Virus record (IMG/VR): IMGVR_UViG_3300018080_008436
Coordinates: 124,001-188,000 of that record
Direction: 5' to 3' (one strand)
DNA length: 64,000 nucleotides
Positions 1 to 64,000 of the stretch are shown piece by piece; the stretch's first letter is position 1; each line of letters begins with the position of its first letter. Under the pieces are notes generated by a model that was not told the origin of the DNA, did not search any database, and saw nothing but the letters and a program-made list of their open reading frames with translations. Both the position numbers and the translations under genes were made by a program.

Positions 1-1869
1 TCCACGATTTACACGACCTGCCATCTGAAGGACACTTCGGTATGATGGTTCTTCTCGGAAACCATAACGGAAGGAGAGGTCAAGTCCGATATCAGAACCA
101 TCTGTTGCAACCAGAATCACATCTTCTCCGTCATTCAATGCTTCACTTACTCTTCTGTATTGCTCTTGTTTGTCGCTATGATTTACTGAAGAGTGTCTAA
201 CAAAAACACTCTTGTCAGTATTCTCTTTCAAAAACTTTGCGAACTCAACTGTTCTAAGAACCGTTGACATTACAACAAAAACACTTCCTTCTTTTTGAAT
301 GATAGCATCTGTCAAACTCTGAAATGACTGCTCCCTCCTATAGAGAGTGTGATAATCGTATTTCACCCTGTCACTTTCTAAAGTCAACATCTGATTGTAC
401 AATGAATCTGATAATACATTAACAATCTCCCAGGTCTTATCAGACAAAAGACTTCGTGTTTGCAAATCTTCCAATTCCCAATAAGAGGGGGGAGATCCTG
501 ATCCAAGAACAAATTTAGACCCGAATAAACAACCTAAGTCATAAAGAAGATCATAGATAAGCCCCCAATGTTGCAATTCAGCACAACGGTCATATTCATC
601 AAAAACAATTACAGCACCAACAATCTTATGAAAATTTCTTATAACTGACGGTGAGTTTGATGTGAAAATATCGAAAAACGTTTTACTAGTCGCAATGTTG
701 ATTGGAGCAGTAACCCCTTTGGCATAGATCTTATTGGTGTACCTTTCATAATCAAACAAAGAGTGGATCGCATTTATCTCTTTATCCTTATCCTCCATGA
801 AAACTAAATCATCCAAACTACCATAACTCTGATCAACCAACGCTATGTAGGGAATATTAATTATGAGTTTATTTAGACCACTTTTCTCTGCTATTTTAAG
901 AGCCAAAGGGATATAAGAGAATGTTTTCCCTGATCCGACCAAACCTTTCACCAGATAAAACATATCTTGTGGATCGGGTTCAAAAGCATTAACTTCTTCC
1001 CTCATCTTATTTCTAAGGTCATTTCGCCTCTTTACAAAAGGCTTGTCTTCGACTCGAAGATCTTTTGTTTTTTGTCCAAGAACTTCATCTAACTTTGTGT
1101 TGAAACTCTTAAGCCTTTCTTCTGGCTTAAGATCGTGAGTTTGAACTGGGTAGTAAGATTTATAGTTCTCAGACGTATCCTTATGATCAGCATCTATCAA
1201 CAAAGAAAGAAGAAACCTAAACATGAGAAATGACTTCAACGTAGTGTCAACAATCTTATTGTTAACGGGAACGTGTTCGAACTTAAAATATTTCTCATGC
1301 TTATAAGAATATGACTTCATATATGTGTCAACATGATCTCTTACTCTTGAGTTTCCCATCATGTATTTCGCCATACTAGAGTCATCCCTTAACGAATCTA
1401 GATCGTAAGAGAACCGTGGACGAAACCTAGACATATCTATTTGAACTACCGAAGAGAAATCATCGAATCCTATGTGGTGGGCGAGGACGATAAATGCCGC
1501 CATGATATATTGGGACTCATTGTATTTATCATAACAGTTAATCAAGAAAGCACAACCAGCATCAACATGGTTAATCATTCTTTGCTTTGTATGTCCATCC
1601 CTGGATGCATCTGGAGGGGTTCTAAGTACCCTCTGGCATTGATCGTCCAACTTTCCCATGTCATGATAGGTACAAGCCAAACTAAGGATATTCTCCATGG
1701 CAGAATACGTCTCTTCGTCTACATTAAGATACTGCTTTTTCTCAGCGAGTAGCTTCAATGCATAAGATCTAACACCATTTACATGGTCCTGATAGGACTG
1801 TGCGGGGATGATTATTTCATCCCCGTAGTGTTTCTTATATTCAGCAGAATGAGCCAAAAGAGGGTTCAT
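1..1869 (-). CDS. cas3: Cas3-like HD nuclease + SF2 helicase (3' end beyond window; absent from ORF track)
   Basis: Hand translation from ATG at 1869: MNPLLAHSAEYKKHYGDEIIIPAQSYQDHVNGV..YHDMGK..NHVDAG..AHHIG..LIDADH (Cas3 HD motifs), then GLVGSGKT (Walker A), FDEYD (Walker B), VATDGSDIGLDL (motif V-like), QMAGRVNRG (motif VI). Frame is open to position 1. Start overlaps the upstream stop (ATGA). Confidence 0.92.
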   Translation of the reverse strand, partial: MNPLLAHSAEYKKHYGDEIIIPAQSYQDHVNGVRSYALKLLAEKKQYLNVDEETYSAMENILSLACTYHDMGKLDDQCQRVLRTPPDASRDGHTKQRMINHVDAGCAFLINCYDKYNESQYIMAAFIVLAHHIGFDDFSSVVQIDMSRFRPRFSYDLDSLRDDSSMAKYMMGNSRVRDHVDTYMKSYSYKHEKYFKFEHVPVNNKIVDTTLKSFLMFRFLLSLLIDADHKDTSENYKSYYPVQTHDLKPEERLKSFNTKLDEVLGQKTKDLRVEDKPFVKRRNDLRNKMREEVNAFEPDPQDMFYLVKGLVGSGKTFSYIPLALKIAEKSGLNKLIINIPYIALVDQSYGSLDDLVFMEDKDKEINAIHSLFDYERYTNKIYAKGVTAPINIATSKTFFDIFTSNSPSVIRNFHKIVGAVIVFDEYDRCAELQHWGLIYDLLYDLGCLFGSKFVLGSGSPPSYWELEDLQTRSLLSDKTWEIVNVLSDSLYNQMLTLESDRVKYDYHTLYRREQSFQSLTDAIIQKEGSVFVVMSTVLRTVEFAKFLKENTDKSVFVRHSSVNHSDKQEQYRRVSEALNDGEDVILVATDGSDIGLDLSFRYGFREEPSYRSVLQMAGRVNRG

Positions 1870-4800
1870 TTGATGTCTTGTTCTTCTACCGTTAACTTGA
1901 TGTGGTTACATCTCAGTTCTTTTGAGACCCATTTCTTTTTCTTAGGCGAGTAATATACAGAAGTGTTTCTGAATGGAACTTTCTCTCCATCGACCAGAAT
2001 CTTCTTTCCATCGATATCGAGTTTTTTGCCATCAATTAATCTCTCAACTTCTAGCTCACCATGATCCCCCATTTTCAAAACAGCATCTTTCTTAGATTTC
2101 CCACCAACATCTTCCAAGAACTTTTTATAGAAACGCTTCCTATTATCACTGGAAACATTTCTCTTTTGCAAAATGTAGACAGTTGATTGGTCTTCAACAA
2201 CAACACCGCTTAACGTTTGGATAAGATCCCGATCAAAGAACCTTTCCCCTATGTTCTTTGAAGCATTGATGTCAGCATCAATAGACTTAATTTTACCATT
2301 GCGGACAACGTACAGTCTTCCCCCTTTCCTGTATCCTATATCTTTAGTTTCATTATCAAGCTGAGAGGTCAGGTATGGAGAAACGTACTGAACTACAACT
2401 CTGTGCTTCTCTGCTTTCTCTTCAATGCGTTTTTTGAGTTCCCCACTCCCCCACAAACTCTGGATCGCATTCTTGTCCTTTTCTCTATATTTCGAGACAG
2501 ACGAATCAAGATCTTCAAGGATGATCATATGAGCACCAAGATCAAGGGCATTATTCACAATGGCAGAAGACAAATAGGTCAGGACATTTCTTCGAAGGCC
2601 ATTAATATAATCCCAGATCTTCTTTCCATAAATCTGATCTGTCTTCACAACTCGAACTGTACCAATCGAAGACCATGACTTCATTAAAGAAAGAAGTGCT
2701 TTCGCAAACTTAATCTTATGAAATGTTTTCTGGGTAACGACTTGTGTCTTTTTTCCCCTGATATTGTCAAGATTTTCCCTCTTAATTCTTGACATAATAG
2801 CCTTCGCTTCCTGAATCAGAGGGGGAACAAATTGTGCGTTACTGGTCTTCCATTTCAAAAGTGAGATGTTCAAAATGTCATCTTGATTTCCTTCTACATC
2901 TTCGGGAAGATGGCTTAAAATCTTGACAACGTAGGGATCGTCTTCGTCAAGAACTTTGATCCCATCAATATCATCAACAAAATCTTTCGCACTAATTTTG
3001 TCAATATGATCTGCATAGGTATCAACATAATAATTGATTTGTTGGATGCAATTATGAAAAGATTGAACGGCCTTACGGCTTGCGATATCTAATTTTCCGA
3101 TATTGCCTAACCCAACAGTATTCCCATTCTCATTCAGGACACCAATAAACTGCCTTTTGAGTTCAGGGTCATCAATGATACTCTTTTTAACAACTGGGAT
3201 TAACTTCACTATCTTTTTTAAGTTGAGAACAAAATAATAACCTTGGTCCATCTCAGAACTCTCAGATTTTGAGCGCAGACTTCCACTTGTAAGGTATTTA
3301 TACCCACCCAATACTCCGTCTTTATAAGAGAAATCAAAAGATGACCATGCCCCTACATTACGAATACCCAAATCATATGCAACCGCTCTACAGTTATTAT
3401 CTGAGATATTCAACTTACTAGGGCTTTTTGCAACATGGTTATAGACGAACTTCCTCAGATTCGAGAGAAATTCCCCTTGTTTTCCGAATTTACCATTCAA
3501 AGGGCTGACATCTGATAACTGGAAAGCAATTTCCCACTTCTTTGTCTTTCTATTAAAAAAGATTCTTGGCTCTTTTGATTTGGCAATAAATCTCGCCTTA
3601 CCACCCGTAGAATAAGAAATAGTGTAATTGTTATCTTTTCGATTCGGATTTCCACTTAAAATTTCCAAATCACTCAGATACTTGTTATTACAAACAACGA
3701 AGTGGACTTCCTTACCTGATAACGGATTATCGAACTTAATTACCAAACCTTCTCCTTCTATACTCATCGAGTAATTAAGATAATTTCCGCCAAGAAGAAT
3801 AGAAGTGCTGTTCTGGAATGTTGATACGTTAATGGAGTTTTTCCCCCAGTGATAACTTTCCTCAACAACCTTTGCGAATGTCCTCTTCCCATCGTGATCT
3901 TTACACAATTTGTAAAACTGCTTTTTATTATTAAAAAGAAACTGCATGAGGGTAACATCCAACCCATACATAAACTGTTCACTTTGGGAAAAGGTGTGAT
4001 TAGGATCAAGAGACTCAAAATAATCATGAATTGAAGGGGTTTTGTCCCCTCGCTTCCCAAATTCTTTATCGAGTTTCTTGACAATAGTTTTGAACGTTCT
4101 GAGTTTCATCTTCTCAATTGGTCCATATTTAGACTCAATCATATCCTCGACAAAGAGAACAAAATCACTATCTTGTTCATAAAGCTTTACACGTTCAGCT
4201 TCCCAACAATTCTTCGACTTTTGATATTCTTCAGAGGTCTCTTCAAATGATTTAAGCTTCCCCGATACATTCCCAACGATTACATATTTGAAGTCAGAAG
4301 ATTCTGACCAACCTATGTCAAACCACAGATAGCCGCTATCTCTTAACTCTTTGTGCGCTTTATATTCAGCAGAACTTATCTCTTTCTTCTTATCCCCAAA
4401 AAAATAGGTCCCAAAACCTCTCGTCTTTTTCTTCTTGGAAAACTTATTGTAGAAGAATCTGCACTTTTTAGCGAAGTCCTCAAAATCTTCAAAATATTCC
4501 TTGTGCTCTTCGTAGTCTGCTTTCAATTGTCTCTGCACTTCTTCTTTTGAAATCTTTTCTCCGTCAATTGACAGTTCTTCCCCCTTCATATATAAAATAC
4601 GAATCAGCAAAGTGTTACTGAGGTCTTGAACCTTCTCGGATATATCTGACAGAGCCTTTCTCAGGCCACCAGAATGTATATTAAATGCACTAATGCTAAT
4701 AGCTCTTGTTAAGGACCTATCTTCATATCGATCCATCATACAGCAACTAAAATCAAGTAGCCCCTTTTTATCTATAGAGTAGTCTGCTTTCTGAATCATA

Positions 4801-5225
4801 TTTTTAAGGGCTGGGAAGAAATCTTCGACTAATGAACCGTTTACACTCATCGAGATAAGTTCATTTAACTTATCAAGATTCTCCTGAGTTGGGTCAGATA
4901 AAAGTTGAGCATAGGCATCCTGTTGCGCCATCACTCCCTGGTAATACTCCTGATACTCTTTCTTTTTCTGAGCCTTCTTTTCTGCACTGCTCATGTTCTT
5001 TCTGACATTTTTTGCCTTGAAATTTTTCTCCCCCTTTACCCTTGAAAAACAAATGAACATAGAGTCCAAAAATTTAGAGGCATAAGACACTAAACTTGGA
5101 TCAACTCCAATATCTGAAAACCCATTTCTCAGTCTTTCTTGAATTTTATTTTTTGTGACAATACCATCATCTTCAAAGAGGTATTCTGACTTCATTAATT
5201 TAACCATTTCGTTGATGTTCATCAT
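1866..5225 (-). CDS. cas12: Type V CRISPR effector-like RuvC nuclease (Cas12-like, 1119 aa)
   Basis: C-terminal split RuvC: AVAYDLGIRN (RuvC-I D), IILEDL (RuvC-II E), VSPYLTSQ, IDADINASKNI (RuvC-III D). Far larger than TnpB. By recollection the C-terminal half most resembles Cas12h/Cas12b-like proteins; subtype not established. Confidence 0.85.
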   Translation of the reverse strand: MMNINEMVKLMKSEYLFEDDGIVTKNKIQERLRNGFSDIGVDPSLVSYASKFLDSMFICFSRVKGEKNFKAKNVRKNMSSAEKKAQKKKEYQEYYQGVMAQQDAYAQLLSDPTQENLDKLNELISMSVNGSLVEDFFPALKNMIQKADYSIDKKGLLDFSCCMMDRYEDRSLTRAISISAFNIHSGGLRKALSDISEKVQDLSNTLLIRILYMKGEELSIDGEKISKEEVQRQLKADYEEHKEYFEDFEDFAKKCRFFYNKFSKKKKTRGFGTYFFGDKKKEISSAEYKAHKELRDSGYLWFDIGWSESSDFKYVIVGNVSGKLKSFEETSEEYQKSKNCWEAERVKLYEQDSDFVLFVEDMIESKYGPIEKMKLRTFKTIVKKLDKEFGKRGDKTPSIHDYFESLDPNHTFSQSEQFMYGLDVTLMQFLFNNKKQFYKLCKDHDGKRTFAKVVEESYHWGKNSINVSTFQNSTSILLGGNYLNYSMSIEGEGLVIKFDNPLSGKEVHFVVCNNKYLSDLEILSGNPNRKDNNYTISYSTGGKARFIAKSKEPRIFFNRKTKKWEIAFQLSDVSPLNGKFGKQGEFLSNLRKFVYNHVAKSPSKLNISDNNCRAVAYDLGIRNVGAWSSFDFSYKDGVLGGYKYLTSGSLRSKSESSEMDQGYYFVLNLKKIVKLIPVVKKSIIDDPELKRQFIGVLNENGNTVGLGNIGKLDIASRKAVQSFHNCIQQINYYVDTYADHIDKISAKDFVDDIDGIKVLDEDDPYVVKILSHLPEDVEGNQDDILNISLLKWKTSNAQFVPPLIQEAKAIMSRIKRENLDNIRGKKTQVVTQKTFHKIKFAKALLSLMKSWSSIGTVRVVKTDQIYGKKIWDYINGLRRNVLTYLSSAIVNNALDLGAHMIILEDLDSSVSKYREKDKNAIQSLWGSGELKKRIEEKAEKHRVVVQYVSPYLTSQLDNETKDIGYRKGGRLYVVRNGKIKSIDADINASKNIGERFFDRDLIQTLSGVVVEDQSTVYILQKRNVSSDNRKRFYKKFLEDVGGKSKKDAVLKMGDHGELEVERLIDGKKLDIDGKKILVDGEKVPFRNTSVYYSPKKKKWVSKELRCNHIKLTVEEQDIK

Positions 5226-5404
5226 TTTGGTTCCTTTAGTTTTTTAGTTTCACAAATAGAACGAGCAGGACAGGTTGAGCAACGAGGAATCCCGAAAGGG
5301 ATATCTTCTTTATAACAATTGTAGAAACCAACTGGTTCCCCTAAGAGACGAATCTTCACCTTCTCCCCTGGCTTAGGTTCCCAAAATTTGAATTCTTTTC
5401 TCAT
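5222..5404 (-). CDS. 60-aa Cys-rich protein (Cx2Cx5C), coupled to cas12-like gene
   Basis: ORF track; PRCSTCPARSIC motif; stop overlaps the cas12 start. Confidence 0.6.
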   Translation of the reverse strand: MRKEFKFWEPKPGEKVKIRLLGEPVGFYNCYKEDIPFGIPRCSTCPARSICETKKLKEPK

Positions 5405-5709
5405 ATCTGGTTCACCTTAACAGATACTTTCTTAGTGACCTCAACCGCCCCAGAACTCTTGAAAGCGACATAGCTCGGATAGCTTTTCTTTTCTTCTTCT
5501 TCGATTTCTTTCAGCCACTCATCCTCGTCAGTAAAATAACGGTAATCAAAACAAGTTTCATAATGAGCGGGATACCCATGACCTGGATTGGTACGAGATC
5601 TTTCATCACCTGGAATGCGAATGTTCCTCTGAGTCATGATTACCCAATGAGGTTCTTTAGGAATCTCTTTCAGATCATGAACATAGGTGGTTTTCGACTT
5701 GTAACTCAT
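5401..5709 (-). CDS. Hypothetical phage protein
   Basis: ORF track; overlaps both neighbours in a coupled run. Confidence 0.7.
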   Translation of the reverse strand: MSYKSKTTYVHDLKEIPKEPHWVIMTQRNIRIPGDERSRTNPGHGYPAHYETCFDYRYFTDEDEWLKEIEEEEKKSYPSYVAFKSSGAVEVTKKVSVKVNQI

Positions 5710-6263
5710 TATCTTTCCTCTTCTTCCATTTCTTTGTAGTTATAATCACATGCATCCATGAACTCTTTGCAAGTGAGTTTTTTCTGAAAATACTTTGGAT
5801 TCATGATCTTCCAAGAGCCTCCGCTTTCCCCTCCAACCCATTCAGAGACCTTCTTGGCGATCTCTTTGATCGTTCTATAGGGTCCATGAATGCCTCTATG
5901 ATCATTGAAAGCGTTCTCGAAATGATACCACTTCCCACTCTCTTTAAAAATGAGAAATGTATGAGTGCCAATTCCATACTGCTGGACGAAAATCATCCTA
6001 CTTGGTATTTCCATCTGATCAAACACATGTTTGGCAAAAACAGTTTGGTCCCAACAGGTCCCCAATCGATGTGTGTACACTTCATGAGGAAGAAGCATTG
6101 AATATTTTTCCCAGAAACGCCCCCCAGTACTCGTGTATTCGTTGTAATCTGAGTCCATCCAACCATAGTCAATTTTTTTCATCCACTTCAGTAAATGATG
6201 AGGGTTTTCGAACTTCTTGATCTTTTTGGGCTTCTTGGTCTTAGAAGTAGTGTACCAACTCAT
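5709..6263 (-). CDS. Transglutaminase-like/papain-fold protein
   Basis: GTCWDQT ... THTFL ... HFEN gives a plausible Cys-His-acid triad. Confidence 0.6.
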   Translation of the reverse strand: MSWYTTSKTKKPKKIKKFENPHHLLKWMKKIDYGWMDSDYNEYTSTGGRFWEKYSMLLPHEVYTHRLGTCWDQTVFAKHVFDQMEIPSRMIFVQQYGIGTHTFLIFKESGKWYHFENAFNDHRGIHGPYRTIKEIAKKVSEWVGGESGGSWKIMNPKYFQKKLTCKEFMDACDYNYKEMEEEER

Positions 6264-6272
6264 ACTTTACTC

Positions 6273-7070
6273 CTATGCAAGAACTTTTACGGAATCACTG
6301 ACCTGCATCCCCTTTGCAGTCATTTCATCGACAAAGCCATCCCCCAAGAACTCCAGAGTTGGAACATTGGAACAAAGATCTTCAAGAAGATAAATCTTCT
6401 GAGCGAAGTCGTCCCCCAACTCATAAACGATGTCGCGTACTGTATTGGCTACGCAATGGCTCAAAGCCTCTCCTGCAACCAACAGCATATCAGCACGATT
6501 CAGCACTTCCAAAAAGAATCTATTGGGAAGAGTGTTTCTGTCCAACGGATCTGGAACTTCTGCTTTGATGGCCGAATAATGTTCGGTATAGGGGTTCTCC
6601 CCCTTGAAGATGTAATTGATCCCCTTGTGGTGATCTTTGCTCAACTTGCGCAAAGCATCAGATACTCTCTTCTCAATCTGAAACCCTTCAGTTCCAGCGA
6701 TACAATGAGGTGGCCAAATGGTCAAAGGATATCGTCCGTTTTCCTCAAGTTCCTTCACATACTGTTCAGCCCAAAGAGCGTCCCGAGTATCTGCCACAGT
6801 ATACAGACCATCCTCCAATACCTTCCTTGTGATAGACGTAAGAGGATTAGGTTCATTCCCTTTGCCATCCTTCCAAAAAACGGGATGAGCAATATCATAC
6901 TCATTATGGCAGTCCATTGTCACATGAGTATGAGTGAATTTATGGCCATGCAGGGCCAGGAATTTGGCGAGACGAACACAGTCTTGGTCTGCGCCTCTAA
7001 CATAGAGTGCTCCTTCGGGATCGCAGAAATCGTTCTGTGGGTCAATGATCAACAGTTGTAGGTTTGGCAT
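6273..7070 (-). CDS. pncA: Nicotinamidase (isochorismatase family)
   Basis: IIDPQNDFC, TMDCH, WPPHC, KG..EHYSA, GEALSHCV motifs. Confidence 0.85.
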   Translation of the reverse strand: MPNLQLLIIDPQNDFCDPEGALYVRGADQDCVRLAKFLALHGHKFTHTHVTMDCHNEYDIAHPVFWKDGKGNEPNPLTSITRKVLEDGLYTVADTRDALWAEQYVKELEENGRYPLTIWPPHCIAGTEGFQIEKRVSDALRKLSKDHHKGINYIFKGENPYTEHYSAIKAEVPDPLDRNTLPNRFFLEVLNRADMLLVAGEALSHCVANTVRDIVYELGDDFAQKIYLLEDLCSNVPTLEFLGDGFVDEMTAKGMQVSDSVKVLA

Positions 7071-7102
7071 AGTTTTCTCCTATTGCTACGTTGTTAGTAC
7101 AT

Positions 7103-7130
7103 AAAAAAGGACTACTATTATAGTAGCCCT
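7103..7130 (-). terminator. Intrinsic terminator overlapping the next promoter
   Basis: Minus strand AGGGCTACTA-TAA-TAGTAGTCCT followed by a T-run. Confidence 0.7.
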
Positions 7131-7147
7131 TAAAATTAATTTGTCAA
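7120..7147 (-). promoter_or_regulatory. Class I promoter TTGACA-N16-TACTAT (upstream of pncA and the cas12-cas3 run)
   Basis: One of nine intergenic CTTGnnn-N16-TAnnnT sites. Confidence 0.7.
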
Positions 7148-7172
7148 GTTGTTCTTAGTAAAAAACTTCGCC

Positions 7173-7859
7173 TTATTTATAAGGCGTTATAGGTAGGTAT
7201 TCGTCCTCCGTCCCTGGTGCAATTACAGCCCCTTTGAACGGCCTATCCAATACGAACTTCCCGTCAACAAATTTACCATATCCAGCTTGTTCGAACTGCT
7301 TAAACACTTCCATTTTTGCTTGTCTGGCAATAGCCGTCTTCTCAGCATTTGATAGTGCAACCTTCTCTACAACATTTGTTACGTTAGGCATAGGTTTTAC
7401 AGGTTCAACGTTTGATGGTTTTGACAATTCAATTAGTGAGTTATTGACAACGGTCTTAAGCTTTTCAGCCCATTTCTCGAAGTCTTGTTCGGTTACTTTC
7501 TCTTTCTCCAGTTCTTCGATCTGCGTAAGAATCAAATTAATCCTGTTCTCAACGTTTGTCAGATCAGCAGGAGTAGGTTCTTCAGGTTCAACTTTAATTG
7601 GGTCCATCTTTTCAAGATTGTCCACTCTTTCTTCGAGCTTCCCATTTGCATCTTGTAACCCAGTTAGTGCTTCCAACAACTCAAGATTACTTGAGGCCAA
7701 TTCATCATTCTGATAAATCAACTGTTGGATTTGGATCTTGTCCCCCTCATTCAAAGCCTGAATCATTTCTTTCTGTTTGAGAGTGATTGACAGGCAGTAC
7801 GCAACGACAGCTACCAGGACAACCCCAGTAATCAATTCTAGCCATTCTTTCCCTTTCAT
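7173..7859 (-). CDS. Membrane-anchored coiled-coil protein
   Basis: N-terminal hydrophobic helix followed by heptad-rich sequence. Confidence 0.7.
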   Translation of the reverse strand: MKGKEWLELITGVVLVAVVAYCLSITLKQKEMIQALNEGDKIQIQQLIYQNDELASSNLELLEALTGLQDANGKLEERVDNLEKMDPIKVEPEEPTPADLTNVENRINLILTQIEELEKEKVTEQDFEKWAEKLKTVVNNSLIELSKPSNVEPVKPMPNVTNVVEKVALSNAEKTAIARQAKMEVFKQFEQAGYGKFVDGKFVLDRPFKGAVIAPGTEDEYLPITPYK

Positions 7860-7905
7860 GGTGATACCTCCGTTACTCTAGTAACATTATAACTATGATA
7901 TCACC

Positions 7906-7933
7906 TAGTTCAAGACTTGTTTCCGAAAATCCT
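7906..7933 (-). promoter_or_regulatory. Class III (SigH-like) promoter AGG-N19-GAACTA
   Basis: Same spacing recurs at 11641-11668(-), 41421-41445(+) and 44840-44867(+). Confidence 0.45.
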
Positions 7934-7934
7934 T

Positions 7935-8912
7935 TCAGAAAAGCTCGGCTGGCATGTCAGATTCTTGAAAATAACGCAGGCCCTTGGTTGTGATTTCTCG
8001 GCCCTTACTAGAATTTTTGATGAGGTTAAGTTCCTTAAGTCGAACTTCTAACTCAGACTTAATGTTATTCTCATTCACCATTAATATGAGCGCAAGGCTC
8101 GAACAGGAAATGGGACCGTGATCCTTGATGATCCGAAGAAGCTTGACCTCTTCACTAGTAAGACCTCGCCATTGTATATCAAAGATGTTTTTGATGTCTT
8201 CCCAATCTTTGGTTGTTATAGTGTTGAGCTTGTTCAGATTGGCGTAACGTTTGATATTCTGGGCCAACTGATAAGCATTTCTAGCCCTTGATCGACATGC
8301 ATCGGAAAGTTCCTGGTGAGAACATGCCAATTGGGTGTAACCAAGATACAATTGCAGAATGGCAATCAAATCCTTCTGCTCATATGGAGAGAAATAGACT
8401 GAATAACATCGATTCCGCAACGGACGAAACATCATATGGGCATCAGTCGTTGCGAAGATGAGGTTAACAAACCGCAAATCGTAAACGAACTCGACACCCA
8501 TATGAGAAAACGTATTTCTATGGTCTGCTGTTGGATTCAGCAGGGTCAACAGGATGGTAGTCATCTCACTATTCAACTGATGGGATTCATCAAAGAAAAT
8601 AGTGGTAGGAGAATGGATCTGGGAGATAACATCTTTGAAGAAGTCGTCCCGTTTCTTAATCATACCACTGTTAACGGCAATAAATTTCCTACCCAAAGAT
8701 TTAGCTAACTTCTCTGCCAGGAAAGTCTTTCCCAACCCATGAGATCCTGTAAGCAAGACGGTTGGGAAAGGGGTTTCCAGAGAGTGAGACTGAACGAAGA
8801 ATTTCATCTTCTTAATGACGGTTTCCTGCCCAATATAGTTGTCCAGATAACTACTTCTCGTAACTGTCTGAGGTTTCTTCTGGGCTATGTCGATTTTTGT
8901 AGCCATTGACAT
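7935..8912 (-). CDS. ruvB: RuvB-like AAA+ ATPase (Holliday junction branch migration helicase homolog)
   Basis: YIGQE, GSHGLGKT, FFDESH, ATTD, PLRNR and a C-terminal winged-helix (GREITTKG). Confidence 0.8.
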   Translation of the reverse strand: MSMATKIDIAQKKPQTVTRSSYLDNYIGQETVIKKMKFFVQSHSLETPFPTVLLTGSHGLGKTFLAEKLAKSLGRKFIAVNSGMIKKRDDFFKDVISQIHSPTTIFFDESHQLNSEMTTILLTLLNPTADHRNTFSHMGVEFVYDLRFVNLIFATTDAHMMFRPLRNRCYSVYFSPYEQKDLIAILQLYLGYTQLACSHQELSDACRSRARNAYQLAQNIKRYANLNKLNTITTKDWEDIKNIFDIQWRGLTSEEVKLLRIIKDHGPISCSSLALILMVNENNIKSELEVRLKELNLIKNSSKGREITTKGLRYFQESDMPAELF

Positions 8913-8955
8913 CTCTCCTTATTCTACGAATACAGTAGCATATAAAAAGGATTTG

Positions 8956-9786
8956 TCAAGGTAGAATCTCGTCTTCTTGAAGATTTTTTCTGAAAAGCTT
9001 CTTTTGAATCTTTTTCGTCTCTTGCACTCGAATCTGACGAATTCTCTCTGCGCTAACATTATATTTATCTGCCAAGTCCTGTAGACGGACCTTGTCTTCC
9101 TCATATTTGGAAAGAACGATCTCACGAATTCTTGGATCAAGTTCGTAGAGAATCTCTCGTAAGTACGACAACAGGTCTTCCTTCTCCACATCATCATATG
9201 GAGTAGAATTATCATCTGGAATCAAATCCTCCAACATAGAGGAATCATCACCAGAACCTTGTCGCTTTTGCAGAGAAACTGTGTTGACGCTTTTTGCCCT
9301 TTCAAGCTTCTGCATCTTCTCTTCTGAGAACTCAAGTTTCTCTTTGATCTCTTCCCTATCCATCTCTCCATCTGATTCACGAATAGCGGTCTGGATCTTG
9401 ATTAATCCGTCATGAATGCTTTGAGGAATTGCAACAGGGCAACTTTCTTGGATATGACGAATCATTTCAAGCTTAATCCAGTATCCACAGTAAGTGGTGA
9501 ACTTGCAGTTCTTCTCAAGTTCAAATTTCTCGATAGCAGTCATCATACCGATTACACCTGCTCCAATCATGTCATCCATATCTACTTGACACTTCTTGCA
9601 GTAGTAATTGGCCATTTGGGATACGAACCTAATGTGGCTTCTAACAATCTTCTCAATAGCACTATCTTTCTGTGCTTGGGTGTAATCTTCTCCTTTGATG
9701 ATGGAGAAGAGTTCTCTTTCCTCTTTCAGGGAGATATTTGGAATAGAAACTGAGTTTAGGTACTTATCTGCATCCCAATTCTGCAT
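8956..9786 (-). CDS. Sigma-70 family factor (RpoH/RpoD-like, regions 2-4)
   Basis: DDMIGAGVIGMMTAIEKF, KFTTYCGYWI, VSAERIRQI. Confidence 0.9.
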   Translation of the reverse strand: MQNWDADKYLNSVSIPNISLKEERELFSIIKGEDYTQAQKDSAIEKIVRSHIRFVSQMANYYCKKCQVDMDDMIGAGVIGMMTAIEKFELEKNCKFTTYCGYWIKLEMIRHIQESCPVAIPQSIHDGLIKIQTAIRESDGEMDREEIKEKLEFSEEKMQKLERAKSVNTVSLQKRQGSGDDSSMLEDLIPDDNSTPYDDVEKEDLLSYLREILYELDPRIREIVLSKYEEDKVRLQDLADKYNVSAERIRQIRVQETKKIQKKLFRKNLQEDEILP

Positions 9787-9809
9787 AGGGCCACCTCACT
9801 ATTTAAGTC

Positions 9810-10139
9810 TTATTCAATTGAACCAGTTATCAGGTCAATATCCAGATCATCAACATCTGGTTCTTCTGTAGATACCTCTACAGAAGAAACAATCAATGGA
9901 CCATCAGGATCTGGTCTTTCCATGACTACAGGCTCAAATGTTCCATTCGCCCATGATTGCATCGCTTGAACCATCTCACTTAATTCAAACTGATCATTCG
10001 CTATTACTGATATAGTGCCTCTAGTATAAGATACTGGCAATCCAGCCCTTGCATTCGGCCTCATTATATGTTCAACATCTATTAACGTGACTTCCAATAC
10101 CCTATACTCCCCTAAGAGACTGTATAGACTATTATACAA
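9810..10139 (-). CDS. Hypothetical protein (true start probably internal)
   Basis: ORF track; a GTATAAT motif lies at the annotated start. Confidence 0.5.
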   Translation of the reverse strand: MYNSLYSLLGEYRVLEVTLIDVEHIMRPNARAGLPVSYTRGTISVIANDQFELSEMVQAMQSWANGTFEPVVMERPDPDGPLIVSSVEVSTEEPDVDDLDIDLITGSIE

Positions 10140-10661
10140 TTACCATGGCAGTTCGTCTGATTGTTCTGACCTTTTGTCAAAAAGGTCATAGACTGTCACT
10201 TGGATACCTTTGTCGATCAACTCTTCTTTCAAAATCTTCTCGACCTCTTCCCATTTGCCACCTGCCAAGTCACATCCCATAAGATACGGGAAATGAGCAG
10301 TTGCGTTGTAATGCTTGCAAACTTTACGAATGAATGCACAACCTTCTCGCAGTGCCCAGTATCGAACAGGGGGAACGCCGTTCTGTTCCTTCAATCCATG
10401 CTGACCGATAATGTTAGCAACAACAATGTCATCCTCAACAGCAACAAACTGGACTTTTCCACAAGTGAACTCCTGGTTATTGTGGGAATTAGTTTTGTGC
10501 CAACCAACATAATCAGATCGAACTTTGGGCCATTTGTCCAACAGAGCTTTGGCAACTCCGCTTCCCATTCGGCCCAAATCATTGCAACAATGTCCAATAA
10601 TCTTACGTCCTTCGCCTTGGGGGTTTCTGACATCGCCTCTGCTGATGTATTCAATTTCCAT
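10140..10661 (-). CDS. Macrodomain ADP-ribose-processing protein (TARG1/DarG-like)
   Basis: GDV..IIGHCCNDLGRMGSGVA..PYLMGCDLAGGKW. Confidence 0.85.
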   Translation of the reverse strand: MEIEYISRGDVRNPQGEGRKIIGHCCNDLGRMGSGVAKALLDKWPKVRSDYVGWHKTNSHNNQEFTCGKVQFVAVEDDIVVANIIGQHGLKEQNGVPPVRYWALREGCAFIRKVCKHYNATAHFPYLMGCDLAGGKWEEVEKILKEELIDKGIQVTVYDLFDKRSEQSDELPW

Positions 10662-10752
10662 TGCGTCCTCCTTATAGGTTCTCGTTATAAGTAAGGTAAA
10701 CGCTATATGGATATTGTCAAGCTGTATATCGAAATTTAATCGAAGTTGTCGA

Positions 10753-11610
10753 TTAAGTGAACATTCTCTTCTTGAGGTTATCCTTTTTCCCTTCCAATTG
10801 AGGGGTTTGTGGATATTGTCTTGAAGGAAGTTTCTTTCTCAAAAGCTTGTAGAAGTCATTGTAAGTAAGCTCTGGCTTGCTTCTAATGATCGCAACGGCA
10901 TTCGCAGTCATAGCTCCCTGGAATTTCCCACCAATTCTAGCGTCATAGCTATATTGAGTTGGATTACACCCAGTGATAAGAACTTCTTTCATCTTTTCAG
11001 GTGAGAAGACTTTCTTAGAAACTGACTTAGGAGCGATCTCAAATACTTCTTCATCATCTTCAGGTGGAAGATATCTTGGTTTAGGAGCGTTCTCATCATA
11101 AAGAGTACTCAAAAACGATCTAGTTACTGTTCCTGAATGACATGAGTCAGAAATGAAAGTAAGACTTGCCCCTTCTGGCAATCCGCCTAAGATCTCTCTC
11201 AACTGGTCATCAATCAAAAGTTTGTCATACAAACAAAGAGCTTCGTCTCTTTTGTCAGCTTCGTCTCCACTAACATCTCTGACATTAGTTCCATGTCCTG
11301 AGAAAGTGATGACAACATGACTGTCTGCGGTTGCGTTCTCAACAATCTTTTTCATCTCTCTGACAACATTCTTGTAAGTGGCCTTCTGGTCAAGAAGTTT
11401 GGTCGTTGTGAAGCCATAAAGTTCTTTTAACAATGCTTCCCATGAATTAGCATCGTTAACACAACCTCTAAGATCATTTCTTCTTCCTGGGTAATCATTG
11501 ATTCCAATGTGAAGAGATTGTTTGCAACCTTTCCCCTCACAAACCCTTTCTGTTTTTTTTGTAAAGATTTCAATAAATTTTCTCATGAATTTCCAATCCC
11601 ATAATTTCAT
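10753..11610 (-). CDS. Metacaspase / caspase-like peptidase C14
   Basis: IGINDYPG..LRGCVNDA, FSGHG (catalytic His), ISDSCHSG (catalytic Cys), QTPQL. Confidence 0.9.
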   Translation of the reverse strand: MKLWDWKFMRKFIEIFTKKTERVCEGKGCKQSLHIGINDYPGRRNDLRGCVNDANSWEALLKELYGFTTTKLLDQKATYKNVVREMKKIVENATADSHVVITFSGHGTNVRDVSGDEADKRDEALCLYDKLLIDDQLREILGGLPEGASLTFISDSCHSGTVTRSFLSTLYDENAPKPRYLPPEDDEEVFEIAPKSVSKKVFSPEKMKEVLITGCNPTQYSYDARIGGKFQGAMTANAVAIIRSKPELTYNDFYKLLRKKLPSRQYPQTPQLEGKKDNLKKRMFT

Positions 11611-11672
11611 AATACACCTCCATAGGCAAATCTACGGAGATATTTCTAAAAATAATTAATGAATACCTGCCT

Positions 11673-12359
11673 TTAGATCTCGGTTACATCGCCCTTAGCA
11701 ACAACTCTGGCAAGCCGACCGCAATAGCCCCCATGATGCCTCTTGGCATACTCATCTGGAGTTAATCCACATTTTTCTGAAGCAATAATTGCCAAGCAGT
11801 CTGTGATGGCCAACATAACAAGAATACTGGTTGTAGGTGCGATACCCATCTCTCCAATTTCGTTGATCTCCCCCATGTCCAAGCAAACATCTACTTCATC
11901 CCGAATCGGGCTGTCTTCATGTGAAGTAATTCCAATGAACTTTCTTACTCCAAGATTTTTGGCTAACTTGATTGTTTCAAGTACTTCTCTGGTTTTCCCA
12001 GAAGTCGATGCGACAAACAACACATCATTAAATCCAAGGATACCAAGATCCCCATGAGAAGCTTCTCCTGGGTGTAAGTAACAGGAAGAGAACCCTAAGG
12101 AACAAAGAGTTGAGGAAAACTTCCTCATCGCTACTCCTGCCTTTCCCATACCTGTTGTGACTATTTTGTAGTCTTCTTCTGAAGTTGTCGCGAAACTAGA
12201 ATTCGCAATCAAATCTATGGCGTGAATAAAATTCTCATCTAGTTGAATATTAGCTATTGCTTCGGAAAGAGTAACTAGGTATTGATTACCTTTACTAACC
12301 TCACCATTCAACTCCACCCTCACATTCCTCGTCCTCTCCTTCTCCATCATCTCCATCAT
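11673..12359 (-). CDS. SIS-domain arabinose-5-phosphate isomerase-like protein (KdsD/KpsF/GutQ family, no CBS domains)
   Basis: TGMGKAG, HPGEASHGDLG, STSGKT.E, APTTS, HHGG. Confidence 0.8.
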   Translation of the reverse strand: MMEMMEKERTRNVRVELNGEVSKGNQYLVTLSEAIANIQLDENFIHAIDLIANSSFATTSEEDYKIVTTGMGKAGVAMRKFSSTLCSLGFSSCYLHPGEASHGDLGILGFNDVLFVASTSGKTREVLETIKLAKNLGVRKFIGITSHEDSPIRDEVDVCLDMGEINEIGEMGIAPTTSILVMLAITDCLAIIASEKCGLTPDEYAKRHHGGYCGRLARVVAKGDVTEI

Positions 12360-12834
12360 CTATTTCCTCAAATGAGTCCGTATCAACTGGCCCACCCATT
12401 TGTCCCAATGGAGTGATTTTTCCATCTGGGTTTATGGAGATTGGTATAACACCTTTCTGTCCAGAAAATACGGAGTTTACTAGCGCGTCAAGGAAAGTTT
12501 GACCCTTATTGTAAGCGTCAGACTTGTCGCCTTCTTTTTCAGCATCCTTGACGAAATCATCTACGTCATCTATAGAGTAACTCATTTTTGGATCAGGTAT
12601 TGCCGCATGTTTCAAAACGATGTTTTGCTCTAATTCTTCGAGAGTAAATTCTCCACTTTTTATTTGGCTTTTAAAAACATTAAATCTTCTACACGCTTCT
12701 TTCTTCAAAGCAAGAAGGTCGTTTTCGTTAGCCTCGACCGTCATCATCCCCTGAGTCACATCGTAAAATGCAAGTTCAAAGATGAGTAAGTCTCTTCGTT
12801 GTGCTTCTTCTAGAGTCATTCTGAAATTGTGCAT
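12301..12834 (-). CDS. Hypothetical acidic protein
   Basis: ORF track; RBS present. Confidence 0.6.
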   Translation of the reverse strand: MHNFRMTLEEAQRRDLLIFELAFYDVTQGMMTVEANENDLLALKKEACRRFNVFKSQIKSGEFTLEELEQNIVLKHAAIPDPKMSYSIDDVDDFVKDAEKEGDKSDAYNKGQTFLDALVNSVFSGQKGVIPISINPDGKITPLGQMGGPVDTDSFEEIDDGDDGEGEDEECEGGVEW

Positions 12835-12842
12835 AGTTCTCC

Positions 12843-13961
12843 CTAATCGAACAGGATATCGACTTTATCCACTAATGATGCTATTCCATAGTATTCAAAA
12901 TATTCAAGTAGTTTCACTTTATCTTTTTCCAAATAAGTGATTTCTGGCAAATCTGGGATGTCTTTGTCCATCTTCTTCAAAGAATATGCCAACTTAACAC
13001 GATCCTTGAACATCAAAGCCATCAAATCTGTCTTTGGCATCTTGATTTTTCCTTCTTCAAACCAAGAAAGAAGACCACTATGAGGCATCCCCCAGTAAAT
13101 CTCTGGATATTTCAGCTTACCAGATTTTGTCTCCGCTTTTGCCAATTCATGCCAATGATAATAACAACCTTGAGGATCATCGTCTTCAGAACACCCTTGA
13201 TAAGCAGGGTTCAACTTATGTGGCAACTTACTATCTTCTGTTGTAAGAGGGGCATGCTTCTTTATTAATTCGCTGTGTTTTTCTTCCAAAGCAACAATAA
13301 CTGCTTCCCAAGTCCCACTCTTCTTTATGGCATTCAAGGCGGTTTTCTCGCCCCATCCAGGAATTCCAAAGATGTTGTCTCCATTATCTCCCATCAAAGC
13401 ACCAACATGAACATGCTGTTCTGGAGTGATCCCAAACTGTTCCTCAAATGAATCTTTGGTGACGTAGTCCTCTTTCATCCCATCCCAAACAATCACATTA
13501 TCATCCAATAATTGGTAAAAGTCTTTGTCAGAGGTAACAACTATAATTTGATTGTCTCCTTTAAGTAATTCACAATATGAAGCAATCACATCGTCAGCTT
13601 CGAATCCCTCTATAAAGATCTGAGGGATGCCTGTTTTGCCCAAAGCGTTCTGTAAATGATGCCCTGTATCAAACCATGTCTGTAATGGAGGCTTGGGGTC
13701 TTCTTTCTTTCTATTTTGCTTATAGGCTTCTGGAATCAGTTCTTCTTCTACTCCTTTTTGCGATTCTTCCTTCCTTCTCTTTGAACTACGATCCCAGGCC
13801 ACAAGCATTTGATGATTGGGGAACTTTTTTTTGAGAGTTAAAAGAGAGTTGAAGAAGCCAAAGTGCGCTCCAGACAGCACTCCGTCTTTGTTGGTCAACT
13901 TGTCATTTGCAAAAGCAGATCTGATTGCCAAGTTGTTTCCATCAATGAGTAAATAATCCAT
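12843..13961 (-). CDS. 5'-3' exonuclease / flap endonuclease (Pol I N-terminal / T4 RNase H-like)
   Basis: LIDGNN, YKQNR, FEADDVIA, TSDKDFYQL, GDNGDNIFGIPGWGEKTA. Confidence 0.9.
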   Translation of the reverse strand: MDYLLIDGNNLAIRSAFANDKLTNKDGVLSGAHFGFFNSLLTLKKKFPNHQMLVAWDRSSKRRKEESQKGVEEELIPEAYKQNRKKEDPKPPLQTWFDTGHHLQNALGKTGIPQIFIEGFEADDVIASYCELLKGDNQIIVVTSDKDFYQLLDDNVIVWDGMKEDYVTKDSFEEQFGITPEQHVHVGALMGDNGDNIFGIPGWGEKTALNAIKKSGTWEAVIVALEEKHSELIKKHAPLTTEDSKLPHKLNPAYQGCSEDDDPQGCYYHWHELAKAETKSGKLKYPEIYWGMPHSGLLSWFEEGKIKMPKTDLMALMFKDRVKLAYSLKKMDKDIPDLPEITYLEKDKVKLLEYFEYYGIASLVDKVDILFD

Positions 13962-13985
13962 TGTTTGTCTCCGATGTTTTGAATA

Positions 13986-14882
13986 TTATACAGATTCATT
14001 GTACCAAATTCCAATGCAATCCCTAATCCTTCTATCCAATCCTACTAAGTCGTAGTCCATCCACATCCTTTGTAAATTTCTCAGAGTTCCATCTTCATTT
14101 CTGAATTTATAGAACACTGCTCGTCTGGATTGAAGATAGGGTATCCCTCCCTTTTTGATCTTATGACCACAGTAAGTCAGCCACAATATGGCCGCATATA
14201 TATTTCCGTTATGAGGTCTGACGCATTTTGTAAAATACTTCTGACAGCATTCAGGCATGAACTTAGTAAACAATGCAGGCCAAAATGGAGAGATAAGTTG
14301 TCTCACTTTCCATTCTATTTTATCCTCGACTGGGATACCTAATTTAACAAGTTCATCAATGACACTATCTTGATACAGCATGTAGGATCTTCCATCCCTT
14401 CTATGGAGCCTACCTGTGCAAAGTAATCCTGCAACATATGACATTGAATCATAATTAGGTTTCAGATACAATGCTGGAACCTTCTGCCAGGATCGAGGAT
14501 GCTTTTGTTTCTTCTGGGGCCGTCCATTCTTAATCTTGCCATAATAGGGGCATTCTTTAAAAACCTTTACCAACAAAGGACTCCCCCACCAAGTAAATGT
14601 CGGGTATTGGGTTTTACTCCAGTTAACAGTCCCACATTTTGTAATGCCTGCGATGAAGTCGCCGTTCCATATCGGATGATCAATTTTCATCATGTGATGA
14701 ATATACCACTTAATATTCTTAGAACTTACTGTTCTGTATAAAGTGTCATGACTTATTGATTCATCCAGGTATTCTTCGACATCACGTTCTGTTAACTTTG
14801 CAGACGCAGGTGGTCCATATTTGATGGCGATCTTAGCCGCCATTCTACACTTCTCTAATTTTCTTTCCTCAGATCTTGTCAC
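13986..14882 (-). CDS. Hypothetical basic protein
   Basis: 298-aa ORF, no confident family. Confidence 0.6.
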   Translation of the reverse strand: MTRSEERKLEKCRMAAKIAIKYGPPASAKLTERDVEEYLDESISHDTLYRTVSSKNIKWYIHHMMKIDHPIWNGDFIAGITKCGTVNWSKTQYPTFTWWGSPLLVKVFKECPYYGKIKNGRPQKKQKHPRSWQKVPALYLKPNYDSMSYVAGLLCTGRLHRRDGRSYMLYQDSVIDELVKLGIPVEDKIEWKVRQLISPFWPALFTKFMPECCQKYFTKCVRPHNGNIYAAILWLTYCGHKIKKGGIPYLQSRRAVFYKFRNEDGTLRNLQRMWMDYDLVGLDRRIRDCIGIWYNESV

Positions 14883-15277
14883 GAGCCTATATTCTCAATA
14901 TCGAATTCTTCCTCATCCTCGTCAAAAAACACAGGCTTTCCCTTGTCCTGTACCTTCTTAACGGTGTCCATAGTCCCCCTACAAAGCTCCCTGTCTTTTG
15001 TGACCATAGCGATCAAGACATCAGAGTTCTCTGCAATGTCCGAGTTACGAATGAAACCCGCTCTCTTTCCGTACATCTCCCACTTAGGGTAATATATGGA
15101 GATGGGAACACCATAAGCCTGAGCAATTATCTCTGCGAAAGCGTCTCCACCTTGTGGGCATCCTCCAGAGACAATGTAGTCTCCTTCCTCGTAAATCTCT
15201 AGGAACCTTTCGACACAACATAGGAAGTCATGTTCTGAATCCCTGCGTCTACTCCCTACAATTCCAATATACTTCAT
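14879..15277 (-). CDS. SLOG/DprA-like (DUF2493/YspA-type) nucleotide-binding protein
   Basis: IGIVGSR, IVSGGC..GGD, RN..I..SDVLIA, GT..T. Confidence 0.75.
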   Translation of the reverse strand: MKYIGIVGSRRRDSEHDFLCCVERFLEIYEEGDYIVSGGCPQGGDAFAEIIAQAYGVPISIYYPKWEMYGKRAGFIRNSDIAENSDVLIAMVTKDRELCRGTMDTVKKVQDKGKPVFFDEDEEEFDIENIGS

Positions 15278-15289
15278 TGTCGTACCACG

Positions 15290-15322
15290 AAAAAAACCTT
15301 GGCAAGATTTCTCCCGCCAAGG
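15290..15322 (-). terminator. Strong intrinsic terminator after the AACGQL peptide gene
   Basis: CCTTGGCGGGA-GAAA-TCTTGCCAAGG (11-bp stem with 2 G-U pairs, GNRA loop) followed by T7. Confidence 0.9.
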
Positions 15323-15335
15323 CTGTTAATTTTAC

Positions 15336-15476
15336 TTAGTCTTCAGTAATGATCGAAAGCTGACCACATGCGGCCTTGGCATTGATTTCTGCCTCAGTCG
15401 CAACAGCAACAGCATGATCATAGTTTTCCTGTTCGAGTTCTTCTTTGATGGTTGTCGTCAGATCTTGAGTTTCCAT
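15336..15476 (-). CDS. 46-aa peptide matching the detached C-terminal methyl-Cys segment of an RlmN/Cfr-like enzyme (unannotated)
   Basis: Hand translation METQDLTTTIKEELEQENYDHAVAVATEAEINAKAACGQLSIITED. AAGGAG RBS 6 nt before ATG; terminator directly after. AACGQL matches the RlmN DIDAACGQL motif. Confidence 0.88.
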   Translation of the reverse strand: METQDLTTTIKEELEQENYDHAVAVATEAEINAKAACGQLSIITED

Positions 15477-15541
15477 GATCTTCTCCTTAATTAGAGTTTG
15501 GACTTAGGTTCGTGTCGGAATGACAATAACCTCATATTCTC

Positions 15542-15548
15542 ATTATAC
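15542..15548 (-). promoter_or_regulatory. Class II GTATAAT motif overlapping the radical SAM stop codon (candidate internal promoter for the peptide gene)
   Basis: The same heptamer occurs at about 15 gene boundaries in the window. Confidence 0.55.
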
Positions 15549-16337
15549 CAGATTAATCCCTTCTATTATGCCCTTTCCTAAATTATTTTCGTCAGAAATT
15601 TCATTTTCATTGATTGGTGAGATCTTGATGAAGAAATGCTCTGGGTCAAAATGTTTGCGTAACTCCTTGATATTCCAGTCATCTTCGTCAACCATTGTCA
15701 GGTTAACAGTGGTCTTCAGATTACTCTTTGTCCTAACTGCCCCCAACTGTTGAATGGTCATCTTTTTCTTGTAGGGGATCAAATCATCCCGTCTTTTCTC
15801 CTGCAAGCTATGCAAAGACAACTGAAGGGTAATGTTGTCTCTGATCCAGGAAAAGTCACTTCCTTTAATCCCAATGGTCGAGATATAATGGTGAGTATTC
15901 GGGTATATGGCATTGATCTCTTCAATGGCCTTTCTGACCTCTTCTTCATTCAGAAAAGTATCGCCCATCCTTGTGTAGTTGATCTTGAACTCTTTGCAGG
16001 TTGATGGATTAATTTCTGGATGAGTTGTGAGGACAAACATGACCTGTTGCACAATTTCTTCAGCAGTTAAGTTTCTGAATCTTTTGAGCTTTCCTGTTGC
16101 GCAGAATTTGCAACGAATTGGACATCCACTGGATACGGAGACTCCGATCATCCATCGTTCTGTCCTATCTCCAACTTCACAGTCTTTGAGCTTGTTTTGC
16201 TTTCTTCCGATTGCGTCTTTGGTATAGAATGGGAGGAAAGTATCTGTCAACTCAATGGGGTAGCCATCTTCAGTTTCTAGGGCGTAAACAACTCCATTGG
16301 TGAATTCTCTTTTTCTGATTTCTTTTAACATTACCAT
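15543..16337 (-). CDS. RlmN/Cfr-like radical SAM enzyme, truncated at both ends (likely start 16331)
   Basis: IELT, SVSSGCPIRCKFCATG (CxxxCxxC), RNLTAEEIVQQV, RMGD, ISTIG, LQLSLHS..RRDDLIP. Lacks the C-terminal AACGQL and has G where RlmN has the resolving Cys (LCVSSQVGC vs IGVSVSSGC). Confidence 0.9.
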   Translation of the reverse strand: MVMLKEIRKREFTNGVVYALETEDGYPIELTDTFLPFYTKDAIGRKQNKLKDCEVGDRTERWMIGVSVSSGCPIRCKFCATGKLKRFRNLTAEEIVQQVMFVLTTHPEINPSTCKEFKINYTRMGDTFLNEEEVRKAIEEINAIYPNTHHYISTIGIKGSDFSWIRDNITLQLSLHSLQEKRRDDLIPYKKKMTIQQLGAVRTKSNLKTTVNLTMVDEDDWNIKELRKHFDPEHFFIKISPINENEISDENNLGKGIIEGINLV

Positions 16338-16828
16338 ATCTCCGTTATTCCAAATGGTTCTTGATCTTCTGGTTCTTCTGGTTCTTGTTTAAAATCTAAT
16401 GTTTTCTTTTTCTCTGATTCTGGTGGCTCACTTTTACTAACATCTACCCAGTGAGGAACTCCAACATTAAAAACAGTTTCTGAATAGTGGATTCTAGCAT
16501 CACATCCACCATGCATAAACATATGGTTGTTTAGTATGCATTTAAAAGTCTTTTGATCCATAAAATTGAATCCTTTAGGACTCACTTTTATGAAAGTTAC
16601 AGGAAACCATGCTTTGAATTTTCCATTCCACTCGGTCCTGATCCAATAGGTCCGACCAAGCTTCAGTTTCATATATTTGTTTCTTTTTCTGTATGTGGTT
16701 TGAAATCTGTAACTAGACATTGATTCACTCCATAGAAGATTATGGTCCAAGAACCTTTCCAATCTTTTTCCAGGTCTCATAACCACGAACAGGTTTATCA
16801 CAAATAGGACAAACTCCTGAAGCTTCAA
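16331..16828 (-). CDS. Hypothetical protein (true start probably internal)
   Basis: ORF track. Confidence 0.5.
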   Translation of the reverse strand: MKLQEFVLFVINLFVVMRPGKRLERFLDHNLLWSESMSSYRFQTTYRKRNKYMKLKLGRTYWIRTEWNGKFKAWFPVTFIKVSPKGFNFMDQKTFKCILNNHMFMHGGCDARIHYSETVFNVGVPHWVDVSKSEPPESEKKKTLDFKQEPEEPEDQEPFGITEIW

Positions 16829-16970
16829 CTATCTGAAACCATTTACTCCCTTGACTGATGGACAATCCGTGTTTCCTATCTGCCAAATGACACTTTCCTC
16901 CTTTGAATTCCCCATGCTCACAACCTTCCATAATATTACTCAACTCCATAAGCTTTCTTGACTCTTTCAA
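16740..16970 (-). CDS. Small Cys-rich hypothetical protein
   Basis: CEH..CH..CPIC. Confidence 0.5.
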   Translation of the reverse strand: MKESRKLMELSNIMEGCEHGEFKGGKCHLADRKHGLSISQGSKWFQIVEASGVCPICDKPVRGYETWKKIGKVLGP

Positions 16971-18120
16971 CCATGTCTGGATCGCCCATAGTCTTACCTA
17001 AATCATCTGACAGCTTGACCAGAGGCTTGCCGTTACAACTCATGAGCTTCATAACGACATTCAGAGGCTTTCTACCTACGTCATTCGACAAGTTAGTACC
17101 AATCCCGAACGCAACCCCAACTCGACCTGCAAAATGCTTCCAGATGTTGATTGCTTTACTTACATTCAAGCTGTCAGAGAAGATGATCGATTTCCTTTTG
17201 GGGTCAATACCAACACTCTCATAATGAGCAATCATATCGTTACCAAATTTAATAGGATCTCCACTATCCTGCCTGACTCCATCATAAGCCCTGGCAACTG
17301 GGAATGTGAAGTCATTGAAGAAAGCCTTCGTTGTGAAAGTATCAGTCAAAGCGATACCAAGAGCCTGTCCATACTCCTGTTGCCATACATACAATGCCCT
17401 GCTTTGAGCCTGATCTATACGATCAACCAAACCAAGATGACTCATCGTCCATTCATGTGCAACAGTCCCGATTGGCTTAATTCCATACTTCATGGCAAGA
17501 TAGACGTTTGAAGTCCCAATCATATTTCTTGGGCATTTGTCCACCAAAGTGCAAACTTCCTCTTCCTGCCAATCTCTGGAATATCTTCTTCTGGTGCCGA
17601 ACTCAGCGAAAATGAGATTTGGGTAGTCACGGATTTGACTTATCTTATTTTCCAGTCTTTCCCTTCCATCACGAAGGATCATATCCAAATCAAGTTCGAA
17701 GATATCTCGTTCAAATTCGAAATACAACTCGTTCACAATAGAAAGGATGTAAACTTCCAGAATGTTGACAAAAACCAAGCTCCCTTTCGCTCGGATGATG
17801 ATATCACCATTTCCATCATCGTCAACAGTAACCCCAGCAATACCTGGAACAAATCTGCTTTGAAACCACTCAAGAAAGTCTTCCTTAAAATATCCGAGAC
17901 TTTTGAGATATTCTCTCTCTTCATCACTCAAACGAAGATTTTTCAGATTGTCAATCTGTAGCTTAACATTCTTTTTTAAATGCCCAAGTTTTACCTCTTT
18001 ATCACGATTACGAAACTCCCAATGCCCATACGCAGTCGGGTACTGATGATAGTAAGCCTGGAGCATCGAAAGTTTGTAAAGGTCAGTATCCAAAACACTT
18101 GTGATAATTGGATCGTTCAT
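16936..18120 (-). CDS. pncB: Nicotinate phosphoribosyltransferase
   Basis: LDTDLYKLSM, EFGTRRR, GTSNV, GTVAHEW, DTFTT, GVRQDSGDP, FSDSLN, FGIGT, KLSD. Confidence 0.92.
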   Translation of the reverse strand: MNDPIITSVLDTDLYKLSMLQAYYHQYPTAYGHWEFRNRDKEVKLGHLKKNVKLQIDNLKNLRLSDEEREYLKSLGYFKEDFLEWFQSRFVPGIAGVTVDDDGNGDIIIRAKGSLVFVNILEVYILSIVNELYFEFERDIFELDLDMILRDGRERLENKISQIRDYPNLIFAEFGTRRRYSRDWQEEEVCTLVDKCPRNMIGTSNVYLAMKYGIKPIGTVAHEWTMSHLGLVDRIDQAQSRALYVWQQEYGQALGIALTDTFTTKAFFNDFTFPVARAYDGVRQDSGDPIKFGNDMIAHYESVGIDPKRKSIIFSDSLNVSKAINIWKHFAGRVGVAFGIGTNLSNDVGRKPLNVVMKLMSCNGKPLVKLSDDLGKTMGDPDMVERVKKAYGVE

Positions 18121-18632
18121 CGAAACACTTCCTTTTTGGCTACAATGTAGCGATCTGCGGTTAAGATCTCTGTTTTTTCAATTTCATCTGAAATGACCAG
18201 ATAGTCTTTGTCTTTGACAAGCCAACGTTGTGGGGCGTTGACAACACGAAATGAAGTCCAACTTGTTTTTCTTTTTGGTGGGACATATACAATATTGTCT
18301 GAAGGGATATGGATCTCTTCTTTCAACTGATCCACTAGATATTTGCTATAGATCTCAAACGAATTCTCATAGCCAGTTAAGCTACTCCCCTTGCGCAATT
18401 TATAATCTTTCTTTTCGAGCACATTGTAGACTTTCTTTGTCCGAACCAAGTGACCTCGAATAATCAAGATCTCTCCCATAATGATCTTGGGCTTTAGAAT
18501 CAATTTTAGTGCGGACTGCCAGTAGAATGGACAGACCGATCTTTCTTTCCAATCTTCATTGTCTGACCAAGCTACTTTACAAACTCCGCCCCTTTCGATG
18601 AAAATCCATGCATGATCACATTCTAAAATCAT
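18117..18632 (-). CDS. Hypothetical protein
   Basis: ORF track; overlaps the pncB start. Confidence 0.6.
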   Translation of the reverse strand: MILECDHAWIFIERGGVCKVAWSDNEDWKERSVCPFYWQSALKLILKPKIIMGEILIIRGHLVRTKKVYNVLEKKDYKLRKGSSLTGYENSFEIYSKYLVDQLKEEIHIPSDNIVYVPPKRKTSWTSFRVVNAPQRWLVKDKDYLVISDEIEKTEILTADRYIVAKKEVFR

Positions 18633-18641
18633 TGTAAACTC

Positions 18642-18857
18642 CTAACCTGTAACTTTGTAATTCTTTATCTCTCCACAGTTCGAACACTGGAGGACATAAA
18701 TCTTTCCCACCCTATGTCCTTCATAACCTATATCAAGGGTTTCTTTCGTTTCCCACTCATGACTACAAACTGCTGGTACATGTCTGGCTAAACCGCATTT
18801 TTCACAGTATTGGTAACCACGCTCATCAATTTTACCATATTTGTGGAAACAAAACAT
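18642..18857 (-). CDS. Small zinc-ribbon protein
   Basis: CFH..CEKC..CSH..CSNC. Confidence 0.6.
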   Translation of the reverse strand: MFCFHKYGKIDERGYQYCEKCGLARHVPAVCSHEWETKETLDIGYEGHRVGKIYVLQCSNCGEIKNYKVTG

Positions 18858-19489
18858 TACGCCCCTCTGATATTCCCTGCGTTAGTTTTTGCATTGCCAT
18901 GAATTACCTTGGCATTGATATCGCCTGCATTGGTCTTGGCATCTCCACCAATGTCCCCTTTGCACTTGATATCACCAGAATTGCTTTTAGCATCTCCACC
19001 AACGTTACCTTCTACTGTAACGTTTCCACTGTTGTTTTTTACTGACCCAACATCACCATTGACTGTAACGTTGATGATATGGTCATTTGAAAAGTCGCCA
19101 TCAGTCTGCTCAACCCCATCAATGAAAACCCTACCATTTTGGATGGACAGATTGCTCCCTCTGAAGCTTCTTCCGTTGATAACGACTTCACTATTGGTGC
19201 TGATATTGCTACACTCAAACATATTATTGATAATCCCATTGACTGTATTGTTGATACCTGATGATACTCCTGAGCCACCTCTTGGCGCTTTCGGAGGGGG
19301 AGGTGGTGGGCAAACTGGTCTCGTAGGTTTCTCAGGGGGAGGACTTGGAGGGAGTGGTCTGAAGGTTGGCATCCAGTTCTTTCTCCTTTCCTCTCTTTCT
19401 TTTTTCCTCTTCTCTTGACGCTTTCTACGCTCTTCGAAAAAGGCTTCTATTTTCTCATCGAACCAATTAAACATTTTCAACCCTTCCAT
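18857..19489 (-). CDS. Protein with Pro-rich linker and C-terminal beta-solenoid-like G/N/D repeats
   Basis: Repeats such as VNGDVGSVKNNSGNV / GNVGGDAKSNSGDI / GDIGGDAKTNAGDI. Confidence 0.65.
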   Translation of the reverse strand: MEGLKMFNWFDEKIEAFFEERRKRQEKRKKEREERRKNWMPTFRPLPPSPPPEKPTRPVCPPPPPPKAPRGGSGVSSGINNTVNGIINNMFECSNISTNSEVVINGRSFRGSNLSIQNGRVFIDGVEQTDGDFSNDHIINVTVNGDVGSVKNNSGNVTVEGNVGGDAKSNSGDIKCKGDIGGDAKTNAGDINAKVIHGNAKTNAGNIRGA

Positions 19490-19671
19490 TGCTCAATCTT
19501 GAAACTCTTCTTCACCCGAACACATTCAGTATCTTCATTTCTAAACCATTCGGGACGGTAGTAATAGATTTTCTTATCAACATACAAAGTGAAGGGAGAA
19601 CCTCTATCAATCAGTCTCTTTACCAATTGGCATAGATCGTTCATTTTATTCCTCCAATTCTTCCAATCCAT
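19477..19671 (-). CDS. Small hypothetical protein
   Basis: ORF track; packed between neighbours. Confidence 0.45.
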   Translation of the reverse strand: MDWKNWRNKMNDLCQLVKRLIDRGSPFTLYVDKKIYYYRPEWFRNEDTECVRVKKSFKIEQWKG

Positions 19672-19987
19672 TATGGTCGTGCATGACTAACTCATCAGAT
19701 CCAAAATCATGCTCATATAACCTTCCGCACGAATAACACCAGTGATAGTCTCTTAATGCAATATCTAGACTGTCAACCACTTCTGAGACAAACATTAGAT
19801 CCCCGTCACAAATACACTTTGGTCTATCACCAGTCTTTATGGATTCTACATGCTTTGATAGCTTATCTATTTTCTTTTTGCAGTCATCGCATGCCCAATA
19901 TTCTCTATTATCAGGATGCATACCATACCCATGTGGACAACATGCTTTTATAGCTGACTCCATTTTTCTATCCTCCCTTGCTACCAA
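19646..19987 (-). CDS. Cys-rich hypothetical protein
   Basis: CCPH, CDDC, CIC, CYSC. Confidence 0.55.
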   Translation of the reverse strand: MVAREDRKMESAIKACCPHGYGMHPDNREYWACDDCKKKIDKLSKHVESIKTGDRPKCICDGDLMFVSEVVDSLDIALRDYHWCYSCGRLYEHDFGSDELVMHDHNGLEELEE

Positions 19988-20169
19988 GTGTTTCCATTAC
20001 GGGGAGTATAGCATCTATACAAACAGCTAGTACATACCCATTCGGTTTCAGACACATGAACTAGTCCCTTTTCACAATGAGGGCATTCTTTGCCACGTTT
20101 TGCTTTAGTGGCTTTTGACAAGAAGAATCCAAAGCCAAATGCTGTTATTGCCAGAAGGATGCCTCTCAT
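19981..20169 (-). CDS. Small membrane-anchored zinc-ribbon protein
   Basis: Hydrophobic N-terminus; CPHC..CTSC. Confidence 0.55.
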   Translation of the reverse strand: MRGILLAITAFGFGFFLSKATKAKRGKECPHCEKGLVHVSETEWVCTSCLYRCYTPRNGNTW

Positions 20170-20171
20170 TT

Positions 20172-22262
20172 TTATTCCTCCAACATGGCATGAAAGTCAT
20201 CTTCAGAGATAATCTCACATCCAAGCTTGTTTGCTTTATCATACTTACCGCCTGTCATACTACCATCCCATACGAGGATCGTTCCTTTGCCAACGGAACC
20301 GCATTTACCGCCATTATCAACAACCATCTTCTCAAGCTCTTTGCGCTTGACAGAGAACGTTCCAGTAAAACAGAACTTCTTCCCAACCAGGATCTCACTC
20401 TCTGCTTCTTCAACTTCTGCTGTAATATAACGAAGAAGCAACTTGATCTCACCTCGAATGGCTTTCCATCCATTGACAAAGTTCTCGGCTTTGACTTCAC
20501 CAAAACCTGGGAGAGCCTCAAGCTCTGCAACAGTGAGAGCGTCGATCTCTTCAATACTTGGAGCAATGTAAACAATATCCTTCGCCATCGATCCGATCTT
20601 GGCGATCCCAAGAGCTTCAATAAAGGTATGCAGAGGAACTTCTTTTACAGACTTGACGGACTCTACAATGTTAGCGTATGCCTTCTCACCAAAGAACTCC
20701 TTCAGATAGTTGTACTTTCTGAACGGATGATCTGAACGTCTGTCGTTGTCCAACATAAAATACATCTGAGGAAGAGACTCAATGATGGCATGACCTTCCC
20801 ATTTCAAAAGATCTTTGTTCGTCAACTTGGAAATAGTTCCAATTCCAAGTCCCTTTACACCGATTTTCTTAAACCAGTTATCGATCTTGGCATTCAACTG
20901 CGCAAGACAGTTGTAATTGTCACAGATCAAATCAACCTTCTCGCCTTCGGAGTTAGTTGTCCATTTCAAAGGCTCTCCACAAGATGGACATTCTGTTGGG
21001 ATGTCGATCATCTGCTTGCTATAATGATCATTGATGACCTTTACGATCTGAGGGATAATATCACCTTTCTTGGCAATGATTACCTTAGTCCCAATATGGA
21101 TCTGATGAGGTTCGCCCTTCAATATTGATCCATAATTATGTAAAGATACTCGCTGAATCATTGCTCCCCCAAGCTCAACAGGCTTTACAATGCCCACAGG
21201 AGCGATTTTACCCGTTCTGCCGACGTTTGGCTCGACTTTCAGGATCGGAGTAGGGGCAGACTCTTCTGGAGGAAATTTAATAGCTCTAGCCGATTTTGGC
21301 TTTCTACCTTTGGAGACAGATCCCATGTTTTTCCCAAACTTAATATCATCAACTTTGAAAACCACTCCATCAATGTCATATGGGAGCCTTTTACGATCAA
21401 TGCTTTTCATGTAAACATCAGCCGCTTTGACAACACTTTTTGCATCAATACCGACCTTAGTCCATTTGGTGGAAGTTCTGAGAGTATTGAAGCCGTTCTT
21501 CTCTAGAAACTCCATCTTTGACTTCTCAGTATCAAAGTCTTTCTGAACTATCTCATAGGCGACAAAAGAGACTCCACGTTCTTTCGTTACCTTGGCATCC
21601 TTCTGATTGATTGCACCAGCCGCAAAGTTTCTTGGATTTGCATATGCTCCACCTGCGGAGGTATGCCAACGCTTATAGAAGTCTTGACGATCTTTGTAGC
21701 ATTCGCCTCTTACCTCAACAAGACCCTGGTAGGAAATGGTCTTCCTTACACCCTCAACATATACGGCATTTGATGTGACATCAACACCCTCTTCCCCATC
21801 GCCCCTGGTGACGGCCTTGACAAGCTTACCATTGTCATAGGTCAACCCCAGAGACAGTCCATCAATCTTGTGCTGAAGCTGAAAAGAAAGGCTTTGACAG
21901 TTCGGATAAGTTTTCCCGAACCAGTCATCAAACTGTTGGATATCCAGAGACTTGCTCAAAGATCCCATAATAACAGCATGTTTTACTTTGGTCCCATAGA
22001 CATGTTCTCCACCAACTTCGTTGAGGAATTCATTGTCAGGATCATTCTCTTCAAGCCATTCGCAGACAGTGTAATACTCTCTGTCATATTCGGCATCCGA
22101 AATGGGGGATTGACCTACTTCATAGGTCTTGCAACAGTGACGCAGAAATGCGATCCTGTCTTCAATGGGGAGGGTACTGTCTACTGCGGTCATTTTTGTA
22201 ACGTCAGGCATATTGATTTCTCCAATGTTATTTTTGATATTAGGTCTAAAGTAACTCAACAA
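20172..22262 (-). CDS. ligA: NAD+-dependent DNA ligase (likely start 22211)
   Basis: ISDAEYD, HKIDG, TRGDG, VRGEC, NPRNFAAG, DGVVFK, Zn finger, BRCT. A promoter at 22248-22275 and an RBS support the downstream ATG. Confidence 0.95.
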   Translation of the reverse strand: MLSYFRPNIKNNIGEINMPDVTKMTAVDSTLPIEDRIAFLRHCCKTYEVGQSPISDAEYDREYYTVCEWLEENDPDNEFLNEVGGEHVYGTKVKHAVIMGSLSKSLDIQQFDDWFGKTYPNCQSLSFQLQHKIDGLSLGLTYDNGKLVKAVTRGDGEEGVDVTSNAVYVEGVRKTISYQGLVEVRGECYKDRQDFYKRWHTSAGGAYANPRNFAAGAINQKDAKVTKERGVSFVAYEIVQKDFDTEKSKMEFLEKNGFNTLRTSTKWTKVGIDAKSVVKAADVYMKSIDRKRLPYDIDGVVFKVDDIKFGKNMGSVSKGRKPKSARAIKFPPEESAPTPILKVEPNVGRTGKIAPVGIVKPVELGGAMIQRVSLHNYGSILKGEPHQIHIGTKVIIAKKGDIIPQIVKVINDHYSKQMIDIPTECPSCGEPLKWTTNSEGEKVDLICDNYNCLAQLNAKIDNWFKKIGVKGLGIGTISKLTNKDLLKWEGHAIIESLPQMYFMLDNDRRSDHPFRKYNYLKEFFGEKAYANIVESVKSVKEVPLHTFIEALGIAKIGSMAKDIVYIAPSIEEIDALTVAELEALPGFGEVKAENFVNGWKAIRGEIKLLLRYITAEVEEAESEILVGKKFCFTGTFSVKRKELEKMVVDNGGKCGSVGKGTILVWDGSMTGGKYDKANKLGCEIISEDDFHAMLEE

Positions 22263-22287
22263 TGGGATTTGTCAAGCTCAAATAAGC

Positions 22288-22500
22288 TCAAATATGAAAT
22301 AAAGCCCAAATGAGCCAAGACCCTAGTATCGGAATCAACATGATGATAGTCACAATACAACCAGTAAAACCTCTGGTGTCAATATAACTACCTCCTGGAC
22401 CGCTCATGTCCATAAACCAAACAATGATAGAAATGATGATACAAATGAGAGTTATGATTGCTGGTGCTAACCACCACCCCATAGTTAATGTAATGGCCAT
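22288..22500 (-). CDS. Small two-TM membrane protein
   Basis: Two hydrophobic segments. Confidence 0.6.
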   Translation of the reverse strand: MAITLTMGWWLAPAIITLICIIISIIVWFMDMSGPGGSYIDTRGFTGCIVTIIMLIPILGSWLIWALFHI

Positions 22501-22502
22501 TG

Positions 22503-22814
22503 TTATTCTCCTGTTATAAGGTCACATGCATGATAAGAAAAGACTTTATTATTGAAAAATGTGTCTCCATCACTTTTCTCTTTCGGGATGAATTCTAGTG
22601 CATCATAGCCAACGTCATCTCCCCATGGACAACTGCCGCAAACCTCAGAAAAAGTCTCAGTTTCCAATCGATGACGGTTAGCCTTTTCCCATGCGTAAAT
22701 CTGTTGAATTGTTCTCTCGGCAGTTTCTTTTGTATCACAAACAAGAACTGTACGGACAATACTGTCATCATACTCCAGCAAATTGTCTGATTCAATCAAA
22801 TAAATTACACTCAT
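22503..22814 (-). CDS. Hypothetical protein
   Basis: ORF track; class I promoter upstream at 22857-22884. Confidence 0.6.
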   Translation of the reverse strand: MSVIYLIESDNLLEYDDSIVRTVLVCDTKETAERTIQQIYAWEKANRHRLETETFSEVCGSCPWGDDVGYDALEFIPKEKSDGDTFFNNKVFSYHACDLITGE

Positions 22815-22962
22815 TGCTTTTCTCCAATAAAAATATCCATACTACAGCTATACATTACTGTAGCATGGATATTTAAGAATGCAAGTCGGTTTTCGGGAGA
22901 AAGCGGAGATTTCGTCTCTTTCAAAAAGAGTACTACTGATTCGAGAGCTTCGCTCGAAGGAT

Positions 22963-23493
22963 CTAGCTCTGATTTTCCAGGATATCTACTGCTTCTATAT
23001 CAAATTCATCGAAAACGGTCTCTGCTAGGAAATATGGAGGTCCATCCATATCTTCTGGGTTTTCTGGTGTATAACGAATCGCAACGACTGTTCTTTTCCC
23101 GACATCAGTGCAAATCCATCTCCCAGTTGCTGATCTGAATATTGTCCCGATCTTGAAGTCTTCATGCTTTGCGCCTGTCGGTTCCCAATCTTTATACAAC
23201 TCGTCAACGGTGCTTTCTAGCATCATAATGTCTCTATCTAGTTTCGCAATTTCTAACACATACTGCCTAAAATCAGAAAAGTCTCCGCGCTGGAGACTCT
23301 TGGATTTATTCTGGCGTTTTAATAACTCTACTTCGGCATCTTTGAGTGTGGGGTAGTTAGACAACCACCAACTCAGTTCCTCCTTAGAAGAGATGCGTGA
23401 ACCTTTACTGTTAGGGAAGTCGGCAAATCTCATAATCTGCTGAAATCGACTATCCAACAATTGGTCCTCCTTTACTATTTCTGCTACTGTCAT
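22963..23493 (-). CDS. Hypothetical phage protein
   Basis: ORF track. Confidence 0.6.
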   Translation of the reverse strand: MTVAEIVKEDQLLDSRFQQIMRFADFPNSKGSRISSKEELSWWLSNYPTLKDAEVELLKRQNKSKSLQRGDFSDFRQYVLEIAKLDRDIMMLESTVDELYKDWEPTGAKHEDFKIGTIFRSATGRWICTDVGKRTVVAIRYTPENPEDMDGPPYFLAETVFDEFDIEAVDILENQS

Positions 23494-24002
23494 TTTTCTT
23501 TCCTTTCAAGGTAACAATCCTCACAGAGTACCTTGATCCATAATAAGTCTGTTCTTCTTTTCGCAGGACTTCCACAAAGTTCGCATATATGAAAAGATTG
23601 ATTTGTTGCTATTTGTGTCAACTCATAAATCTCTTCGTAGAGTTCCTGCCCGATTTGTTTTGGTTGAATGTCTTGCATATAAAAACAAAAAACCCCGAGT
23701 TTCTCTTTAATTTGAGCTACTCGGGGGTGAGCGTCAGAATCTGGATTCTGCACTGTCCAGGCCCTGACTTTTGGTTCAAGGGCTGAGCAGAGATCGTGAA
23801 GAATCTCATGCCAGCCTTCACCAATACATACATTCAACGGAGATACGGAGGGTATAGAGGGGTCTTGAGGATCTGAAAAAATGGTCGGATACCTCTCAAA
23901 TAACTCATCTCTAAATTTAATTAAATCTTCCATAATGTTGTCTCCTGTTGCCATTATAAGGACTTTGTTAACAAAATCAAGTCCTTTTGACAACATCGAC
24001 AA
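23490..24002 (-). CDS. Hypothetical phage protein
   Basis: GEGW..QIKEKLG..CELCG..LCEDC motif set. Confidence 0.65.
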   Translation of the reverse strand: MSMLSKGLDFVNKVLIMATGDNIMEDLIKFRDELFERYPTIFSDPQDPSIPSVSPLNVCIGEGWHEILHDLCSALEPKVRAWTVQNPDSDAHPRVAQIKEKLGVFCFYMQDIQPKQIGQELYEEIYELTQIATNQSFHICELCGSPAKRRTDLLWIKVLCEDCYLERKEK

Positions 24003-25692
24003 TCGTTAAATCAAACTGTTCAAAGCGTTTTGAGTTATCCCAGTGTTGAGGAAAAGTAAAGTAGATATCTACTGGTTCATCTTCAATCTGCTTGTCATAC
24101 TTTGGTGAGAACCATTTAAACTTATGATCAAGAAGCTCTTCCCCTTTATAAACTTTGAACGTCAGAACTCTCCAGCCAGCCCCCTCTCGAAACGTAGTAG
24201 ATGTGATTCTTACGTCCTTTAACTGGAAAATCGGCTCAGAGTTATGTTCCTTACAGTATGGAGAAAGCTTATCTACTAAAACCTTGGCTGTCTCTTCATT
24301 CACTGCCCCAAATTTGAGGGAAGCATTGAACATCTTACTAAGCATACCATCTGCCTTATGCTTTTTGACATATTCAGCACAAGCATTGTCGAAAATTCCT
24401 TGGGCCTTTTGGAGATACTCTTCTTTAATAGTTACACCTACAGCCGCCGCATGACCACCATACTTATCAAACATAAAATTGCAACTATCAAGAATCTCTT
24501 TAAGATTTATGCCTGGAACTGAACGCCCACTCCCTTTCCATACTCCATTATGTTTCCCAATAACTAGTGCTGGAAGACCTGTTTCATCAACAACTCTTGA
24601 GGCAACAATCCCAACAACTCCAATGTGGAAATTCTCGTCAAAAACAACAACCCCATTCTTTGCCTCAATCTTCTTGACCTTCTCCATGGCACCTTGCTCA
24701 ACGAATCCCTGAAGCTCTTTTCTCTGGTCATTAATTTCGTTGACTTTCTTTGCCATCTTATCTGCAAGCACATGGTCATGTTCTATCAAAGTTCTGAAAG
24801 CCAAATCTGGAGTCTCAATTCGTCCAGTAGCGTTAATCATTGGAGCGATACGGAATTCAATGTCCCCCTGAGTAATAACGTCAGCAAATTTAACCTTAGC
24901 TTTTATAAGTGAATTTAATCCCGTTGCGCTAACATGATCCAGTGCATATCTGGTCAATCCATTCTTCACTATAATTCGATTGTCACCTATGACTGGCTGA
25001 GCGTCAGCAAGTGTACCAATGGCCGCATAGGACAGGAACTCAATTGGATCAACATGCTTGGTCAACCACCTAATGCCCCTTATGAAGTGAAACGCCTGCC
25101 CACAAGCGCACATTTCATTGAAATCATTAGTGAAATGCCAACTAATCAGGGCATCGGCGTTTTCAGAGACTTCTTTGCCAGGGAGATGGTGGTCAATTAT
25201 GATGACATCCTTGACTCCGAACTCCTTCAGTTGTTTTATCTCTTTGGGGTTGCTAGTTCCACAGTCAGTTACGAACAAAAGGTCTGGAGCCGTTTTGGTC
25301 CTGTCTTTGAATGCTTGAACTGTTTTGTCATTGAGGCCATATCCGTGCTTCAATCTATTGGGGAGGAATGGAACGCACTGCATCTTGAAGTTTCTACAAA
25401 GTTCATACAACATTGTTGTACTAACAACTCCATCACAGTCATAATCTCCAATGATCCCCACTCTGCTTTTGTTCTTGGCATGTTGAATAAACAAACGGGC
25501 CGCTTTTTCAACATCATTCAATTCAAATGGTTCATTGAGCTTCTGATAGTCTGTCGTCAAAAATTCGCTGATTTCAGACGGTTTTAAGGGACTTTGAGAC
25601 AAAATACGAGCTAGGAGTCGATGACTACCATCTTTTCGCAATTCGACCTCTTTGATCTTATCATGTTCTTTTTTAGTCCACATCGTCTTCAA
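23977..25692 (-). CDS. recJ: ssDNA exonuclease RecJ (DHH family)
   Basis: GDYDCDG, HGYG, TDCG, IIDHH, GTLAD, APMINATGR, KGSGRS, GGHAAAVG. Confidence 0.93.
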   Translation of the reverse strand: MKTMWTKKEHDKIKEVELRKDGSHRLLARILSQSPLKPSEISEFLTTDYQKLNEPFELNDVEKAARLFIQHAKNKSRVGIIGDYDCDGVVSTTMLYELCRNFKMQCVPFLPNRLKHGYGLNDKTVQAFKDRTKTAPDLLFVTDCGTSNPKEIKQLKEFGVKDVIIIDHHLPGKEVSENADALISWHFTNDFNEMCACGQAFHFIRGIRWLTKHVDPIEFLSYAAIGTLADAQPVIGDNRIIVKNGLTRYALDHVSATGLNSLIKAKVKFADVITQGDIEFRIAPMINATGRIETPDLAFRTLIEHDHVLADKMAKKVNEINDQRKELQGFVEQGAMEKVKKIEAKNGVVVFDENFHIGVVGIVASRVVDETGLPALVIGKHNGVWKGSGRSVPGINLKEILDSCNFMFDKYGGHAAAVGVTIKEEYLQKAQGIFDNACAEYVKKHKADGMLSKMFNASLKFGAVNEETAKVLVDKLSPYCKEHNSEPIFQLKDVRITSTTFREGAGWRVLTFKVYKGEELLDHKFKWFSPKYDKQIEDEPVDIYFTFPQHWDNSKRFEQFDLTIVDVVKRT

Positions 25693-26038
25693 ACTTTTCC
25701 TTCAGTCGTTCATACATCGCCCTTTCGCGATTTGCATCTTGTTCTTTTTTTCTCTTCTCCCATTGATCTAACGCATCTTTTTCGAGTGCGAGATAAATGG
25801 GATTTGATCCCTCAAGTCTTTTGCTCTTGTGATAAATTGGCCAATAGAGGATAGGAGGACAATCACATTCATGATGGATCTCTGGTTCCATGTCAACAAC
25901 TTGACAACTTTCATAAGCGAATTTAGTTGCTTCTTTTAGAAACTTCTCTGTTCCAGGTTCGAGATCAGTCTCCCACTCATTCCAAGCATCAACATACTCT
26001 CCCCAAACGTTAAATCTTGCCATGATTAAATACAACAT
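25673..26038 (-). CDS. Hypothetical protein
   Basis: ORF track. Confidence 0.55.
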   Translation of the reverse strand: MLYLIMARFNVWGEYVDAWNEWETDLEPGTEKFLKEATKFAYESCQVVDMEPEIHHECDCPPILYWPIYHKSKRLEGSNPIYLALEKDALDQWEKRKKEQDANRERAMYERLKEKFEDDVD

Positions 26039-26122
26039 TTTTTACTCTCCTTCGTCTTGTATATTATACATTTTTAGGTATAATATTATTATTCAGTGCA
26101 TACATTCAGTGCGTAGATTATT

Positions 26123-26419
26123 ATGAGTAAGAAAGCCAAGAAACAGAACAATGCGTCGGGTTGCAGACCTTGCGATGTATGTGGTGCTCAAGAATTTCTT
26201 GAAGAACATCATATCAGGGGAAGAGATATTCCTAAGGCCGAACATCCATCTAATATTGCGAATATCTGTCCTAACTGTCATTTCAAAGTCCACTTAGGCG
26301 AAATTATTCTTGAAAACTGGATGCAGACGACTTCTGGAAGATATCTCATCTGGCATAATAAAGGGGAATCAAGCGTAACAGGAGATAATGCCACTCCTCA
26401 CATCATTAAGAAGAGCTAG
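26123..26419 (+). CDS. Small HNH endonuclease
   Basis: CDVC..EEHHI..N..ICPNCH..VH; + strand GTATAAT at 26078-26084. Confidence 0.8.
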   Translation: MSKKAKKQNNASGCRPCDVCGAQEFLEEHHIRGRDIPKAEHPSNIANICPNCHFKVHLGEIILENWMQTTSGRYLIWHNKGESSVTGDNATPHIIKKS

Positions 26420-26594
26420 TTTTCTTCTGCTTCAGTTCAGCCTTATGATAAGCTTGACACTCTAATGAGCAGTAAGCGTATCCCTCATGATCATTAGGTA
26501 CTTCCAACCATCTATGAGGTCTTGTCATCTTGAGATCTTGATAGTGAGATCTTCTGTTACTACACCCTGGGTATGAGCATTGTACCTTTTTCAT
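26406..26594 (-). CDS. Small Cys-rich protein
   Basis: CSYPGC..YCSLEC. Confidence 0.55.
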   Translation of the reverse strand: MKKVQCSYPGCSNRRSHYQDLKMTRPHRWLEVPNDHEGYAYCSLECQAYHKAELKQKKTSSS

Positions 26595-27070
26595 TCTTTT
26601 TGCCTCTTTGCAATTTCTGCGTTGTAATACTCCTTCTTGTCAGTTACTTCTTCTCCCAACCAATCTGGTCGTTCAAACACTTGACCTTCTGTCTTAAGCT
26701 CGATTTCAGCAATTGTCAAACCGTCAGGGAAGACATCAACGAACCATAAATCCTGATCATTTACCACAGCATATCGTTTCTTCCTCAGAACTTTAGTATC
26801 AACGAGCTTCATAAGATCAGTATATTGATAACGACCAAGCTCAAGTTCGATTTCCATTCTGGTCATTCCACCATTACAACTTTTAATGGTCATGGTATGT
26901 TGAGTCTTGCCATTAGATTCAGTTTTCCTGATCCTGATACACTTGACACCATCATTCGTCAAATAAGCCTGGACGATATCCATAAATGCACGAACATCTT
27001 TCGTCCAACTGCCGTTCTTGACTAAAAATTTTCTTTCAATCTCTTTATTAGTCATCCCATTCTCTCCCAC
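26591..27070 (-). CDS. CYTH-domain triphosphate tunnel metalloenzyme
   Basis: EIERKFLV, IRIR, K.RY, IAEIEL, WLGEEVT..YYN. Confidence 0.9.
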   Translation of the reverse strand: MGENGMTNKEIERKFLVKNGSWTKDVRAFMDIVQAYLTNDGVKCIRIRKTESNGKTQHTMTIKSCNGGMTRMEIELELGRYQYTDLMKLVDTKVLRKKRYAVVNDQDLWFVDVFPDGLTIAEIELKTEGQVFERPDWLGEEVTDKKEYYNAEIAKRQKE

Positions 27071-27178
27071 ATTCTTGACATTTCCAACGGTGAGTACGAT
27101 TGCTATAAGCCGTTATGACTTTACGTTCATTGTGGCTGAAGATACAAACAAAAACTTCCCAGAATCTCACTAGGGAAC

Positions 27179-28366
27179 TCATACTAACTCCCTCTCTGCG
27201 ACTTCATTCAAATGAGTATACAGAGTGTTAAGTTTTTTGAAGTCTACTTCATCAGGGATGCTGGTCTTTTCCAGAAGAACCTCAAGTTCTGTCTGAAGCT
27301 TATCAACCATTTCCATGATCTCAGCATATTCAAGTTCACCTTTTTTGATATTCATTAACAGGTCTTTGGTTTCACCTTCAAAGCGAACAATTGGGTATCC
27401 TTCTGTTAAGATGTGTTTGGATGAAAGCATTAATCTCATACAATGAGACATGTTCTTAGCATCGTAATCAAGCTTTCCGCTCTCTTGATCAAGCCAACGC
27501 TTCTCATTACGATTCTTCATCCATTTCCAGTATTCTTTCCAATCTTCAAAAGCTCTCTTGTATGCCTGCTCGTTATAGATGAGGAAACCTTTGAACTTAT
27601 CCCACTCATCATCAATCGGAATTGATTCGCAGATCAACATCTCAGTGTTGCCTTTGAACATGCCATTCTCAACATTCAATTGGTTTTTACCTCTGAATAC
27701 ACCTCTGGCATCATCATAGGCATAAAGCCGATACATATTCTCTGCATGTTCAAGCTTGGCACAATGAAATTTTGAAAGGTCCAAGTCAATATCACTAACC
27801 CTTTGGGGTCTGCAAGGCATACCTTCAGGTTCAATGTAATAACCTTCATTTTCAGCGGCAATCCGATAACCAACTGGCACTACATCAATGTACCAACAGA
27901 AGTCCTCCTTCTTGGGCGCTTCTTTGGGCTTTGGATTATTGACCCACTTATTCTGGCCCTTCGCTTTACCGATCTGAGCTTTGGCATAACGAAAGTGAGA
28001 ATTGTATGAAGCTTTTGAAATGAACAGATGCCTATTGGCCATCATATCATCCATAATTGCTTTATTGTAGGTTCGAACGCAGTCATCAGGAATCCACAGC
28101 AATTCAATCTGATTTGGGTTCGCTGTCATTAAAAGATCGAACGTTCTTTTCAAATTGTAGAAAGTGATGTCATGTTTGGCATCATTAGCTTGAGGTGCAA
28201 CTCCTGTCAAGCCATTTCTGTATTGCAAAGGAACATGATAATAACCACGTAAATCCTCATCGCTGTCTGGAGTATTTAATCCATATGCAACTGATCCTGC
28301 AACCACTTCATAAAAAATTAGACCCTGTTCTCGAAGGTCTTCTAGTGATGGTGCGAAATCTTTCAT
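27179..28366 (-). CDS. Pol-beta superfamily nucleotidyltransferase (RlaP / T4 NrdC.11-like)
   Basis: GSVAYGLNTPDSDEDLRG, NPNQIELLW, YDAKNMSHCMRL. Confidence 0.8.
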   Translation of the reverse strand: MKDFAPSLEDLREQGLIFYEVVAGSVAYGLNTPDSDEDLRGYYHVPLQYRNGLTGVAPQANDAKHDITFYNLKRTFDLLMTANPNQIELLWIPDDCVRTYNKAIMDDMMANRHLFISKASYNSHFRYAKAQIGKAKGQNKWVNNPKPKEAPKKEDFCWYIDVVPVGYRIAAENEGYYIEPEGMPCRPQRVSDIDLDLSKFHCAKLEHAENMYRLYAYDDARGVFRGKNQLNVENGMFKGNTEMLICESIPIDDEWDKFKGFLIYNEQAYKRAFEDWKEYWKWMKNRNEKRWLDQESGKLDYDAKNMSHCMRLMLSSKHILTEGYPIVRFEGETKDLLMNIKKGELEYAEIMEMVDKLQTELEVLLEKTSIPDEVDFKKLNTLYTHLNEVAERELV

Positions 28367-29091
28367 TACATGTACTCCTGGGCGATCTGTAGAAATCGCT
28401 CAACTTTTTGAATATCAAACACTCTATCGTTATCAGAGCGGACGTGGGTTTCTGCATCAATCCAGATAGTTCTGTCTCCAACGACATCCTCAATCTTCTT
28501 GAGTTGATCTTTCAGATTGTCTGGAGAAAGACCTCCAGCGTATCCACAATAACATTCTCTTGGTTCGGGCCAAAAATCTGGTAACCGACCAATTCCACCA
28601 GAAGTATCAAACAGAGGAACTGCATCAACTCCCTGGTCTCTCGCTACATCCAGTATTTCATTATTGACATCATCAAACTGGAATATGAATTGCATGTGGC
28701 CAAACGGCCCATTGCCAACTCCCTTCAAACATTCGATAAATCTTTCTGGTTTGATTTTGTGAGTTTGGGAATGGAAGTTCAATTGGAACCTGCTGAAGTA
28801 TCCATCAAAAGTGAAGATGCCTTTCCGAAACTTTTGCCAATTACCCTTGCAGATTTCACGAACCCAACGTCCACAAATATGCCCAGATAGGATAGGTTTG
28901 TGTTTTCGATGTTCGTACCCTTGGACCAGAGTGTTTATCCAATCATGAGTTGGGAATCTGTAACTTCCAACAGACCTTTCGCTCAGAAGGATTCCCCATT
29001 CAACAAAAGGGTATTCTTCGGTCAAACGATAAATATCTTGTCGGTCAGTGCTATCATCAGCACCAGTCATGGTGACTCGATCTATCTTCAT
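28366..29091 (-). CDS. Putative TIM-barrel protein (TrpF-like phosphate-binding motif)
   Basis: VTMTGAD, LFDTSGG.G, GYAGGLSPDN, WIDAET. Confidence 0.6.
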   Translation of the reverse strand: MKIDRVTMTGADDSTDRQDIYRLTEEYPFVEWGILLSERSVGSYRFPTHDWINTLVQGYEHRKHKPILSGHICGRWVREICKGNWQKFRKGIFTFDGYFSRFQLNFHSQTHKIKPERFIECLKGVGNGPFGHMQFIFQFDDVNNEILDVARDQGVDAVPLFDTSGGIGRLPDFWPEPRECYCGYAGGLSPDNLKDQLKKIEDVVGDRTIWIDAETHVRSDNDRVFDIQKVERFLQIAQEYM

Positions 29092-29122
29092 TGCTTTTCT
29101 CCGATAAAATGTCTTTTTATAC

Positions 29123-29470
29123 CTATCGGTACTTAATCATTGCGAAATGCAGTTTCTCTACAAACATCTGTAACCTAGCCTTGGGCGCAGTAAATGTCAA
29201 GCCCCCTTCGACTTTTTTCATTTTTACGCCCAGGTTATTGGCTACTTGACTGATCGTCCCGAAAGTTATCCCGCCGTATCTTTGAACTAATCGAAAATCA
29301 ACTAACTCTCTATTTGGACCGATGTCTGGAACAAAAATTGACATCTCTTCTGGTTTATTTGGTTTTTCAATCTTCATATCGAACTCACATAAAGTTGGTT
29401 TACATTTGTTCGATTTTTTCTGAAGAAAGTACTGCTTTCCCTTGAGTAACGTTTTCGGTTTCCTGGTCAA
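29123..29470 (-). CDS. Hypothetical protein
   Basis: ORF track. Confidence 0.55.
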   Translation of the reverse strand: MTRKPKTLLKGKQYFLQKKSNKCKPTLCEFDMKIEKPNKPEEMSIFVPDIGPNRELVDFRLVQRYGGITFGTISQVANNLGVKMKKVEGGLTFTAPKARLQMFVEKLHFAMIKYR

Positions 29471-29648
29471 TCACTACTTCGAAATCATCAAAAGTGTAGT
29501 AAAGAGTTTCTCCATCAAACTCCATATCATCACGACTATTAGCCAGTTCCTGCAAATCACTCTTGCTTCTTTCGGCCTTCTCTGGATTCAGAGCACTAAT
29601 GTGTAGGATTTCGATTCTACGTTTCATTTTAGACCATATGCGGACCAT
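29400..29648 (-). CDS. Hypothetical protein
   Basis: ORF track. Confidence 0.45.
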   Translation of the reverse strand: MVRIWSKMKRRIEILHISALNPEKAERSKSDLQELANSRDDMEFDGETLYYTFDDFEVVIDQETENVTQGKAVLSSEKIEQM

Positions 29649-30204
29649 CGAAGAAAAGCCAACGCTTCAGATCAGCCTTAGTGAATTTATAATTCGGATC
29701 TGAATCAATAGCGATCAGATACTTTTCTAACTGGCCCCAACTTTCGAAGATATGTTCTGGTGGGAATCTCCCATACATCCAACTGGATATTTTATTTTTA
29801 GGAGAAGATGATACAAGTAAAACTGGTTTACATTGATTGTTTGCTTTGAAAATTTCTTCATATGTTCCGCACATATGAACACTGTTGTCATAGTTAACAA
29901 CCAGAAAAGAACTCAAGTCAACGCATCTTAAGTCCCAGTGATTGAGGTCCTTCATCTCTGCTCTGAGTTCTTCAAACTTACCCTCTTCTTCCAACTGCTT
30001 CATTCTCGGCCTTTTGACATCATCAATATCTTCTGTTCCCCAAAAGATATGTTTCAATGGATCAAAAACCTGAACGTTCCTTTCTTCAAAAAATGGCGTA
30101 ATCTTATTTCTCCAACCACTCCCATTGTCTTCTACAAAATCAATGGGGCCACTCAAATAAACGCCCAATCCCTTCAATCTATTCATCGTTATCTCCTTAA
30201 TCAT
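29629..30204 (-). CDS. Nucleoside 2-deoxyribosyltransferase-like / nucleotide N-glycosidase
   Basis: VYLSGPI, VFDP, D...V..S, GTYEE, KPV. Confidence 0.75.
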   Translation of the reverse strand: MIKEITMNRLKGLGVYLSGPIDFVEDNGSGWRNKITPFFEERNVQVFDPLKHIFWGTEDIDDVKRPRMKQLEEEGKFEELRAEMKDLNHWDLRCVDLSSFLVVNYDNSVHMCGTYEEIFKANNQCKPVLLVSSSPKNKISSWMYGRFPPEHIFESWGQLEKYLIAIDSDPNYKFTKADLKRWLFFDGPHMV

Positions 30205-30257
30205 GTACTACTAATCTAGGGTATATTCTAGAAATGTCAAGCTCTATAGTCAAAAAT

Positions 30258-31340
30258 CTAGAACTTGCTCTCTTTTTTACCGCCCCCAGAGATTTTTACC
30301 AGTTCAGATCGACTTCTGAATTCCTGAAGATTACTGGCACCAGAATAAGAAAATGATGACTGTACATTTTCTCTAGCTTCCCTCAAAATATACTTGACAT
30401 GCCCCCTAAATGGAATCAGTCGAATTCCCCCCTCAACAAATTCCTGTTCTTTTCCTCCCTTGATCTTGCTTTCTGCACTAGCTGATCCAGCCATCGTTTT
30501 GTAAAACTGACCTGTATCCATCGCTTTATAAACATGCCCAGGAGTTTCACTAGTTCCTGCCAAAAAGCCGCCAACCATAACAGCGTCAGCATATTTCAAA
30601 GCTTTGGCAATATCTCCAGTTTTTTTGATACCACCATCAGCTATAATAGTGGCTTTCTTTAAATCTATGTCCCCAGGATATGTATCTAGAGCTTCTCTTA
30701 TCTCTTTAAGAATCCACAATTGAGGGATTCCGACTCCAGTATTTTCCCTTGTCTGACAGCAAGATCCAGGGCCGATCCCAACCTTAACAACATTTGCCCC
30801 CCACTTAAAAAGATCAATGGCCCCTTCTGAAGAGGCAACATTACCCGCAATAATAGTAATATCATCCCTATTACCACCATTATAATAGATAAATTCAAGA
30901 ATTTGTTTTACTTTCAAATGGTGTCCATGAGCAACATCAACGCAGAATGTCTTTGCCCCAGCGTCCCAAAGCGCTCTAAAACGTCTCTGAGCCTGCTCTC
31001 CAACTCCTATAGAGACTCCAACGTATTCTGCGGCCTTAGCATTAGTATAGTCTTTAATTCCAGACTTAACCAGATACTCCATCAACTCCTGATGAGTTTT
31101 CTGGAACATTTTGACGTTTTCTTCAATGGTCATGAAACGATGCATTATTCCGAGACCACCATGAGCAAACATTTCTTTCACCATCTTTTCTTCAGTTATG
31201 TCTGACATATTCGCAGAAATGATGGGTAACTTCAAATCCAGGTTGCCAATTCTTGTACTAAGATCAACTTTGGATCTTGACGAAACTTCCGAGTACTTGG
31301 GTTTGAACATTACATCATCAAAAGTGAATGCTGTATCCAT
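30258..31340 (-). CDS. guaB: IMP dehydrogenase / GMP reductase (no CBS domains)
   Basis: FDDV, PIISANM, VDVAHGH, GNVAS, KVGIGPGSCCQTR, IIADGGI, VEG. GuaB versus GuaC cannot be resolved by eye. Confidence 0.8.
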   Translation of the reverse strand: MDTAFTFDDVMFKPKYSEVSSRSKVDLSTRIGNLDLKLPIISANMSDITEEKMVKEMFAHGGLGIMHRFMTIEENVKMFQKTHQELMEYLVKSGIKDYTNAKAAEYVGVSIGVGEQAQRRFRALWDAGAKTFCVDVAHGHHLKVKQILEFIYYNGGNRDDITIIAGNVASSEGAIDLFKWGANVVKVGIGPGSCCQTRENTGVGIPQLWILKEIREALDTYPGDIDLKKATIIADGGIKKTGDIAKALKYADAVMVGGFLAGTSETPGHVYKAMDTGQFYKTMAGSASAESKIKGGKEQEFVEGGIRLIPFRGHVKYILREARENVQSSFSYSGASNLQEFRSRSELVKISGGGKKESKF

Positions 31341-31350
31341 TTCTTATCTC

Positions 31351-32244
31351 CTAAAGGTCTGTTATTTCAAATGGGTCCATCTCTTCGAGTTCGAAGACAT
31401 TACTTGTACTAGAATCGATTTGAAGAAACTGTCGATCTTCTTCGATATAGTTCCCCACCTCTTCAAAAGGTTCCATGTGCTTATCAATTACACTTCTTTC
31501 TTTTTTATTGTTTATAGTATAAAAGAAGCCTCTTTTACTTCTAATGTTCTTTTGGTTCTGCTCAAGGAACCATTTCTTAGGACAGCCAAAACCGTTGTTT
31601 ATGATATCTCTAATCACTTCCATTGGAAGAAATGAGATCTGGGGGTCGAAATAAACGTCAGTGGACGCATATCCCCCACTACCCCTACCTAAATTGATAT
31701 TGATCCCTTTGACCCCAGAAAGAACAGCGAAGTCAGTTTTCGATTCCTTACAATAATCAACTAAATATTTGACAGAATGGTGTGGAAAAACAAAATAGTA
31801 CAAGCAATTCTTTGGTAGGTCCATGTTGCTTTCTAACAAAACAACAGTGGTCAGAAGACACTTCTTCCATCTACTACGATCTCCAGCTACTTCTAGTTCT
31901 GCTCGATGAGCGTCATTGAAGCGTTGAGCACGTTGATTGTATCGATCATAAGGATTGAACCGAACTTCTGGCACTTTAAGGGTTCCATTTAGAATTTTCC
32001 TCAGATCTTCTGAAGACATCCTTTGAGCCATTGAATTTTCGTTACAAATGAAACAACGCTTTGCTTTGTAAACTGGACCCACTATTCTGACTTTCGCAGA
32101 CTTTCTTTTAGGAATGTGTAGAACTTTGTAGCTGTCACAAACGTCTTCCCAGTCGTTTTCGTCCTGGTTTGGGGCAAAGACCTGCCGTAAATCATCAATT
32201 TTCATTGTTGGAATCCTGAAGAGATTATCCTTTAAGTCCCTCAA
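31351..32244 (-). CDS. Hypothetical protein, possible divergent paralog of the SSB at 57649
   Basis: NDWED..HIPKRKSAKVRIVG resembles NWDED..KFPEKGEYRVRLCG; acidic C-terminus. Confidence 0.5.
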   Translation of the reverse strand: MRDLKDNLFRIPTMKIDDLRQVFAPNQDENDWEDVCDSYKVLHIPKRKSAKVRIVGPVYKAKRCFICNENSMAQRMSSEDLRKILNGTLKVPEVRFNPYDRYNQRAQRFNDAHRAELEVAGDRSRWKKCLLTTVVLLESNMDLPKNCLYYFVFPHHSVKYLVDYCKESKTDFAVLSGVKGININLGRGSGGYASTDVYFDPQISFLPMEVIRDIINNGFGCPKKWFLEQNQKNIRSKRGFFYTINNKKERSVIDKHMEPFEEVGNYIEEDRQFLQIDSSTSNVFELEEMDPFEITDL

Positions 32245-32986
32245 GTATCTTTTGGATAATTTCTCTTTCTCTGTCGTTTTCTGCTTCTATGATGGCGGTG
32301 TTAAATACGTCGATAAATTTCTTTCTTGCAATAGAAATAATATCTCCACTGTCCCTCATCTCCCCAAGAACAGTTGCCCTTAACTTCATGAAGTCTCCAT
32401 ACGTCTTCATCAATCGATTAATCTCAGCATTTTTAACCTTTTCGATTTCTGCCACAGTATGGTCATGATCTGGAGCAATGGTATTCATCTCCATGATTCT
32501 GTCAGTGATAATTGCAAGACATAGTTGAATTTGATCAAGAGTTGTTGCAGAACCATTTCCGTAGAGTCTTCTAACCCTGTCAACGAACTCTACCTTTCTA
32601 ATCTCTCGATCTCCACTATCCTTATGGTTTTTCATGTGGTGCCTAACGACCTCGGCACTTACTTTCAAACCAGTCCTCTCTTTGAGAAAATCCTGAATTG
32701 GTTTCGTAATCCTATTGCCAGGAGTTTTGTCCCACATGTCCTCTACATCTGTACGAAGCGGACTATTGCAAATGGGACAGGTAGGTTCATGCATTCTCTT
32801 GTCGTTGCTTAGATTGATTGCCTGAGACAGCATTGATTCTACATGATCGAACCCTTTTTGATATGGTGTTAATTCAGAAGTTTCTTCAGTGAATTTTATT
32901 TCTTCCATTGAGTCTTCTGGCTTGTTTCCTTCATTCTCTTCGCTCATAAAAATACCTAGTAGATCTATCCTTAAAATATTATACAA
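32225..32986 (-). CDS. Hypothetical protein with CxxC/His motif
   Basis: TCPICNS..RHHMKNH. Confidence 0.6.
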   Translation of the reverse strand: MYNILRIDLLGIFMSEENEGNKPEDSMEEIKFTEETSELTPYQKGFDHVESMLSQAINLSNDKRMHEPTCPICNSPLRTDVEDMWDKTPGNRITKPIQDFLKERTGLKVSAEVVRHHMKNHKDSGDREIRKVEFVDRVRRLYGNGSATTLDQIQLCLAIITDRIMEMNTIAPDHDHTVAEIEKVKNAEINRLMKTYGDFMKLRATVLGEMRDSGDIISIARKKFIDVFNTAIIEAENDREREIIQKILEGLKG

Positions 32987-33018
32987 CCATATATTGGGAA
33001 AACAAGGTAGAAAGGTAA

Positions 33019-33282
33019 TTAATTCATACCTGTTTTGAGGATGTCGCCAGCAATGTCTTTGACTATAAAGGAAAGGGTGTTAGGACGGCCATCTATAAGC
33101 ATAGAATGGAAGTTATCGATCTTTTCAAAAGGGATGGGGTAATTCTTGGCTTGAGCATAGATAGTAAAAGCGTTCATTACTTCTCTAGCATCTTGACGAT
33201 TGTTGGAAAGCACTATAAGTTCATCGATATTGTTTAACAAAACCAATAGTGATTTCGCTGTTGGAGACAATTCTTTGGCCAT
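33019..33282 (-). CDS. Hypothetical protein
   Basis: ORF track. Confidence 0.6.
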   Translation of the reverse strand: MAKELSPTAKSLLVLLNNIDELIVLSNNRQDAREVMNAFTIYAQAKNYPIPFEKIDNFHSMLIDGRPNTLSFIVKDIAGDILKTGMN

Positions 33283-33292
33283 TATCTACCTA

Positions 33293-33712
33293 CTATACTC
33301 TTTCGACAGATAAGATGCTTTGGATCTCGTACTCGTTGTCGTCACCTATCAAGGTGCAAGCTTTTTGAAAAGCTTCTGAATTAGATGATGCGAAAACAGT
33401 TTTGTTAATATCGTGAGAAGTGAATACATTGCCATATACGTCTTCAAAAACAAACGAGAACTCAATGTCCTCGTCTTCCGTACTCACACCCATTTCTTTA
33501 GCCATGGTTATATAGGATTGGGCCGCTTCCCTATCCACGCCATCGACAATTAATAACTCAATCGCTTCTGAATCAGAAAGTCCTGAAGTTACATATTCAC
33601 GAGCGGAACTGGCATACTTATTATATTCGTCCTGAACCTTCTCAGCCTCTTTTTTTAGGTGAGTGTAGAGCGCATCTACAAATAAAGTTCTTTGATCTAC
33701 ATATTCTTTCAT
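33293..33712 (-). CDS. Hypothetical protein
   Basis: ORF track. Confidence 0.6.
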   Translation of the reverse strand: MKEYVDQRTLFVDALYTHLKKEAEKVQDEYNKYASSAREYVTSGLSDSEAIELLIVDGVDREAAQSYITMAKEMGVSTEDEDIEFSFVFEDVYGNVFTSHDINKTVFASSNSEAFQKACTLIGDDNEYEIQSILSVERV

Positions 33713-33732
33713 ATATCCAAATCTTCTGCTGT

Positions 33733-34662
33733 CTATTCGTCGCTAATGGGGAAATCTCCAATCTCCTCATCGTCATCGAAATCATTATTCGATGTCGGCG
33801 TAAAAACTTCCTCTTTCTCTTCAGAAATTTTTTCACTCGCGACGATTTCTCTTTCAACAGTAGAGTTATTCGGATTTTCTTGCGCTTTTTCCTCCAAATT
33901 CAAATCTTTTTCTTCAAGTGTCCATTTTACTTCATACTTGTCACTTTTATCGATCCACTTTCCGCACTCAAAAGATTTGACTGACAGCTTGCCTGAACCA
34001 GGAGTATAAATATAGTCTATAGCCTCACTTCCTTCCCATGAACTAGCAGTAACAACACCAAATGCTTTGTATTCAATGTTCCTATATTTCCCTGAAAAAA
34101 CAATTTGAATTTCACTCCCATCATCAGAAATTTGATGACCTTCAATTGAACCAATTTTATAACAGCTCATAGTGGTTTCAACAACTTTGTTGGCATTCTT
34201 TACCATATTAGGAGCTTGAAGACCTGATAAGTGTCTTAGTGGCTCAAACTTCGCAGTTGTTTCCCCAAGATAATTAAGACATGCCCCTGTGGTATCAATT
34301 AAGTCTACCAAATTCCCTTCTACCCCAGAATTCAATCCACTTCTTTCAAATACGTCAATAAGTCCCCCATGAACCCTTTTCAAAGTCGAAATGAGCTTAA
34401 CATCTCTCTGAGGTTCTGCGGCATGCTTATGAACAGTTGTCCCAGTACCACTAAAACTACCGATAGGAGCATAATCAAGTTCATCACCAGATGCAACAAT
34501 CTCTTGTTCTACTTGAGCAATTACTTGAGGATTGGGTCTACCAAGTTCTTTTAATAAACCCTGAGTCAAAAGATCGGCAGAATCATATTGCTCTGCATCT
34601 GGATTCCCTGCTCTTACCAATCGAGCCAATTTTTCCTGTTCTGTTAATTCATTCATAATCAA
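33733..34662 (-). CDS. Hypothetical protein with acidic tail
   Basis: ORF track. Confidence 0.65.
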   Translation of the reverse strand: MIMNELTEQEKLARLVRAGNPDAEQYDSADLLTQGLLKELGRPNPQVIAQVEQEIVASGDELDYAPIGSFSGTGTTVHKHAAEPQRDVKLISTLKRVHGGLIDVFERSGLNSGVEGNLVDLIDTTGACLNYLGETTAKFEPLRHLSGLQAPNMVKNANKVVETTMSCYKIGSIEGHQISDDGSEIQIVFSGKYRNIEYKAFGVVTASSWEGSEAIDYIYTPGSGKLSVKSFECGKWIDKSDKYEVKWTLEEKDLNLEEKAQENPNNSTVEREIVASEKISEEKEEVFTPTSNNDFDDDEEIGDFPISDE

Positions 34663-34985
34663 ACTCCGATATCTGTCTTTAGATCAACACATCCACAATT
34701 TGGACATCCTTCCTCAACTAAGAGAATAGAAGCGACCATCCCACAACCTTTACATTGAACAACTTCGTTGCCATAGTTTTTCTCATCTGACAGTGAAGCA
34801 TCCAGATTGAGTATCGCCTCTTTAGTCAAAGGTCTGCCTTTAGGGGTTCTTTCAAGCTCTATTTGTGTCTTGAGTATCTTTTTAGCTTGTTCTATGTTCA
34901 TATCTAAAACCTTTCCAATATTATACAAAAATAATAACTTAAGTATTGTCTTTCGTTTTGGAATCAGATTTGGCCTTTGTTTCAT
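34659..34985 (-). CDS. Zinc-ribbon protein (true start probably internal)
   Basis: CKGC..CPNC. Confidence 0.55.
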   Translation of the reverse strand: MKQRPNLIPKRKTILKLLFLYNIGKVLDMNIEQAKKILKTQIELERTPKGRPLTKEAILNLDASLSDEKNYGNEVVQCKGCGMVASILLVEEGCPNCGCVDLKTDIGV

Positions 34986-35340
34986 TTAGCTTGTCAAGAT
35001 ATCCCGTCATCTCTTCCTTTTCTAAGCTTCCATCGTTGTAATGGTCTAAAGTTAGATCACAAATGGCATCGTGAATCTTCTCGTTCAGTGCCCCTACTTG
35101 GTCAACAAATTTCTCAACAGGTATTTGACCTGCGAACCCTACAGTAAGTAATTCTACTAACTCTTCCATCAAATCATTCAAAGATGGATGGTCTCCAAAG
35201 ACACATAAAGCATCTGTTAGCGCTTTCTTGCCACCCTGTCTATATAGTCGAAATAATTCCTGAGGATTTAATTTCACATCATCTTCGTTCATTAATATAC
35301 ACCCGTTTTGTATAATATTCTCAGTGCATCCATTATACAT
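34939..35340 (-). CDS. Hypothetical protein (true start probably internal)
   Basis: ORF track. Confidence 0.55.
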   Translation of the reverse strand: MYNGCTENIIQNGCILMNEDDVKLNPQELFRLYRQGGKKALTDALCVFGDHPSLNDLMEELVELLTVGFAGQIPVEKFVDQVGALNEKIHDAICDLTLDHYNDGSLEKEEMTGYLDKLNETKAKSDSKTKDNT

Positions 35341-35922
35341 CTAGTGAATAGACAAATGCTAAAAAGAATCAAATATAAAAAGATATCTAACAAAAGCGGA
35401 AGAAACTTTTGTGATTCCTTATGGTCCTTAACAGTCCGAACAAGGGATAACTTCTCTTGCGCAATTTGTGGAGACACAAATCTTCCGAACGCACACCATC
35501 TAATAACTAGAAAAGTTTTTCAGTATCGGTGGGATATCGACAACGGAATTACTCTGTGTCCTAGCCATCATGAATTCGACGTTAGACTCTCTGCTCATAC
35601 GGCTCCTTGGGGGCTAGAGGAATGGTTAAAAGAAAATCGACCTGATCAATATGCCAGTCATGTGAAACAGAGAAATAATATCGAGAATGTTAAAACAGAT
35701 TACCAGGAAACATATTACAGACTTGAGCAAGAGTATAAAGAGTTAACTGGGGAGTATCATATGATCTCAAGATTAAATCAATACATCATGTTTAAGAATG
35801 CCGCTGACATTAATGCATTGCACGTTCATCAAGGGAAAAGTTGTAACGAGATTGCTGATATATATGGTGTTAGCAAGAATATGTTGAAAAAATTTATGAA
35901 GGACAACAGAATCTCTTCATAA
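35308..35922 (+). CDS. HNH endonuclease (NinG-like) with C-terminal HTH
   Basis: VRTRDNFSCAICG..AHHL..NGITLCPSHH; KSCNEIADIYGVS. Confidence 0.8.
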   Translation: MYNILSASIIHLVNRQMLKRIKYKKISNKSGRNFCDSLWSLTVRTRDNFSCAICGDTNLPNAHHLITRKVFQYRWDIDNGITLCPSHHEFDVRLSAHTAPWGLEEWLKENRPDQYASHVKQRNNIENVKTDYQETYYRLEQEYKELTGEYHMISRLNQYIMFKNAADINALHVHQGKSCNEIADIYGVSKNMLKKFMKDNRISS

Positions 35923-36035
35923 ACTACTCTGCACCTCTGTGGACCATTAAGGCCGCAAATAAAAACCACCCCCAGCCATCCAGGCCCTTGACCACAAGAA
36001 TCGCTGAAATCGTTAAACAAAGCAAACAAGGTATA

Positions 36036-36248
36036 TTACGTTTCGTCCAATCCTTCTGCATCATCAACCCTCGTTAATTTAAACTTCACAACTTCCATTT
36101 CTATATCCTCATTCCAAGGATGATCCATAAACAATTCTGCAACATGCCTTGTGCCCCAATGAGAAGTGTTTGTCTTTATTGTTGACCACCACTTCTTATT
36201 AGTCTTGTCCCAAAGCTTATAGACATATTCTTCTTGATCCTCAGTCAC
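36036..36248 (-). CDS. Small hypothetical protein (paralog of 36245..36430)
   Basis: YVYKLWDK..KWW..EVVKFKL. Confidence 0.6.
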   Translation of the reverse strand: MTEDQEEYVYKLWDKTNKKWWSTIKTNTSHWGTRHVAELFMDHPWNEDIEMEVVKFKLTRVDDAEGLDET

Positions 36249-36430
36249 CCCTCAACCTCTAAGAGTTTATACTTGATGATCTCATAATCACCAGGATAAA
36301 TCCCAACAACTACCTTCTTGGCACTGGTCAAATTGAACCAGACAGACGTTTTCCCGCCACCATTAAACCATTTCTGGGTAGGTTTGTGCCAAATTCTGTA
36401 GATATACTGATCTCTGTCTCTTTCCATCAT
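36245..36430 (-). CDS. Small hypothetical protein (paralog of 36036..36248)
   Basis: YIYRIWHK..KWF..EIIKYKL. Confidence 0.6.
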   Translation of the reverse strand: MMERDRDQYIYRIWHKPTQKWFNGGGKTSVWFNLTSAKKVVVGIYPGDYEIIKYKLLEVEG

Positions 36431-36693
36431 GATACCTCTTTAATCATACCTCTTTCAAGCATTTCGTTGATATCGATCATCAATTCTTCTTTTGACGGAA
36501 CTGGAATGTTATCCTCTGGATGCCATTCTTCACAGTACTCTCTGTGAAACTCATGATATTCTTCCAGTGACATTGGAATTTCTGGATCGAATCCATGAAC
36601 TCCGACTCCATGTATGATGAAATCATCTTTGCCATCAAAATCGAACAAACAGTTCCCGTCTTCATCATGAGTTGTTCTTAAATACTTCATCAC
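36427..36693 (-). CDS. Hypothetical acidic protein
   Basis: ORF track. Confidence 0.55.
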   Translation of the reverse strand: MMKYLRTTHDEDGNCLFDFDGKDDFIIHGVGVHGFDPEIPMSLEEYHEFHREYCEEWHPEDNIPVPSKEELMIDINEMLERGMIKEVS

Positions 36694-36699
36694 AATCTC

Positions 36700-37941
36700 C
36701 TAAGCGTATGGATTGGTCCATAATTTAACCATGTCATATAAACGTTGCTTCTGTTCATCAACAGAATATCGGATCTCTTCTAGATTCTCGCAACAGCCTA
36801 AATAAACATTAACAGCCCTCTCAAGAACTTTGACCCTAAGTTGGGTATTGTCGTACCTTTTTTTGTTACAAGCAACGACAACATCTCTAGCATATGCAAC
36901 CATCATATCAGCAATAAAAGGCATAGGAACAACTTCGCCTTTCTTGACGGCTTTGCTAGTGGTTTTGGTCTTTTGGGGTTCGATATTGATGTATTTCTCT
37001 GGGATGCCAAGTTTCCTCGTCATGAACTCCTTAAGATTATCAGGATCGTTCATTGATATTGAGATCTTCTTCTTTTCAGAAGGTGGTATCTGATCATTAT
37101 GCCAAATACAAGATGGGAATTTGCCCATTTCCAACAATTCATGACGTATGGTTCCCCAGTCAAGACCCTGACTATACAAATGACAAATCGCCAAATGCCA
37201 TCTAGCTTTGGTAACAATAATTTGTGCTAAAACATTTGCATTGATTCCAAGGTTAGAAAAACTTTCCAAAGATGAAATTGCGTTGCCATAGTCTTTATCC
37301 AAGTCATTGCCAAACTTATAAAGCACAGCTTCTTTGGACGAGGGAAAAGTATTGTCAAGGATGAACTCTTTGGTAACTCGCTCTGGAGCAGTGAAACAAA
37401 GCTTACTAACCTCAGATGAAATCATGGATCGATTCTTACCAACAAGATCGACAAAGATCCTGGCGGCAACACTGTCAACAATCCTTTTTCTTTTCTTGAA
37501 AAGTTCTTGCACATACTTAACAGAGTCTTTCTGATCATTCTCAGCGAAGTCCCCGCCATTATTAACCAGAACAAAACCATCAACAGCTTTCAATTCGTTG
37601 ATCCAATCTTGCCATGTCTTGTTGATACCTTTTTTGGGATCAATCTTAATCTGACCTTCTGAGTCCCATATAACAAACTTCAAATCATCTGAGTTTGATT
37701 TGACTAAATCCACTATAAATGATCGAATCTGCTTTCGGTTTGGGAGATCAGTGATCAAGACGACTTTCTTGGACTGACCTAACTGCCTGAAACCAGAAAT
37801 CATTCTGATCTCATCAGGGGATTGTTTCGTTGCAGAAACGGTTTCCCAGTAGTACGACTTGTATTTGTTTTTAGCCTTAACTACGGTATTCTTCCCTAAC
37901 TGGGTATCACCGATAACCAAGACAACAGAGAACATTGACAT
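36700..37941 (-). CDS. holA: DNA Pol III delta (clamp loader) subunit-like
   Basis: AARIFVDLVGKN..ISSEVSKL..VTKEFI resembles the HolA lid; adjacent to dnaN and dnaX. Confidence 0.6.
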   Translation of the reverse strand: MSMFSVVLVIGDTQLGKNTVVKAKNKYKSYYWETVSATKQSPDEIRMISGFRQLGQSKKVVLITDLPNRKQIRSFIVDLVKSNSDDLKFVIWDSEGQIKIDPKKGINKTWQDWINELKAVDGFVLVNNGGDFAENDQKDSVKYVQELFKKRKRIVDSVAARIFVDLVGKNRSMISSEVSKLCFTAPERVTKEFILDNTFPSSKEAVLYKFGNDLDKDYGNAISSLESFSNLGINANVLAQIIVTKARWHLAICHLYSQGLDWGTIRHELLEMGKFPSCIWHNDQIPPSEKKKISISMNDPDNLKEFMTRKLGIPEKYINIEPQKTKTTSKAVKKGEVVPMPFIADMMVAYARDVVVACNKKRYDNTQLRVKVLERAVNVYLGCCENLEEIRYSVDEQKQRLYDMVKLWTNPYA

Positions 37942-37943
37942 AA

Positions 37944-39266
37944 TTAGTCCTTCAGAAGCTTGTAATAAATCGGATTGTCAACTGCCATTGAGTAGTATTG
38001 GAGATTTGGATCGGCCTTGCTGACAATTCTAACAGATCTCATATCATCAGGAATAGTGAAGAAGATACTGTCATCCTCAATGACCTTGGAAACTTCCGTA
38101 ATATGTTTGACTCCCCAAACGGCCTTGAGGCTTTTCTTCAAATCCTCAACTGGTGCATTTGAAACATTGGGAGCATAACCTCTTTCGGAAACAGCATGAA
38201 CGACAAGCATATCGCCTTTGTCACTCTGGCTGAAGTTAAAAAGGACGACATGATCATTGACCAATGAGGCAGATACCAAACGATTCATCAGAGTTGACTT
38301 TGGGACACTGGCAAGATCCTCGTACTTCTTGGACATAAGCAGTGCAATCGTTGGAAACCCATTGAACTTTGAAGCTCCAACAGTAGTCAGTCTGACATAC
38401 CATTTCCCCACCTTTAAATAGACTTTGTCTTTCTTGGCATCGTAGGAAACCTCAATATCTGCCCCTTCTGAAAGCTTGGAGATACTTTTTAGGAAAGAGG
38501 ACGGAATCAGAATCTTTTGGCCATGACTCATGTTACCATCTTTCACTGTTGTTTCAACGAAGAACTCTTTATTGACATCTGTCGCCTGATCAAGTTTATA
38601 GATGGAGCATCTATGAGCATCAGTTGCGGCGAGGCAAACACTACCTCCAAAACTCTCAATGGCAACACTGTCAAGAACATGCTGATAATCTTTGGGTTGA
38701 GAGGCAAAAGCGACATTCTTCAACGCTTTTGTCATTTGCTCTGAAGGGATGGTTATAACTGAATCTGGGGCCTGTTTGAAGTCAACGCTCTTAAGCTGAG
38801 AGTGGTCGTAACAGTCAACATGCCATCTGTTACCCGTCTTTGAGTCATCTCTTGAAGCCAACTTCAAATTACCAATCTTTTTGACTGACAAAGAATCATC
38901 TTCACTGTAGTCCATATCCCCATCACTGGACTTAATGACCTCTGGAGTATCGAGTTTTGCCAGATTCAGAACAATCTTGGACTTGGTTTGCTTTGAGGCC
39001 CAATCATACAATAGCTTAGCGGGAACAAGAATTGTTCCACCCTCTTTTACATCAATTCCGTTCTCTTTTTCTGACTTCATTGACCATTTGGTGGCGACCA
39101 GACTCGTACCAGATTCGACAATAAAATCATCCCCGACAGTGATTTTAACAGATTGAATTAGAGGGGCAAAGCTACTGGTATCTCCTTGAGCTTCATCTGA
39201 AAGAGCCGCCATTGCCCCTTTTTCCAATGCACGGACTAATACTGTTTGATCGATTGCAAGTTTCAT
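37944..39266 (-). CDS. dnaN: DNA Pol III beta sliding clamp
   Basis: EGGTILVPAK, VAFA, AATDAHR, ILIP, FP motifs. Confidence 0.85.
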   Translation of the reverse strand: MKLAIDQTVLVRALEKGAMAALSDEAQGDTSSFAPLIQSVKITVGDDFIVESGTSLVATKWSMKSEKENGIDVKEGGTILVPAKLLYDWASKQTKSKIVLNLAKLDTPEVIKSSDGDMDYSEDDSLSVKKIGNLKLASRDDSKTGNRWHVDCYDHSQLKSVDFKQAPDSVITIPSEQMTKALKNVAFASQPKDYQHVLDSVAIESFGGSVCLAATDAHRCSIYKLDQATDVNKEFFVETTVKDGNMSHGQKILIPSSFLKSISKLSEGADIEVSYDAKKDKVYLKVGKWYVRLTTVGASKFNGFPTIALLMSKKYEDLASVPKSTLMNRLVSASLVNDHVVLFNFSQSDKGDMLVVHAVSERGYAPNVSNAPVEDLKKSLKAVWGVKHITEVSKVIEDDSIFFTIPDDMRSVRIVSKADPNLQYYSMAVDNPIYYKLLKD

Positions 39267-39343
39267 TGATTTTCTCCTATAAATTAAAACGAAGTTACTT
39301 AATCATACCCTGGAATCTGAGAAATGCAAGATAAATCAGGGAA

Positions 39344-40186
39344 TTACCGTTCCATAAATAATGGTAATCCATCTGGACTGGAGTCTTCTTTAAGCTTACA
39401 AGCTTTTTTCCTGATCCTCCATAAAGCATTATCAACGGCTTTGTTCCGTTTAACTCTCTCATGCAGAGGTAATTCGGTGTAGTCTTCTCCCATTCTTTCA
39501 GTGATATTACGTCCAATCTCTTTGTACGATGCGTTAGTAAGATATTCTTCCAATACCATCTTCTCGAAGTCTGACAGAGAATTCATCAACGTCATTCGAG
39601 TGACAGCAATTGCCTCTTTCTGTTCTGTTGCCTCATCAACTGCTGGATTTTCATCTGGGATCAGGTTAGCAAACGTATTGTTCGGCTGATCCTCATTTGG
39701 AGAAACTTGACTATCAAGTGATACCGCTCTGTTAATGGACTGATCTCTTTGTCGGTTCTTTGAGGCGTTAAGAATGGTTATCAAATGCCTTCGAATACAC
39801 ATCTTGGCAAAATTAAGGAAACTCATTCCTTTGCCAGTTTTGAAATTCGGTATTGCCTTAAACCTCAAAGCGATCAACGCTTCTTGATACGTATCTGAAT
39901 GATCCATCCCTCTTATATAAGGAAATTGTTTGAGGACCACATTGACCAGATAGCTATGCATATAGAGCAGTATGCGTTCATACTCATAATCGCTTTCTGG
40001 ACTTTCAGGATCTTTCTGAATCTTGACAACGAGCTTGTCAAGTTCTTCCTGGACTTCTTTTGGTGTCCCGACCAAAGGACTTTTTATTGCTGGAATTCTA
40101 AAGAGGACATCTTCTACATATGTGTCCTTCTTTGGTTCCAAGACCATCTGATCTATATTGTTCTTAAATCTGCTTACAAACTCCAT
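39344..40186 (-). CDS. SigH (Spo0H)-like sigma factor
   Basis: DTYQEALIAL, SFLNFAKMCIRRHLIT, VSLD, LSDFEKMVL, SYKEI, KAVDNALWRIRKK. Confidence 0.85.
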   Translation of the reverse strand: MEFVSRFKNNIDQMVLEPKKDTYVEDVLFRIPAIKSPLVGTPKEVQEELDKLVVKIQKDPESPESDYEYERILLYMHSYLVNVVLKQFPYIRGMDHSDTYQEALIALRFKAIPNFKTGKGMSFLNFAKMCIRRHLITILNASKNRQRDQSINRAVSLDSQVSPNEDQPNNTFANLIPDENPAVDEATEQKEAIAVTRMTLMNSLSDFEKMVLEEYLTNASYKEIGRNITERMGEDYTELPLHERVKRNKAVDNALWRIRKKACKLKEDSSPDGLPLFMER

Positions 40187-40231
40187 CTTTACCTTTCCCT
40201 TAAGGGAGAAGGTGTTGAAAACTCAATGCGT

Positions 40232-41410
40232 CTAACTTTTCTTCTTAAACCTTGCTGTACATCTAATAAGTGCTGATTCCAAAACCAATCTCTTGTTTAT
40301 ACTATAAGTCAGCTTCTTCTCAACCTCTGTGAAGTCATCTGACATAGCGTTAATCTGGCCCAAAGTCATCCTTCGACCCAAATCCACTAGTTTTTTAATT
40401 TCATGGTCGGGAAGATCGACAAGACGAGTCTTCTCCCCTGAAAGTTTGATTACCTGAATCCCTCGAAAAACTTCAGTGATTTCATACAAGATGCTTTTCA
40501 AGTCTGCTGATCCAACAATCATATCATTACATTGCTCTAAAACCATGACGTAATCTGCCTTGGCCATAGATTCTACCAAATCATAAACCCCCTTGCGATC
40601 TGCTACCCCGAAGTATTTGTAGACTGCCTTCTCTGTAACTTCTCTATCTCCAGCGGCAGTGGAAATCTGCTCCAGATAACCAATCGCATCCCTCATACTC
40701 CCTCTTCCAAGACGGGCAAGTGAGTGGAAGGCTCCTTCCTCAACATTTATCTTCTCTTGCTCAGCAATATACTTTAGTCTTTGAGCGATAAGATTAGAAG
40801 GAATTTTGTGGAAAAGATGTCTTTGGGATCTTGATTGAATAGTATCGGGTATTTTGTCCTGCTCAGTGGTACAGAAAATGAAGACTAAATATTCAGGGGG
40901 TTCCTCTACGATCTTCAATAAAGAAGATATAGCCGTAGAGCTTAACTGATGACACTCATCAATAATAAACACTTTCTTCTTCAATTCCTGAGGACTCCAT
41001 GATGCGCTATCAATAAGGCTATTAATATCCTCGACCTTACGTTGTTTGGCTCCATCAAGCTCCTTGACATCAACTGCACTACCAAAAGGAATCGACTTAC
41101 ATGCTGGGCACTCTCCACAAACTTTGCCATCTTGAACGTTTTCGCAGTTCATAAGATTAGCAACAATTCTAGCTGAAGAAGTCTTACCGCAACCCTTCGT
41201 ACCACAAAACAGATAGGAATGGGCATATCTGTCGTTTTTGGACGCTTGCTTGATCGTTGAAACGATGTTCCTCTGTCCTACCAAATCATCCAATTGAGTT
41301 GGTCTATACTTCAGATAGAGTGAATTTTTACTCATTAGTCTTGTCCTTTTGTATACTTTTATTATACCATGATTACGATAATAATATAACAGTATTTTCA
41401 AATTTGACAA
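40232..41410 (-). CDS. dnaX: DNA Pol III gamma/tau clamp loader (likely start MSKNSLY)
   Basis: KYRP, HSYLFCGTKGCGKTS, CGECPAC, IIDECH, EEPP, TIQSR, GSMRDA. Confidence 0.93.
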   Translation of the reverse strand: MSNLKILLYYYRNHGIIKVYKRTRLMSKNSLYLKYRPTQLDDLVGQRNIVSTIKQASKNDRYAHSYLFCGTKGCGKTSSARIVANLMNCENVQDGKVCGECPACKSIPFGSAVDVKELDGAKQRKVEDINSLIDSASWSPQELKKKVFIIDECHQLSSTAISSLLKIVEEPPEYLVFIFCTTEQDKIPDTIQSRSQRHLFHKIPSNLIAQRLKYIAEQEKINVEEGAFHSLARLGRGSMRDAIGYLEQISTAAGDREVTEKAVYKYFGVADRKGVYDLVESMAKADYVMVLEQCNDMIVGSADLKSILYEITEVFRGIQVIKLSGEKTRLVDLPDHEIKKLVDLGRRMTLGQINAMSDDFTEVEKKLTYSINKRLVLESALIRCTARFKKKS

Positions 41411-41452
41411 GATAAGAGGCAGGAATATTCTTCATTTTCTGAGAATGGGCGG

Positions 41453-41743
41453 TTAGATGACCTTAGAGAAAGGCGTTTTATTATCCTCTTCCCTCAGATC
41501 GGCAATAACAATTCTTGTTTCGGCTCTAGCACACATCAAGGCATAATTTACCCAATAACGGGAACTGATATTATATCCTTTATCCCTAACTCGCTGAACT
41601 TCTTCATCTGTTAATTCTTTTTTGAACAATGCTTCACCAAAATTTCTTGCATGCTCATCAAGATATTCTATGTGATATCCTTGATCAATATAGCTTTGTA
41701 CTTTGTCCGAATTGTCTTTCAAAATTCCAATGATAATTTTCAT
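41453..41743 (-). CDS. Hypothetical protein resembling a P-loop-less dNMP kinase fragment
   Basis: MKIIIG..YWVN..IVIADLR; no Walker A. Confidence 0.45.
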   Translation of the reverse strand: MKIIIGILKDNSDKVQSYIDQGYHIEYLDEHARNFGEALFKKELTDEEVQRVRDKGYNISSRYWVNYALMCARAETRIVIADLREEDNKTPFSKVI

Positions 41744-42795
41744 TATGGAGTCCCCAATGCTTTCCCTACACCAACAAATGGTAACGTATGGAGCAACGCT
41801 CTTGTGCTACCCGTTCTCTCGATAGGTTTATAGATTACGGTCAATTCTTCTTCAAAATCTGGTGCAGTAGCTCCAGGCCCAAACCCTGCGGATGGTGGTG
41901 CTCCAGGAAACCCTGCGGATGGTGGGCTTCCGAAAGAGAATGAAGCAGATACTGAGGAAGTAGCGAATCCACCTGATGGAGGAGTTCCACCGAACCCGTC
42001 AGATGGAGCATCCCCATCAAACCCGTCAGATGGCAGAGATCCAAAATACCCTCCGCTCTTTGCGACAACGCAATCATCTGTTATCTTTATTTTGATCGTA
42101 TCTGAATCAGTATCTTTATCAAGATCTTCATAGTCTATCCCCTTGATATAGTAAACAACACTTCCAGTTACTTCTTGCATACCAACTCTTATGTATTTGG
42201 GAAATAATTCCCTATTAACATTTCCTCCAGTGGTATAGATAGGGATACAGTTATTGTTTACGGAGAAAGTAAACATTTGTACAGGGTTTGTACTATCTGT
42301 AGTAATCTCAACTTGATCCCATGTGATAAGTTTCTCAGGGGTATCATAACGAAGAGTACCAGTTCCTTCTTCAATGTATCTTCCCATAACGTCAACTTGA
42401 ACCGTTACAACTTCCCCTGCCGTAGAGGTAAAGGTAAAGTTATTAACTCTACACTTATCAAAAACTCTAGCAACATCATCACAAGCATAATGGAATGTCA
42501 ATTTGAATTCATCACCATTCCTTGCCAGATCAAAAGTCTTCTGAAGATTGAAAACTGTTGCAGGAAAAGTAAAACTACCTGTGCATATTTTTGTTCCAGG
42601 TCTCCAGAAATACTTCTGGACATTCAAATTGCCAGCATCACCTTTTGTACTTAAACCTTTTGGGACGCTGTCTCTGAGACCAATGATGTGATCGTAGAAC
42701 GATACTTCTTGCTTGACATTTACATTAAAATCTGAAACGCGAATCTTGAGACCATCGATCTCGCAGATCCCCATATAACCGCCTTTGAGAGCCAT
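41743..42795 (-). CDS. Putative tail-tube-like structural protein with an inserted 9-aa G/F/P repeat
   Basis: Beta-rich pattern (GSFTF, FTFTSTAGE, FTFSVNNN, VTGSV); tail-tube call is inference. Confidence 0.5.
   Translation of the reverse strand: MALKGGYMGICEIDGLKIRVSDFNVNVKQEVSFYDHIIGLRDSVPKGLSTKGDAGNLNVQKYFWRPGTKICTGSFTFPATVFNLQKTFDLARNGDEFKLTFHYACDDVARVFDKCRVNNFTFTSTAGEVVTVQVDVMGRYIEEGTGTLRYDTPEKLITWDQVEITTDSTNPVQMFTFSVNNNCIPIYTTGGNVNRELFPKYIRVGMQEVTGSVVYYIKGIDYEDLDKDTDSDTIKIKITDDCVVAKSGGYFGSLPSDGFDGDAPSDGFGGTPPSGGFATSSVSASFSFGSPPSAGFPGAPPSAGFGPGATAPDFEEELTVIYKPIERTGSTRALLHTLPFVGVGKALGTP
41875..42050 (-). repeat. Imperfect 27-bp tandem repeats (PSDGFDGDA / PSDGFGGTP / PSAGFPGAP ...)
   Basis: aaaccctgcggatggtgg x2 and aacccgtcagatgg x2, each at 27-nt spacing. 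Confidence 0.8.
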
Positions 42796-42804
42796 AGATT
42801 CACC

Positions 42805-44787
42805 TTATACATCTAGTATATCATCTACGGCGCTTGATTCGGTATGTTTACACTTGGGATACTGATTACAGCCGTAGAAGTATGAGTTATCTTTTTTATT
42901 CTTTCTCTTAATCAGATAACCCTTTCTCTTGGCTTTTTTGCATTCAGGACACGGCTTACTCTTATCTATCTTCTGAACAACTCTTTCCGTAAACTTCCCA
43001 TCCTCTCCGAGATTGAAGATCGTTTTGCAATCTGGATATCTATCGCAGGCATAGAAAATACCATACTTCCCACCCTTCTCGACAATATTCCCTTCTCCAC
43101 AAGAAGTGCATTTCATTGAACCTACAACCTTAGCGGCAGTCCCTCTAGCCTTCCTGATCTCTTCCATCATCTTATCGTAGGTTTCTTTGACAACTTCAAT
43201 GTAAGTTTTAGTCCCCTCACAAATAACATCCAAAGCTTCTTCCAATAAAGCTGTGTATTTGATGTCCATAATGAAATCATCAAAATGTTCTCCCAAATAA
43301 TCGGAGACTCTGATCCCCAACTCAGTCGCTTCCAATACACCTTTCTTGTTAAGCTTCTTTACATACTCCCTCTTCTGAATATTCTCCATGATAGCAGGAT
43401 ATGTCGAGGGCCTTCCTACACCTTCATCTTCCATTTTCTTGACCAACGAACCTTCATTGTATCTTGGAGGTGGTTTGGTTGTACCTTTGGTCTTATCCAA
43501 CTTCAATAAGTCCAGAGCTTCCCCTTCTTTACAAGCAGGAAGAGTATTCTCTTTAGTAGAGATATGTTTATAAACCTTTGACCATCCATCAAACCTGACT
43601 GTCTGACCCTTGGCTATCAACATGTTCTTTGTACTCGCCTTAACATGATATGTGACAGTATCAACAATCATTGGAGTCATTTGACAAGCGATAAAACGCT
43701 CTCGAATGAGCTTATATAACTTTTTCTGATCTGCTGGAAGATCATTTCCAGAATATGAGCAATCTGTAGGTCTAATGCACTCATGGGCCTCTTGGGCCGA
43801 ACTCTTTGCCTTCTTTTTGAAGTAATTTGGCTTAGAGGGCAAGTATTGATCCCCTACATTACTCTTAATAAGTTTTCTAGCCTCTTCTACGGCCTCTTTA
43901 GATATATTGTAGGAATCGGTACGGATATACGTTACATGGCCTTGTTCGTACAGTTTCTGGGCATTTTGGGCTGTCTTCTTAACAGGCCAGTTGAATAACG
44001 TTGACGCTGTAGTTTGTAATGATGATGTATCAAAAGGAGGTTTGGCCTTTTCCTTCTTCTCCTTCTTCTCGATCTTGTGCATCAAGTAATCTGCTTTCTC
44101 AAGCTTCTTGTACTCATCCTCTGCCAATTTCTTGTCAAGATATCTGTTATCTTTGTCCTTAGTGACAACTCTGGCAGTAAACTGACCTTCTTTGGCCTTC
44201 AAGTCTGCATCTATATACCAAAAATCAGTGGGCTTAAACGCCTTGATTTCCTTTTCTCTATCTGCTACAATCTTCAAAGCAATTGACTGAACTCTGCCAG
44301 CAGATGTCTTGGAAGCGACTTTATTCCATAATAAAGGTGAAATAGAGTAGCCGATAAGTCTATCCAGAACTTGTCGAGCCTTCTGAGCGTCAACCATTTT
44401 TTGATCGATGTCTCTCTTGTTATTTAATGAATCCCGAACAGGTTTGGGCTTAATCTCGGTAAAAGTAACTCTCTTGCACTTAGCTTGGTCTCTCTTTGGC
44501 AAGATGTCATAGATATGGAAGGCAATCGCCTCACCTTCTCGGTCTTGGTCAGTCGCCAAAAGGATTTCTTCTGCTTGAGAAGCAAGTTTCTTGATATTTT
44601 TTACGACATCACCCCTCCCTCTGGAGACCTCAAATTTCGGCTCGAAACCGTTTTCGATGTCGATATTCATACCTTTTGCTGGTATGCTCCTAATGTGTCC
44701 AACTGAGGCAATTATGTTATATTCCTTTCCCAGAATCTTCCTCAAAGTACCACATTTATTTGGACTTTCTACAATGAATAGCTTCAT
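42805..44787 (-). CDS. topA: DNA topoisomerase I (type IA)
   Basis: IVESP, ASVGH, ATDQDREGEAI, SAGRVQS, TYIRTDS, AHECIRPT, GRPSTY, Zn ribbons. Confidence 0.96.
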   Translation of the reverse strand: MKLFIVESPNKCGTLRKILGKEYNIIASVGHIRSIPAKGMNIDIENGFEPKFEVSRGRGDVVKNIKKLASQAEEILLATDQDREGEAIAFHIYDILPKRDQAKCKRVTFTEIKPKPVRDSLNNKRDIDQKMVDAQKARQVLDRLIGYSISPLLWNKVASKTSAGRVQSIALKIVADREKEIKAFKPTDFWYIDADLKAKEGQFTARVVTKDKDNRYLDKKLAEDEYKKLEKADYLMHKIEKKEKKEKAKPPFDTSSLQTTASTLFNWPVKKTAQNAQKLYEQGHVTYIRTDSYNISKEAVEEARKLIKSNVGDQYLPSKPNYFKKKAKSSAQEAHECIRPTDCSYSGNDLPADQKKLYKLIRERFIACQMTPMIVDTVTYHVKASTKNMLIAKGQTVRFDGWSKVYKHISTKENTLPACKEGEALDLLKLDKTKGTTKPPPRYNEGSLVKKMEDEGVGRPSTYPAIMENIQKREYVKKLNKKGVLEATELGIRVSDYLGEHFDDFIMDIKYTALLEEALDVICEGTKTYIEVVKETYDKMMEEIRKARGTAAKVVGSMKCTSCGEGNIVEKGGKYGIFYACDRYPDCKTIFNLGEDGKFTERVVQKIDKSKPCPECKKAKRKGYLIKRKNKKDNSYFYGCNQYPKCKHTESSAVDDILDV

Positions 44788-44902
44788 GTCTCTATCCCCT
44801 ATGTTTGTTTGAAGTACATGAATTATTATACAAAATAGCAGGGGAACTTTTCATTCACTATGAAATAAAGATCCATAGCCTTTATTGTGAGGATTAGTTG
44901 AT

Positions 44903-45316
44903 ATGACATTTCTTGAGTTACTTCCAGTAATCTGTACTTTAATAACAATGCTTGGAGCATTGTTTGGTTCAGTAAAGTGGTTGTTGTCTTCTAAAGTTTC
45001 GCCTCTTCAGGATAAGATTAAAGATCTGAGTGAAGAAAATAAAAAGCAATCAGATGAGATTGACGAATTGAAACAAGACTTGGTAGACGATGTCAAAGAA
45101 ATTTCCAAAGGCAATTTCGAGTTTAGATTAAAGTATGAGAATGCTCTGAACGAAATCAAACTTCTCTTGGCTGAGAAGTACACTTGCAAAGAACAATGTG
45201 ACAAAAACATTGCAGATATCAAAAAGAGAATCGAGCAGAACAGTGAGCTTCATCAGATTCATCATGAGGTTCAGACTATACGCAACACTCTCGAAAAAGA
45301 GGGAAAAAGAAAATGA
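44903..45316 (+). CDS. Single-TM coiled-coil protein (holin/XhlA-like?)
   Basis: N-terminal TM followed by coiled coil; class III promoter motif upstream. Confidence 0.55.
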   Translation: MTFLELLPVICTLITMLGALFGSVKWLLSSKVSPLQDKIKDLSEENKKQSDEIDELKQDLVDDVKEISKGNFEFRLKYENALNEIKLLLAEKYTCKEQCDKNIADIKKRIEQNSELHQIHHEVQTIRNTLEKEGKRK

Positions 45317-45636
45317 AAATAATGGTACTGGAGGCAGATCCTCAGGAGCAGGCTTTGATCTCCGATATGTTAAACGATTGTGAAGTTGTATATGAGACAA
45401 AGATCGCAAGAGCAATAAATCGCTTGGGAATCCAAACCATTGACCATGCTTTTGTAGATGCTGATTTCGGTGATGAAAATAGAACTTACAGCTATGAAGA
45501 GCTAACTTCTTTTCTCAATCTGCTTGACATTGACTACTCAGTATTTTCTTCCAATGGGAAAGTCGGAATAAAGAACGGCCAAGTAATCGTCTCTATTCAC
45601 GACATCCCAAAAGTAATGGAAGAAGCTTCGAACTAA
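45313..45636 (+). CDS. Receiver (CheY-like) domain protein
   Basis: MKIMVLEAD..IDHAFVDADF. Confidence 0.55.
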   Translation: MKIMVLEADPQEQALISDMLNDCEVVYETKIARAINRLGIQTIDHAFVDADFGDENRTYSYEELTSFLNLLDIDYSVFSSNGKVGIKNGQVIVSIHDIPKVMEEASN

Positions 45637-46127
45637 TCTTCCTCTCCGTCTTCATTCTCTTCTTCGAGACCTGGACGTAGAGTAAGATCGAAGTCAATTG
45701 GGTCACCCATAGTCAATGATGGAAGATTTGCGCCCTCAACATCCCAATCAAAGCTGACTTTATCAAGAAGAATCTTAAAGTCAACACAATCTGGCTTAAC
45801 CAACTTACCCTCATCCTCAGAGATCCTGAGCAACGCATTGAAAATCGTCCACTCTTTTCTTGGGCCAGTCCAAGTATTCCATCTACTCCACCAAAGTTCA
45901 ATAATGAACCTTGTGGAGACATTGTTCATAAGAAGGATAGCTTTCTCAGCATTCTTTACTGAACGAACCATGAAATCCTTCGATCTCTTGGTTGGCTCTT
46001 TGTTGTCAATCCCAAGTACTGCTATGCGCTCAGGACTCACTCTCCAAAGAACCTCTGGATACTTCTCAACCAACTTCTTGACGATTTCCTGACCCTCTTT
46101 GATTTCTGAATACGTTCTGTCACTCAT
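45633..46127 (-). CDS. Phage metallopeptidase-like protein with degenerate HExxH
   Basis: FIIELWWSRW..EWTIFNALLRI..PD; the HELxH position reads NALLR. Confidence 0.5.
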   Translation of the reverse strand: MSDRTYSEIKEGQEIVKKLVEKYPEVLWRVSPERIAVLGIDNKEPTKRSKDFMVRSVKNAEKAILLMNNVSTRFIIELWWSRWNTWTGPRKEWTIFNALLRISEDEGKLVKPDCVDFKILLDKVSFDWDVEGANLPSLTMGDPIDFDLTLRPGLEEENEDGEED

Positions 46128-46137
46128 TGTTTTTCTC

Positions 46138-46392
46138 CTAATCTAATATTGATACCCAAAGGTCTGGCTCGAACATCTCAAGCCCACCATCTTCCGACAT
46201 TGCTTCCCTATAATTTTGTTTTAAGTAATCTACACCCTGATAAACAAACCATTCCCCATCCCTCAACTCACTAAACATGACCTGATTAGTCATTGATGGC
46301 TGATCCATCGGTTCGAACATCCCATCTAAAGGCCCGATATTCGCTACATTAAACATACCTCGAATGTGCTTCCTTTGTATACGTCCTTGCAA
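46138..46392 (-). CDS. Hypothetical protein
   Basis: ORF track. Confidence 0.5.
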   Translation of the reverse strand: MQGRIQRKHIRGMFNVANIGPLDGMFEPMDQPSMTNQVMFSELRDGEWFVYQGVDYLKQNYREAMSEDGGLEMFEPDLWVSILD

Positions 46393-47083
46393 TTTCTCCC
46401 AATTTCTGGAATTGCTCGTAACTGTAAGGCTCTACCCCTTCTGTTGCTTCCATATCATACATCTTCTTCGTTGGGCGATATTGTTGCAATACCCAACGCT
46501 CACCATCCTCTAATATTTGTCCAATCTCATTGATTGTAACCTCATTTACGTATGGTGGGTAAAGCGTTGTTCTAATCTCATAATCAAAAACACCCCTATT
46601 ATACTTCGCCTTTCGCAGTATGTTTAGTGACTGCATGACATATGCAAATGGATTGAAATCATCACCAATAGTAATCGACTCATACAAATTGGGATCTAAT
46701 GACTTAATGTCAAGTGCAACATAGCTAAGACTTGGAATGATTTTGTTCAACTCACCAACCAAGATCCCATTTGTTGACAAACCAATTTTCAGTCCCTTGC
46801 GTCTGAAATGATTGATCAATTTAGATAAGTTCGGACTCAAAAGAGGTTCCCCACCAGATATCATGATCATCTCTGGTTTCTCTTCCTCAACAAACCGATC
46901 CACTTTTTCTAATGGCACTCCATCGCTTTTAACCTTGCACTTAGCCAAAGTTGAATTCATGCAATAAGGACATTTCATGTTGCATCCCTGCAAAAAGATT
47001 GATGGAGCAAAAACTTTAACGCCAGCCTCACTAGTCTTATTAAATCCACATATTTTAGGTATACTCATCTTGCTTCGTTCCAA
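46349..47083 (-). CDS. nrdG: Anaerobic RNR activase-like radical SAM protein
   Basis: IFLQGCNMKCPYCMN, ISGGEP, STNG, ALDIK, YEIRTT, LQQYRP. Confidence 0.8.
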   Translation of the reverse strand: MERSKMSIPKICGFNKTSEAGVKVFAPSIFLQGCNMKCPYCMNSTLAKCKVKSDGVPLEKVDRFVEEEKPEMIMISGGEPLLSPNLSKLINHFRRKGLKIGLSTNGILVGELNKIIPSLSYVALDIKSLDPNLYESITIGDDFNPFAYVMQSLNILRKAKYNRGVFDYEIRTTLYPPYVNEVTINEIGQILEDGERWVLQQYRPTKKMYDMEATEGVEPYSYEQFQKLGEIARTYTKEAHSRYV

Positions 47084-47688
47084 ATAAAAGGGTCTACCAA
47101 TTCATAATCAGCTTCATCTAAATCGTCATCGAACTCTGGCTCTGGGATACGCTCAATAGACATAGAAGCTCCTTCAAGATAACCTACTGCATCTATCACT
47201 TGCTTCTCTAAACCAGTAGTGCTCTTGTCCCCATGTCGATAGATGTACTTTGCAAAGCCACTCGTCGCCTTAGATTTTGTAAATGCTTGGTAGATCAGGT
47301 CTCTATGGCAATGCGCCCCTTTACAGGTGTTTTCCCAACAACAGAGCAAATACGCCCTTATTTCCAATTGGGATAGCCAAGACTTAATCTCTTTTTGATT
47401 ATTCTTAAGAACGCCCTTATAGTCTTTGACATACTGTTCCCAATCCTTATCTCTCCTGTATGATTTAAGCATGTCCCATGTTGGACAAAAGAAGGATAGT
47501 TGGGGATAAGTTGAACCAAGATCCTTGGGCTGAGCCAATGCAATTGAATGAATCTTGATTTCCTCTGGTTTGAGCCTTACGACATAGTTGTCAAATATAA
47601 ATCCACCATTCTGCAAGATGCTTTTGGCATCCCAAAAGGTAGTAAAAACTATAATCGGTTTCTTTGCGTCCATTACAATAATCTCCAA
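47065..47688 (-). CDS. DUF488-like protein
   Basis: PTWDML..WEQYVKDY..LLCCWE..CHR. Confidence 0.55.
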   Translation of the reverse strand: MEIIVMDAKKPIIVFTTFWDAKSILQNGGFIFDNYVVRLKPEEIKIHSIALAQPKDLGSTYPQLSFFCPTWDMLKSYRRDKDWEQYVKDYKGVLKNNQKEIKSWLSQLEIRAYLLCCWENTCKGAHCHRDLIYQAFTKSKATSGFAKYIYRHGDKSTTGLEKQVIDAVGYLEGASMSIERIPEPEFDDDLDEADYELVDPFIWNEAR

Positions 47689-47729
47689 ACGTATGAGTAA
47701 ATATAGACGCTAAAAACGAAAAGGCAAGC

Positions 47730-47990
47730 TCATTCGGCAAGTTTTTTAAGGGTTTCTACGAGCTTGTCATGATCGTAGTTATCCCCTTCTATGATAGTGC
47801 CATTAATATTGCATCCTGGGACATCAGAAATATCATTGTCAAGAGCGATATCTATGGACTCATCTTCTTCACAGTTATACGCATATAGCTGAGCATCTAA
47901 CTCCAAATGCTTGATCATAGAATTGATTGTTTGTCTCATCGTCGCACATTGAGGACACTTCTTTGCAAATATCATGATTATCTTAGTCAT
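47730..47990 (-). CDS. Thioredoxin/glutaredoxin-like protein
   Basis: CPQC and VP..ING. Confidence 0.8.
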   Translation of the reverse strand: MTKIIMIFAKKCPQCATMRQTINSMIKHLELDAQLYAYNCEEDESIDIALDNDISDVPGCNINGTIIEGDNYDHDKLVETLKKLAE

Positions 47991-48326
47991 TTAGTACACC
48001 AATCGTTGCTTACATTCGATCTTCTGTTCCAGTTCTTCGTCAAAGACAATGCTAATGTATTTGCCCACCATCAACTCAGCAGTCTTTTCCATTTCATAAT
48101 CAATTTCCTTTTCAGTTCTGGCACCGAAATAAAAACTGGATTTGTTAATCTGAGTTCTTAAGTTGCCTTCCTCACATTCCCCAAGAATCACAATACTATC
48201 AACATCTTTGACATATTCTGCTCGAAGGACTTTGATCTTCTTTTTAACAGGTTCCATCGTCTTCTTCCAATTCATCTTGTTCCATTTCATAATCGCCATA
48301 ACAGATCTCACAGTAACCAAGATCAT
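47991..48326 (-). CDS. Hypothetical protein
   Basis: ORF track. Confidence 0.55.
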   Translation of the reverse strand: MILVTVRSVMAIMKWNKMNWKKTMEPVKKKIKVLRAEYVKDVDSIVILGECEEGNLRTQINKSSFYFGARTEKEIDYEMEKTAELMVGKYISIVFDEELEQKIECKQRLVY

Positions 48327-48426
48327 TCATGGCACCATCAAAAGGTAGATCTCTTTGACACTTGGGACACAAGTTGTCCTCTTTTTCTATCTGCTTAAAC
48401 CCAAAATCTTCAAAAAAATCATTCAT
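48244..48426 (-). CDS. Small zinc-finger protein
   Basis: CPKC..CEIC. Confidence 0.5.
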   Translation of the reverse strand: MNDFFEDFGFKQIEKEDNLCPKCQRDLPFDGAMNDLGYCEICYGDYEMEQDELEEDDGTC

Positions 48427-49259
48427 CAGAACTTATCCTCAATATCTTCATTGTCCAAATCGAGAGTTTCTTCAACGACACTTCTTAATTGAACAACTTG
48501 GTCTTCCATTTGCTCTCTGTTCGCAGACATCATAAAAGTGGTAAGCATTGACAGCCAGTCTTCCCCGAATACTTTTAAAAGTAGCCAATCATGGAAAGTT
48601 CTGTAGTTCTCTTTGCTTTTGATCTGCAAATTGGAGAAGTTACCCACAGTTTTATCCAGAGAATCCAGCTTGCCAAAAAGTTCATCGATCTCTTTCATAG
48701 TCAACTCTTTGGAACCATCAGCCCTCCTAATCATTCTACACTGCTTGGCCAATGGCAGATCTTCTCTGGTGAGTCCATAATCTCGATAAGCTTCTTCAAA
48801 CTTATCTACACGCCTTTTATACTCTTCTTCTGGCCATAAGCCATAACACCTACATGATAATGGTCGATTTTCATAGACAGTGCATTTACCATCCTTATCA
48901 ACAAATTGACATGGCTTTACAAGACTATCCATCCCCCACTTCTCATACTCATTTCGGAAAAAGTACTCAATACTGGTGCAAATAACCTTAACCTTCTCTT
49001 CCCTTGAAGCGTCATTCCAGAAATCAGTAGCCAATTGGACAAATTCGCTGTAGTTCATCTGGGGCATGGCGACTCTACAACATGCACATGCACAGACATT
49101 TATGTCGCATCCTGTTGTCTTGAGGTCAACACTGTTATAAATATTCTGGAGCTTCTGTTTAAGATTCTTGCGAACCTTTTTCTTATTCTTAGCTATTACT
49201 TCAGCTTGTGTCATCCCTTTGCGACTTTTATTTTTCCTGCTTTTTTTAGAATTGGCCAT
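48426..49259 (-). CDS. YkgJ-family cysteine cluster (Fe-S/Zn) protein
   Basis: CACACC..PCQF..CTVYENRPLSCRCY. Confidence 0.8.
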   Translation of the reverse strand: MANSKKSRKNKSRKGMTQAEVIAKNKKKVRKNLKQKLQNIYNSVDLKTTGCDINVCACACCRVAMPQMNYSEFVQLATDFWNDASREEKVKVICTSIEYFFRNEYEKWGMDSLVKPCQFVDKDGKCTVYENRPLSCRCYGLWPEEEYKRRVDKFEEAYRDYGLTREDLPLAKQCRMIRRADGSKELTMKEIDELFGKLDSLDKTVGNFSNLQIKSKENYRTFHDWLLLKVFGEDWLSMLTTFMMSANREQMEDQVVQLRSVVEETLDLDNEDIEDKF

Positions 49260-49282
49260 ATTTAAAATTCCTTTTTGGACTA

Positions 49283-51850
49283 TTATACCGAAACATCACA
49301 AATTCTTGTGATTTTACTAAGCCCTACATTTCCTGAAGCTTTTTCCACAATGATATTATTCTTAACCAAAGATTGTATCTCAGACTTATGACTTATCAAA
49401 AAGACCCTCTTAAATCGATCTTTCAGTGCATCAAGCATTCTAAAGACTGACTTGGTATGTTCTGGATCAAGTGGTCCAAAGATCTCATCCAGACAAATCA
49501 TATCTGGGGTTCTAGAGGTTCTGGAGAATGATAATAACGAAAGACCAACATCAACAGCCAGTCTAACAACCATTTTCTCTCCACCACTTAACATGATGTA
49601 GTTATCTGCTGTTCCCCCAATGATCTCCATATCAATCTTTGATTTGTCGTTAATGATCAGATTGACGATAAGCTTCCCATTACTCAAAACATCCAGGAAT
49701 TGCTTCACATACATATTTAGCAATGGCAGGTATTTGGAAACGATCCTTGTTTGAACTCCTTCAAGACCAAATGCGCTCTCCAAGATCTTAAGTCTATGAA
49801 GTTGCATTTTGATTTCTTCAGCTTTCTTTTCTTCATCAGCGATTTGCTTGCCAAGATCGATAACCTGATCTTGCTTCTCCTGCAAAGATCCACATTCTTT
49901 ATCGATGGTAGCAATAGCATTAACATGTACTTTCTTTTGGGCGTTAAGCTCTAAGATGTCTTCCTCGATCCCACTCGCTTTCCTATTAAGTTCAATTATT
50001 TCAGCTTTTTTGTCTTTGATCTTCTGATCAATGTCTTTGATGTTTTCCTGAAAATTAGACTCAATATTCAAACACTTCTTCTTGTACTCTTCAATCTTCT
50101 TCAGAAGCTCTTCTTTCTTTTTATTATTCTCAGTGATATCTTCTTCGTTCTTATTGATCTGATCTTTCGTTTGTTTGATGTTATCAGAGGCATTGTCTGC
50201 GGATTGTTTCTCTGCAAGAAGCTTTTGGTGCTGAACCTTGTATTCCCTTATCTTCTGAAGCTTTTCTCGAACTGACTTTCTGGCTTCATTTAACTTGTCC
50301 AGCTTTTCCTGAACCTTATCTCTAGTCTCTGTGTTCGTTTTTACAACTTCAGTAATATCTTCAATCTTTTTCAAAGTATGTTCTTTAGTAACAACACTCT
50401 GGCATTCCTTACAAACAAAATGATCTCCGTCACCTGTTTTCTCTACTTGTTCTTGTAACGACTCCAAGTCTTTTGTTCTGTAGGTAATGACTGCATCGAA
50501 CTCAGAAACTGTTTTCAAAGTTTCTTCTCGTTTCTTCTCAAGCTCATCTGACATCTCTTGATATTTTTCTGTGAGACCATCTGCCTTCTCACATTTAGCA
50601 ATCTTCTCTTTCCACTCTTCTTCATTAAAGCCAGAAGCGGTATCTTGATAACCTTTGAGCTTCAGGACCAGGGAATCGAATTTCGATTTACAAGCAGAGA
50701 GCTTATCTTTGACACTTGATTCATCAGATTCGCATTGTTTCAAAACAGCCTTCCAGTCCTTCAACTCTTGATCTTTCTTCTGTTCTGCTTCTTTGCGCTT
50801 TTTAACAAGGGCACTTCCCTCTTCCTTCAGTTCTTTAATCTTCTTTAAAACATCAGATTCCTCAAGTTTTTTAATCTCTTCTTCCAGAGCCTTTATGTCC
50901 CCAAGAGCCTTGTCCTTCGCGTCTTTATTGTCTTTAAGAATATCATTGATAATCCCAGTGATACAGTCTATCATCCCTGAAGAATATTCTTCACCATCCT
51001 TTTCCCATTCTGGACTCAATTTTTTGTAGTCTTTGGCAACCAAATCTTGAAAAGAAGACGATCTGGATACCGAATCACTGAGTTTGTCATTCTCTTCTTT
51101 TTTCTTAGCCCTGATAACATCGATACAGCCTTTGACAATGTCTTCAAGCTTTAGAAGCTCGATGATCATATCTTTCTTAATTTTATCAGTTCCTGTGAGA
51201 AACTTGCCAGCATCACTTTGGCCAAACATAACTGTATTAACGAAAATGTCATAATCTTCAACAATGACATCTTCCAAAGATCTTTTAGTGTCTTTCTTTC
51301 TATGTCCAGAAAGACTATCAACCTCGTCATCTTTAATACAATCAAATTCGAAAACAGGAGTGCTGTTCTTATGAGTCTTGGTAAAAGTCCTTCCCCTCTT
51401 AACTCTGTAGATCTTCTCGTTCTCTTCGAAATATGCTTCTACATACGATTCTCTAAGAGTTTTAGGGTATTCACCTGCCAGTTTGGTAACGACTGATAAT
51501 CCTGCAATGGCTTTCTTATCAGTGTTAGCAGTCTGTCTAACAACTCTATCATAGAATAGAAATGCCATAGCTTCGAAAATAGTTGATTTGCCACTACCAT
51601 TCGAAGAATCAAAAGAACCTGCTGTCATCCCTGAAATTCCAATAATACCTTCCAATACATTATCTTCAGTTGCATTAACTGTTTCAATGTACTCAAGTGG
51701 ATTGTCGGACAAAGACTGATATAGTTGATCAAACGTCAGATGCCCATCTTGGATTTGACTTCTTTGCTCTTCGGTGACATTGAAAACGATGGAGTTGTCG
51801 GATTCTCCAAAACGCATGAAGTTGAACATTTTCATTCCATAAAGTTTCAT
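49283..51850 (-). CDS. sbcC: SbcC/Rad50 (gp46-like) ATPase
   Basis: NGSGKST, FGQ, CKEC hook, LSGGE, CLDE, ISH. Confidence 0.92.
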   Translation of the reverse strand: MKLYGMKMFNFMRFGESDNSIVFNVTEEQRSQIQDGHLTFDQLYQSLSDNPLEYIETVNATEDNVLEGIIGISGMTAGSFDSSNGSGKSTIFEAMAFLFYDRVVRQTANTDKKAIAGLSVVTKLAGEYPKTLRESYVEAYFEENEKIYRVKRGRTFTKTHKNSTPVFEFDCIKDDEVDSLSGHRKKDTKRSLEDVIVEDYDIFVNTVMFGQSDAGKFLTGTDKIKKDMIIELLKLEDIVKGCIDVIRAKKKEENDKLSDSVSRSSSFQDLVAKDYKKLSPEWEKDGEEYSSGMIDCITGIINDILKDNKDAKDKALGDIKALEEEIKKLEESDVLKKIKELKEEGSALVKKRKEAEQKKDQELKDWKAVLKQCESDESSVKDKLSACKSKFDSLVLKLKGYQDTASGFNEEEWKEKIAKCEKADGLTEKYQEMSDELEKKREETLKTVSEFDAVITYRTKDLESLQEQVEKTGDGDHFVCKECQSVVTKEHTLKKIEDITEVVKTNTETRDKVQEKLDKLNEARKSVREKLQKIREYKVQHQKLLAEKQSADNASDNIKQTKDQINKNEEDITENNKKKEELLKKIEEYKKKCLNIESNFQENIKDIDQKIKDKKAEIIELNRKASGIEEDILELNAQKKVHVNAIATIDKECGSLQEKQDQVIDLGKQIADEEKKAEEIKMQLHRLKILESAFGLEGVQTRIVSKYLPLLNMYVKQFLDVLSNGKLIVNLIINDKSKIDMEIIGGTADNYIMLSGGEKMVVRLAVDVGLSLLSFSRTSRTPDMICLDEIFGPLDPEHTKSVFRMLDALKDRFKRVFLISHKSEIQSLVKNNIIVEKASGNVGLSKITRICDVSV

Positions 51851-53088
51851 TGTGCAACCTCCTTCGCGTCTTTGCGAATTTCTTCAGCCATCTTATAAAG
51901 TATTTTGTATTCTTTCTCATCAACTTGCTCTTGGATAATCTCTCCAATAACATCCATGACCTCATCCTCAGTCATGTGTCCAGTTTCGATAATTTTCTGT
52001 TCGATTTCTTTACCCTGTTTCTCTTTCTCTTCCTCAACAATTTCTTGAGCATCGAATAAGTGAACAGGCTTTAATTTCTTCCTGATGTCATAACGGATAC
52101 TTTCCAGAGCCAGATGGAAGTCATGAGATTCCTTTGGATTCCCTTTAAAAAGTATTCGTACAGCCGCGCCCTCATCTTTATCATCCAACATGGTTACAGC
52201 CTCTCTAATCTCCTTAAGAGAACCAGCAAGAGAAATCATGGGACGACAATTAGGATATTCAACAAATTTGGACTGTCCGTATTTGGGATCTTTAGGAAGT
52301 TCTGTATCATAAACAATATAACCCTTATCCATATTTCTGTGGGTCATGTCATCTCTTTCAATACTTCCAGTATACATTGCGATACAGTTTTTAGTGGGAA
52401 GGATTTGATGGCTATGGAAGTCTCCTAGAAAGATATAGTCTGCTCCCGATTTGTCCAAATCAGCGATGGAGATATCTGTGTTATTCTTGTTTGCAATATT
52501 TAGCTGTCCTCCAAACCTCTTCTTCCCTGTATTAAAAGAAGCTCCACAAACTCCGAAATGTCCGAACAGTAAAACTGGGAGACCTTTAAGATCATCATTA
52601 TCTTCGATCTTCTGTTTAGACTCTTCGATAAACTTATGAAATAACACTTTGTTCTCAATCAGAGACCTTTCAACACTAATTGAGTAGGGGTATAGAAGTA
52701 GGACATGGTCCTTAAACTTGAAGAATTTGGGTTCTTCAATAACCATAACATTTCGCATCTTGATATTAGCAAGTGGACTTAATGCATGATTCTTCTTACA
52801 TATGTCATGATTCCCAACCAGGATAATAACAGGAATCTTATTAGCGACCAATTTAGCTAATTGACGGCTAAAGAATGCCCTTACACTATTGGAGGGATCG
52901 TATGTATCATAAACATCTCCAGCGATAACAAAAACTTCTGGTTTGATATTTTTGATATTGTCATCCACTATATATTCAAATGCTTTCATAAAGTCATATG
53001 ACTTATAGGGGATTCCTGAATCTTTCTCTTTATGTGCAGAGAAATTTACTTTATTGAGATGGCAGTCTGCCACTATCGTTGCTTTCAT
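51847..53088 (-). CDS. sbcD: SbcD/Mre11 (gp47-like) nuclease
   Basis: ADCH, AGDVYD, GNHD, LGDFH, YTGS. Confidence 0.92.
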   Translation of the reverse strand: MKATIVADCHLNKVNFSAHKEKDSGIPYKSYDFMKAFEYIVDDNIKNIKPEVFVIAGDVYDTYDPSNSVRAFFSRQLAKLVANKIPVIILVGNHDICKKNHALSPLANIKMRNVMVIEEPKFFKFKDHVLLLYPYSISVERSLIENKVLFHKFIEESKQKIEDNDDLKGLPVLLFGHFGVCGASFNTGKKRFGGQLNIANKNNTDISIADLDKSGADYIFLGDFHSHQILPTKNCIAMYTGSIERDDMTHRNMDKGYIVYDTELPKDPKYGQSKFVEYPNCRPMISLAGSLKEIREAVTMLDDKDEGAAVRILFKGNPKESHDFHLALESIRYDIRKKLKPVHLFDAQEIVEEEKEKQGKEIEQKIIETGHMTEDEVMDVIGEIIQEQVDEKEYKILYKMAEEIRKDAKEVAQ

Positions 53089-53114
53089 TGTCTTCTCCGA
53101 TATTTTGGTGTTTC

Positions 53115-53801
53115 TTATTCGTTTGAATAAGCGTAGAAAGCTATACCAGTCAACTCAGTGCCATCATCAAGGGTAGAGACGATAAAAGTACACCAGCAAT
53201 ACAAATCTGGTCCTCTAGTCGCAGTAAATCCTCTTGCAATGGCCAAAGCCTTCGTCGCCTTTCCAATGGCCGCACTACCGAAGCAACGAACAATACATTC
53301 CTTGTTTTGAGCAACCGCATGAGAAATAGCTCCAGCCAACTTTCTGACCCTAACCTTTCTTTCGTCAACGCTTATGTCTTTAGGATCGGCTTTTGCCATT
53401 AAAACACTTTTAACATCATCGAGGTTATCAACGGTAGAGTCTTCTGTGGTAAATGTACAAAAACTAATTCCTGTTAAAGTTTGTCCTCCGATTTCCGATT
53501 CAATAAAAGCTGGAGAAAAAGACAATCTGATCTCATCTGTTTGATTGATATATTCTCTAGCAATACTGAGTGCTTTAGCGGCTTTCCCTATTGAAGAATT
53601 CCCAAAACATCTAACGTTGATCTCTCCGCTGGTTCTCAACGAATGTGAAATAGCTCCTGCAAGCTTCTTAACATTTCGTTTTCTTATCTCTGCTGAAACT
53701 CCTGGTGGATCAGCAGAAACTCTAAGATCCTTTAGAGGAACTTCTTTGAATTCAGGCTTGATTGATGAAAGATCTTGGGGGTTATTCGAATCCTCTGTCA
53801 T
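53115..53801 (-). CDS. Tandem double SpoVS-domain protein
   Basis: Two copies of LAGAISH..VRCFG..IGKA.KAL.IAR..TGI.F, matching SpoVS (AGALA..AVKAVAIAR..PAF). Confidence 0.85.
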   Translation of the reverse strand: MTEDSNNPQDLSSIKPEFKEVPLKDLRVSADPPGVSAEIRKRNVKKLAGAISHSLRTSGEINVRCFGNSSIGKAAKALSIAREYINQTDEIRLSFSPAFIESEIGGQTLTGISFCTFTTEDSTVDNLDDVKSVLMAKADPKDISVDERKVRVRKLAGAISHAVAQNKECIVRCFGSAAIGKATKALAIARGFTATRGPDLYCWCTFIVSTLDDGTELTGIAFYAYSNE

Positions 53802-53888
53802 GGTTTTTACTCCTGTATGTAAATGCGATGTTGTATTTTATGAACTTTGTTCACAATTGCATTATACATACTTACGGAGTAAGTGGGA

Positions 53889-54767
53889 TTAATCCTGCCT
53901 GATTTTCCTAATGTATTCTTCTTTATTTTTTCTCAAGTTCTTAATAGTTTTTTGAATCAATTTCGCTTTTTCAGTTTCCTTGAACTCGATTGAATAACTC
54001 ATTGTGTTGTTAGAAAAATCATAATTAACAACTACGAATTCCTGTCCATCACAATCTTCATTCTTCGCAATAATCTTCTTAAGTTTTGGGCAATCGTTCC
54101 CATCAATTCCATTCTTCTGTCTTGTGCTAACTTTTACATTCCCACTAACAGTTTTGAAATCTCTGATGATTGAGGAAAGAGTGCTTCCCTCTCCCAACTT
54201 AACAAAGACACTTCTAAGGAAATCATCTCCATCCGAAAGGAGATTTACGGTCTCTCGGAAACTAGTTGACCCAATAACATCTTCTTCATCTCCCCCTTCA
54301 GTCTTACTCAGTATATCTTTCAGAGTAGTTCTACTGCCACTCTTGTCATTTGAGTATGTATGATCTAAAGAAAGAAGTACTCCACTAATAGGCCCATCAT
54401 AGTTTTCTGGTCGGCGCTTCTTAGCATGGGTACTGTTTTTCATGTTCTTAATTCGATTATTCAAGTAAGTATACAAACAAGTATTAAACGATCCTTTTGT
54501 GATGTTATACTTGTTAGCCGCTTTTACAAAAACAATCGAAAGTTCTTCCATAAAATCATCTATGGAAAGCTCTAACCCAGGGTAGTAGTATTTCAGTGCC
54601 CAATTCTTAAGAGTTGGTATTCTTTTCTTATATACCTCATCTAAGATTGTCAAATCACCAGTTTGTTGAAAACGATGTACTGATTCGTTTTCTTCTTTTC
54701 TATCTACGTTAACTGAGTCCTTATCGTATTTATTAAAAATTTCAGAAAAAAGGTCTTCCTTACCCAT
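53889..54767 (-). CDS. Third sigma-70 family factor (region 2, divergent C-terminus)
   Basis: DDFMEELSIVFVKAANKY..GSFNTCLY..NRI..LLSLD. Confidence 0.7.
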   Translation of the reverse strand: MGKEDLFSEIFNKYDKDSVNVDRKEENESVHRFQQTGDLTILDEVYKKRIPTLKNWALKYYYPGLELSIDDFMEELSIVFVKAANKYNITKGSFNTCLYTYLNNRIKNMKNSTHAKKRRPENYDGPISGVLLSLDHTYSNDKSGSRTTLKDILSKTEGGDEEDVIGSTSFRETVNLLSDGDDFLRSVFVKLGEGSTLSSIIRDFKTVSGNVKVSTRQKNGIDGNDCPKLKKIIAKNEDCDGQEFVVVNYDFSNNTMSYSIEFKETEKAKLIQKTIKNLRKNKEEYIRKIRQD

Positions 54768-55458
54768 CCCCTATATCTCTCCAGCATTTCTCGGCAAAAC
54801 AACACTCCTGACACTCTTTGGAGTCAGAAGTTTCATATTTCCGTTCTGGCAGAGTACCTGCCATCTTGCATTTCCCTAGTGCAAGAAGTTTTTGCTTTAC
54901 AGCATTTAGAACGGAAACGTTTGGTAATATGTGGAACATGTTGATCTTTTTGTCCTCAATATCCTCATATACCAAAAATCCATCATTAACTTCAACCAAC
55001 CACATCTGAGTCATTAACTCGACTACATGAGATCTCTTGACTGAGTTATTTTGGAAAGTGTCTTTATCAACTTCTCGAATCATTAAGGCCACTGGAATGT
55101 CATCAAATTTCCCAACGATGTCAATCCTAGAAGTGATATTGTGATTTTGGTCTGCTACTATCAAATTCTTATCTAACAGTTCAAAAGTTTTAGCTTGAAG
55201 CAAGAATCCTTCCCATTTATTTACGATGTGGGAATGATGAGATCGCCTCTTTTTGTCACAGAAAGTGTTAACCCCTATTAACTTATAGTAAACTCTGCGA
55301 TCACATTTTGTGATATCGACAGAATCCACCACCTCACTGTTTATATCATTATAACCCTTTTCGAAGATTTTTTCAACATCACTTTGCAAAGTTTTTGAGA
55401 ATTTATCACAAAGAACGAAATCATTTGGCATAACAATCCTCCTTTGCTCTGTCGTCAA
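54760..55458 (-). CDS. Cas4-like / PD-(D/E)XK Fe-S nuclease homolog, ExK apparently degenerate
   Basis: KCDRRVYY..RID..CQECCFAEKCW. Confidence 0.7.
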   Translation of the reverse strand: MTTEQRRIVMPNDFVLCDKFSKTLQSDVEKIFEKGYNDINSEVVDSVDITKCDRRVYYKLIGVNTFCDKKRRSHHSHIVNKWEGFLLQAKTFELLDKNLIVADQNHNITSRIDIVGKFDDIPVALMIREVDKDTFQNNSVKRSHVVELMTQMWLVEVNDGFLVYEDIEDKKINMFHILPNVSVLNAVKQKLLALGKCKMAGTLPERKYETSDSKECQECCFAEKCWRDIGDG

Positions 55459-56209
55459 CTCTCTGGCAAACCTTGCTGATATCTTTCTTAGACAAAACTC
55501 TTTCGTGACTTAAATATGAAGTTAACCCATATTTGCGAACATAAGAGTCAGGGTCTTCTCCGACAGGAATCGTATCGATGATAGATATGTTCTCACAAAA
55601 GTTATATTTATTCACCATGACAATTGATGTATCAGATGCTCTTTGCCCTGCTTTATTTTCATCAACATCAAAGCAAAAACAAATATTGTTACAGAAACGG
55701 GAGATCAAAGCTATCTTTCGAAGAGTCAGAGCCGTTCCCATTATCGCAACAACGTTTCTTAAGCCATGCTGATACAGCATTAGCGCGTCAACGTAACCTT
55801 CAACGATATAGACCTTGTTCTCAGTAAACATCGTCTTCTTGGCTTTGTTAACAAGAAATAAGGCATGGCTTTTGATGAAGGGGAGGTTCCACCATGGGTT
55901 CTTCCCGATAGCAGGTTTCTTTGTTGCTAGACTAACAACTTCGCCAAACTCATTGCAGATTGGAACTATGATTCTTCCCCAAATATTGAATTTCCAATCA
56001 CGCTTGTCTTCTTCTTCCAGGTTCTCACCAAAAAACTGTACATTAGGGTCGAGGTCTATCCCCCATGGGCAAAACCCAATACCATGATCAATCAGTGTTT
56101 GTTCTTCTAAAGAACGTGTTTCGAGTAGGTATTTTCTGGGAGTATAGACCTTTTCCCCATGCATCAGTTGCTTATGACAAGTTTTGGCAAAGCCGAGCAA
56201 CGGGTTCAT
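55421..56209 (-). CDS. dnaG: DnaG-type primase catalytic core (TOPRIM)
   Basis: GRIIVPI, IVEGYVDA, VAIMGTAL, FDVDENKAG, DPD; no N-terminal Zn finger. Confidence 0.88.
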   Translation of the reverse strand: MNPLLGFAKTCHKQLMHGEKVYTPRKYLLETRSLEEQTLIDHGIGFCPWGIDLDPNVQFFGENLEEEDKRDWKFNIWGRIIVPICNEFGEVVSLATKKPAIGKNPWWNLPFIKSHALFLVNKAKKTMFTENKVYIVEGYVDALMLYQHGLRNVVAIMGTALTLRKIALISRFCNNICFCFDVDENKAGQRASDTSIVMVNKYNFCENISIIDTIPVGEDPDSYVRKYGLTSYLSHERVLSKKDISKVCQRVDDRAKEDCYAK

Positions 56210-56215
56210 AGAAGA

Positions 56216-57580
56216 TTACTCCAGGTCTAGTTCTTCTTCTACTATACCCTCATTTTCAGCGTTCTCAAGAACTTCTTCGCCTTTCTCTTCGCCTTTCTCT
56301 TCGCTTTCTTCAACTAATGTTTTGCAAACAGCAAAATCAGTTGGCTCAGAATAATCCCCAACAGGAGACTCCCAAAGATGTTTCTCTGTGAAGTCCTCTT
56401 CACCATCATTCTCTTCAGTCTTAATAAGCTCATAGATGAGTGGATCGATGAGTTTCAACTTATCCTCATCTTCTTCTTGCTCAACAAGATCTTTCATCTT
56501 CCATAAGACATCTTCGAAGTAACCGTTGGCAAGCACCCAATGAGCAAGCTCACCAAAAGTTTGCATACTGGTATTATAGAACTTCGTTTTAATACCATGC
56601 TCTTTCTTAACCTTATCGTCAATGAACTCAGCACTGATTCCATAATCACCAGTTCTTATATTGAAAAGTTTGTATGACTTAGCGAGAGTAACCAATTTTA
56701 CAACTGGATTCATTGCCGTTTCGTCAAAAACAATTTCGATGATACACTTGCCATAAGGAACAGCAGTTTTGTTCTTCATGAAGGTAATGTGACTCTTCTT
56801 GGCAATAGCCTGTTCAATGCCATCCTTACCAAGAGATTTGATAACACCTCCAGGCCAGACACTCAAACGCATATGAGCGTAGAACGGGAGAGCATTTCCT
56901 CCACAAGTCTTAACTTCTCCACCCTTTCCAGAGTTCTTACAATCTTCTCGAATCTGATTGATAAAAACGCAGGTAGTTTCAGTTCTTGCGCAGTTCATGA
57001 CAAACTTTGGACAGGCTTTTGACATAGCTCTGGCAAGCAAAGCGTAATCTTGATCTTCAACACTACCTTCCATTTGTTTCTTTGGAACGAGGGCCGCTGT
57101 TGAGTCAACAACTACCAATGCAAAAGCTCCACTTGCACAAATGGCATTAACATAGTCAAGAGCTTTTTCTGCTGTTAATGCTTCATTCATAAGATAAAGC
57201 TCATTAACATCTACACCTTGTTTTGCCGCCCAGTTCGGGTCAAATGATTGCTCAACATCAACCAAAATACATTTCAGACCTTCTTTTTGAGCTTCTCCAA
57301 TCAGGTTCAAACTTAGAACTGATTTTCCTGCTGACGGATAACCCCAGATCTCGATAAGTTTACCTCTAGGTGCTCCACCAATATGACTTGCTTCATTTAC
57401 TTGGGGGTAACCAAATGAGATAACTTTTACTTCTCGACTTTCTTCATCTACGTCACCGTATTTGAAGATTTTGGGCTTTCCGTTTTTGTTCCCCACCATC
57501 TTTTCGATGTTGGCAAGAACAGCGATCATAGGATCAGTAGGTTCTTTCTTTTTACGCGCCATTTTATGTGTCTCCCTCAC
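56216..57580 (-). CDS. recA: RecA/UvsX recombinase
   Basis: GGAPRGKLIEIWGYPSAGKS, DVEQSFD, VVDS, FINQIR, GGNALPFY, KNK. Confidence 0.95.
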   Translation of the reverse strand: MRETHKMARKKKEPTDPMIAVLANIEKMVGNKNGKPKIFKYGDVDEESREVKVISFGYPQVNEASHIGGAPRGKLIEIWGYPSAGKSVLSLNLIGEAQKEGLKCILVDVEQSFDPNWAAKQGVDVNELYLMNEALTAEKALDYVNAICASGAFALVVVDSTAALVPKKQMEGSVEDQDYALLARAMSKACPKFVMNCARTETTCVFINQIREDCKNSGKGGEVKTCGGNALPFYAHMRLSVWPGGVIKSLGKDGIEQAIAKKSHITFMKNKTAVPYGKCIIEIVFDETAMNPVVKLVTLAKSYKLFNIRTGDYGISAEFIDDKVKKEHGIKTKFYNTSMQTFGELAHWVLANGYFEDVLWKMKDLVEQEEDEDKLKLIDPLIYELIKTEENDGEEDFTEKHLWESPVGDYSEPTDFAVCKTLVEESEEKGEEKGEEVLENAENEGIVEEELDLE

Positions 57581-57596
57581 GCAATGGTATTTGATT

Positions 57597-57636
57597 AAAA
57601 AAATAGCCTGATCGAGAAGAAATCCCGATCAGGCTA
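57597..57636 (-). terminator. Intrinsic terminator after SSB
   Basis: TAGCCTGATCG-N11-CGATCAGGCTA followed by a T-run. Confidence 0.9.
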
Positions 57637-57648
57637 AAGGTCGATGGA

Positions 57649-58410
57649 CTAGAATCCAGTGCTGTCGTCGTCTCCGAAGAGGTCATCTGCATCATCGACT
57701 GCAACAGTTTCTACTGGGGGTGTTTCTTGCATTGGAGGTGCAGGAGTAGAGGTTTCTGAAGAAACGTTCTTTTCTTCGGACTTAGGCGGAACCTTAGCGT
57801 CCTCAGGAAGCGCATCCCACAATTCAACGATTTTCTCCAATGGAGTGGGAGCGTAGATCTTCTTCAGATCTGCATGGTCTCTTTTGACCATTTCCAACTC
57901 TTGTTGCGTCCATTCAGCCGCGCCTTGAGTGGCAGTAACAGTATACGTTGCCGCACGTTTGTTATTGCCAGGCCAATTTACGGTGATAACAAAATCAGGA
58001 CCTTGCTTCCCAGCAGGGTCAATCTTGTTAATGCGCTTGAAGTTGGCGAATGCTTCGAAAATTGACGAACCCTTCTCAAGGATCTTCAACTTTCCAGTTG
58101 GATGTTCTGCATCCACATCATTTCTGTCAATGACATGGATAGCGAAAGTCTTGCGAGGCCAGAAACCTGCGTTCCAAGCAGGATCTTGATCCTTGTAAGA
58201 AATGTGGGTGATTACTCTGGAGGTGAATGGGGACCACCATCTGTGGAATCTTACGAACTTACCGCAAAGACGAACTCTGTATTCACCCTTTTCGGGGAAC
58301 TTCATCCAGTCTAGTTTGCGTTGTCCTTCGTTGTTTCCCCCGTTACTGTTCTTCTCTTCTGGCCCTTTGAAATCTTCATCCCAATTGCCGTTTTCCGCGA
58401 ATTCACTCAT
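57649..58410 (-). CDS. ssDNA-binding protein (gp32-like)
   Basis: YRVRL, HVIDR, KILE, DP..GPDF, acidic tail ending DDDSTGF; adjacent to recA. Confidence 0.75.
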   Translation of the reverse strand: MSEFAENGNWDEDFKGPEEKNSNGGNNEGQRKLDWMKFPEKGEYRVRLCGKFVRFHRWWSPFTSRVITHISYKDQDPAWNAGFWPRKTFAIHVIDRNDVDAEHPTGKLKILEKGSSIFEAFANFKRINKIDPAGKQGPDFVITVNWPGNNKRAATYTVTATQGAAEWTQQELEMVKRDHADLKKIYAPTPLEKIVELWDALPEDAKVPPKSEEKNVSSETSTPAPPMQETPPVETVAVDDADDLFGDDDSTGF

Positions 58411-58549
58411 TTTTCAGTCTCCTGTTTTTAGTGGTTCTGTTTTGAGCTATTTAGTATAAAGTGAGTAAACCTTTTACTCATATAACTATTATACAAAATA
58501 CTCCACGAAAAAACCTGTAAAAATGATAAAATTATCAATGTTTTTTGCC

Positions 58550-59329
58550 CTAAAATTGAAGCTCGTCGGCTTCAAGTACCTCATCAGTCGTTTCTTTAGT
58601 GTTTACGACTAATGTTCCAATGGAATTGCCCTGTATATTACCCTCTATATCAGGAACTTCTACGCCCAAAGAAGGTCCTGTGAATTCGTATCCTGGCATA
58701 GAAGTTCTGCCAAGTTCATGCATTTTTAGTTCCAGGCTGACAATCGTTATTCTGCGAGATAGGATCTCTTGCAGAGAGTCAAGATTCTTTGCAACATGAG
58801 TGGCCGCTTTCATCAGTCCATCTGTAGCTGTTAAATCAGCATCAAATTGATAGAATCTGAAAATCGCATCTGCCTTTCTAATATCAGCGGACTTTCCACT
58901 CGCAAACTTTCCCCATGAGTCTTGAAGCAGATCCAAATACCTTTTCTTCATAGCATGAGCAGGTAGGATCTCCCTCATGATTTCTGAAACCCTTTCTTTA
59001 ACTGCCTGCACCCTCTGCAATTGTTGATTAATTAATTGCAATGTAGGAGTCGGGATGTTTTCCACTGTTAACGTTGATAACTCTGCCATTGTTGATTGAT
59101 AATCAACCTGGGGCATCAAACGATAATAGTGATGAATCATATCTACCATCCTTAGAAATTCCTGAGGATAATCATCTCCTTGCAACTGAGGTACATCATC
59201 GAATAACTCAGGTGGAGGGCTGACATCTTCAGGATTTCCGCAGATGTTCTCGACCTGTTCTGTAGCAAGGTCGATAGGGAAGAAGTCTTCTTCTTCATGA
59301 AGAATTGCATCAATCTCTTTGTCGTCCAT
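58550..59329 (-). CDS. Hypothetical helical protein (recombination-mediator-like?)
   Basis: Coiled-coil with acidic ends near recA/SSB; function is inference. Confidence 0.55.
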   Translation of the reverse strand: MDDKEIDAILHEEEDFFPIDLATEQVENICGNPEDVSPPPELFDDVPQLQGDDYPQEFLRMVDMIHHYYRLMPQVDYQSTMAELSTLTVENIPTPTLQLINQQLQRVQAVKERVSEIMREILPAHAMKKRYLDLLQDSWGKFASGKSADIRKADAIFRFYQFDADLTATDGLMKAATHVAKNLDSLQEILSRRITIVSLELKMHELGRTSMPGYEFTGPSLGVEVPDIEGNIQGNSIGTLVVNTKETTDEVLEADELQF

Positions 59330-59419
59330 AAATCGGTCTTCAGTTAAGTTCTTATGTTTTTAGTATAGTTCAGGCTTTCAGTACAAACAAGGATTTTATT
59401 GAGATTTTTCGAGAAAACT

Positions 59420-59761
59420 TTATTCAGATATGTAGACAACCTGAAATTCGTTTCCGCCGAGTGTTCTCGTTTCCTCTGGAACATAGCGAAAAGTCAATCT
59501 GCCCTTGTCTGCTCTCTGAATTTCAACAGTCTCAATGTTCTCAACTTGTCCATAAGTGTCAACGGTGGGACTGCCAGCCATGCCATATAAACTAACATAA
59601 GCAGTAACCCCATTGTCACCAACCCTTCTTTCAACTTCTACTTCTGGGTCATCAATATCGTTAGGCTCTGCAACCTGCTCTGTGAATGCTTGTTCAAAGA
59701 GATCCAAGATCTCAGTATCGCCCATCGTACTAATGTCCATCTTTACATTTGGAATATCCAT
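59420..59761 (-). CDS. Hypothetical acidic protein
   Basis: ORF track. Confidence 0.6.
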   Translation of the reverse strand: MDIPNVKMDISTMGDTEILDLFEQAFTEQVAEPNDIDDPEVEVERRVGDNGVTAYVSLYGMAGSPTVDTYGQVENIETVEIQRADKGRLTFRYVPEETRTLGGNEFQVVYISE

Positions 59762-59772
59762 TTTTGTTCTCC

Positions 59773-60423
59773 TTAGTCATCAAATAAGTCATCATCATCA
59801 AAGAAATCTGAGAAGTCATCATTCTCCACAACTGCCTCAGTCTTCTTTTCTTCAACCTTTACAGGCTCAGTCTCAGCAGGAGAGGATTTAGCGACCTCTG
59901 GGGCCGTTTCAGTCTCTTCTGCGACTTCAGGTTCGGCTGGAGGCTCATCGTCCTCAAAAAGGTCTCCTTCAACCTCAAGCTCTCGCTCTTCCATGTCCTC
60001 CAAGGTTTTTCCTGGAGTACCAATCTGTTCTTCATCAACATCCAAAATGTCTTCAGAAGCTTGGTCTTTATTGTCCTTTTGTTCAGCCGCCACTCTGTTA
60101 ATCTTATCCTGAGCCTTGTTGGAAGTAGTCGCAATATTAGGAGTTTGGTGATTATCCAACCATTCAGGAATTGCGTTGATGATTTCCTCTTCAACTTCCT
60201 GAGCGTTTGAAACACCTTTCCCCAACTTCTCTGGAATCGTTCTCATGCTACGGATGATCCCTGTAACAAGATCATTCGTCAGTTCCTCTTCCAGAGCCAC
60301 TCTTTCTTCCTCAGTCTCATAAGAGATTGATTCTTCAGCATATTTTGTGATTTCGATATGCTGATAGTTGCCGACATTGATTCTGACGTTTACACATTCA
60401 GAAATTTTACGTTGCTTTGACAT
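59773..60423 (-). CDS. Hypothetical protein with long acidic tail
   Basis: INVGNYQHIEI; tail FFDDDDLFDD. Confidence 0.65.
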   Translation of the reverse strand: MSKQRKISECVNVRINVGNYQHIEITKYAEESISYETEEERVALEEELTNDLVTGIIRSMRTIPEKLGKGVSNAQEVEEEIINAIPEWLDNHQTPNIATTSNKAQDKINRVAAEQKDNKDQASEDILDVDEEQIGTPGKTLEDMEERELEVEGDLFEDDEPPAEPEVAEETETAPEVAKSSPAETEPVKVEEKKTEAVVENDDFSDFFDDDDLFDD

Positions 60424-60466
60424 TGTAGTTTCTCCTGTTTTAAATAATTGATGTATCTATTATACA

Positions 60467-63397
60467 TTAAATGTCTACACTTCCAAATGAATCAAACAGA
60501 GAACCGCTATATTGATTTCTATGCGCTTCCTGTTTCTTAATTGCCTTTTTCTCCTTTACTACTTTAGCCTTAACCCTCTCATAATTCATCAATAAAGCTT
60601 CTCGGTATTCGCTCATAGGTTGGTTCTGATTCTTCCTCCAAACGTCCATACTCTCTGCATGTACCAAAGAAGTAAAAACCTTCGAAGAGACTCTACTAGT
60701 ATCAACTCTTTTTAGAAAATCCTCAAGATCAGTGTAAGGTTGATTTTTGACAATAGACTGAGAAGCTTTCTCTCCAACACCATCAAGCATAGTTAATGGA
60801 CTCCTGATGAAATCAAACTTCTCCTTCGTTTGATTGTGTACCCCACTCTCAATCCTGAATTTACTCCCACTTCTATTAACACTGGGGTTACCAACCATAA
60901 TCCCCATGGCCTGAGCCTGAGCAATATATGATCTGAGCTTCTTACCTTTATCACTATTATCAATTTCAGACGACAATAACGCAGTCATAAACTCAATGGG
61001 ATAGTAAACCTTCAGATAACAACATTGGTATGCCAGAAATGCATATGCACAACTATGGGACTTGTTGAAACCATATCCACCAAATTTCTCAATATCTGCA
61101 AAAATCTTTCCTGCGATATTGGCGCTAATACCATTCTTCTCACAGCCCTCAATGAACAAACCTCTCTGCTTCTCCAGAAGATCCATCTTCTTCTTACCCA
61201 CAGCCTTTCTCAGAGTATCGGACTGACCCTTAGTAAACCCTGCAAGTTCCTGGGAGATCTTCATAACATTCTCCTGATACACCATAATTGAATAGGTATC
61301 TTTGAGAATTTCCTTCATCTTAGGATGTAGAGGCTTGATTGGTTTTCGACCATGCTTATAGTCTGCATACATTACATGCATTTTCGCACCTAATGGACCA
61401 GGACGGTAAAGAGCGTTGGCAACGATCATATCTTCAAAAGTGTCTACACGAATTGATTGAAGAAGCTTAGTAATCCCATCTGACTCAAACTGGAAAACGC
61501 CTCGATTGTCCATGCCCCTAAGCTTTCCATTCAACAGTGCAAATACCTTTGGATCATTTGGCTCAAGCTTATCAATGTCAATACTAATACCATGACGATC
61601 CTTGATGAATTTTAAAGTGTCTTCAACTACTGTTAAGGTCTTAAGGGCAAGAAGGTCAAACTTAAGTAGTCCTAGATCCTCAACTTCAGGACCGTCCAAC
61701 TGCGAACAGATCTGACCCTTAGAATCACGTAATGGAATATACTTGTCAATCTCTTCCTTGCAAATAACAACACCAGCAGGATGAACTCCTGATGAAGACA
61801 AAACACCTTCAAGATGTTTAACCGCATCTACAAGCTCTGGAAACTTGGAAATTGTATTCCTGAAATCATGGTTCTCTTTCAACTGTGCGTTAATTGAAGT
61901 ATCTACAACCTGACTGACAGGAATCTTCTTTGAGATCATATCGGCCATGTTCAAACTATTTTTGAACCAATCCAACTTCGCATTTGGATTCGCTTTCTCT
62001 TCCTGGAATTTCTTCCAGTCTCTTCCAATGTCCAAAGCTTTTGAACAACGCCTCACAACCTCTTTCGATTGAAGGGAATTGTAGGTTCCAATCTTACAAC
62101 AGTGATCCTGACCATACTTCCTGTAAATATAGTCATAGATCTCATTTCTTCGGTAATAATCAAAATCAACGTCAACATCAGGAGGACTAATACGTTCAGG
62201 ATTTAAAAACCTCTCAAACAGCAAATCATATTTGAGTGGATCAATCTTTGTAATGCCAAGAATATAGAGAACCAAACTTCCAACAGCGCTACCTCGACCA
62301 ATTCCAACTCTAATATCAGAATGCTTTGCAAAATTAATGATATCCCAGAGGATTAAGAAATACTTGACATAACCACAATTTGCAATAACGCCCATCTCAA
62401 ACTTAATTCGTTCTCTGTATTCAGGCTTATTTATAAAACCATACGCCGTCATGCCTTCCTTGACCAAAGTCTTTAGATAGTGAAGCTCATCCCTATACCC
62501 TTCAGGTACTTTGAATTCAGGGAGCAGATCAGGAACAAAAGTCAATAAATCTTCATCAGCAATCTTCTCAGAGATCTCTACGGTATTCTGAAGCATTTCT
62601 GGAGCGCTGGAATACAACTTTAACATCTCATCAAATGATTTAAGATAAAAATCATCACTTCCAAAAGTAAAGCGGTCTGGATTATGGATATTGGCCTTGG
62701 TTTGGACGCAAAGCAATGTGTCATGATGTTTGGCATCTTTTTGAGAAGCATAATGAACGTCATTAGTGCAAATGGGTTTGATGCCCATCTTTTTACTCAA
62801 ACCATAAGTCGCCTTGGCTATTCTTTTTTCAGTTTCGCAGAAGCTCTGCTTCTTCGGGTTAGTGTAGGAGTGAGTCATCACCTCCAGGTAATAATCATCT
62901 CCAAACAGTTCTTTGTAACGACCGACAACATCCTTAACCCTTGAAACATCTTTGTCCTGTATAGCTCTAGAGAGTTCTCCTCCTGGACAACCAGAACTAC
63001 ATATGATGCCCTCACCATACTGAGACAGCAATTCGAAATCAATCCTTGGCTTCCGATACTTCCCTCTGGTCTCAGCCATTGTGCTGAGATGCATGATATT
63101 TCTTAACCCCTGAAGGTCTTTCGCCAGTAACGTTAAATGGTATGTTGGAGATTTAGGGTCTCTCTCCTTCATCTTATCAGTTACATAAACCTCACAACCC
63201 ATTATGGGTTTAATCTCCCCCTTCCTACAAGCTCTCTGGAAATTCAACCATCCTCCACAAGTACCATGATCAGTAATTGCAAGTGATTTAAATCCCTTCA
63301 GTTTTGCCTCGGCAACCATCTCATCTGGAGATGAAAGGCCGTCGAGAATCGAATAATACGTATGATTGTGCAAATGCACAAATTTCTCATCAGTCAT
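60467..63397 (-). CDS. dnaE: DNA Pol III alpha subunit (C-terminal OB region absent)
   Basis: HLHNHT.YS.LDG (PHP), GRGSAVGSL, PDVDVDF, HPAGVVI, KFDLL, GYGFNKSH. Confidence 0.96.
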   Translation of the reverse strand: MTDEKFVHLHNHTYYSILDGLSSPDEMVAEAKLKGFKSLAITDHGTCGGWLNFQRACRKGEIKPIMGCEVYVTDKMKERDPKSPTYHLTLLAKDLQGLRNIMHLSTMAETRGKYRKPRIDFELLSQYGEGIICSSGCPGGELSRAIQDKDVSRVKDVVGRYKELFGDDYYLEVMTHSYTNPKKQSFCETEKRIAKATYGLSKKMGIKPICTNDVHYASQKDAKHHDTLLCVQTKANIHNPDRFTFGSDDFYLKSFDEMLKLYSSAPEMLQNTVEISEKIADEDLLTFVPDLLPEFKVPEGYRDELHYLKTLVKEGMTAYGFINKPEYRERIKFEMGVIANCGYVKYFLILWDIINFAKHSDIRVGIGRGSAVGSLVLYILGITKIDPLKYDLLFERFLNPERISPPDVDVDFDYYRRNEIYDYIYRKYGQDHCCKIGTYNSLQSKEVVRRCSKALDIGRDWKKFQEEKANPNAKLDWFKNSLNMADMISKKIPVSQVVDTSINAQLKENHDFRNTISKFPELVDAVKHLEGVLSSSGVHPAGVVICKEEIDKYIPLRDSKGQICSQLDGPEVEDLGLLKFDLLALKTLTVVEDTLKFIKDRHGISIDIDKLEPNDPKVFALLNGKLRGMDNRGVFQFESDGITKLLQSIRVDTFEDMIVANALYRPGPLGAKMHVMYADYKHGRKPIKPLHPKMKEILKDTYSIMVYQENVMKISQELAGFTKGQSDTLRKAVGKKKMDLLEKQRGLFIEGCEKNGISANIAGKIFADIEKFGGYGFNKSHSCAYAFLAYQCCYLKVYYPIEFMTALLSSEIDNSDKGKKLRSYIAQAQAMGIMVGNPSVNRSGSKFRIESGVHNQTKEKFDFIRSPLTMLDGVGEKASQSIVKNQPYTDLEDFLKRVDTSRVSSKVFTSLVHAESMDVWRKNQNQPMSEYREALLMNYERVKAKVVKEKKAIKKQEAHRNQYSGSLFDSFGSVDI

Positions 63398-63878
63398 CTG
63401 TTCCTCTCATAAAAGCGTCGAAGTTGATTTCTTCGGCTTGCTGAGATCGATACATGTTCATATGTATAAAATCTAAAATCTTGTCAAGAAACTCTTCCCA
63501 GTTCCACCCATTCTCTTCTGGACGAACCCACTCAATAACTGATGCGGAAAAGTTAGCTAACATGCCATTTGCTGAAGTCAACTTGATCAACGTTCCATTC
63601 GTTGAAATTATAATCCTAAAATCCAACCCATTTTTCGAAAGCTCGATCTCGTTATATTCCCCTAAATTCACTACCTCAAAATGATCGATAACCTCTTGGT
63701 CTCTCAAAAGGGTTGCTATGAGAGTTAGTTTTGTGGTAGTATCTGTTAAGAGCCATGCATAATCAGCAGAGACTTTATAGGGGATATCTCCTACAATCTT
63801 AAGAAAGCTCTTGTGTTTTTTTTCAATGGTTTTTGACAACTTTGCTATCAGCTTGTTATCCATTCTTCCTTTCCTCAA
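63390..63878 (-). CDS. Hypothetical protein (likely start 63863)
   Basis: ORF track. Confidence 0.6.
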   Translation of the reverse strand: MRKGRMDNKLIAKLSKTIEKKHKSFLKIVGDIPYKVSADYAWLLTDTTTKLTLIATLLRDQEVIDHFEVVNLGEYNEIELSKNGLDFRIIISTNGTLIKLTSANGMLANFSASVIEWVRPEENGWNWEEFLDKILDFIHMNMYRSQQAEEINFDAFMRGTDD

Positions 63879-64000
63879 TTAATTGGTAAGCAGTCTCCGC
63901 AACTTCATCTGCCGTTTTGTCCGTTGTATCAATTACAACGCACTCTGTATCTCTCAATTCAAGATAAGCAGGTAAGTCCTCCCGATAAATCTTCATGAGT
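63856..64000 (-). CDS. 3' end of a gene entering the window (nucleotide-kinase-like C-terminus)
   Basis: Hand translation LMKIYREDLPAYLELRDTECVVIDTTDKTADEVAETAYQLIEERKNG*. Confidence 0.5.
   Translation of the reverse strand, partial: LMKIYREDLPAYLELRDTECVVIDTTDKTADEVAETAYQLIEERKNG

What the first reader, a model, noticed from the sequence alone, without database searches (positions are those of the whole stretch)
1..5225. Phage-encoded hybrid: Cas12-like RuvC effector translationally coupled to Cas3
Seen: a 1119-aa protein with all three RuvC acidic residues ends in a TGA that overlaps the ATG of a >=623-aa HD+SF2 helicase with Cas3 motifs, which the ORF track does not show. No cas5/7/8, cas1/2 or repeats lie upstream in the window. 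Established: Cas3 is the type I signature nuclease recruited by Cascade, whereas Cas12 effectors normally act alone. Inference: a class 1/class 2 chimera in which the Cas12 R-loop or cut loads Cas3 for processive degradation of host or competitor DNA, on a jumbo-phage-like genome. I cannot tell whether this exact pairing has been catalogued in large surveys.
Basis: partly seen in the sequence, partly recalled or inferred. Interest (0 to 1): 0.9.

Follow-up and report, generated by a model that had tools for sequence, protein, structure and literature searches.

The report
Phage Cas12–Cas3 hybrid CRISPR system
A giant phage carries a CRISPR locus in which a single-protein Cas12 effector of the Cas12o1/Cas12X family is genetically welded to a Cas3 shredder and a 26-repeat array; the pairing is real and conserved in about a dozen phage lineages, was already catalogued as a candidate in 2023, and I found no paper in the library searched that tests how it works.

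Summary
Window 1866-5225 (-) encodes a 1119-aa Cas12 with an intact RuvC triad (D618/E904/D985). Its TGA overlaps the ATG of a Cas3 (HD nuclease plus SF2 helicase, all motifs intact). Cas3 is 820 aa in full, and 623 aa of it lie in the window. The window comes from a 476-524 kb phage contig.

Just left of the window, about 215 bp after cas3, lies a CRISPR array of 26 36-nt repeats. There are no Cascade genes in 72.6 kb and no adaptation genes within ±10 kb of cas12.

The effector belongs to the solved Cas12o1/Cas12X family, an autonomous nuclease with a 36-nt-repeat crRNA, and is not Cas12m.

The Cas12-Cas3 link is conserved:
- It occurs in 12 divergent metagenomic or viral lineages, in three gene orders.
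- On a Cas3 tree, one 99%-supported branch separates the Cas12-linked Cas3s from 57 type I-C-variant (cas5-cas8-cas7-cas3) relatives.
- Divergence of the two proteins is correlated (Mantel r = 0.91).
- The clade is absent from 185,579 species genomes.

Most likely the Cas12-crRNA complex finds the target and Cas3 degrades it processively. This is inferred, not shown.

A "Cas12-Cas3" candidate was listed by Altae-Tran et al. 2023, so this is a new variant of a known kind.

The parts
1866..5225 (-). cas12 gene: a 1119-aa type V effector, a distant member of the Cas12o1/Cas12X family. RuvC-I D618 (3372-3374), RuvC-II E904 (2514-2516), RuvC-III D985 (2271-2273). The TNB/Nuc region is about aa 928-992.
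1..1869 (-). cas3 gene, first 623 of 820 codons; the rest lies left of window position 1 (L001 13357-15819). HD nuclease motif H69-D70 (1660-1665), Walker A GSGKT (922-936), DE (595-600), motif VI QMAGRVNR (4-27).
1866..1869 (-). ATGA overlap of the cas12 stop codon and the cas3 start codon (translational coupling).
   Evidence: The same kind of abutting junction is seen in the homologous locus L005, where the called cas12 gene ends and cas3 starts at base 3792.
5222..6263 (-). Three small ORFs (184, 102 and 60 aa) whose stops overlap the next start (TAATG, ATGA, ATGA), running into cas12. They have no family hits and are not found in other Cas12-Cas3 loci. They are probably co-transcribed, but no evidence makes them part of the system.

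Best explanation
This is one three-part CRISPR-Cas system of a giant phage: cas12 (Cas12o1/Cas12X family), then cas3 (from the type I-C lineage), then a CRISPR array of 26 36-nt repeats that starts about 215 bp after cas3, just outside the window (L001 16036-17812).

Proposed working, with status:
1. The array is transcribed in the cas direction. Supported by a degenerate distal repeat and by G-U pairs that are tolerated only on that strand.
2. Each 36-nt repeat folds into a two-helix hairpin that Cas12 binds as the crRNA handle. The fold is shown by covariation. Binding is inferred from Cas12o1, whose crRNA keeps the full 36-nt repeat.
3. Cas12-crRNA recognises a PAM-flanked dsDNA target and opens an R-loop (inferred).
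4. Cas3, made in step with Cas12 through the overlapping stop/start, is loaded at the R-loop and degrades the target processively with its HD nuclease and SF2 helicase. Cas12 thus takes the place that Cascade (Cas5-Cas8-Cas7) holds in the sister systems (inferred from genomic evidence).
5. Whether the intact Cas12 RuvC site also cuts the target, or mainly matures crRNA, is open.

The system has no adaptation genes, so the spacer set is probably inherited or recombined rather than newly acquired.
For: Anatomy.

Both enzymes look active. The RuvC triad is intact here and in every Cas3-linked relative examined. The Cas3 HD and helicase motifs are invariant in the clade.

Conserved linkage:
- Every Cas3 with at least 32% identity to this one whose contig reaches far enough has a homologous Cas12 next to it (10 contigs). 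Four are cut off, and none has Cascade.
- L018/L085, L031 and L181/L182 are also linked.
- Three gene orders occur: cas12-cas3-array, cas3-cas12-array and cas3-array-cas12.

Cas3 tree: a branch with 99% SH-aLRT support separates 57 rows of the Cascade-linked group (53 with Cascade seen) from 15 rows of the Cas12 group (11 with Cas12 seen, 4 cut off). In the Cascade-linked loci cas3 follows cas5-cas8-cas7, the position that cas12 occupies here.

Pairwise identities of Cas12 and Cas3 across 9 loci correlate: Mantel r = 0.91, p = 2e-4.

No Cascade genes were found in 72.6 kb of this genome or in any linked locus.

Repeat fold: 13 pairs are 89.9% paired, against 25-41% for slid controls, and 10 pairs show compensatory changes across 11 loci.

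Family precedent: Cas12o1 is an RNA-guided dsDNA nuclease that uses a 36-nt repeat crRNA without tracrRNA (PMC13717751, PMC12721324). No anti-repeat was found here.

Altae-Tran 2023 showed crRNA co-purifying with the Cas12 of their Cas12-Cas3 locus.
Against: There is no direct evidence of a Cas12-Cas3 contact or of Cas3-dependent interference.

The family includes members that work alone. Cas12o1 itself (L179) and a 1093-aa relative on another 507-kb phage contig (L183) have an array but no adjacent cas3. Cas3 is therefore not required by the fold.

No large Cas12-specific insertion marks the linked Cas3s. Only three segments of 6-8 residues differ.

Correlated divergence could reflect shared phage ancestry rather than co-adaptation.

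No protospacer, PAM or transcript was found. Only DNA runs hold the locus.

The array is identical in three assemblies, so there is no sign of ongoing adaptation.
Confidence: 0.62

Rival explanations
1. Cas12 as a nuclease-silent 'single-protein Cascade'. The RuvC site only matures pre-crRNA, as in Cas12c and Cas12m, and all target destruction is done by the recruited Cas3. This shares Cas3 recruitment with the best explanation and differs only in whether Cas12 cuts the target.
For: Intact RuvC triads are known in DNase-free Cas12c and Cas12m, which use binding only (PMC12669027). Altae-Tran 2023 proposed exactly this logic for their Cas12-Cas3 locus. Cas12 sits where Cascade sits in the sister systems.
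Against: The closest characterised relative, Cas12o1, cleaves dsDNA and edits genomes on its own. The triad is conserved in every linked member examined, which fits either role.
Confidence: 0.22
2. The partners are functionally independent. Cas12 plus the array is a complete type V system, and the neighbouring Cas3 serves another purpose, for example working with a host type I-C Cascade, degrading host DNA, or general phage DNA metabolism.
For: Standalone family members exist (L179, L183). The locus sits beside a replication and repair module. The nearest non-Cas12 relatives of this Cas3 are type I-C-variant Cas3s, which are widespread in cellular genomes.
Against: A Cas3 that merely served host Cascades would not be expected to show any of the following:
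- Adjacency kept across about 12 lineages at 15-36% Cas12 identity and through three gene orders.
- A dedicated Cas3 clade that is never seen with Cascade and never seen in 185,579 species genomes.
- A stop/start overlap with cas12.
- Correlated divergence with its Cas12 partner.
Confidence: 0.1
3. Chance neighbours or a decaying remnant: a type I-C locus that lost Cascade happens to lie beside an unrelated type V locus.
For: There are no adaptation genes. Some spacers are truncated (17-28 nt) or duplicated, and the repeat variants are mosaic, so the array looks recombined rather than actively growing.
Against: All catalytic motifs of both proteins are intact, both ORFs are full length, and the same pair recurs in many independent contigs with no Cascade remnant in any of them.
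Confidence: 0.03

Closest known systems
'Cas12-Cas3' putative class 1-2 hybrid of Altae-Tran et al. 2023 (Science; PMC10910872; 7 loci, representative IMG 3300020641 Ga0206884_1077)
   Same: A Cas12 effector next to a type I-C-like Cas3 and a CRISPR array, with no Cascade. The proposed logic is that Cas12 targets and Cas3 supplies interference. Their Cas12 co-purified with crRNA.
   Different: Their effector is described as a Cas12m of about 743 aa. This one is 1119 aa, and its family profile matches Cas12o1/Cas12X at 4e-131 but a Cas12m only at 5e-9, in the RuvC core. No protein of about 743 aa appears among its 123 relatives. I could not retrieve their contig, so whether the two are one lineage or two independent Cas3 captures is unresolved. 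This locus is on a giant phage.
Cas12o1, alias Cas12j19, CasJ19, Cas12-2 and Cas12X (PDB 8XCA, 8XCC, 8WRU, 8ZQB; Duan et al. 2025 Cell Res)
   Same: Same protein family: full-length profile match at 4e-131, and the best Foldseek hits (TM normalised to the target 0.55-0.72). Both have a 36-nt repeat with the same two-helix fold, no tracrRNA and an intact RuvC triad.
   Different: Cas12o1 is 908 aa, works alone, and its natural locus (L179) has no cas3. The phage protein alone matches it by sequence only over aa 821-1000 (3e-15). It is about 210 aa longer and is coupled to Cas3. The ATG PAM of Cas12o1 cannot be assumed here.
Type I-C variant systems with gene order cas5-cas8-cas7-cas3
   Same: Closest Cas3 relatives outside the Cas12-linked clade (24-29% identity). 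cas3 is the last gene and often overlaps the gene before it. PADLOC calls the phage Cas3 'Cas3c'.
   Different: Those systems have Cascade and no Cas12, and they occur in many bacterial and archaeal MAGs (77 of 80 genome hits have cas7 and cas8). The phage clade has Cas12 in place of Cascade and was not found in cellular genomes.
Huge-phage type V systems such as CasΦ/Cas12j and phage Cas12i (Al-Shayeb et al. 2020, PMC7162821)
   Same: Compact CRISPR loci on giant phages that lack cas1, cas2 and cas4 and sit next to arrays.
   Different: Those effectors act alone. CasΦ gives only a weak structural match (TM normalised to the target about 0.23-0.25).

Membership tests
Type V (Cas12) effector | C-terminal RuvC-like nuclease split into three motifs carrying D, E and D | tested here: met
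   D618, E904 and D985 align with the family. D618 and E904 are invariant and D985 is kept in at least 90% of 48 sequences.
Type V (Cas12) effector | TNB/Nuc domain between RuvC-II and RuvC-III | tested here: met
   Pfam PF07282, 31 bits against a cut-off of 26.3, residues 928-992. It has no zinc-finger cysteines, like Cas12o1.
Type V (Cas12) effector | Encoded next to a CRISPR array | tested here: met
   26 repeats at L001 16036-17812, about 215 bp after cas3, identical in three assemblies. The array is outside the window.
Type V (Cas12) effector | crRNA-guided nucleic-acid targeting by the single protein | not testable with these tools
   Needs biochemistry. Only DNA sequencing runs hold the locus.
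Cas12o1/Cas12X family | Full-length sequence and fold homology to the solved protein | tested here: met
   The family profile that includes this protein matches 8XCC/8ZQB/8WRU over positions 20-894 of 904 at 4e-131. The AlphaFold2 model (pLDDT 74.6) has these entries as top hits. The single sequence matches only aa 821-1000 at 3e-15, so this is a distant member.
Cas12o1/Cas12X family | 36-nt repeat kept as the crRNA handle, no tracrRNA | tested here: inconclusive
   The 36-nt repeat has the same two-helix fold as the repeat of the Cas12o1 locus L179. No anti-repeat was found in 74 kb. The mature crRNA ends are unknown.
Cas12o1/Cas12X family | Autonomous dsDNA cleavage with an ATG PAM | not testable with these tools
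   Reported for Cas12o1 (PMC13717751). No protospacers were found here from which to infer a PAM.
Cas3 (type I signature helicase-nuclease) | N-terminal HD nuclease domain with its metal-binding motifs | tested here: met
   TIGR01596, 50 bits against a cut-off of 43.45. H69, D70, H101, H131, H132, D228 and H229 are invariant in the clade.
Cas3 (type I signature helicase-nuclease) | SF2 helicase core (Walker A, DExD/H, motif VI) and a Cas3 C-terminal domain | tested here: met
   GSGKT 312-316, DE 424-425, QMAGRVNR 615-622. Pfam Cas3-like_C_2 2.5e-14, PADLOC Cas3c 5e-65, PDB Cas3 entries 8ZNS and 8G9U at about 1e-16.
Type I-C CRISPR-Cas system | Cascade genes cas5, cas8c and cas7 in the locus | tested here: not met
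   There are no PADLOC or Pfam Cas hits in the neighbouring genes. Cas5, Cas7 and Cas8 profiles built from the sister systems find nothing in 72.6 kb or in any Cas12-linked locus.
Cas12-Cas3 candidate system (Altae-Tran 2023) | Cas12 plus a type I-C-like Cas3 plus a CRISPR array, without Cascade | tested here: met
Cas12-Cas3 candidate system (Altae-Tran 2023) | Effector of the Cas12m kind, in the same lineage as their 7 loci | tested here: inconclusive
   The family profile hits a Cas12m (23VU) only at 5e-9, against 4e-131 for Cas12o1. Their representative of about 743 aa is not among my 123 relatives or my loci. Their contig could not be fetched.

The most novel reading that the evidence does not exclude
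The Cas3-linked branch of the Cas12o/Cas12X family may be a phage-restricted class 1/class 2 hybrid that is a distinct subtype. It would have arisen by a separate capture of a type I-C-variant Cas3, independent of the Cas12m-Cas3 loci catalogued in 2023. In it, a nuclease-competent single effector physically recruits Cas3, combining a precise cut with long-range shredding.
Probability: 0.3. Interest if true: 0.8.

Novelty: new variant of a known kind. Interest (0 to 1): 0.6.

Why it matters
Cas3 is only known to be recruited by multi-subunit Cascade complexes. If a single Cas12 protein can load it, the boundary between class 1 and class 2 CRISPR systems is crossed by a natural two-protein machine.

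This would bear on two questions: how Cas3 recognises an R-loop, and how effector modules are swapped in evolution.

It would also offer a compact RNA-guided tool for making large deletions. Engineers currently imitate this by fusing exonucleases to Cas12o1 (PMC13717751).

The present locus adds a large, well-preserved, phage-borne example. It comes with about 12 orthologous pairs for comparative and co-folding work, and with solved structures of a family member.

Tried and rejected
- GenBank phages (INPHARED): no protein match to the Cas12. The array gave only chance-level hits (E = 0.5) to Lactobacillus phages.
- The word-indexed protein search found only the protein itself. The exhaustive HMMER search was needed.
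- Repeat search in IMG/VR: only the source contig.
- Spacer targets:
  - No self-match and no anti-repeat in 74 kb.
  - Four spacers searched as exact 22-27-mers in IMG/VR hit only the array itself.
  - No hit in the 1.8 Mb of fetched loci.
- Rfam: no family matches the array region. There are no tRNAs in the window.
- Neighbouring ORFs (184, 102 and 60 aa upstream; 211, 285 and 242 aa downstream) as hidden Cas components: no family hits, and no homologues in 16 other Cas12-Cas3 loci. Rejected as system parts.
- L016/L017: the 908-aa ORF near a phage type I-C locus is unrelated to Cas12. L013 and L014 are loci whose only match to the effector is a weak C-terminal one (28-32% identity) with no array.
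- A Cas12-specific insertion in Cas3 as a docking module: only three segments of 6-8 residues differ.
- Sequencing runs: only DNA metagenomes hold the locus. Contigs break inside the array and show no variants.
- The search for related loci with the broad Cas12 alignment failed because no stretch was conserved enough.
- The Cas12o1 discovery paper (PMC11770080) is not held.
- Searches for the names Cas12X and Cas12j19 found nothing useful.
Full report
**1. What is in the window**

The minus strand of window 1866-5225 carries an ATG-to-TGA ORF of 1119 aa. The sequence at its end reads ATCAAATGAACCCT. The TGA stop (1866-1868) therefore shares bases with an ATG (1867-1869) that opens a reading frame running without a stop to window position 1, 623 codons in all. 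The ORF lister omits this second gene only because it runs off the window.

Upstream, three small ORFs (184, 102 and 60 aa; window 5222-6263) are chained to cas12 by TAATG, ATGA and ATGA overlaps. They have no family hits and no counterparts in related loci.

**2. Identity of the two proteins**

The 1119-aa protein matches the following:
- Pfam Cas12f1-like_TNB, above its cut-off.
- NCBIfam guided_TnpB and Cas12b.
- PADLOC Cas12u3, Cas12f and Cas12b.

All of these hits fall in the last 270 or so residues.

Alignment with 47 relatives places the RuvC triad at D618, E904 and D985. The first two are invariant and the third is kept in at least 90% of sequences.

The downstream protein is a Cas3:
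- PADLOC Cas3c scores 8e-58, and 5e-65 for the full 820 aa.
- TIGR01596 cas3_HD scores above its cut-off.
- The Pfam DEAD and Cas3-like_C_2 domains are present.
- It matches the solved Cas3 structures 8ZNS and 8G9U.

The HD motifs, Walker A (GSGKT), DE and motif VI are invariant among its five closest relatives.

**3. Source and surroundings**

The window is bases 124,001-188,000 of IMG/VR contig IMGVR_UViG_3300018080_008436 (476,248 bp). The identical genes occur on five contigs from JGI and ENA assemblies, the longest about 524 kb. The DNA is held by sediment and seawater metagenome runs. The rest of the window is a phage replication and repair module: DNA polymerase, SbcC-like protein, NAD-dependent ligase, RecJ-like exonuclease, UvsX-like recombinase and a clamp-like protein.

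With the 10-kb flank (locus L001) the missing part becomes visible. cas3 ends at L001 15819. After an AT-rich stretch of about 215 bp, a CRISPR array of 26 repeats and 25 spacers follows at L001 16036-17812. This is 0.8-2.6 kb to the left of window position 1.

The repeat is the 36-mer GGTACAGGCTCAAGAAAAACTTGAGCCAAATGTGAC. The last two copies carry a C-to-T change, which marks the distal end. The array is therefore read in the same direction as the cas genes.

After the array come three ORFs with no hits, a PARP-like gene and two more unknown ORFs. None gives a Cas hit. Profiles of Cas5, Cas7 and Cas8 built from the nearest type I-C-variant systems find nothing in the 72.6 kb I could read. The precomputed Pfam hits within ±10 kb show no cas1, cas2 or cas4.

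There is an array, and no Cascade follows cas3.

**4. Which Cas12 is it?**

An exhaustive HMMER search of 1.84 billion representatives gave 123 relatives. Only one is alignable end to end: P0017, 1137 aa, 29-31% identity. The rest are mostly proteins of 850-1000 aa that share the C-terminal half.

A profile of 48 family members matches the solved protein known as Cas12o1, Cas12j19, CasJ19, Cas12-2 or Cas12X (908 aa; PDB 8XCA, 8XCC, 8WRU, 8ZQB). The match covers essentially the full length at E = 4e-131. Weaker matches follow:
- Cas12X2.
- Cas12h1 at 3e-44.
- Cas12b/C2c1.
- A Cas12m, which appears only at 5e-9 in the RuvC core.

An AlphaFold2 model (mean pLDDT 74.6, pTM 0.64) gives the same ranking by Foldseek. 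The Cas12X, Cas12-2 and Cas12o1 entries come first, with E about 1e-24 to 1e-21 and TM normalised to the target of 0.55-0.72. AacC2c1, Cas12h1 and Cas12i come next.

According to PMC13717751 and PMC12721324, Cas12o1 has these properties:
- It is an active RNA-guided dsDNA endonuclease.
- Its crRNA consists of a 36-nt repeat plus a spacer of 18 nt or more.
- It uses an ATG PAM.
- It needs no tracrRNA.

The phage protein is thus a large, distant member of this family.

**5. The repeat**

Eleven loci of this family have 36-37-nt repeats that differ widely in sequence but keep one architecture: a terminal stem formed by the two ends of the repeat, and an inner 7-8-bp hairpin with an A-rich loop.

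Counting 13 proposed pairs over the 11 repeats gives these results:
- 89.9% of cells form standard pairs, against 25-41% when the partner is slid by 1-3 columns.
- 10 pairs have compensatory double changes.
- 0 of 500 shuffles reach the observed covariation score.

About ten G-U cells would be A-C mismatches on the other strand, which supports transcription in the cas direction. The repeat of the Cas12o1 locus itself (L179) has the same fold.

No anti-repeat was found near the locus, and no Rfam family matches.

**6. Is the Cas12-Cas3 pairing more than adjacency?**

I searched with the Cas3.

*Closest relatives.* P0003-P0006 (32-40% identity) lie on short contigs. Wherever sequence upstream exists, the neighbour is a homologue of the Cas12:
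- L005 has a 1137-aa gene with an abutting stop and start.
- L006 and L007 carry C-terminal fragments.

An array of the same repeat type follows each cas3.

*Metagenome scan.* A scan with a Cas3 alignment returned 80 loci, which I classified with local HMMs:
- Cas3s with at least 32% identity to ours have a Cas12 neighbour of 887-1139 aa in 10 contigs.
- They are cut off by a contig end or by the array in 4 contigs.
- They have Cascade in none.
- Cas3s at 24-29% identity sit in cas5-cas8-cas7-cas3 operons in 53 cases.

There are two exceptions, and both are Cas12-linked. L018/L085 lies on a 124-kb IMG/VR contig with the order cas3, a 1137-aa cas12, then the array. L031 has cas12 on the opposite strand. 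A further pair, L181/L182, was found starting from the Cas12 side.

*Gene order.* Three orders occur: cas12-cas3-array, cas3-cas12-array and cas3-array-cas12. The link has therefore survived rearrangement.

*Cas3 tree.* In a maximum-likelihood tree of 72 Cas3s, a branch with 99% SH-aLRT support separates 57 rows of the Cascade-linked group (53 with Cascade seen) from 15 rows of the Cas12 group. Thirteen of the 15 form a clade with 100% support. The tree is unrooted. It is compatible with a single exchange of partner, but it does not show the direction of that exchange.

*Co-divergence.* Across nine loci with both proteins, pairwise identities of Cas12 and Cas3 correlate (Mantel r = 0.91, permutation p = 2e-4). 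Shared phage ancestry could contribute to this.

*Cellular genomes.* In 185,579 species-representative genomes the best Cas3 match is 28% identical. None of the 80 best loci has a Cas12 neighbour, and 77 have cas7 and cas8.

*Phage setting.* Several linked contigs carry phage genes, such as an RIIB-like protein and a T4-type RNA ligase in L023.

*Catalytic sites.* The RuvC triad is intact in every Cas3-linked Cas12 examined.

**7. Mechanism**

The evidence shows a conserved, co-inherited module of Cas12, Cas3 and an array in which Cas12 occupies the genomic place of Cascade. From this I infer that Cas12-crRNA provides target recognition and R-loop formation. Cas3, produced in step through the overlapping stop and start, would be loaded there and degrade the target processively.

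Two points stay open.

First, does Cas12 also cut? Cas12o1 does. However, Cas12c and Cas12m keep a RuvC site and do not cleave target DNA (PMC12669027), so the triad alone does not decide this.

Second, is Cas3 obligatory? Cas12o1's own locus (L179) and a 1093-aa relative on another 507-kb phage contig (L183) have arrays but no adjacent cas3. The fold therefore works without Cas3, and Cas3 looks like an added module in one branch.

I found no sizeable Cas12-specific insertion in the linked Cas3s. There is no direct evidence of an interaction.

**8. Biology of the array**

The array is identical in three assemblies. It has two duplicated spacers, several short spacers (17-28 nt) and four interleaved variants of the repeat's 3' part. 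With no adaptation genes nearby, it looks like a set that is inherited and reshuffled by recombination.

I found no target for any spacer tested:
- No self-targets in 74 kb.
- Nothing in GenBank phages beyond chance.
- Four spacers searched exactly in IMG/VR hit only the array itself.
- Nothing in the 1.8 Mb of related loci.

Targets and PAM are therefore unknown, and 'host or competitor DNA' remains a guess.

**9. Comparison with what is known, and novelty**

It has. Altae-Tran et al. 2023 (PMC10910872) list 'Cas12-Cas3' among multicomponent Cas12-linked systems. It comprises 7 loci. They describe it as a putative class 1-2 hybrid of a Cas12m with a type I-C-like Cas3, and they show that the Cas12 co-purifies with crRNA.

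It is the only paper in the searched library that uses that term. The 2025 classification (PMC12669027) does not discuss Cas3 together with type V. The accessible papers on Cas12o1 do not mention Cas3.

The present locus differs from the 2023 description in several ways:
- The effector is 1119 aa, against about 743 aa.
- It belongs to the Cas12o1/Cas12X family rather than to Cas12m.
- It sits on a giant phage.

I could not fetch their representative contig, so whether there is one lineage or two is unresolved.

I therefore file this as a new variant of a known, still uncharacterised kind. It passes the membership tests for a type V effector, for Cas3 and for the Cas12-Cas3 architecture. It fails the test for type I-C, because there is no Cascade.

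**10. Verdict**

Interest is moderate to high, at 0.6.

Noticed in passing
L001 16036-17812 (outside the window, 0.8-2.6 kb left of window position 1): The array is a mosaic. Four variants of the repeat's 3' part (CCAAATGTGAC, CTAATTGTGAC, CCAGTTGTGAC, CTAAATGTGAC) alternate in blocks. Two spacers occur twice. Five spacers are only 17-28 nt long. This suggests recombination between arrays rather than ordered acquisition.
   Followed up: partly
L001 20436-21761 (outside the window): A 441-aa protein with WGR, PARP regulatory and PARP catalytic domains (Pfam 1e-27) lies 2.6 kb beyond the array, an unusual gene for a phage. I found no link to the CRISPR module.
   Followed up: no
window 5222-6263 (-): Three small ORFs (184, 102 and 60 aa) are translationally chained into cas12. 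The 60-aa one is cysteine-rich (C..C..CSTC..C). They have no family hits and are not conserved in other Cas12-Cas3 loci.
   Followed up: partly
window 7935-12359 (-): Several cell-like genes sit next to the CRISPR locus: a RuvB-like AAA+ protein (7935-8912), a sigma-70-like factor (8956-9786), a caspase-like Peptidase_C14 (10753-11610) and a SIS-domain protein (11673-12359). A nicotinamide phosphoribosyltransferase-like gene lies at 16936-18120.
   Followed up: no
L023 11010-11254 and L027 5130-5345: The leaders in front of the arrays of two related Cas12-Cas3 loci share repeated GGTTCGCGA / TCGCGAACC motifs. These may be a binding site for a regulator. The motif is not seen in the leader of the window's phage.
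   Followed up: no
L183 (ENA ERZ27297473, 507-kb contig), gene 6001-9282: Another giant-phage contig carries a 1093-aa member of the same Cas12 family followed by an array of at least 13 repeats, with no cas3. It is a natural comparison for what Cas3 adds.
   Followed up: partly
L009-L011, L016-L017, L032-L178: A type I-C variant with gene order cas5-cas8-cas7-cas3 is widespread in MAGs of many phyla and in some phages and mobile elements. L009, for example, lies beside a relaxase gene.
   Followed up: partly
window 18867-19075 and 41881-41925: There are imperfect 48-51-nt tandem repeats inside the ORF at 18857-19489, and an exact 18-nt direct repeat (AAACCCTGCGGATGGTGG) spaced 27 nt apart at 41881 and 41908.
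   Followed up: no

What the first reader, a model, noticed from the sequence alone, without database searches (positions are those of the whole stretch)
15290..16337. Naturally split RlmN/Cfr-like radical SAM enzyme: the methyl-Cys is on a separate 46-aa peptide and the resolving Cys is lost
Seen: the radical SAM ORF (15543-16337) aligns by eye to the RlmN core but stops just after the IKISPIN strand. After a 66-nt gap, an unannotated ORF (15476-15336) encodes the missing last helix, strand and AACGQL loop. It has an AAGGAG RBS, a GTATAAT promoter motif over the enzyme's stop codon and an 11-bp GNRA terminator, so it looks like a deliberately expressed gene rather than decay. The enzyme also lacks the RlmN N-terminal domain, reads IGVSVSSGC where RlmN has LCVSSQVGC, and has MGDT for MGEP. 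Established: in E. coli RlmN, Cys355 (AACGQL) is methylated by SAM, turned into a methylene radical and added to adenine, and Cys118 resolves the covalent adduct; C118 mutants stay cross-linked to RNA. Inference: with no resolving Cys and a detachable, separately expressed Cys-carrier, the enzyme could turn over by consuming peptides and leaving them covalently attached to a target such as rRNA, tRNA, DNA or a nucleotide. Alternatives are a RiPP-like modified peptide or a GrcA-style spare-part subunit.
Basis: partly seen in the sequence, partly recalled or inferred. Interest (0 to 1): 0.92.

Follow-up and report, generated by a model that had tools for sequence, protein, structure and literature searches.

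The report
Two-piece phage RlmN-like radical SAM enzyme
Many phages encode an RlmN/Cfr-type radical SAM enzyme in two pieces, with the catalytic cysteine loop on a separate 40-residue peptide and the second catalytic cysteine missing, and the pair often sits inside the phage's NAD-salvage genes, which points to an undescribed chemistry on a nucleotide rather than on ribosomal RNA.

Summary
The 264-aa enzyme (15543-16337, minus strand) has an RlmN/Cfr core. It lacks the N-terminal domain, has Gly where RlmN has Cys118, and stops before the last helix, strand and Cys loop. The 46-aa ORF (15336-15476) supplies that missing piece, including AACGQL.

- **Conservation:** 134 split loci were found, including four lineages of cultured phages. 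Of these, 127 carry the peptide gene: 64 adjacent, 61 with genes in between, 2 upstream. One peptide ORF holds two tandem modules.
- **Selection:** peptide dN/dS is about 0.11.
- **Artefact ruled out:** this is not decay or an assembly error.

- **Cys118 loss is older than the split.** A sister clade of fused enzymes also lacks Cys118 but keeps the CGQ cysteine. Loss of Cys118 therefore does not by itself show that the peptide is consumed.
- **The context points to NAD salvage, not rRNA, tRNA or DNA.** NAMPT, NAPRT, NMNAT-Nudix or PncA-NadE genes flank or enclose the module in 14 of 39 split clusters. The window has an NAPRTase 0.6 kb upstream. Relatives are fused to isochorismatase or NUDIX domains.

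Substrate and peptide fate are unknown. I found no description in the searchable literature.

The parts
15543..16337 (-). Core subunit: N-terminally truncated RlmN/Cfr-type radical SAM enzyme, 264 aa. Cluster cysteines are C72, C76 and C79. Gly65 sits at the RlmN Cys118 position. The protein ends after the IKISPIN strand with a disordered tail.
   Evidence: PF04055 E 2.4e-7. TIGR00048 RlmN E 8.5e-20, model positions 103-249 only, 71 bits against a cut-off of 290. AF2 pLDDT 88.7, residues 250-264 poorly ordered. The top nine Foldseek PDB hits are all RlmN/Cfr, TMq 0.58-0.69. Alignments.
15336..15476 (-). Cys-loop peptide, 46 aa, net charge -9. It supplies the missing last helix, last strand and AACGQL loop. 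The invariant Cys37 codon TGT is at 15368-15366.
   Evidence: Colinear with the RlmN C-terminus. Invariant A24 A26 T27 E30 A36 C37 G38 Q39 in 23 diverse peptides. Present in 127 of 134 split loci. dN/dS 0.11. Belongs near a 761-member peptide cluster in the ESM Atlas.
15477..15542 (-). 66-nt spacer between the two ORFs, with AAGGAG (15488-15483) 6 nt before the peptide ATG. An extended -10-like TGGTATAAT (15550-15542) overlaps the enzyme stop.
   Evidence: Read directly from the sequence. The promoter-like site is a motif match only. In relatives the median gap is 20 nt, with no room for a promoter.
15288..15324 (-). Intrinsic terminator closing the enzyme-peptide unit: stem of 13 pairs, GAAA loop, T7 tail.
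   Evidence: -20.3 kcal/mol, z = -3.5.
16936..18120 (-). Context: nicotinate phosphoribosyltransferase (PncB-like), 0.6 kb upstream on the same strand.
   Evidence: PF04095 E 4.9e-71 and PF17767 E 7.6e-28. The same kind of gene lies upstream of the module in L096, L119 and L122.
16331..16828 (-). Context: 165-aa ORF of unknown function whose end overlaps the enzyme start by 7 nt. It is not conserved in other loci.
   Evidence: No Pfam or PHROG match. No tblastn match in any other fetched locus.
14879..15277 (-). Context: 132-aa SLOG/YspA-like protein, starting just after the terminator.
   Evidence: PF10686 E 4.5e-4, below cut-off. phrog_289 E 3.2e-15. [quoted passage not shown] This is a lead only.

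Best explanation
This is a conserved two-gene phage module encoding a class-A (RlmN/Cfr-type) radical SAM enzyme in two polypeptides.

- Core: the 264-aa protein holds the [4Fe-4S]/SAM site.
- Peptide: the roughly 40-aa acidic peptide docks by supplying the missing last helix and strand, and places its single invariant cysteine (Cys37) where RlmN has Cys355.
- Chemistry, inferred by homology: that cysteine is S-methylated by one SAM. A 5'-deoxyadenosyl radical from a second SAM then turns the methyl into a methylene radical, which adds to an sp2 carbon of the substrate.
- Substrate, inferred from context: most likely not rRNA or tRNA but a small adenine or pyridine nucleotide, or a base, of the NAD salvage pathway.
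- Resolution: the whole clade lacks Cys118, so the adduct cannot be resolved as in RlmN.

I lean, only slightly, to the peptide being a detachable subunit that is released by another route: an external thiol or reductant, a peptide-borne second Cys in some lineages, or radical-anion C-S cleavage.

What is shown: the anatomy, the conservation, the fold, the Cys pattern and the gene context. What is inferred: docking, cysteine methylation, substrate class and peptide fate.
For: - Split architecture and colinearity with RlmN.
- Conserved across Bacteroides, Moorella, Pectobacterium/Yersinia and Vibrio phages, and in 134 loci.
- Purifying selection on the peptide.
- Fold.
- Only the three cluster cysteines are conserved in the enzyme, and one in the peptide.
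- Tight adjacency, median gap 20 nt with some overlaps, typical of subunits.
- Fused Cys118-less relatives keep the CGQ cysteine as their only other invariant Cys.
- NAD context: NAMPT or NAPRT next to the module in 19 loci; NMNAT-Nudix and PncA-NadE neighbours; the module lies between NMNAT-Nudix and NAMPT in six loci; 14 of 39 dereplicated split clusters are positive.
- Published genome-wide rates, for comparison: NARP1+2 in 5.4% of sequenced phages and NadV in 22-33% of medium and jumbo phages.
- Fusions of relatives to isochorismatase, NUDIX and PNP_UDP_1.
- No N-terminal RNA-binding domain, a near-neutral core and an acidic peptide.
Against: - No experiment or co-fold was possible, so docking and Cys methylation are inferred from homology alone.
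- The peptide profile does not reach RlmN statistically on its own.
- The NAD link is guilt by association. It holds for about a third of split clusters, is absent around the four cultured lineages examined, and phage metabolic genes tend to cluster anyway.
- The window has an NAPRTase but no NMNAT was found.
- About half of the loci carry extra radical SAM genes between enzyme and peptide. This fits a peptide-maturation cluster as well.
- The tandem two-module peptide in Vibrio phage D479 fits a consumable better than a subunit.
Confidence: 0.5

Rival explanations
1. Sacrificial peptide. With no resolving cysteine, each peptide is used once and stays linked through S-CH2 to its target, giving a peptide-nucleotide or peptide-nucleic acid conjugate. 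Splitting off the Cys loop lets the core turn over while spending only a 40-aa peptide.
For: - Cys118 is absent in every split enzyme, and there is no other conserved Cys.
- RlmN C118A makes no m2A and was used to trap the covalent enzyme-tRNA complex (PMC5130265).
- The order of events, Cys118 loss first and then the split, is what an economy argument predicts.
- One phage has two tandem Cys modules in one ORF.
- No re-fused version was seen among 134 split loci, although gaps are often 0-20 nt.
Against: - Fused Cys118-less enzymes are common. They would all have to be suicide enzymes.
- The peptide is usually co-transcribed and closely coupled, not obviously over-expressed.
- If the substrate is a metabolite of NAD salvage, one peptide per molecule is too costly for bulk synthesis.
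- About a fifth of the peptides carry a second Cys at +4 or +7 that could resolve the adduct.
Confidence: 0.2
2. RiPP-like system. The peptide is the substrate and the end product. Its helix-strand part acts as a leader that docks on the core. The cysteine is modified (S-methyl, or a methylene bridge to another residue), and further enzymes decorate it.
For: - In 51 loci a second radical SAM enzyme and a small class I methyltransferase lie between enzyme and peptide.
- In 8 loci a different radical SAM enzyme, with weak YydG/HxsC-type hits, and a small protein with a Cys/Gly/Ser-rich tail lie there.
- One split-type enzyme is fused to a second radical SAM domain.
- The Vibrio phage D479 ORF resembles a multi-core precursor.
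Against: - The peptide is conserved along its whole length, not only in a leader, and keeps the exact RlmN loop AACGQ over very distant phages.
- No protease or exporter stood out among the neighbouring genes that were examined, but no systematic search for one was made.
- The window and half of the loci have no accessory enzyme.
- Fused relatives carry the same loop as part of the enzyme.
Confidence: 0.18
3. The cysteine no longer carries a methyl group. In the Cys118-less clade it serves as a hydrogen-atom donor or thiyl radical site for a non-methylating radical reaction on a nucleotide or base, as in spore photoproduct lyase or peptide epimerases. The split is a neutral gene fission.
For: - The whole clade lost Cys118 yet keeps one Cys.
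- A sister group in CPR/DPANN-like cellular contexts lacks the Cys loop altogether. This suggests the core can work without the RlmN ping-pong.
- The use of single Cys H-donors in other radical SAM enzymes is from my own knowledge.
Against: The AACGQ loop is kept letter for letter as in RlmN. That is easier to explain if the SN2 methylation geometry is retained. There is no direct evidence either way.
Confidence: 0.1
4. Pseudogene or assembly artefact: a broken RlmN gene with a chance downstream ORF.
For: The two ORFs share a frame.
Against: - Three in-frame stops lie between the ORFs.
- The sequence is identical in other runs.
- The same break point occurs in 134 loci from unrelated phages. 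Gene order is varied, and genes are inserted between the two parts.
- dN/dS is 0.11.
Confidence: 0.01

Closest known systems
RlmN / Cfr (class A radical SAM methylases; 23S rRNA A2503 and tRNA A37 C2/C8 methylation)
   Same: Same core fold and CX3CX2C site. The best sequence and structure matches are RlmN and Cfr. The Cys355 loop AACGQL is kept exactly.
   Different: - The Cys loop is on a separate peptide.
- Cys118 is replaced by Gly.
- There is no N-terminal domain.
- The bit score is far below the family cut-offs (71 against 290).
- It is phage-encoded and linked to NAD-salvage genes rather than to ndk/rodZ-type housekeeping contexts.
Phage N-truncated RlmN-like enzymes in one piece (e.g. 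Vibrio phage 166E36-1, Salmonella phage Arash, Stenotrophomonas phage BUCTxx99; Bacteroides phage Versailles type)
   Same: They also lack the N-terminal domain and are also phage-borne. The 166E36-1 gene also lies next to NAMPT, and a Versailles-type locus (L230) lies between NMNAT-Nudix and NAMPT.
   Different: They are single polypeptides. The first group keeps both cysteines (GGGCGQLW). The Versailles type lacks Cys118 but keeps a fused C-terminal Cys. None has a described function.
Phage NAD reconstitution pathway NARP2 (Nampt + Nmnat; KVP40 NadV/NatV)
   Same: The module is embedded in or adjacent to Nampt and NMNAT-Nudix genes in many loci.
   Different: NARP2 as published has two enzymes and no radical SAM partner. 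The window has an NAPRTase instead of Nampt. Any role of the module in NAD chemistry is inferred only.
Sacrificial cysteine donors (LarE in the NAD-derived nickel-pincer cofactor pathway; THI4) and the GrcA spare-part protein
   Different: They belong to unrelated families. LarE and THI4 give up sulfur, not a methylene. GrcA repairs an existing full-length enzyme, which does not exist here.
Radical SAM RiPP maturases with precursor peptides
   Same: A small peptide gene lies beside one or more radical SAM enzymes, and docking would be by strand addition.
   Different: Here the peptide is the homolog of the enzyme's own C-terminus and is conserved end to end. No leader/core division was seen. 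No protease or exporter stood out among the neighbours examined, and none was searched for systematically.

Membership tests
RlmN/Cfr class A radical SAM methylase | CX3CX2C cluster motif in a radical SAM core | tested here: met
   C72, C76 and C79 are invariant. PF04055 is above its cut-off.
RlmN/Cfr class A radical SAM methylase | Sequence and fold of the RlmN/Cfr core | tested here: met
   The best NCBIfam hits are RlmN and Cfr (E 8.5e-20), but at 71 bits against a cut-off of 290 and over model positions 103-249 only. The top nine Foldseek PDB hits are all RlmN/Cfr, TMq 0.58-0.69. This is a relative of the family, not an equivalog.
RlmN/Cfr class A radical SAM methylase | Methyl-carrying Cys (E. 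coli Cys355) on the enzyme's own C-terminal loop | tested here: not met
   The enzyme ends before it. The loop AACGQL is on the separate 46-aa peptide. It is present in trans only.
RlmN/Cfr class A radical SAM methylase | Resolving Cys (E. coli Cys118), 7 residues before the first cluster Cys | tested here: not met
   Gly65 in the window. All 80 IMG/VR loci and the 38 closest genome-contig loci read Gly. An automated recount gave Gly in 128 of 134 split loci.
RlmN/Cfr class A radical SAM methylase | N-terminal accessory domain (RlmN_N) | tested here: not met
   The alignment with Klebsiella RlmN starts near residue 90 of RlmN. There is no PF21016 hit.
RlmN/Cfr class A radical SAM methylase | m2A or m8A formation on A2503 or A37 | not testable with these tools
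   This needs biochemistry. The window has no tRNA genes.
Split (two-polypeptide) enzyme | Two ORFs colinear with one protein in relatives, both conserved and linked | tested here: met
   Fused relatives.
RiPP precursor plus radical SAM maturase | Leader/core organisation, hypervariable core, tailoring, protease or export genes | tested here: inconclusive
   Accessory radical SAM and methyltransferase genes occur in about half of the loci. The peptide is conserved end to end. No protease or exporter stood out among the neighbours examined, and none was searched for systematically.
Phage NAD salvage / NARP2-type operon | Co-location with Nampt or NAPRT and an NMN/NaMN adenylyltransferase | tested here: inconclusive
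   14 of 39 split clusters are positive. In the window only an NAPRTase is found nearby, with no NMNAT. This is association, not membership.
Known anti-phage defence systems (PADLOC) | Match to a defence-system protein model | tested here: not met
   There is no hit for the enzyme, the peptide or the fused relatives.

The most novel reading that the evidence does not exclude
The pair is a peptide-spending alkylation system aimed at an NAD-related nucleotide. The methylene radical on the peptide's cysteine adds to the adenine or the pyridinium ring of NAD+, ADP-ribose or an ADPR-derived immune signal. The peptide stays attached, giving a peptide-nucleotide conjugate that blocks or traps NAD-consuming defence enzymes or their signals. 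The fused Cys118-less relatives would then be true suicide enzymes, and the split an economy measure.
Probability: 0.12. Interest if true: 0.95.

Novelty: new variant of a known kind. Interest (0 to 1): 0.8.

Why it matters
RlmN and Cfr are the textbook case of methylation through a protein-bound methyl-cysteine and a second resolving cysteine.

Here a large viral clade has dropped the resolving cysteine. In part of that clade the methyl-carrying loop has moved onto a free peptide. The clade comprises hundreds of metagenomic phage contigs, (pro)phage-like stretches in Bacteroidales isolate genomes, and cultured Pectobacterium, Yersinia, Vibrio, Moorella and Bacteroides phages.

That poses a clear chemical question: how is the thioether adduct resolved, or is it not resolved? 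It also offers a natural two-component system in which the catalytic cysteine can be swapped, labelled or titrated.

The repeated placement inside phage NAD-salvage operons suggests an unrecognised step or by-pass in the NAD arms race between phages and NAD-depleting defences. Neither the NARP papers nor the survey of viral NAD/ADPr systems mention it.

Several cultured phages carry the module, so the question is directly testable.

Tried and rejected
- **Read-through or recoding:** rejected. Three in-frame stops of two kinds lie between the ORFs.
- **Assembly error:** rejected.
- **Peptide profile against the PDB:** no RlmN hit at E up to 10. NCBIfam gives only weak Cfr hits.
- **Co-folding enzyme and peptide:** I removed those rows.
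- **RNA evidence:** no RNA run was found holding the stretch, in a search with kind 'any', which is not a dedicated RNA search. Expression ratios could not be measured.
- **Charge analysis:** not decisive.
- **PADLOC:** no hit.
- **The 'RKIGVSL' sister group:** not in IMG/VR. In metagenomes it lies beside housekeeping genes (rpsL, nrdR, ftsZ, valS-like, read by eye), with no CGQ peptide nearby. It is not a second split of the same kind.
- **Conserved third partner:** the upstream 165-aa ORF, the SLOG-like gene and the Kehishuvirus SPFH gene are not shared between loci.
- **Literature:** nine full-text searches found no description.
- **Link to p-crAssphage:** the large L022-type clade has no megablast match in the phage collection, so I do not call it crAssphage.
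Full report
**1. What is in the window**

On the minus strand, a 264-aa ORF (15543-16337) is followed after 66 nt by a 46-aa ORF (15336-15476) and a strong intrinsic terminator.
- The two ORFs share a reading frame but are separated by TAA, TGA and a further TAA.
- The large ORF is a radical SAM protein (PF04055). Its best family matches are RlmN and Cfr, at E 8.5e-20 and only over the core of the model. The score of 71 bits is far below the curated cut-off of 290.
- An AlphaFold2 model is confident (pLDDT 88.7, pTM 0.87) except for the last 15 residues or so.
- Its nine significant PDB matches are all RlmN or Cfr, with TM by query 0.58-0.69. The next hit, a viperin-like enzyme, is at E 0.03.

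**2. The split**

I aligned the enzyme with a bona fide RlmN (Klebsiella, between ndk and rodZ) and with one-piece phage relatives.
- The enzyme lacks the N-terminal domain.
- It reads WMIGVSVSSGC where RlmN reads TLCVSSQVGC, so Gly65 stands at the Cys118 position.
- It stops right after the IKISPIN strand.
- The peptide continues the alignment without a break: helix (IKEELEQENY against FSKVLMEYGF), strand (AVAVAT against TTIVRKT) and loop (INAKAACGQL against DDIDAACGQL).

On its own the peptide profile is too short to reach RlmN in the PDB. Only 2 of 23 peptides touch Cfr models, at E 0.02. The ESM Atlas places RlmN fragments as the nearest named cluster, which is a lead only.

**3. It is conserved, not decay**

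Cultured phages of four unrelated lineages have the same truncated enzyme plus a small ORF with ...A-x-A-T-x-x-E-...-AACGQ:
- Kehishuvirus tikkala (Bacteroides)
- Moorella phage MTATph1
- Pectobacterium phages Wc4, Arno162 and Arno18, and Yersinia phage P778
- Vibrio phage D479

Across IMG/VR and GTDB contigs I collected 134 split-type loci. Of these, 127 carry the peptide ORF within the fetched flank:
- 64 are directly downstream (median gap 20 nt, range -17 to 77).
- 61 are downstream with genes in between (median 1171 nt).
- 2 are upstream (L122, L206).

Further points:
- The first 80 IMG/VR loci and the 38 closest genome-contig loci all have Gly at the Cys118 position. An automated recount gave Gly in 128 of 134.
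- The peptide core has a median dN/dS of 0.11, against 0.074 for a stretch of the enzyme.
- Eight peptide positions are invariant over 23 diverse sequences, among them the single cysteine.
- The top 120 of 2030 database homologs are all 202-285 aa, so none is long enough to be a fused form.
- The window's sequence recurs unchanged in contigs of two other runs, which may be one data set filed twice.
- In Vibrio phage D479 the peptide ORF holds two nearly identical modules in tandem.
- One homolog carries an intein.

**4. Where the split sits in the family**

The evidence comes from a search of 1.8 billion representatives and a quick maximum-likelihood tree of 92 sequences rooted on RlmN. The tree shows nested groups:
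- Cellular RlmN has both cysteines and the N-terminal domain.
- N-truncated phage enzymes keep both cysteines (GGGCGQLW; e.g. Vibrio phage 166E36-1, Salmonella phage Arash).
- A clade of 51 sequences lacks Cys118 (SH-aLRT 98).

That last clade holds three kinds of enzyme:
- 17 one-piece enzymes that keep a C-terminal ..SNCGQ.. cysteine (support 100). It is their only invariant Cys besides the cluster.
- One deep one-piece member (P0230, AACGQ).
- A group that keeps the last helix and strand but has no Cys loop at all, and the split group.

The Cys-loop-less group lies next to housekeeping genes in CPR/DPANN-like contigs, with no CGQ peptide nearby.

So Cys118 was lost before the gene was split, and one-piece enzymes without Cys118 are common. 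The tree is a quick one with many unresolved forks. The order of events rests on two well-supported branches.

**5. Context**

I saw no partner gene common to all loci other than the peptide. Two recurrent kinds of neighbour stand out.

*First, extra radical SAM genes between enzyme and peptide.*
- 51 loci have a MoaA/viperin-like radical SAM protein plus a 148-aa class I methyltransferase there.
- 8 loci have a different radical SAM protein plus a small protein with a Cys/Gly/Ser-rich tail.
- One split-type enzyme is fused to a second radical SAM domain.
- The window has none of these.

*Second, and more telling, NAD salvage genes.*
- The window has an NAPRTase 0.6 kb upstream. L096, L119 and L122 have one too.
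- NAMPT-like genes lie next to the module in 15 further loci.
- Pfam shows the other neighbours to be NMNAT-Nudix (NadM/NatV-like) proteins and, in L119, a PncA-NadE fusion.
- The module lies between NMNAT-Nudix and NAMPT in L010, L196, L199-L201 and L230.
- It lies directly after NAMPT in L007, L021, L036, L106 and L202-L204.
- It lies among PncA, NAPRT and NMNAT genes in L119, L123, L124 and L126. All of these are on the same strand.

After dereplication at 75% identity, 14 of 39 split clusters are positive, as are 1 of 17 fused Cys118-less clusters and 1 of 3 two-Cys clusters.

For comparison:
- NARP1+2 occur somewhere in 5.4% of sequenced phages (bioRxiv 10.1101/2024.02.11.579819).
- NadV occurs in 22-33% of medium and jumbo phages (PMC9503650).
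- Being within 4-5 kb of a given gene by chance should be about 1-2%. This is my rough estimate, not a formal test.

Relatives are fused to isochorismatase (nicotinamidase-type), NUDIX, a thioredoxin-reductase-like domain and PNP_UDP_1/QueT.

The window region also holds an NAD-dependent ligase and a SLOG-like gene just after the terminator. [quoted passage not shown]

There are no tRNA genes in the window. The core is near neutral and the peptide strongly acidic.

**6. How it most likely works**

Shown: a two-polypeptide RlmN-type enzyme with one cysteine in trans and no Cys118.

Inferred from RlmN (mechanism as summarised in PMC5130265 and from my own knowledge):
- The peptide docks as the last helix and strand.
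- Its Cys is methylated by SAM.
- The methyl is activated to a methylene radical and adds to an sp2 carbon.

RlmN C118A makes no m2A and was used to trap the covalent enzyme-tRNA complex. Three outcomes are therefore possible:
- The peptide stays attached.
- It is released by another thiol or by a different cleavage.
- The Cys has another radical role.

I weigh these as follows:
- The common one-piece Cys118-less relatives, the tight coupling of the two genes and the metabolite-type context lean towards a recycled subunit.
- The order of events, the absence of any re-fusion, and the tandem peptide lean towards a consumable.
- A second Cys at +4 or +7 in about a fifth of the peptides, though not in the window, could resolve the adduct within the peptide.
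- The accessory radical SAM genes keep a RiPP-like reading alive.

The substrate is unknown. Context favours an adenine or pyridine nucleotide, or a base, of NAD salvage over rRNA or tRNA. From my own knowledge, a pyridinium ring is a good acceptor for such a radical, as in the isoniazid-NAD adduct. That is speculation.

**7. Novelty**

Nine full-text searches found no report of a split RlmN/Cfr enzyme, of a phage RlmN-like enzyme with a trans cysteine, or of a radical SAM partner of phage NAD salvage. Reading the NARP paper and the survey of viral NAD/ADPr systems found none either. The library lacks most subscription journals, so absence is not proof.

I file it as a new variant of a known kind: a class A radical SAM enzyme with a new architecture, probably a new substrate class, and an open mechanistic question.

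**8. Verdict**

The split is real, selected and lacks Cys118. However, Cys118 loss is older than the split, consumption of the peptide is unproven, and the likely field of action is NAD or nucleotide metabolism rather than rRNA, tRNA or DNA.

Noticed in passing
window 16936-18120; loci L007, L010, L021, L036, L081, L086, L096, L106, L119, L122-L127, L196, L199-L204, L230: NAD-salvage genes (NAPRT, NAMPT, NMNAT-Nudix, PncA-NadE) lie beside or around the RlmN-like module in many unrelated phage contigs. The papers on phage NAD reconstitution that I read do not mention a radical SAM partner.
   Followed up: yes
L022:5780-6968 (51 loci alike); L011:5792-7009 (8 loci alike): Between enzyme and peptide, many loci carry either a MoaA/viperin-like radical SAM protein plus a 148-aa methyltransferase, or a small protein with a Cys/Gly/Ser-rich C-terminal tail (e.g. 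...DPCGRSSSSSISRC) plus another radical SAM protein. Their role is unknown.
   Followed up: partly
L004:2803-3084 (Vibrio phage D479): The peptide ORF holds two nearly identical helix-strand-AACGQM modules in tandem. It was the only such case among 79 unique peptides.
   Followed up: partly
L196-L204 and L022-type loci: About a fifth of the peptides have a second cysteine at +4 (CGQMC) or +7 (CGQLAIIC) after the invariant one, in two separate lineages. It could act as a peptide-borne resolving thiol. The window's peptide has none.
   Followed up: partly
P0179 group; loci L174-L188: A sister group of about 275-aa enzymes (KIGVSL.SGC, MGDP) keeps the last helix and strand but has no Cys loop. 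It lies beside housekeeping genes (rpsL, nrdR, ftsZ and valS-like, read by eye) in what look like CPR/DPANN genomes, with no CGQ peptide nearby.
   Followed up: partly
P0122 (601 aa); L121 has a 588-aa ORF: A split-type enzyme is interrupted by an intein with a LAGLIDADG domain just after the cluster motif.
   Followed up: no
P0183, P0208, P0256, P0258; Atlas clusters: One-piece relatives are fused to NUDIX, isochorismatase (nicotinamidase-type), a thioredoxin-reductase-like flavoprotein, or PNP_UDP_1 plus QueT. All of these are base, nucleoside or nucleotide or redox helpers.
   Followed up: partly
L005 (Stenotrophomonas phage BUCTxx99), H22 (Xanthomonas phage JGB6): The one-piece two-Cys RlmN-like gene is annotated as 'prohibitin family protein' in these records, which looks like a mis-annotation. 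In BUCTxx99 it lies beside a cluster of phage tRNA genes.
   Followed up: no
window 14879-15277: A 132-aa SLOG/YspA-like protein starts right after the module's terminator. [quoted passage not shown]
   Followed up: partly
window 8956-9786, 10753-11610, 11673-12359, 20172-22262, 23977-25692: The surrounding genome encodes a sigma-70-like factor, a caspase-like Peptidase_C14 protein, a SIS-domain protein, an NAD-dependent DNA ligase and a RecJ-like DHH protein. The source contig is 476 kb, from a sediment sample, so this is probably a very large phage.
   Followed up: no
window 15340-15420 (loose ends): Short contigs from the same sediment and seawater runs carry other variants of the peptide gene (e.g. 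...EAGAACGQL), so several phages with this module co-occur there.
   Followed up: no
L099, L105, L112, L114: Some split modules lie on large contigs of isolate genomes of Bacteroidales (Segatella copri, Bacteroides congonensis, Lepagella muris, Muribaculaceae). This suggests prophages or co-cultured phages and gives possible laboratory hosts.
   Followed up: no
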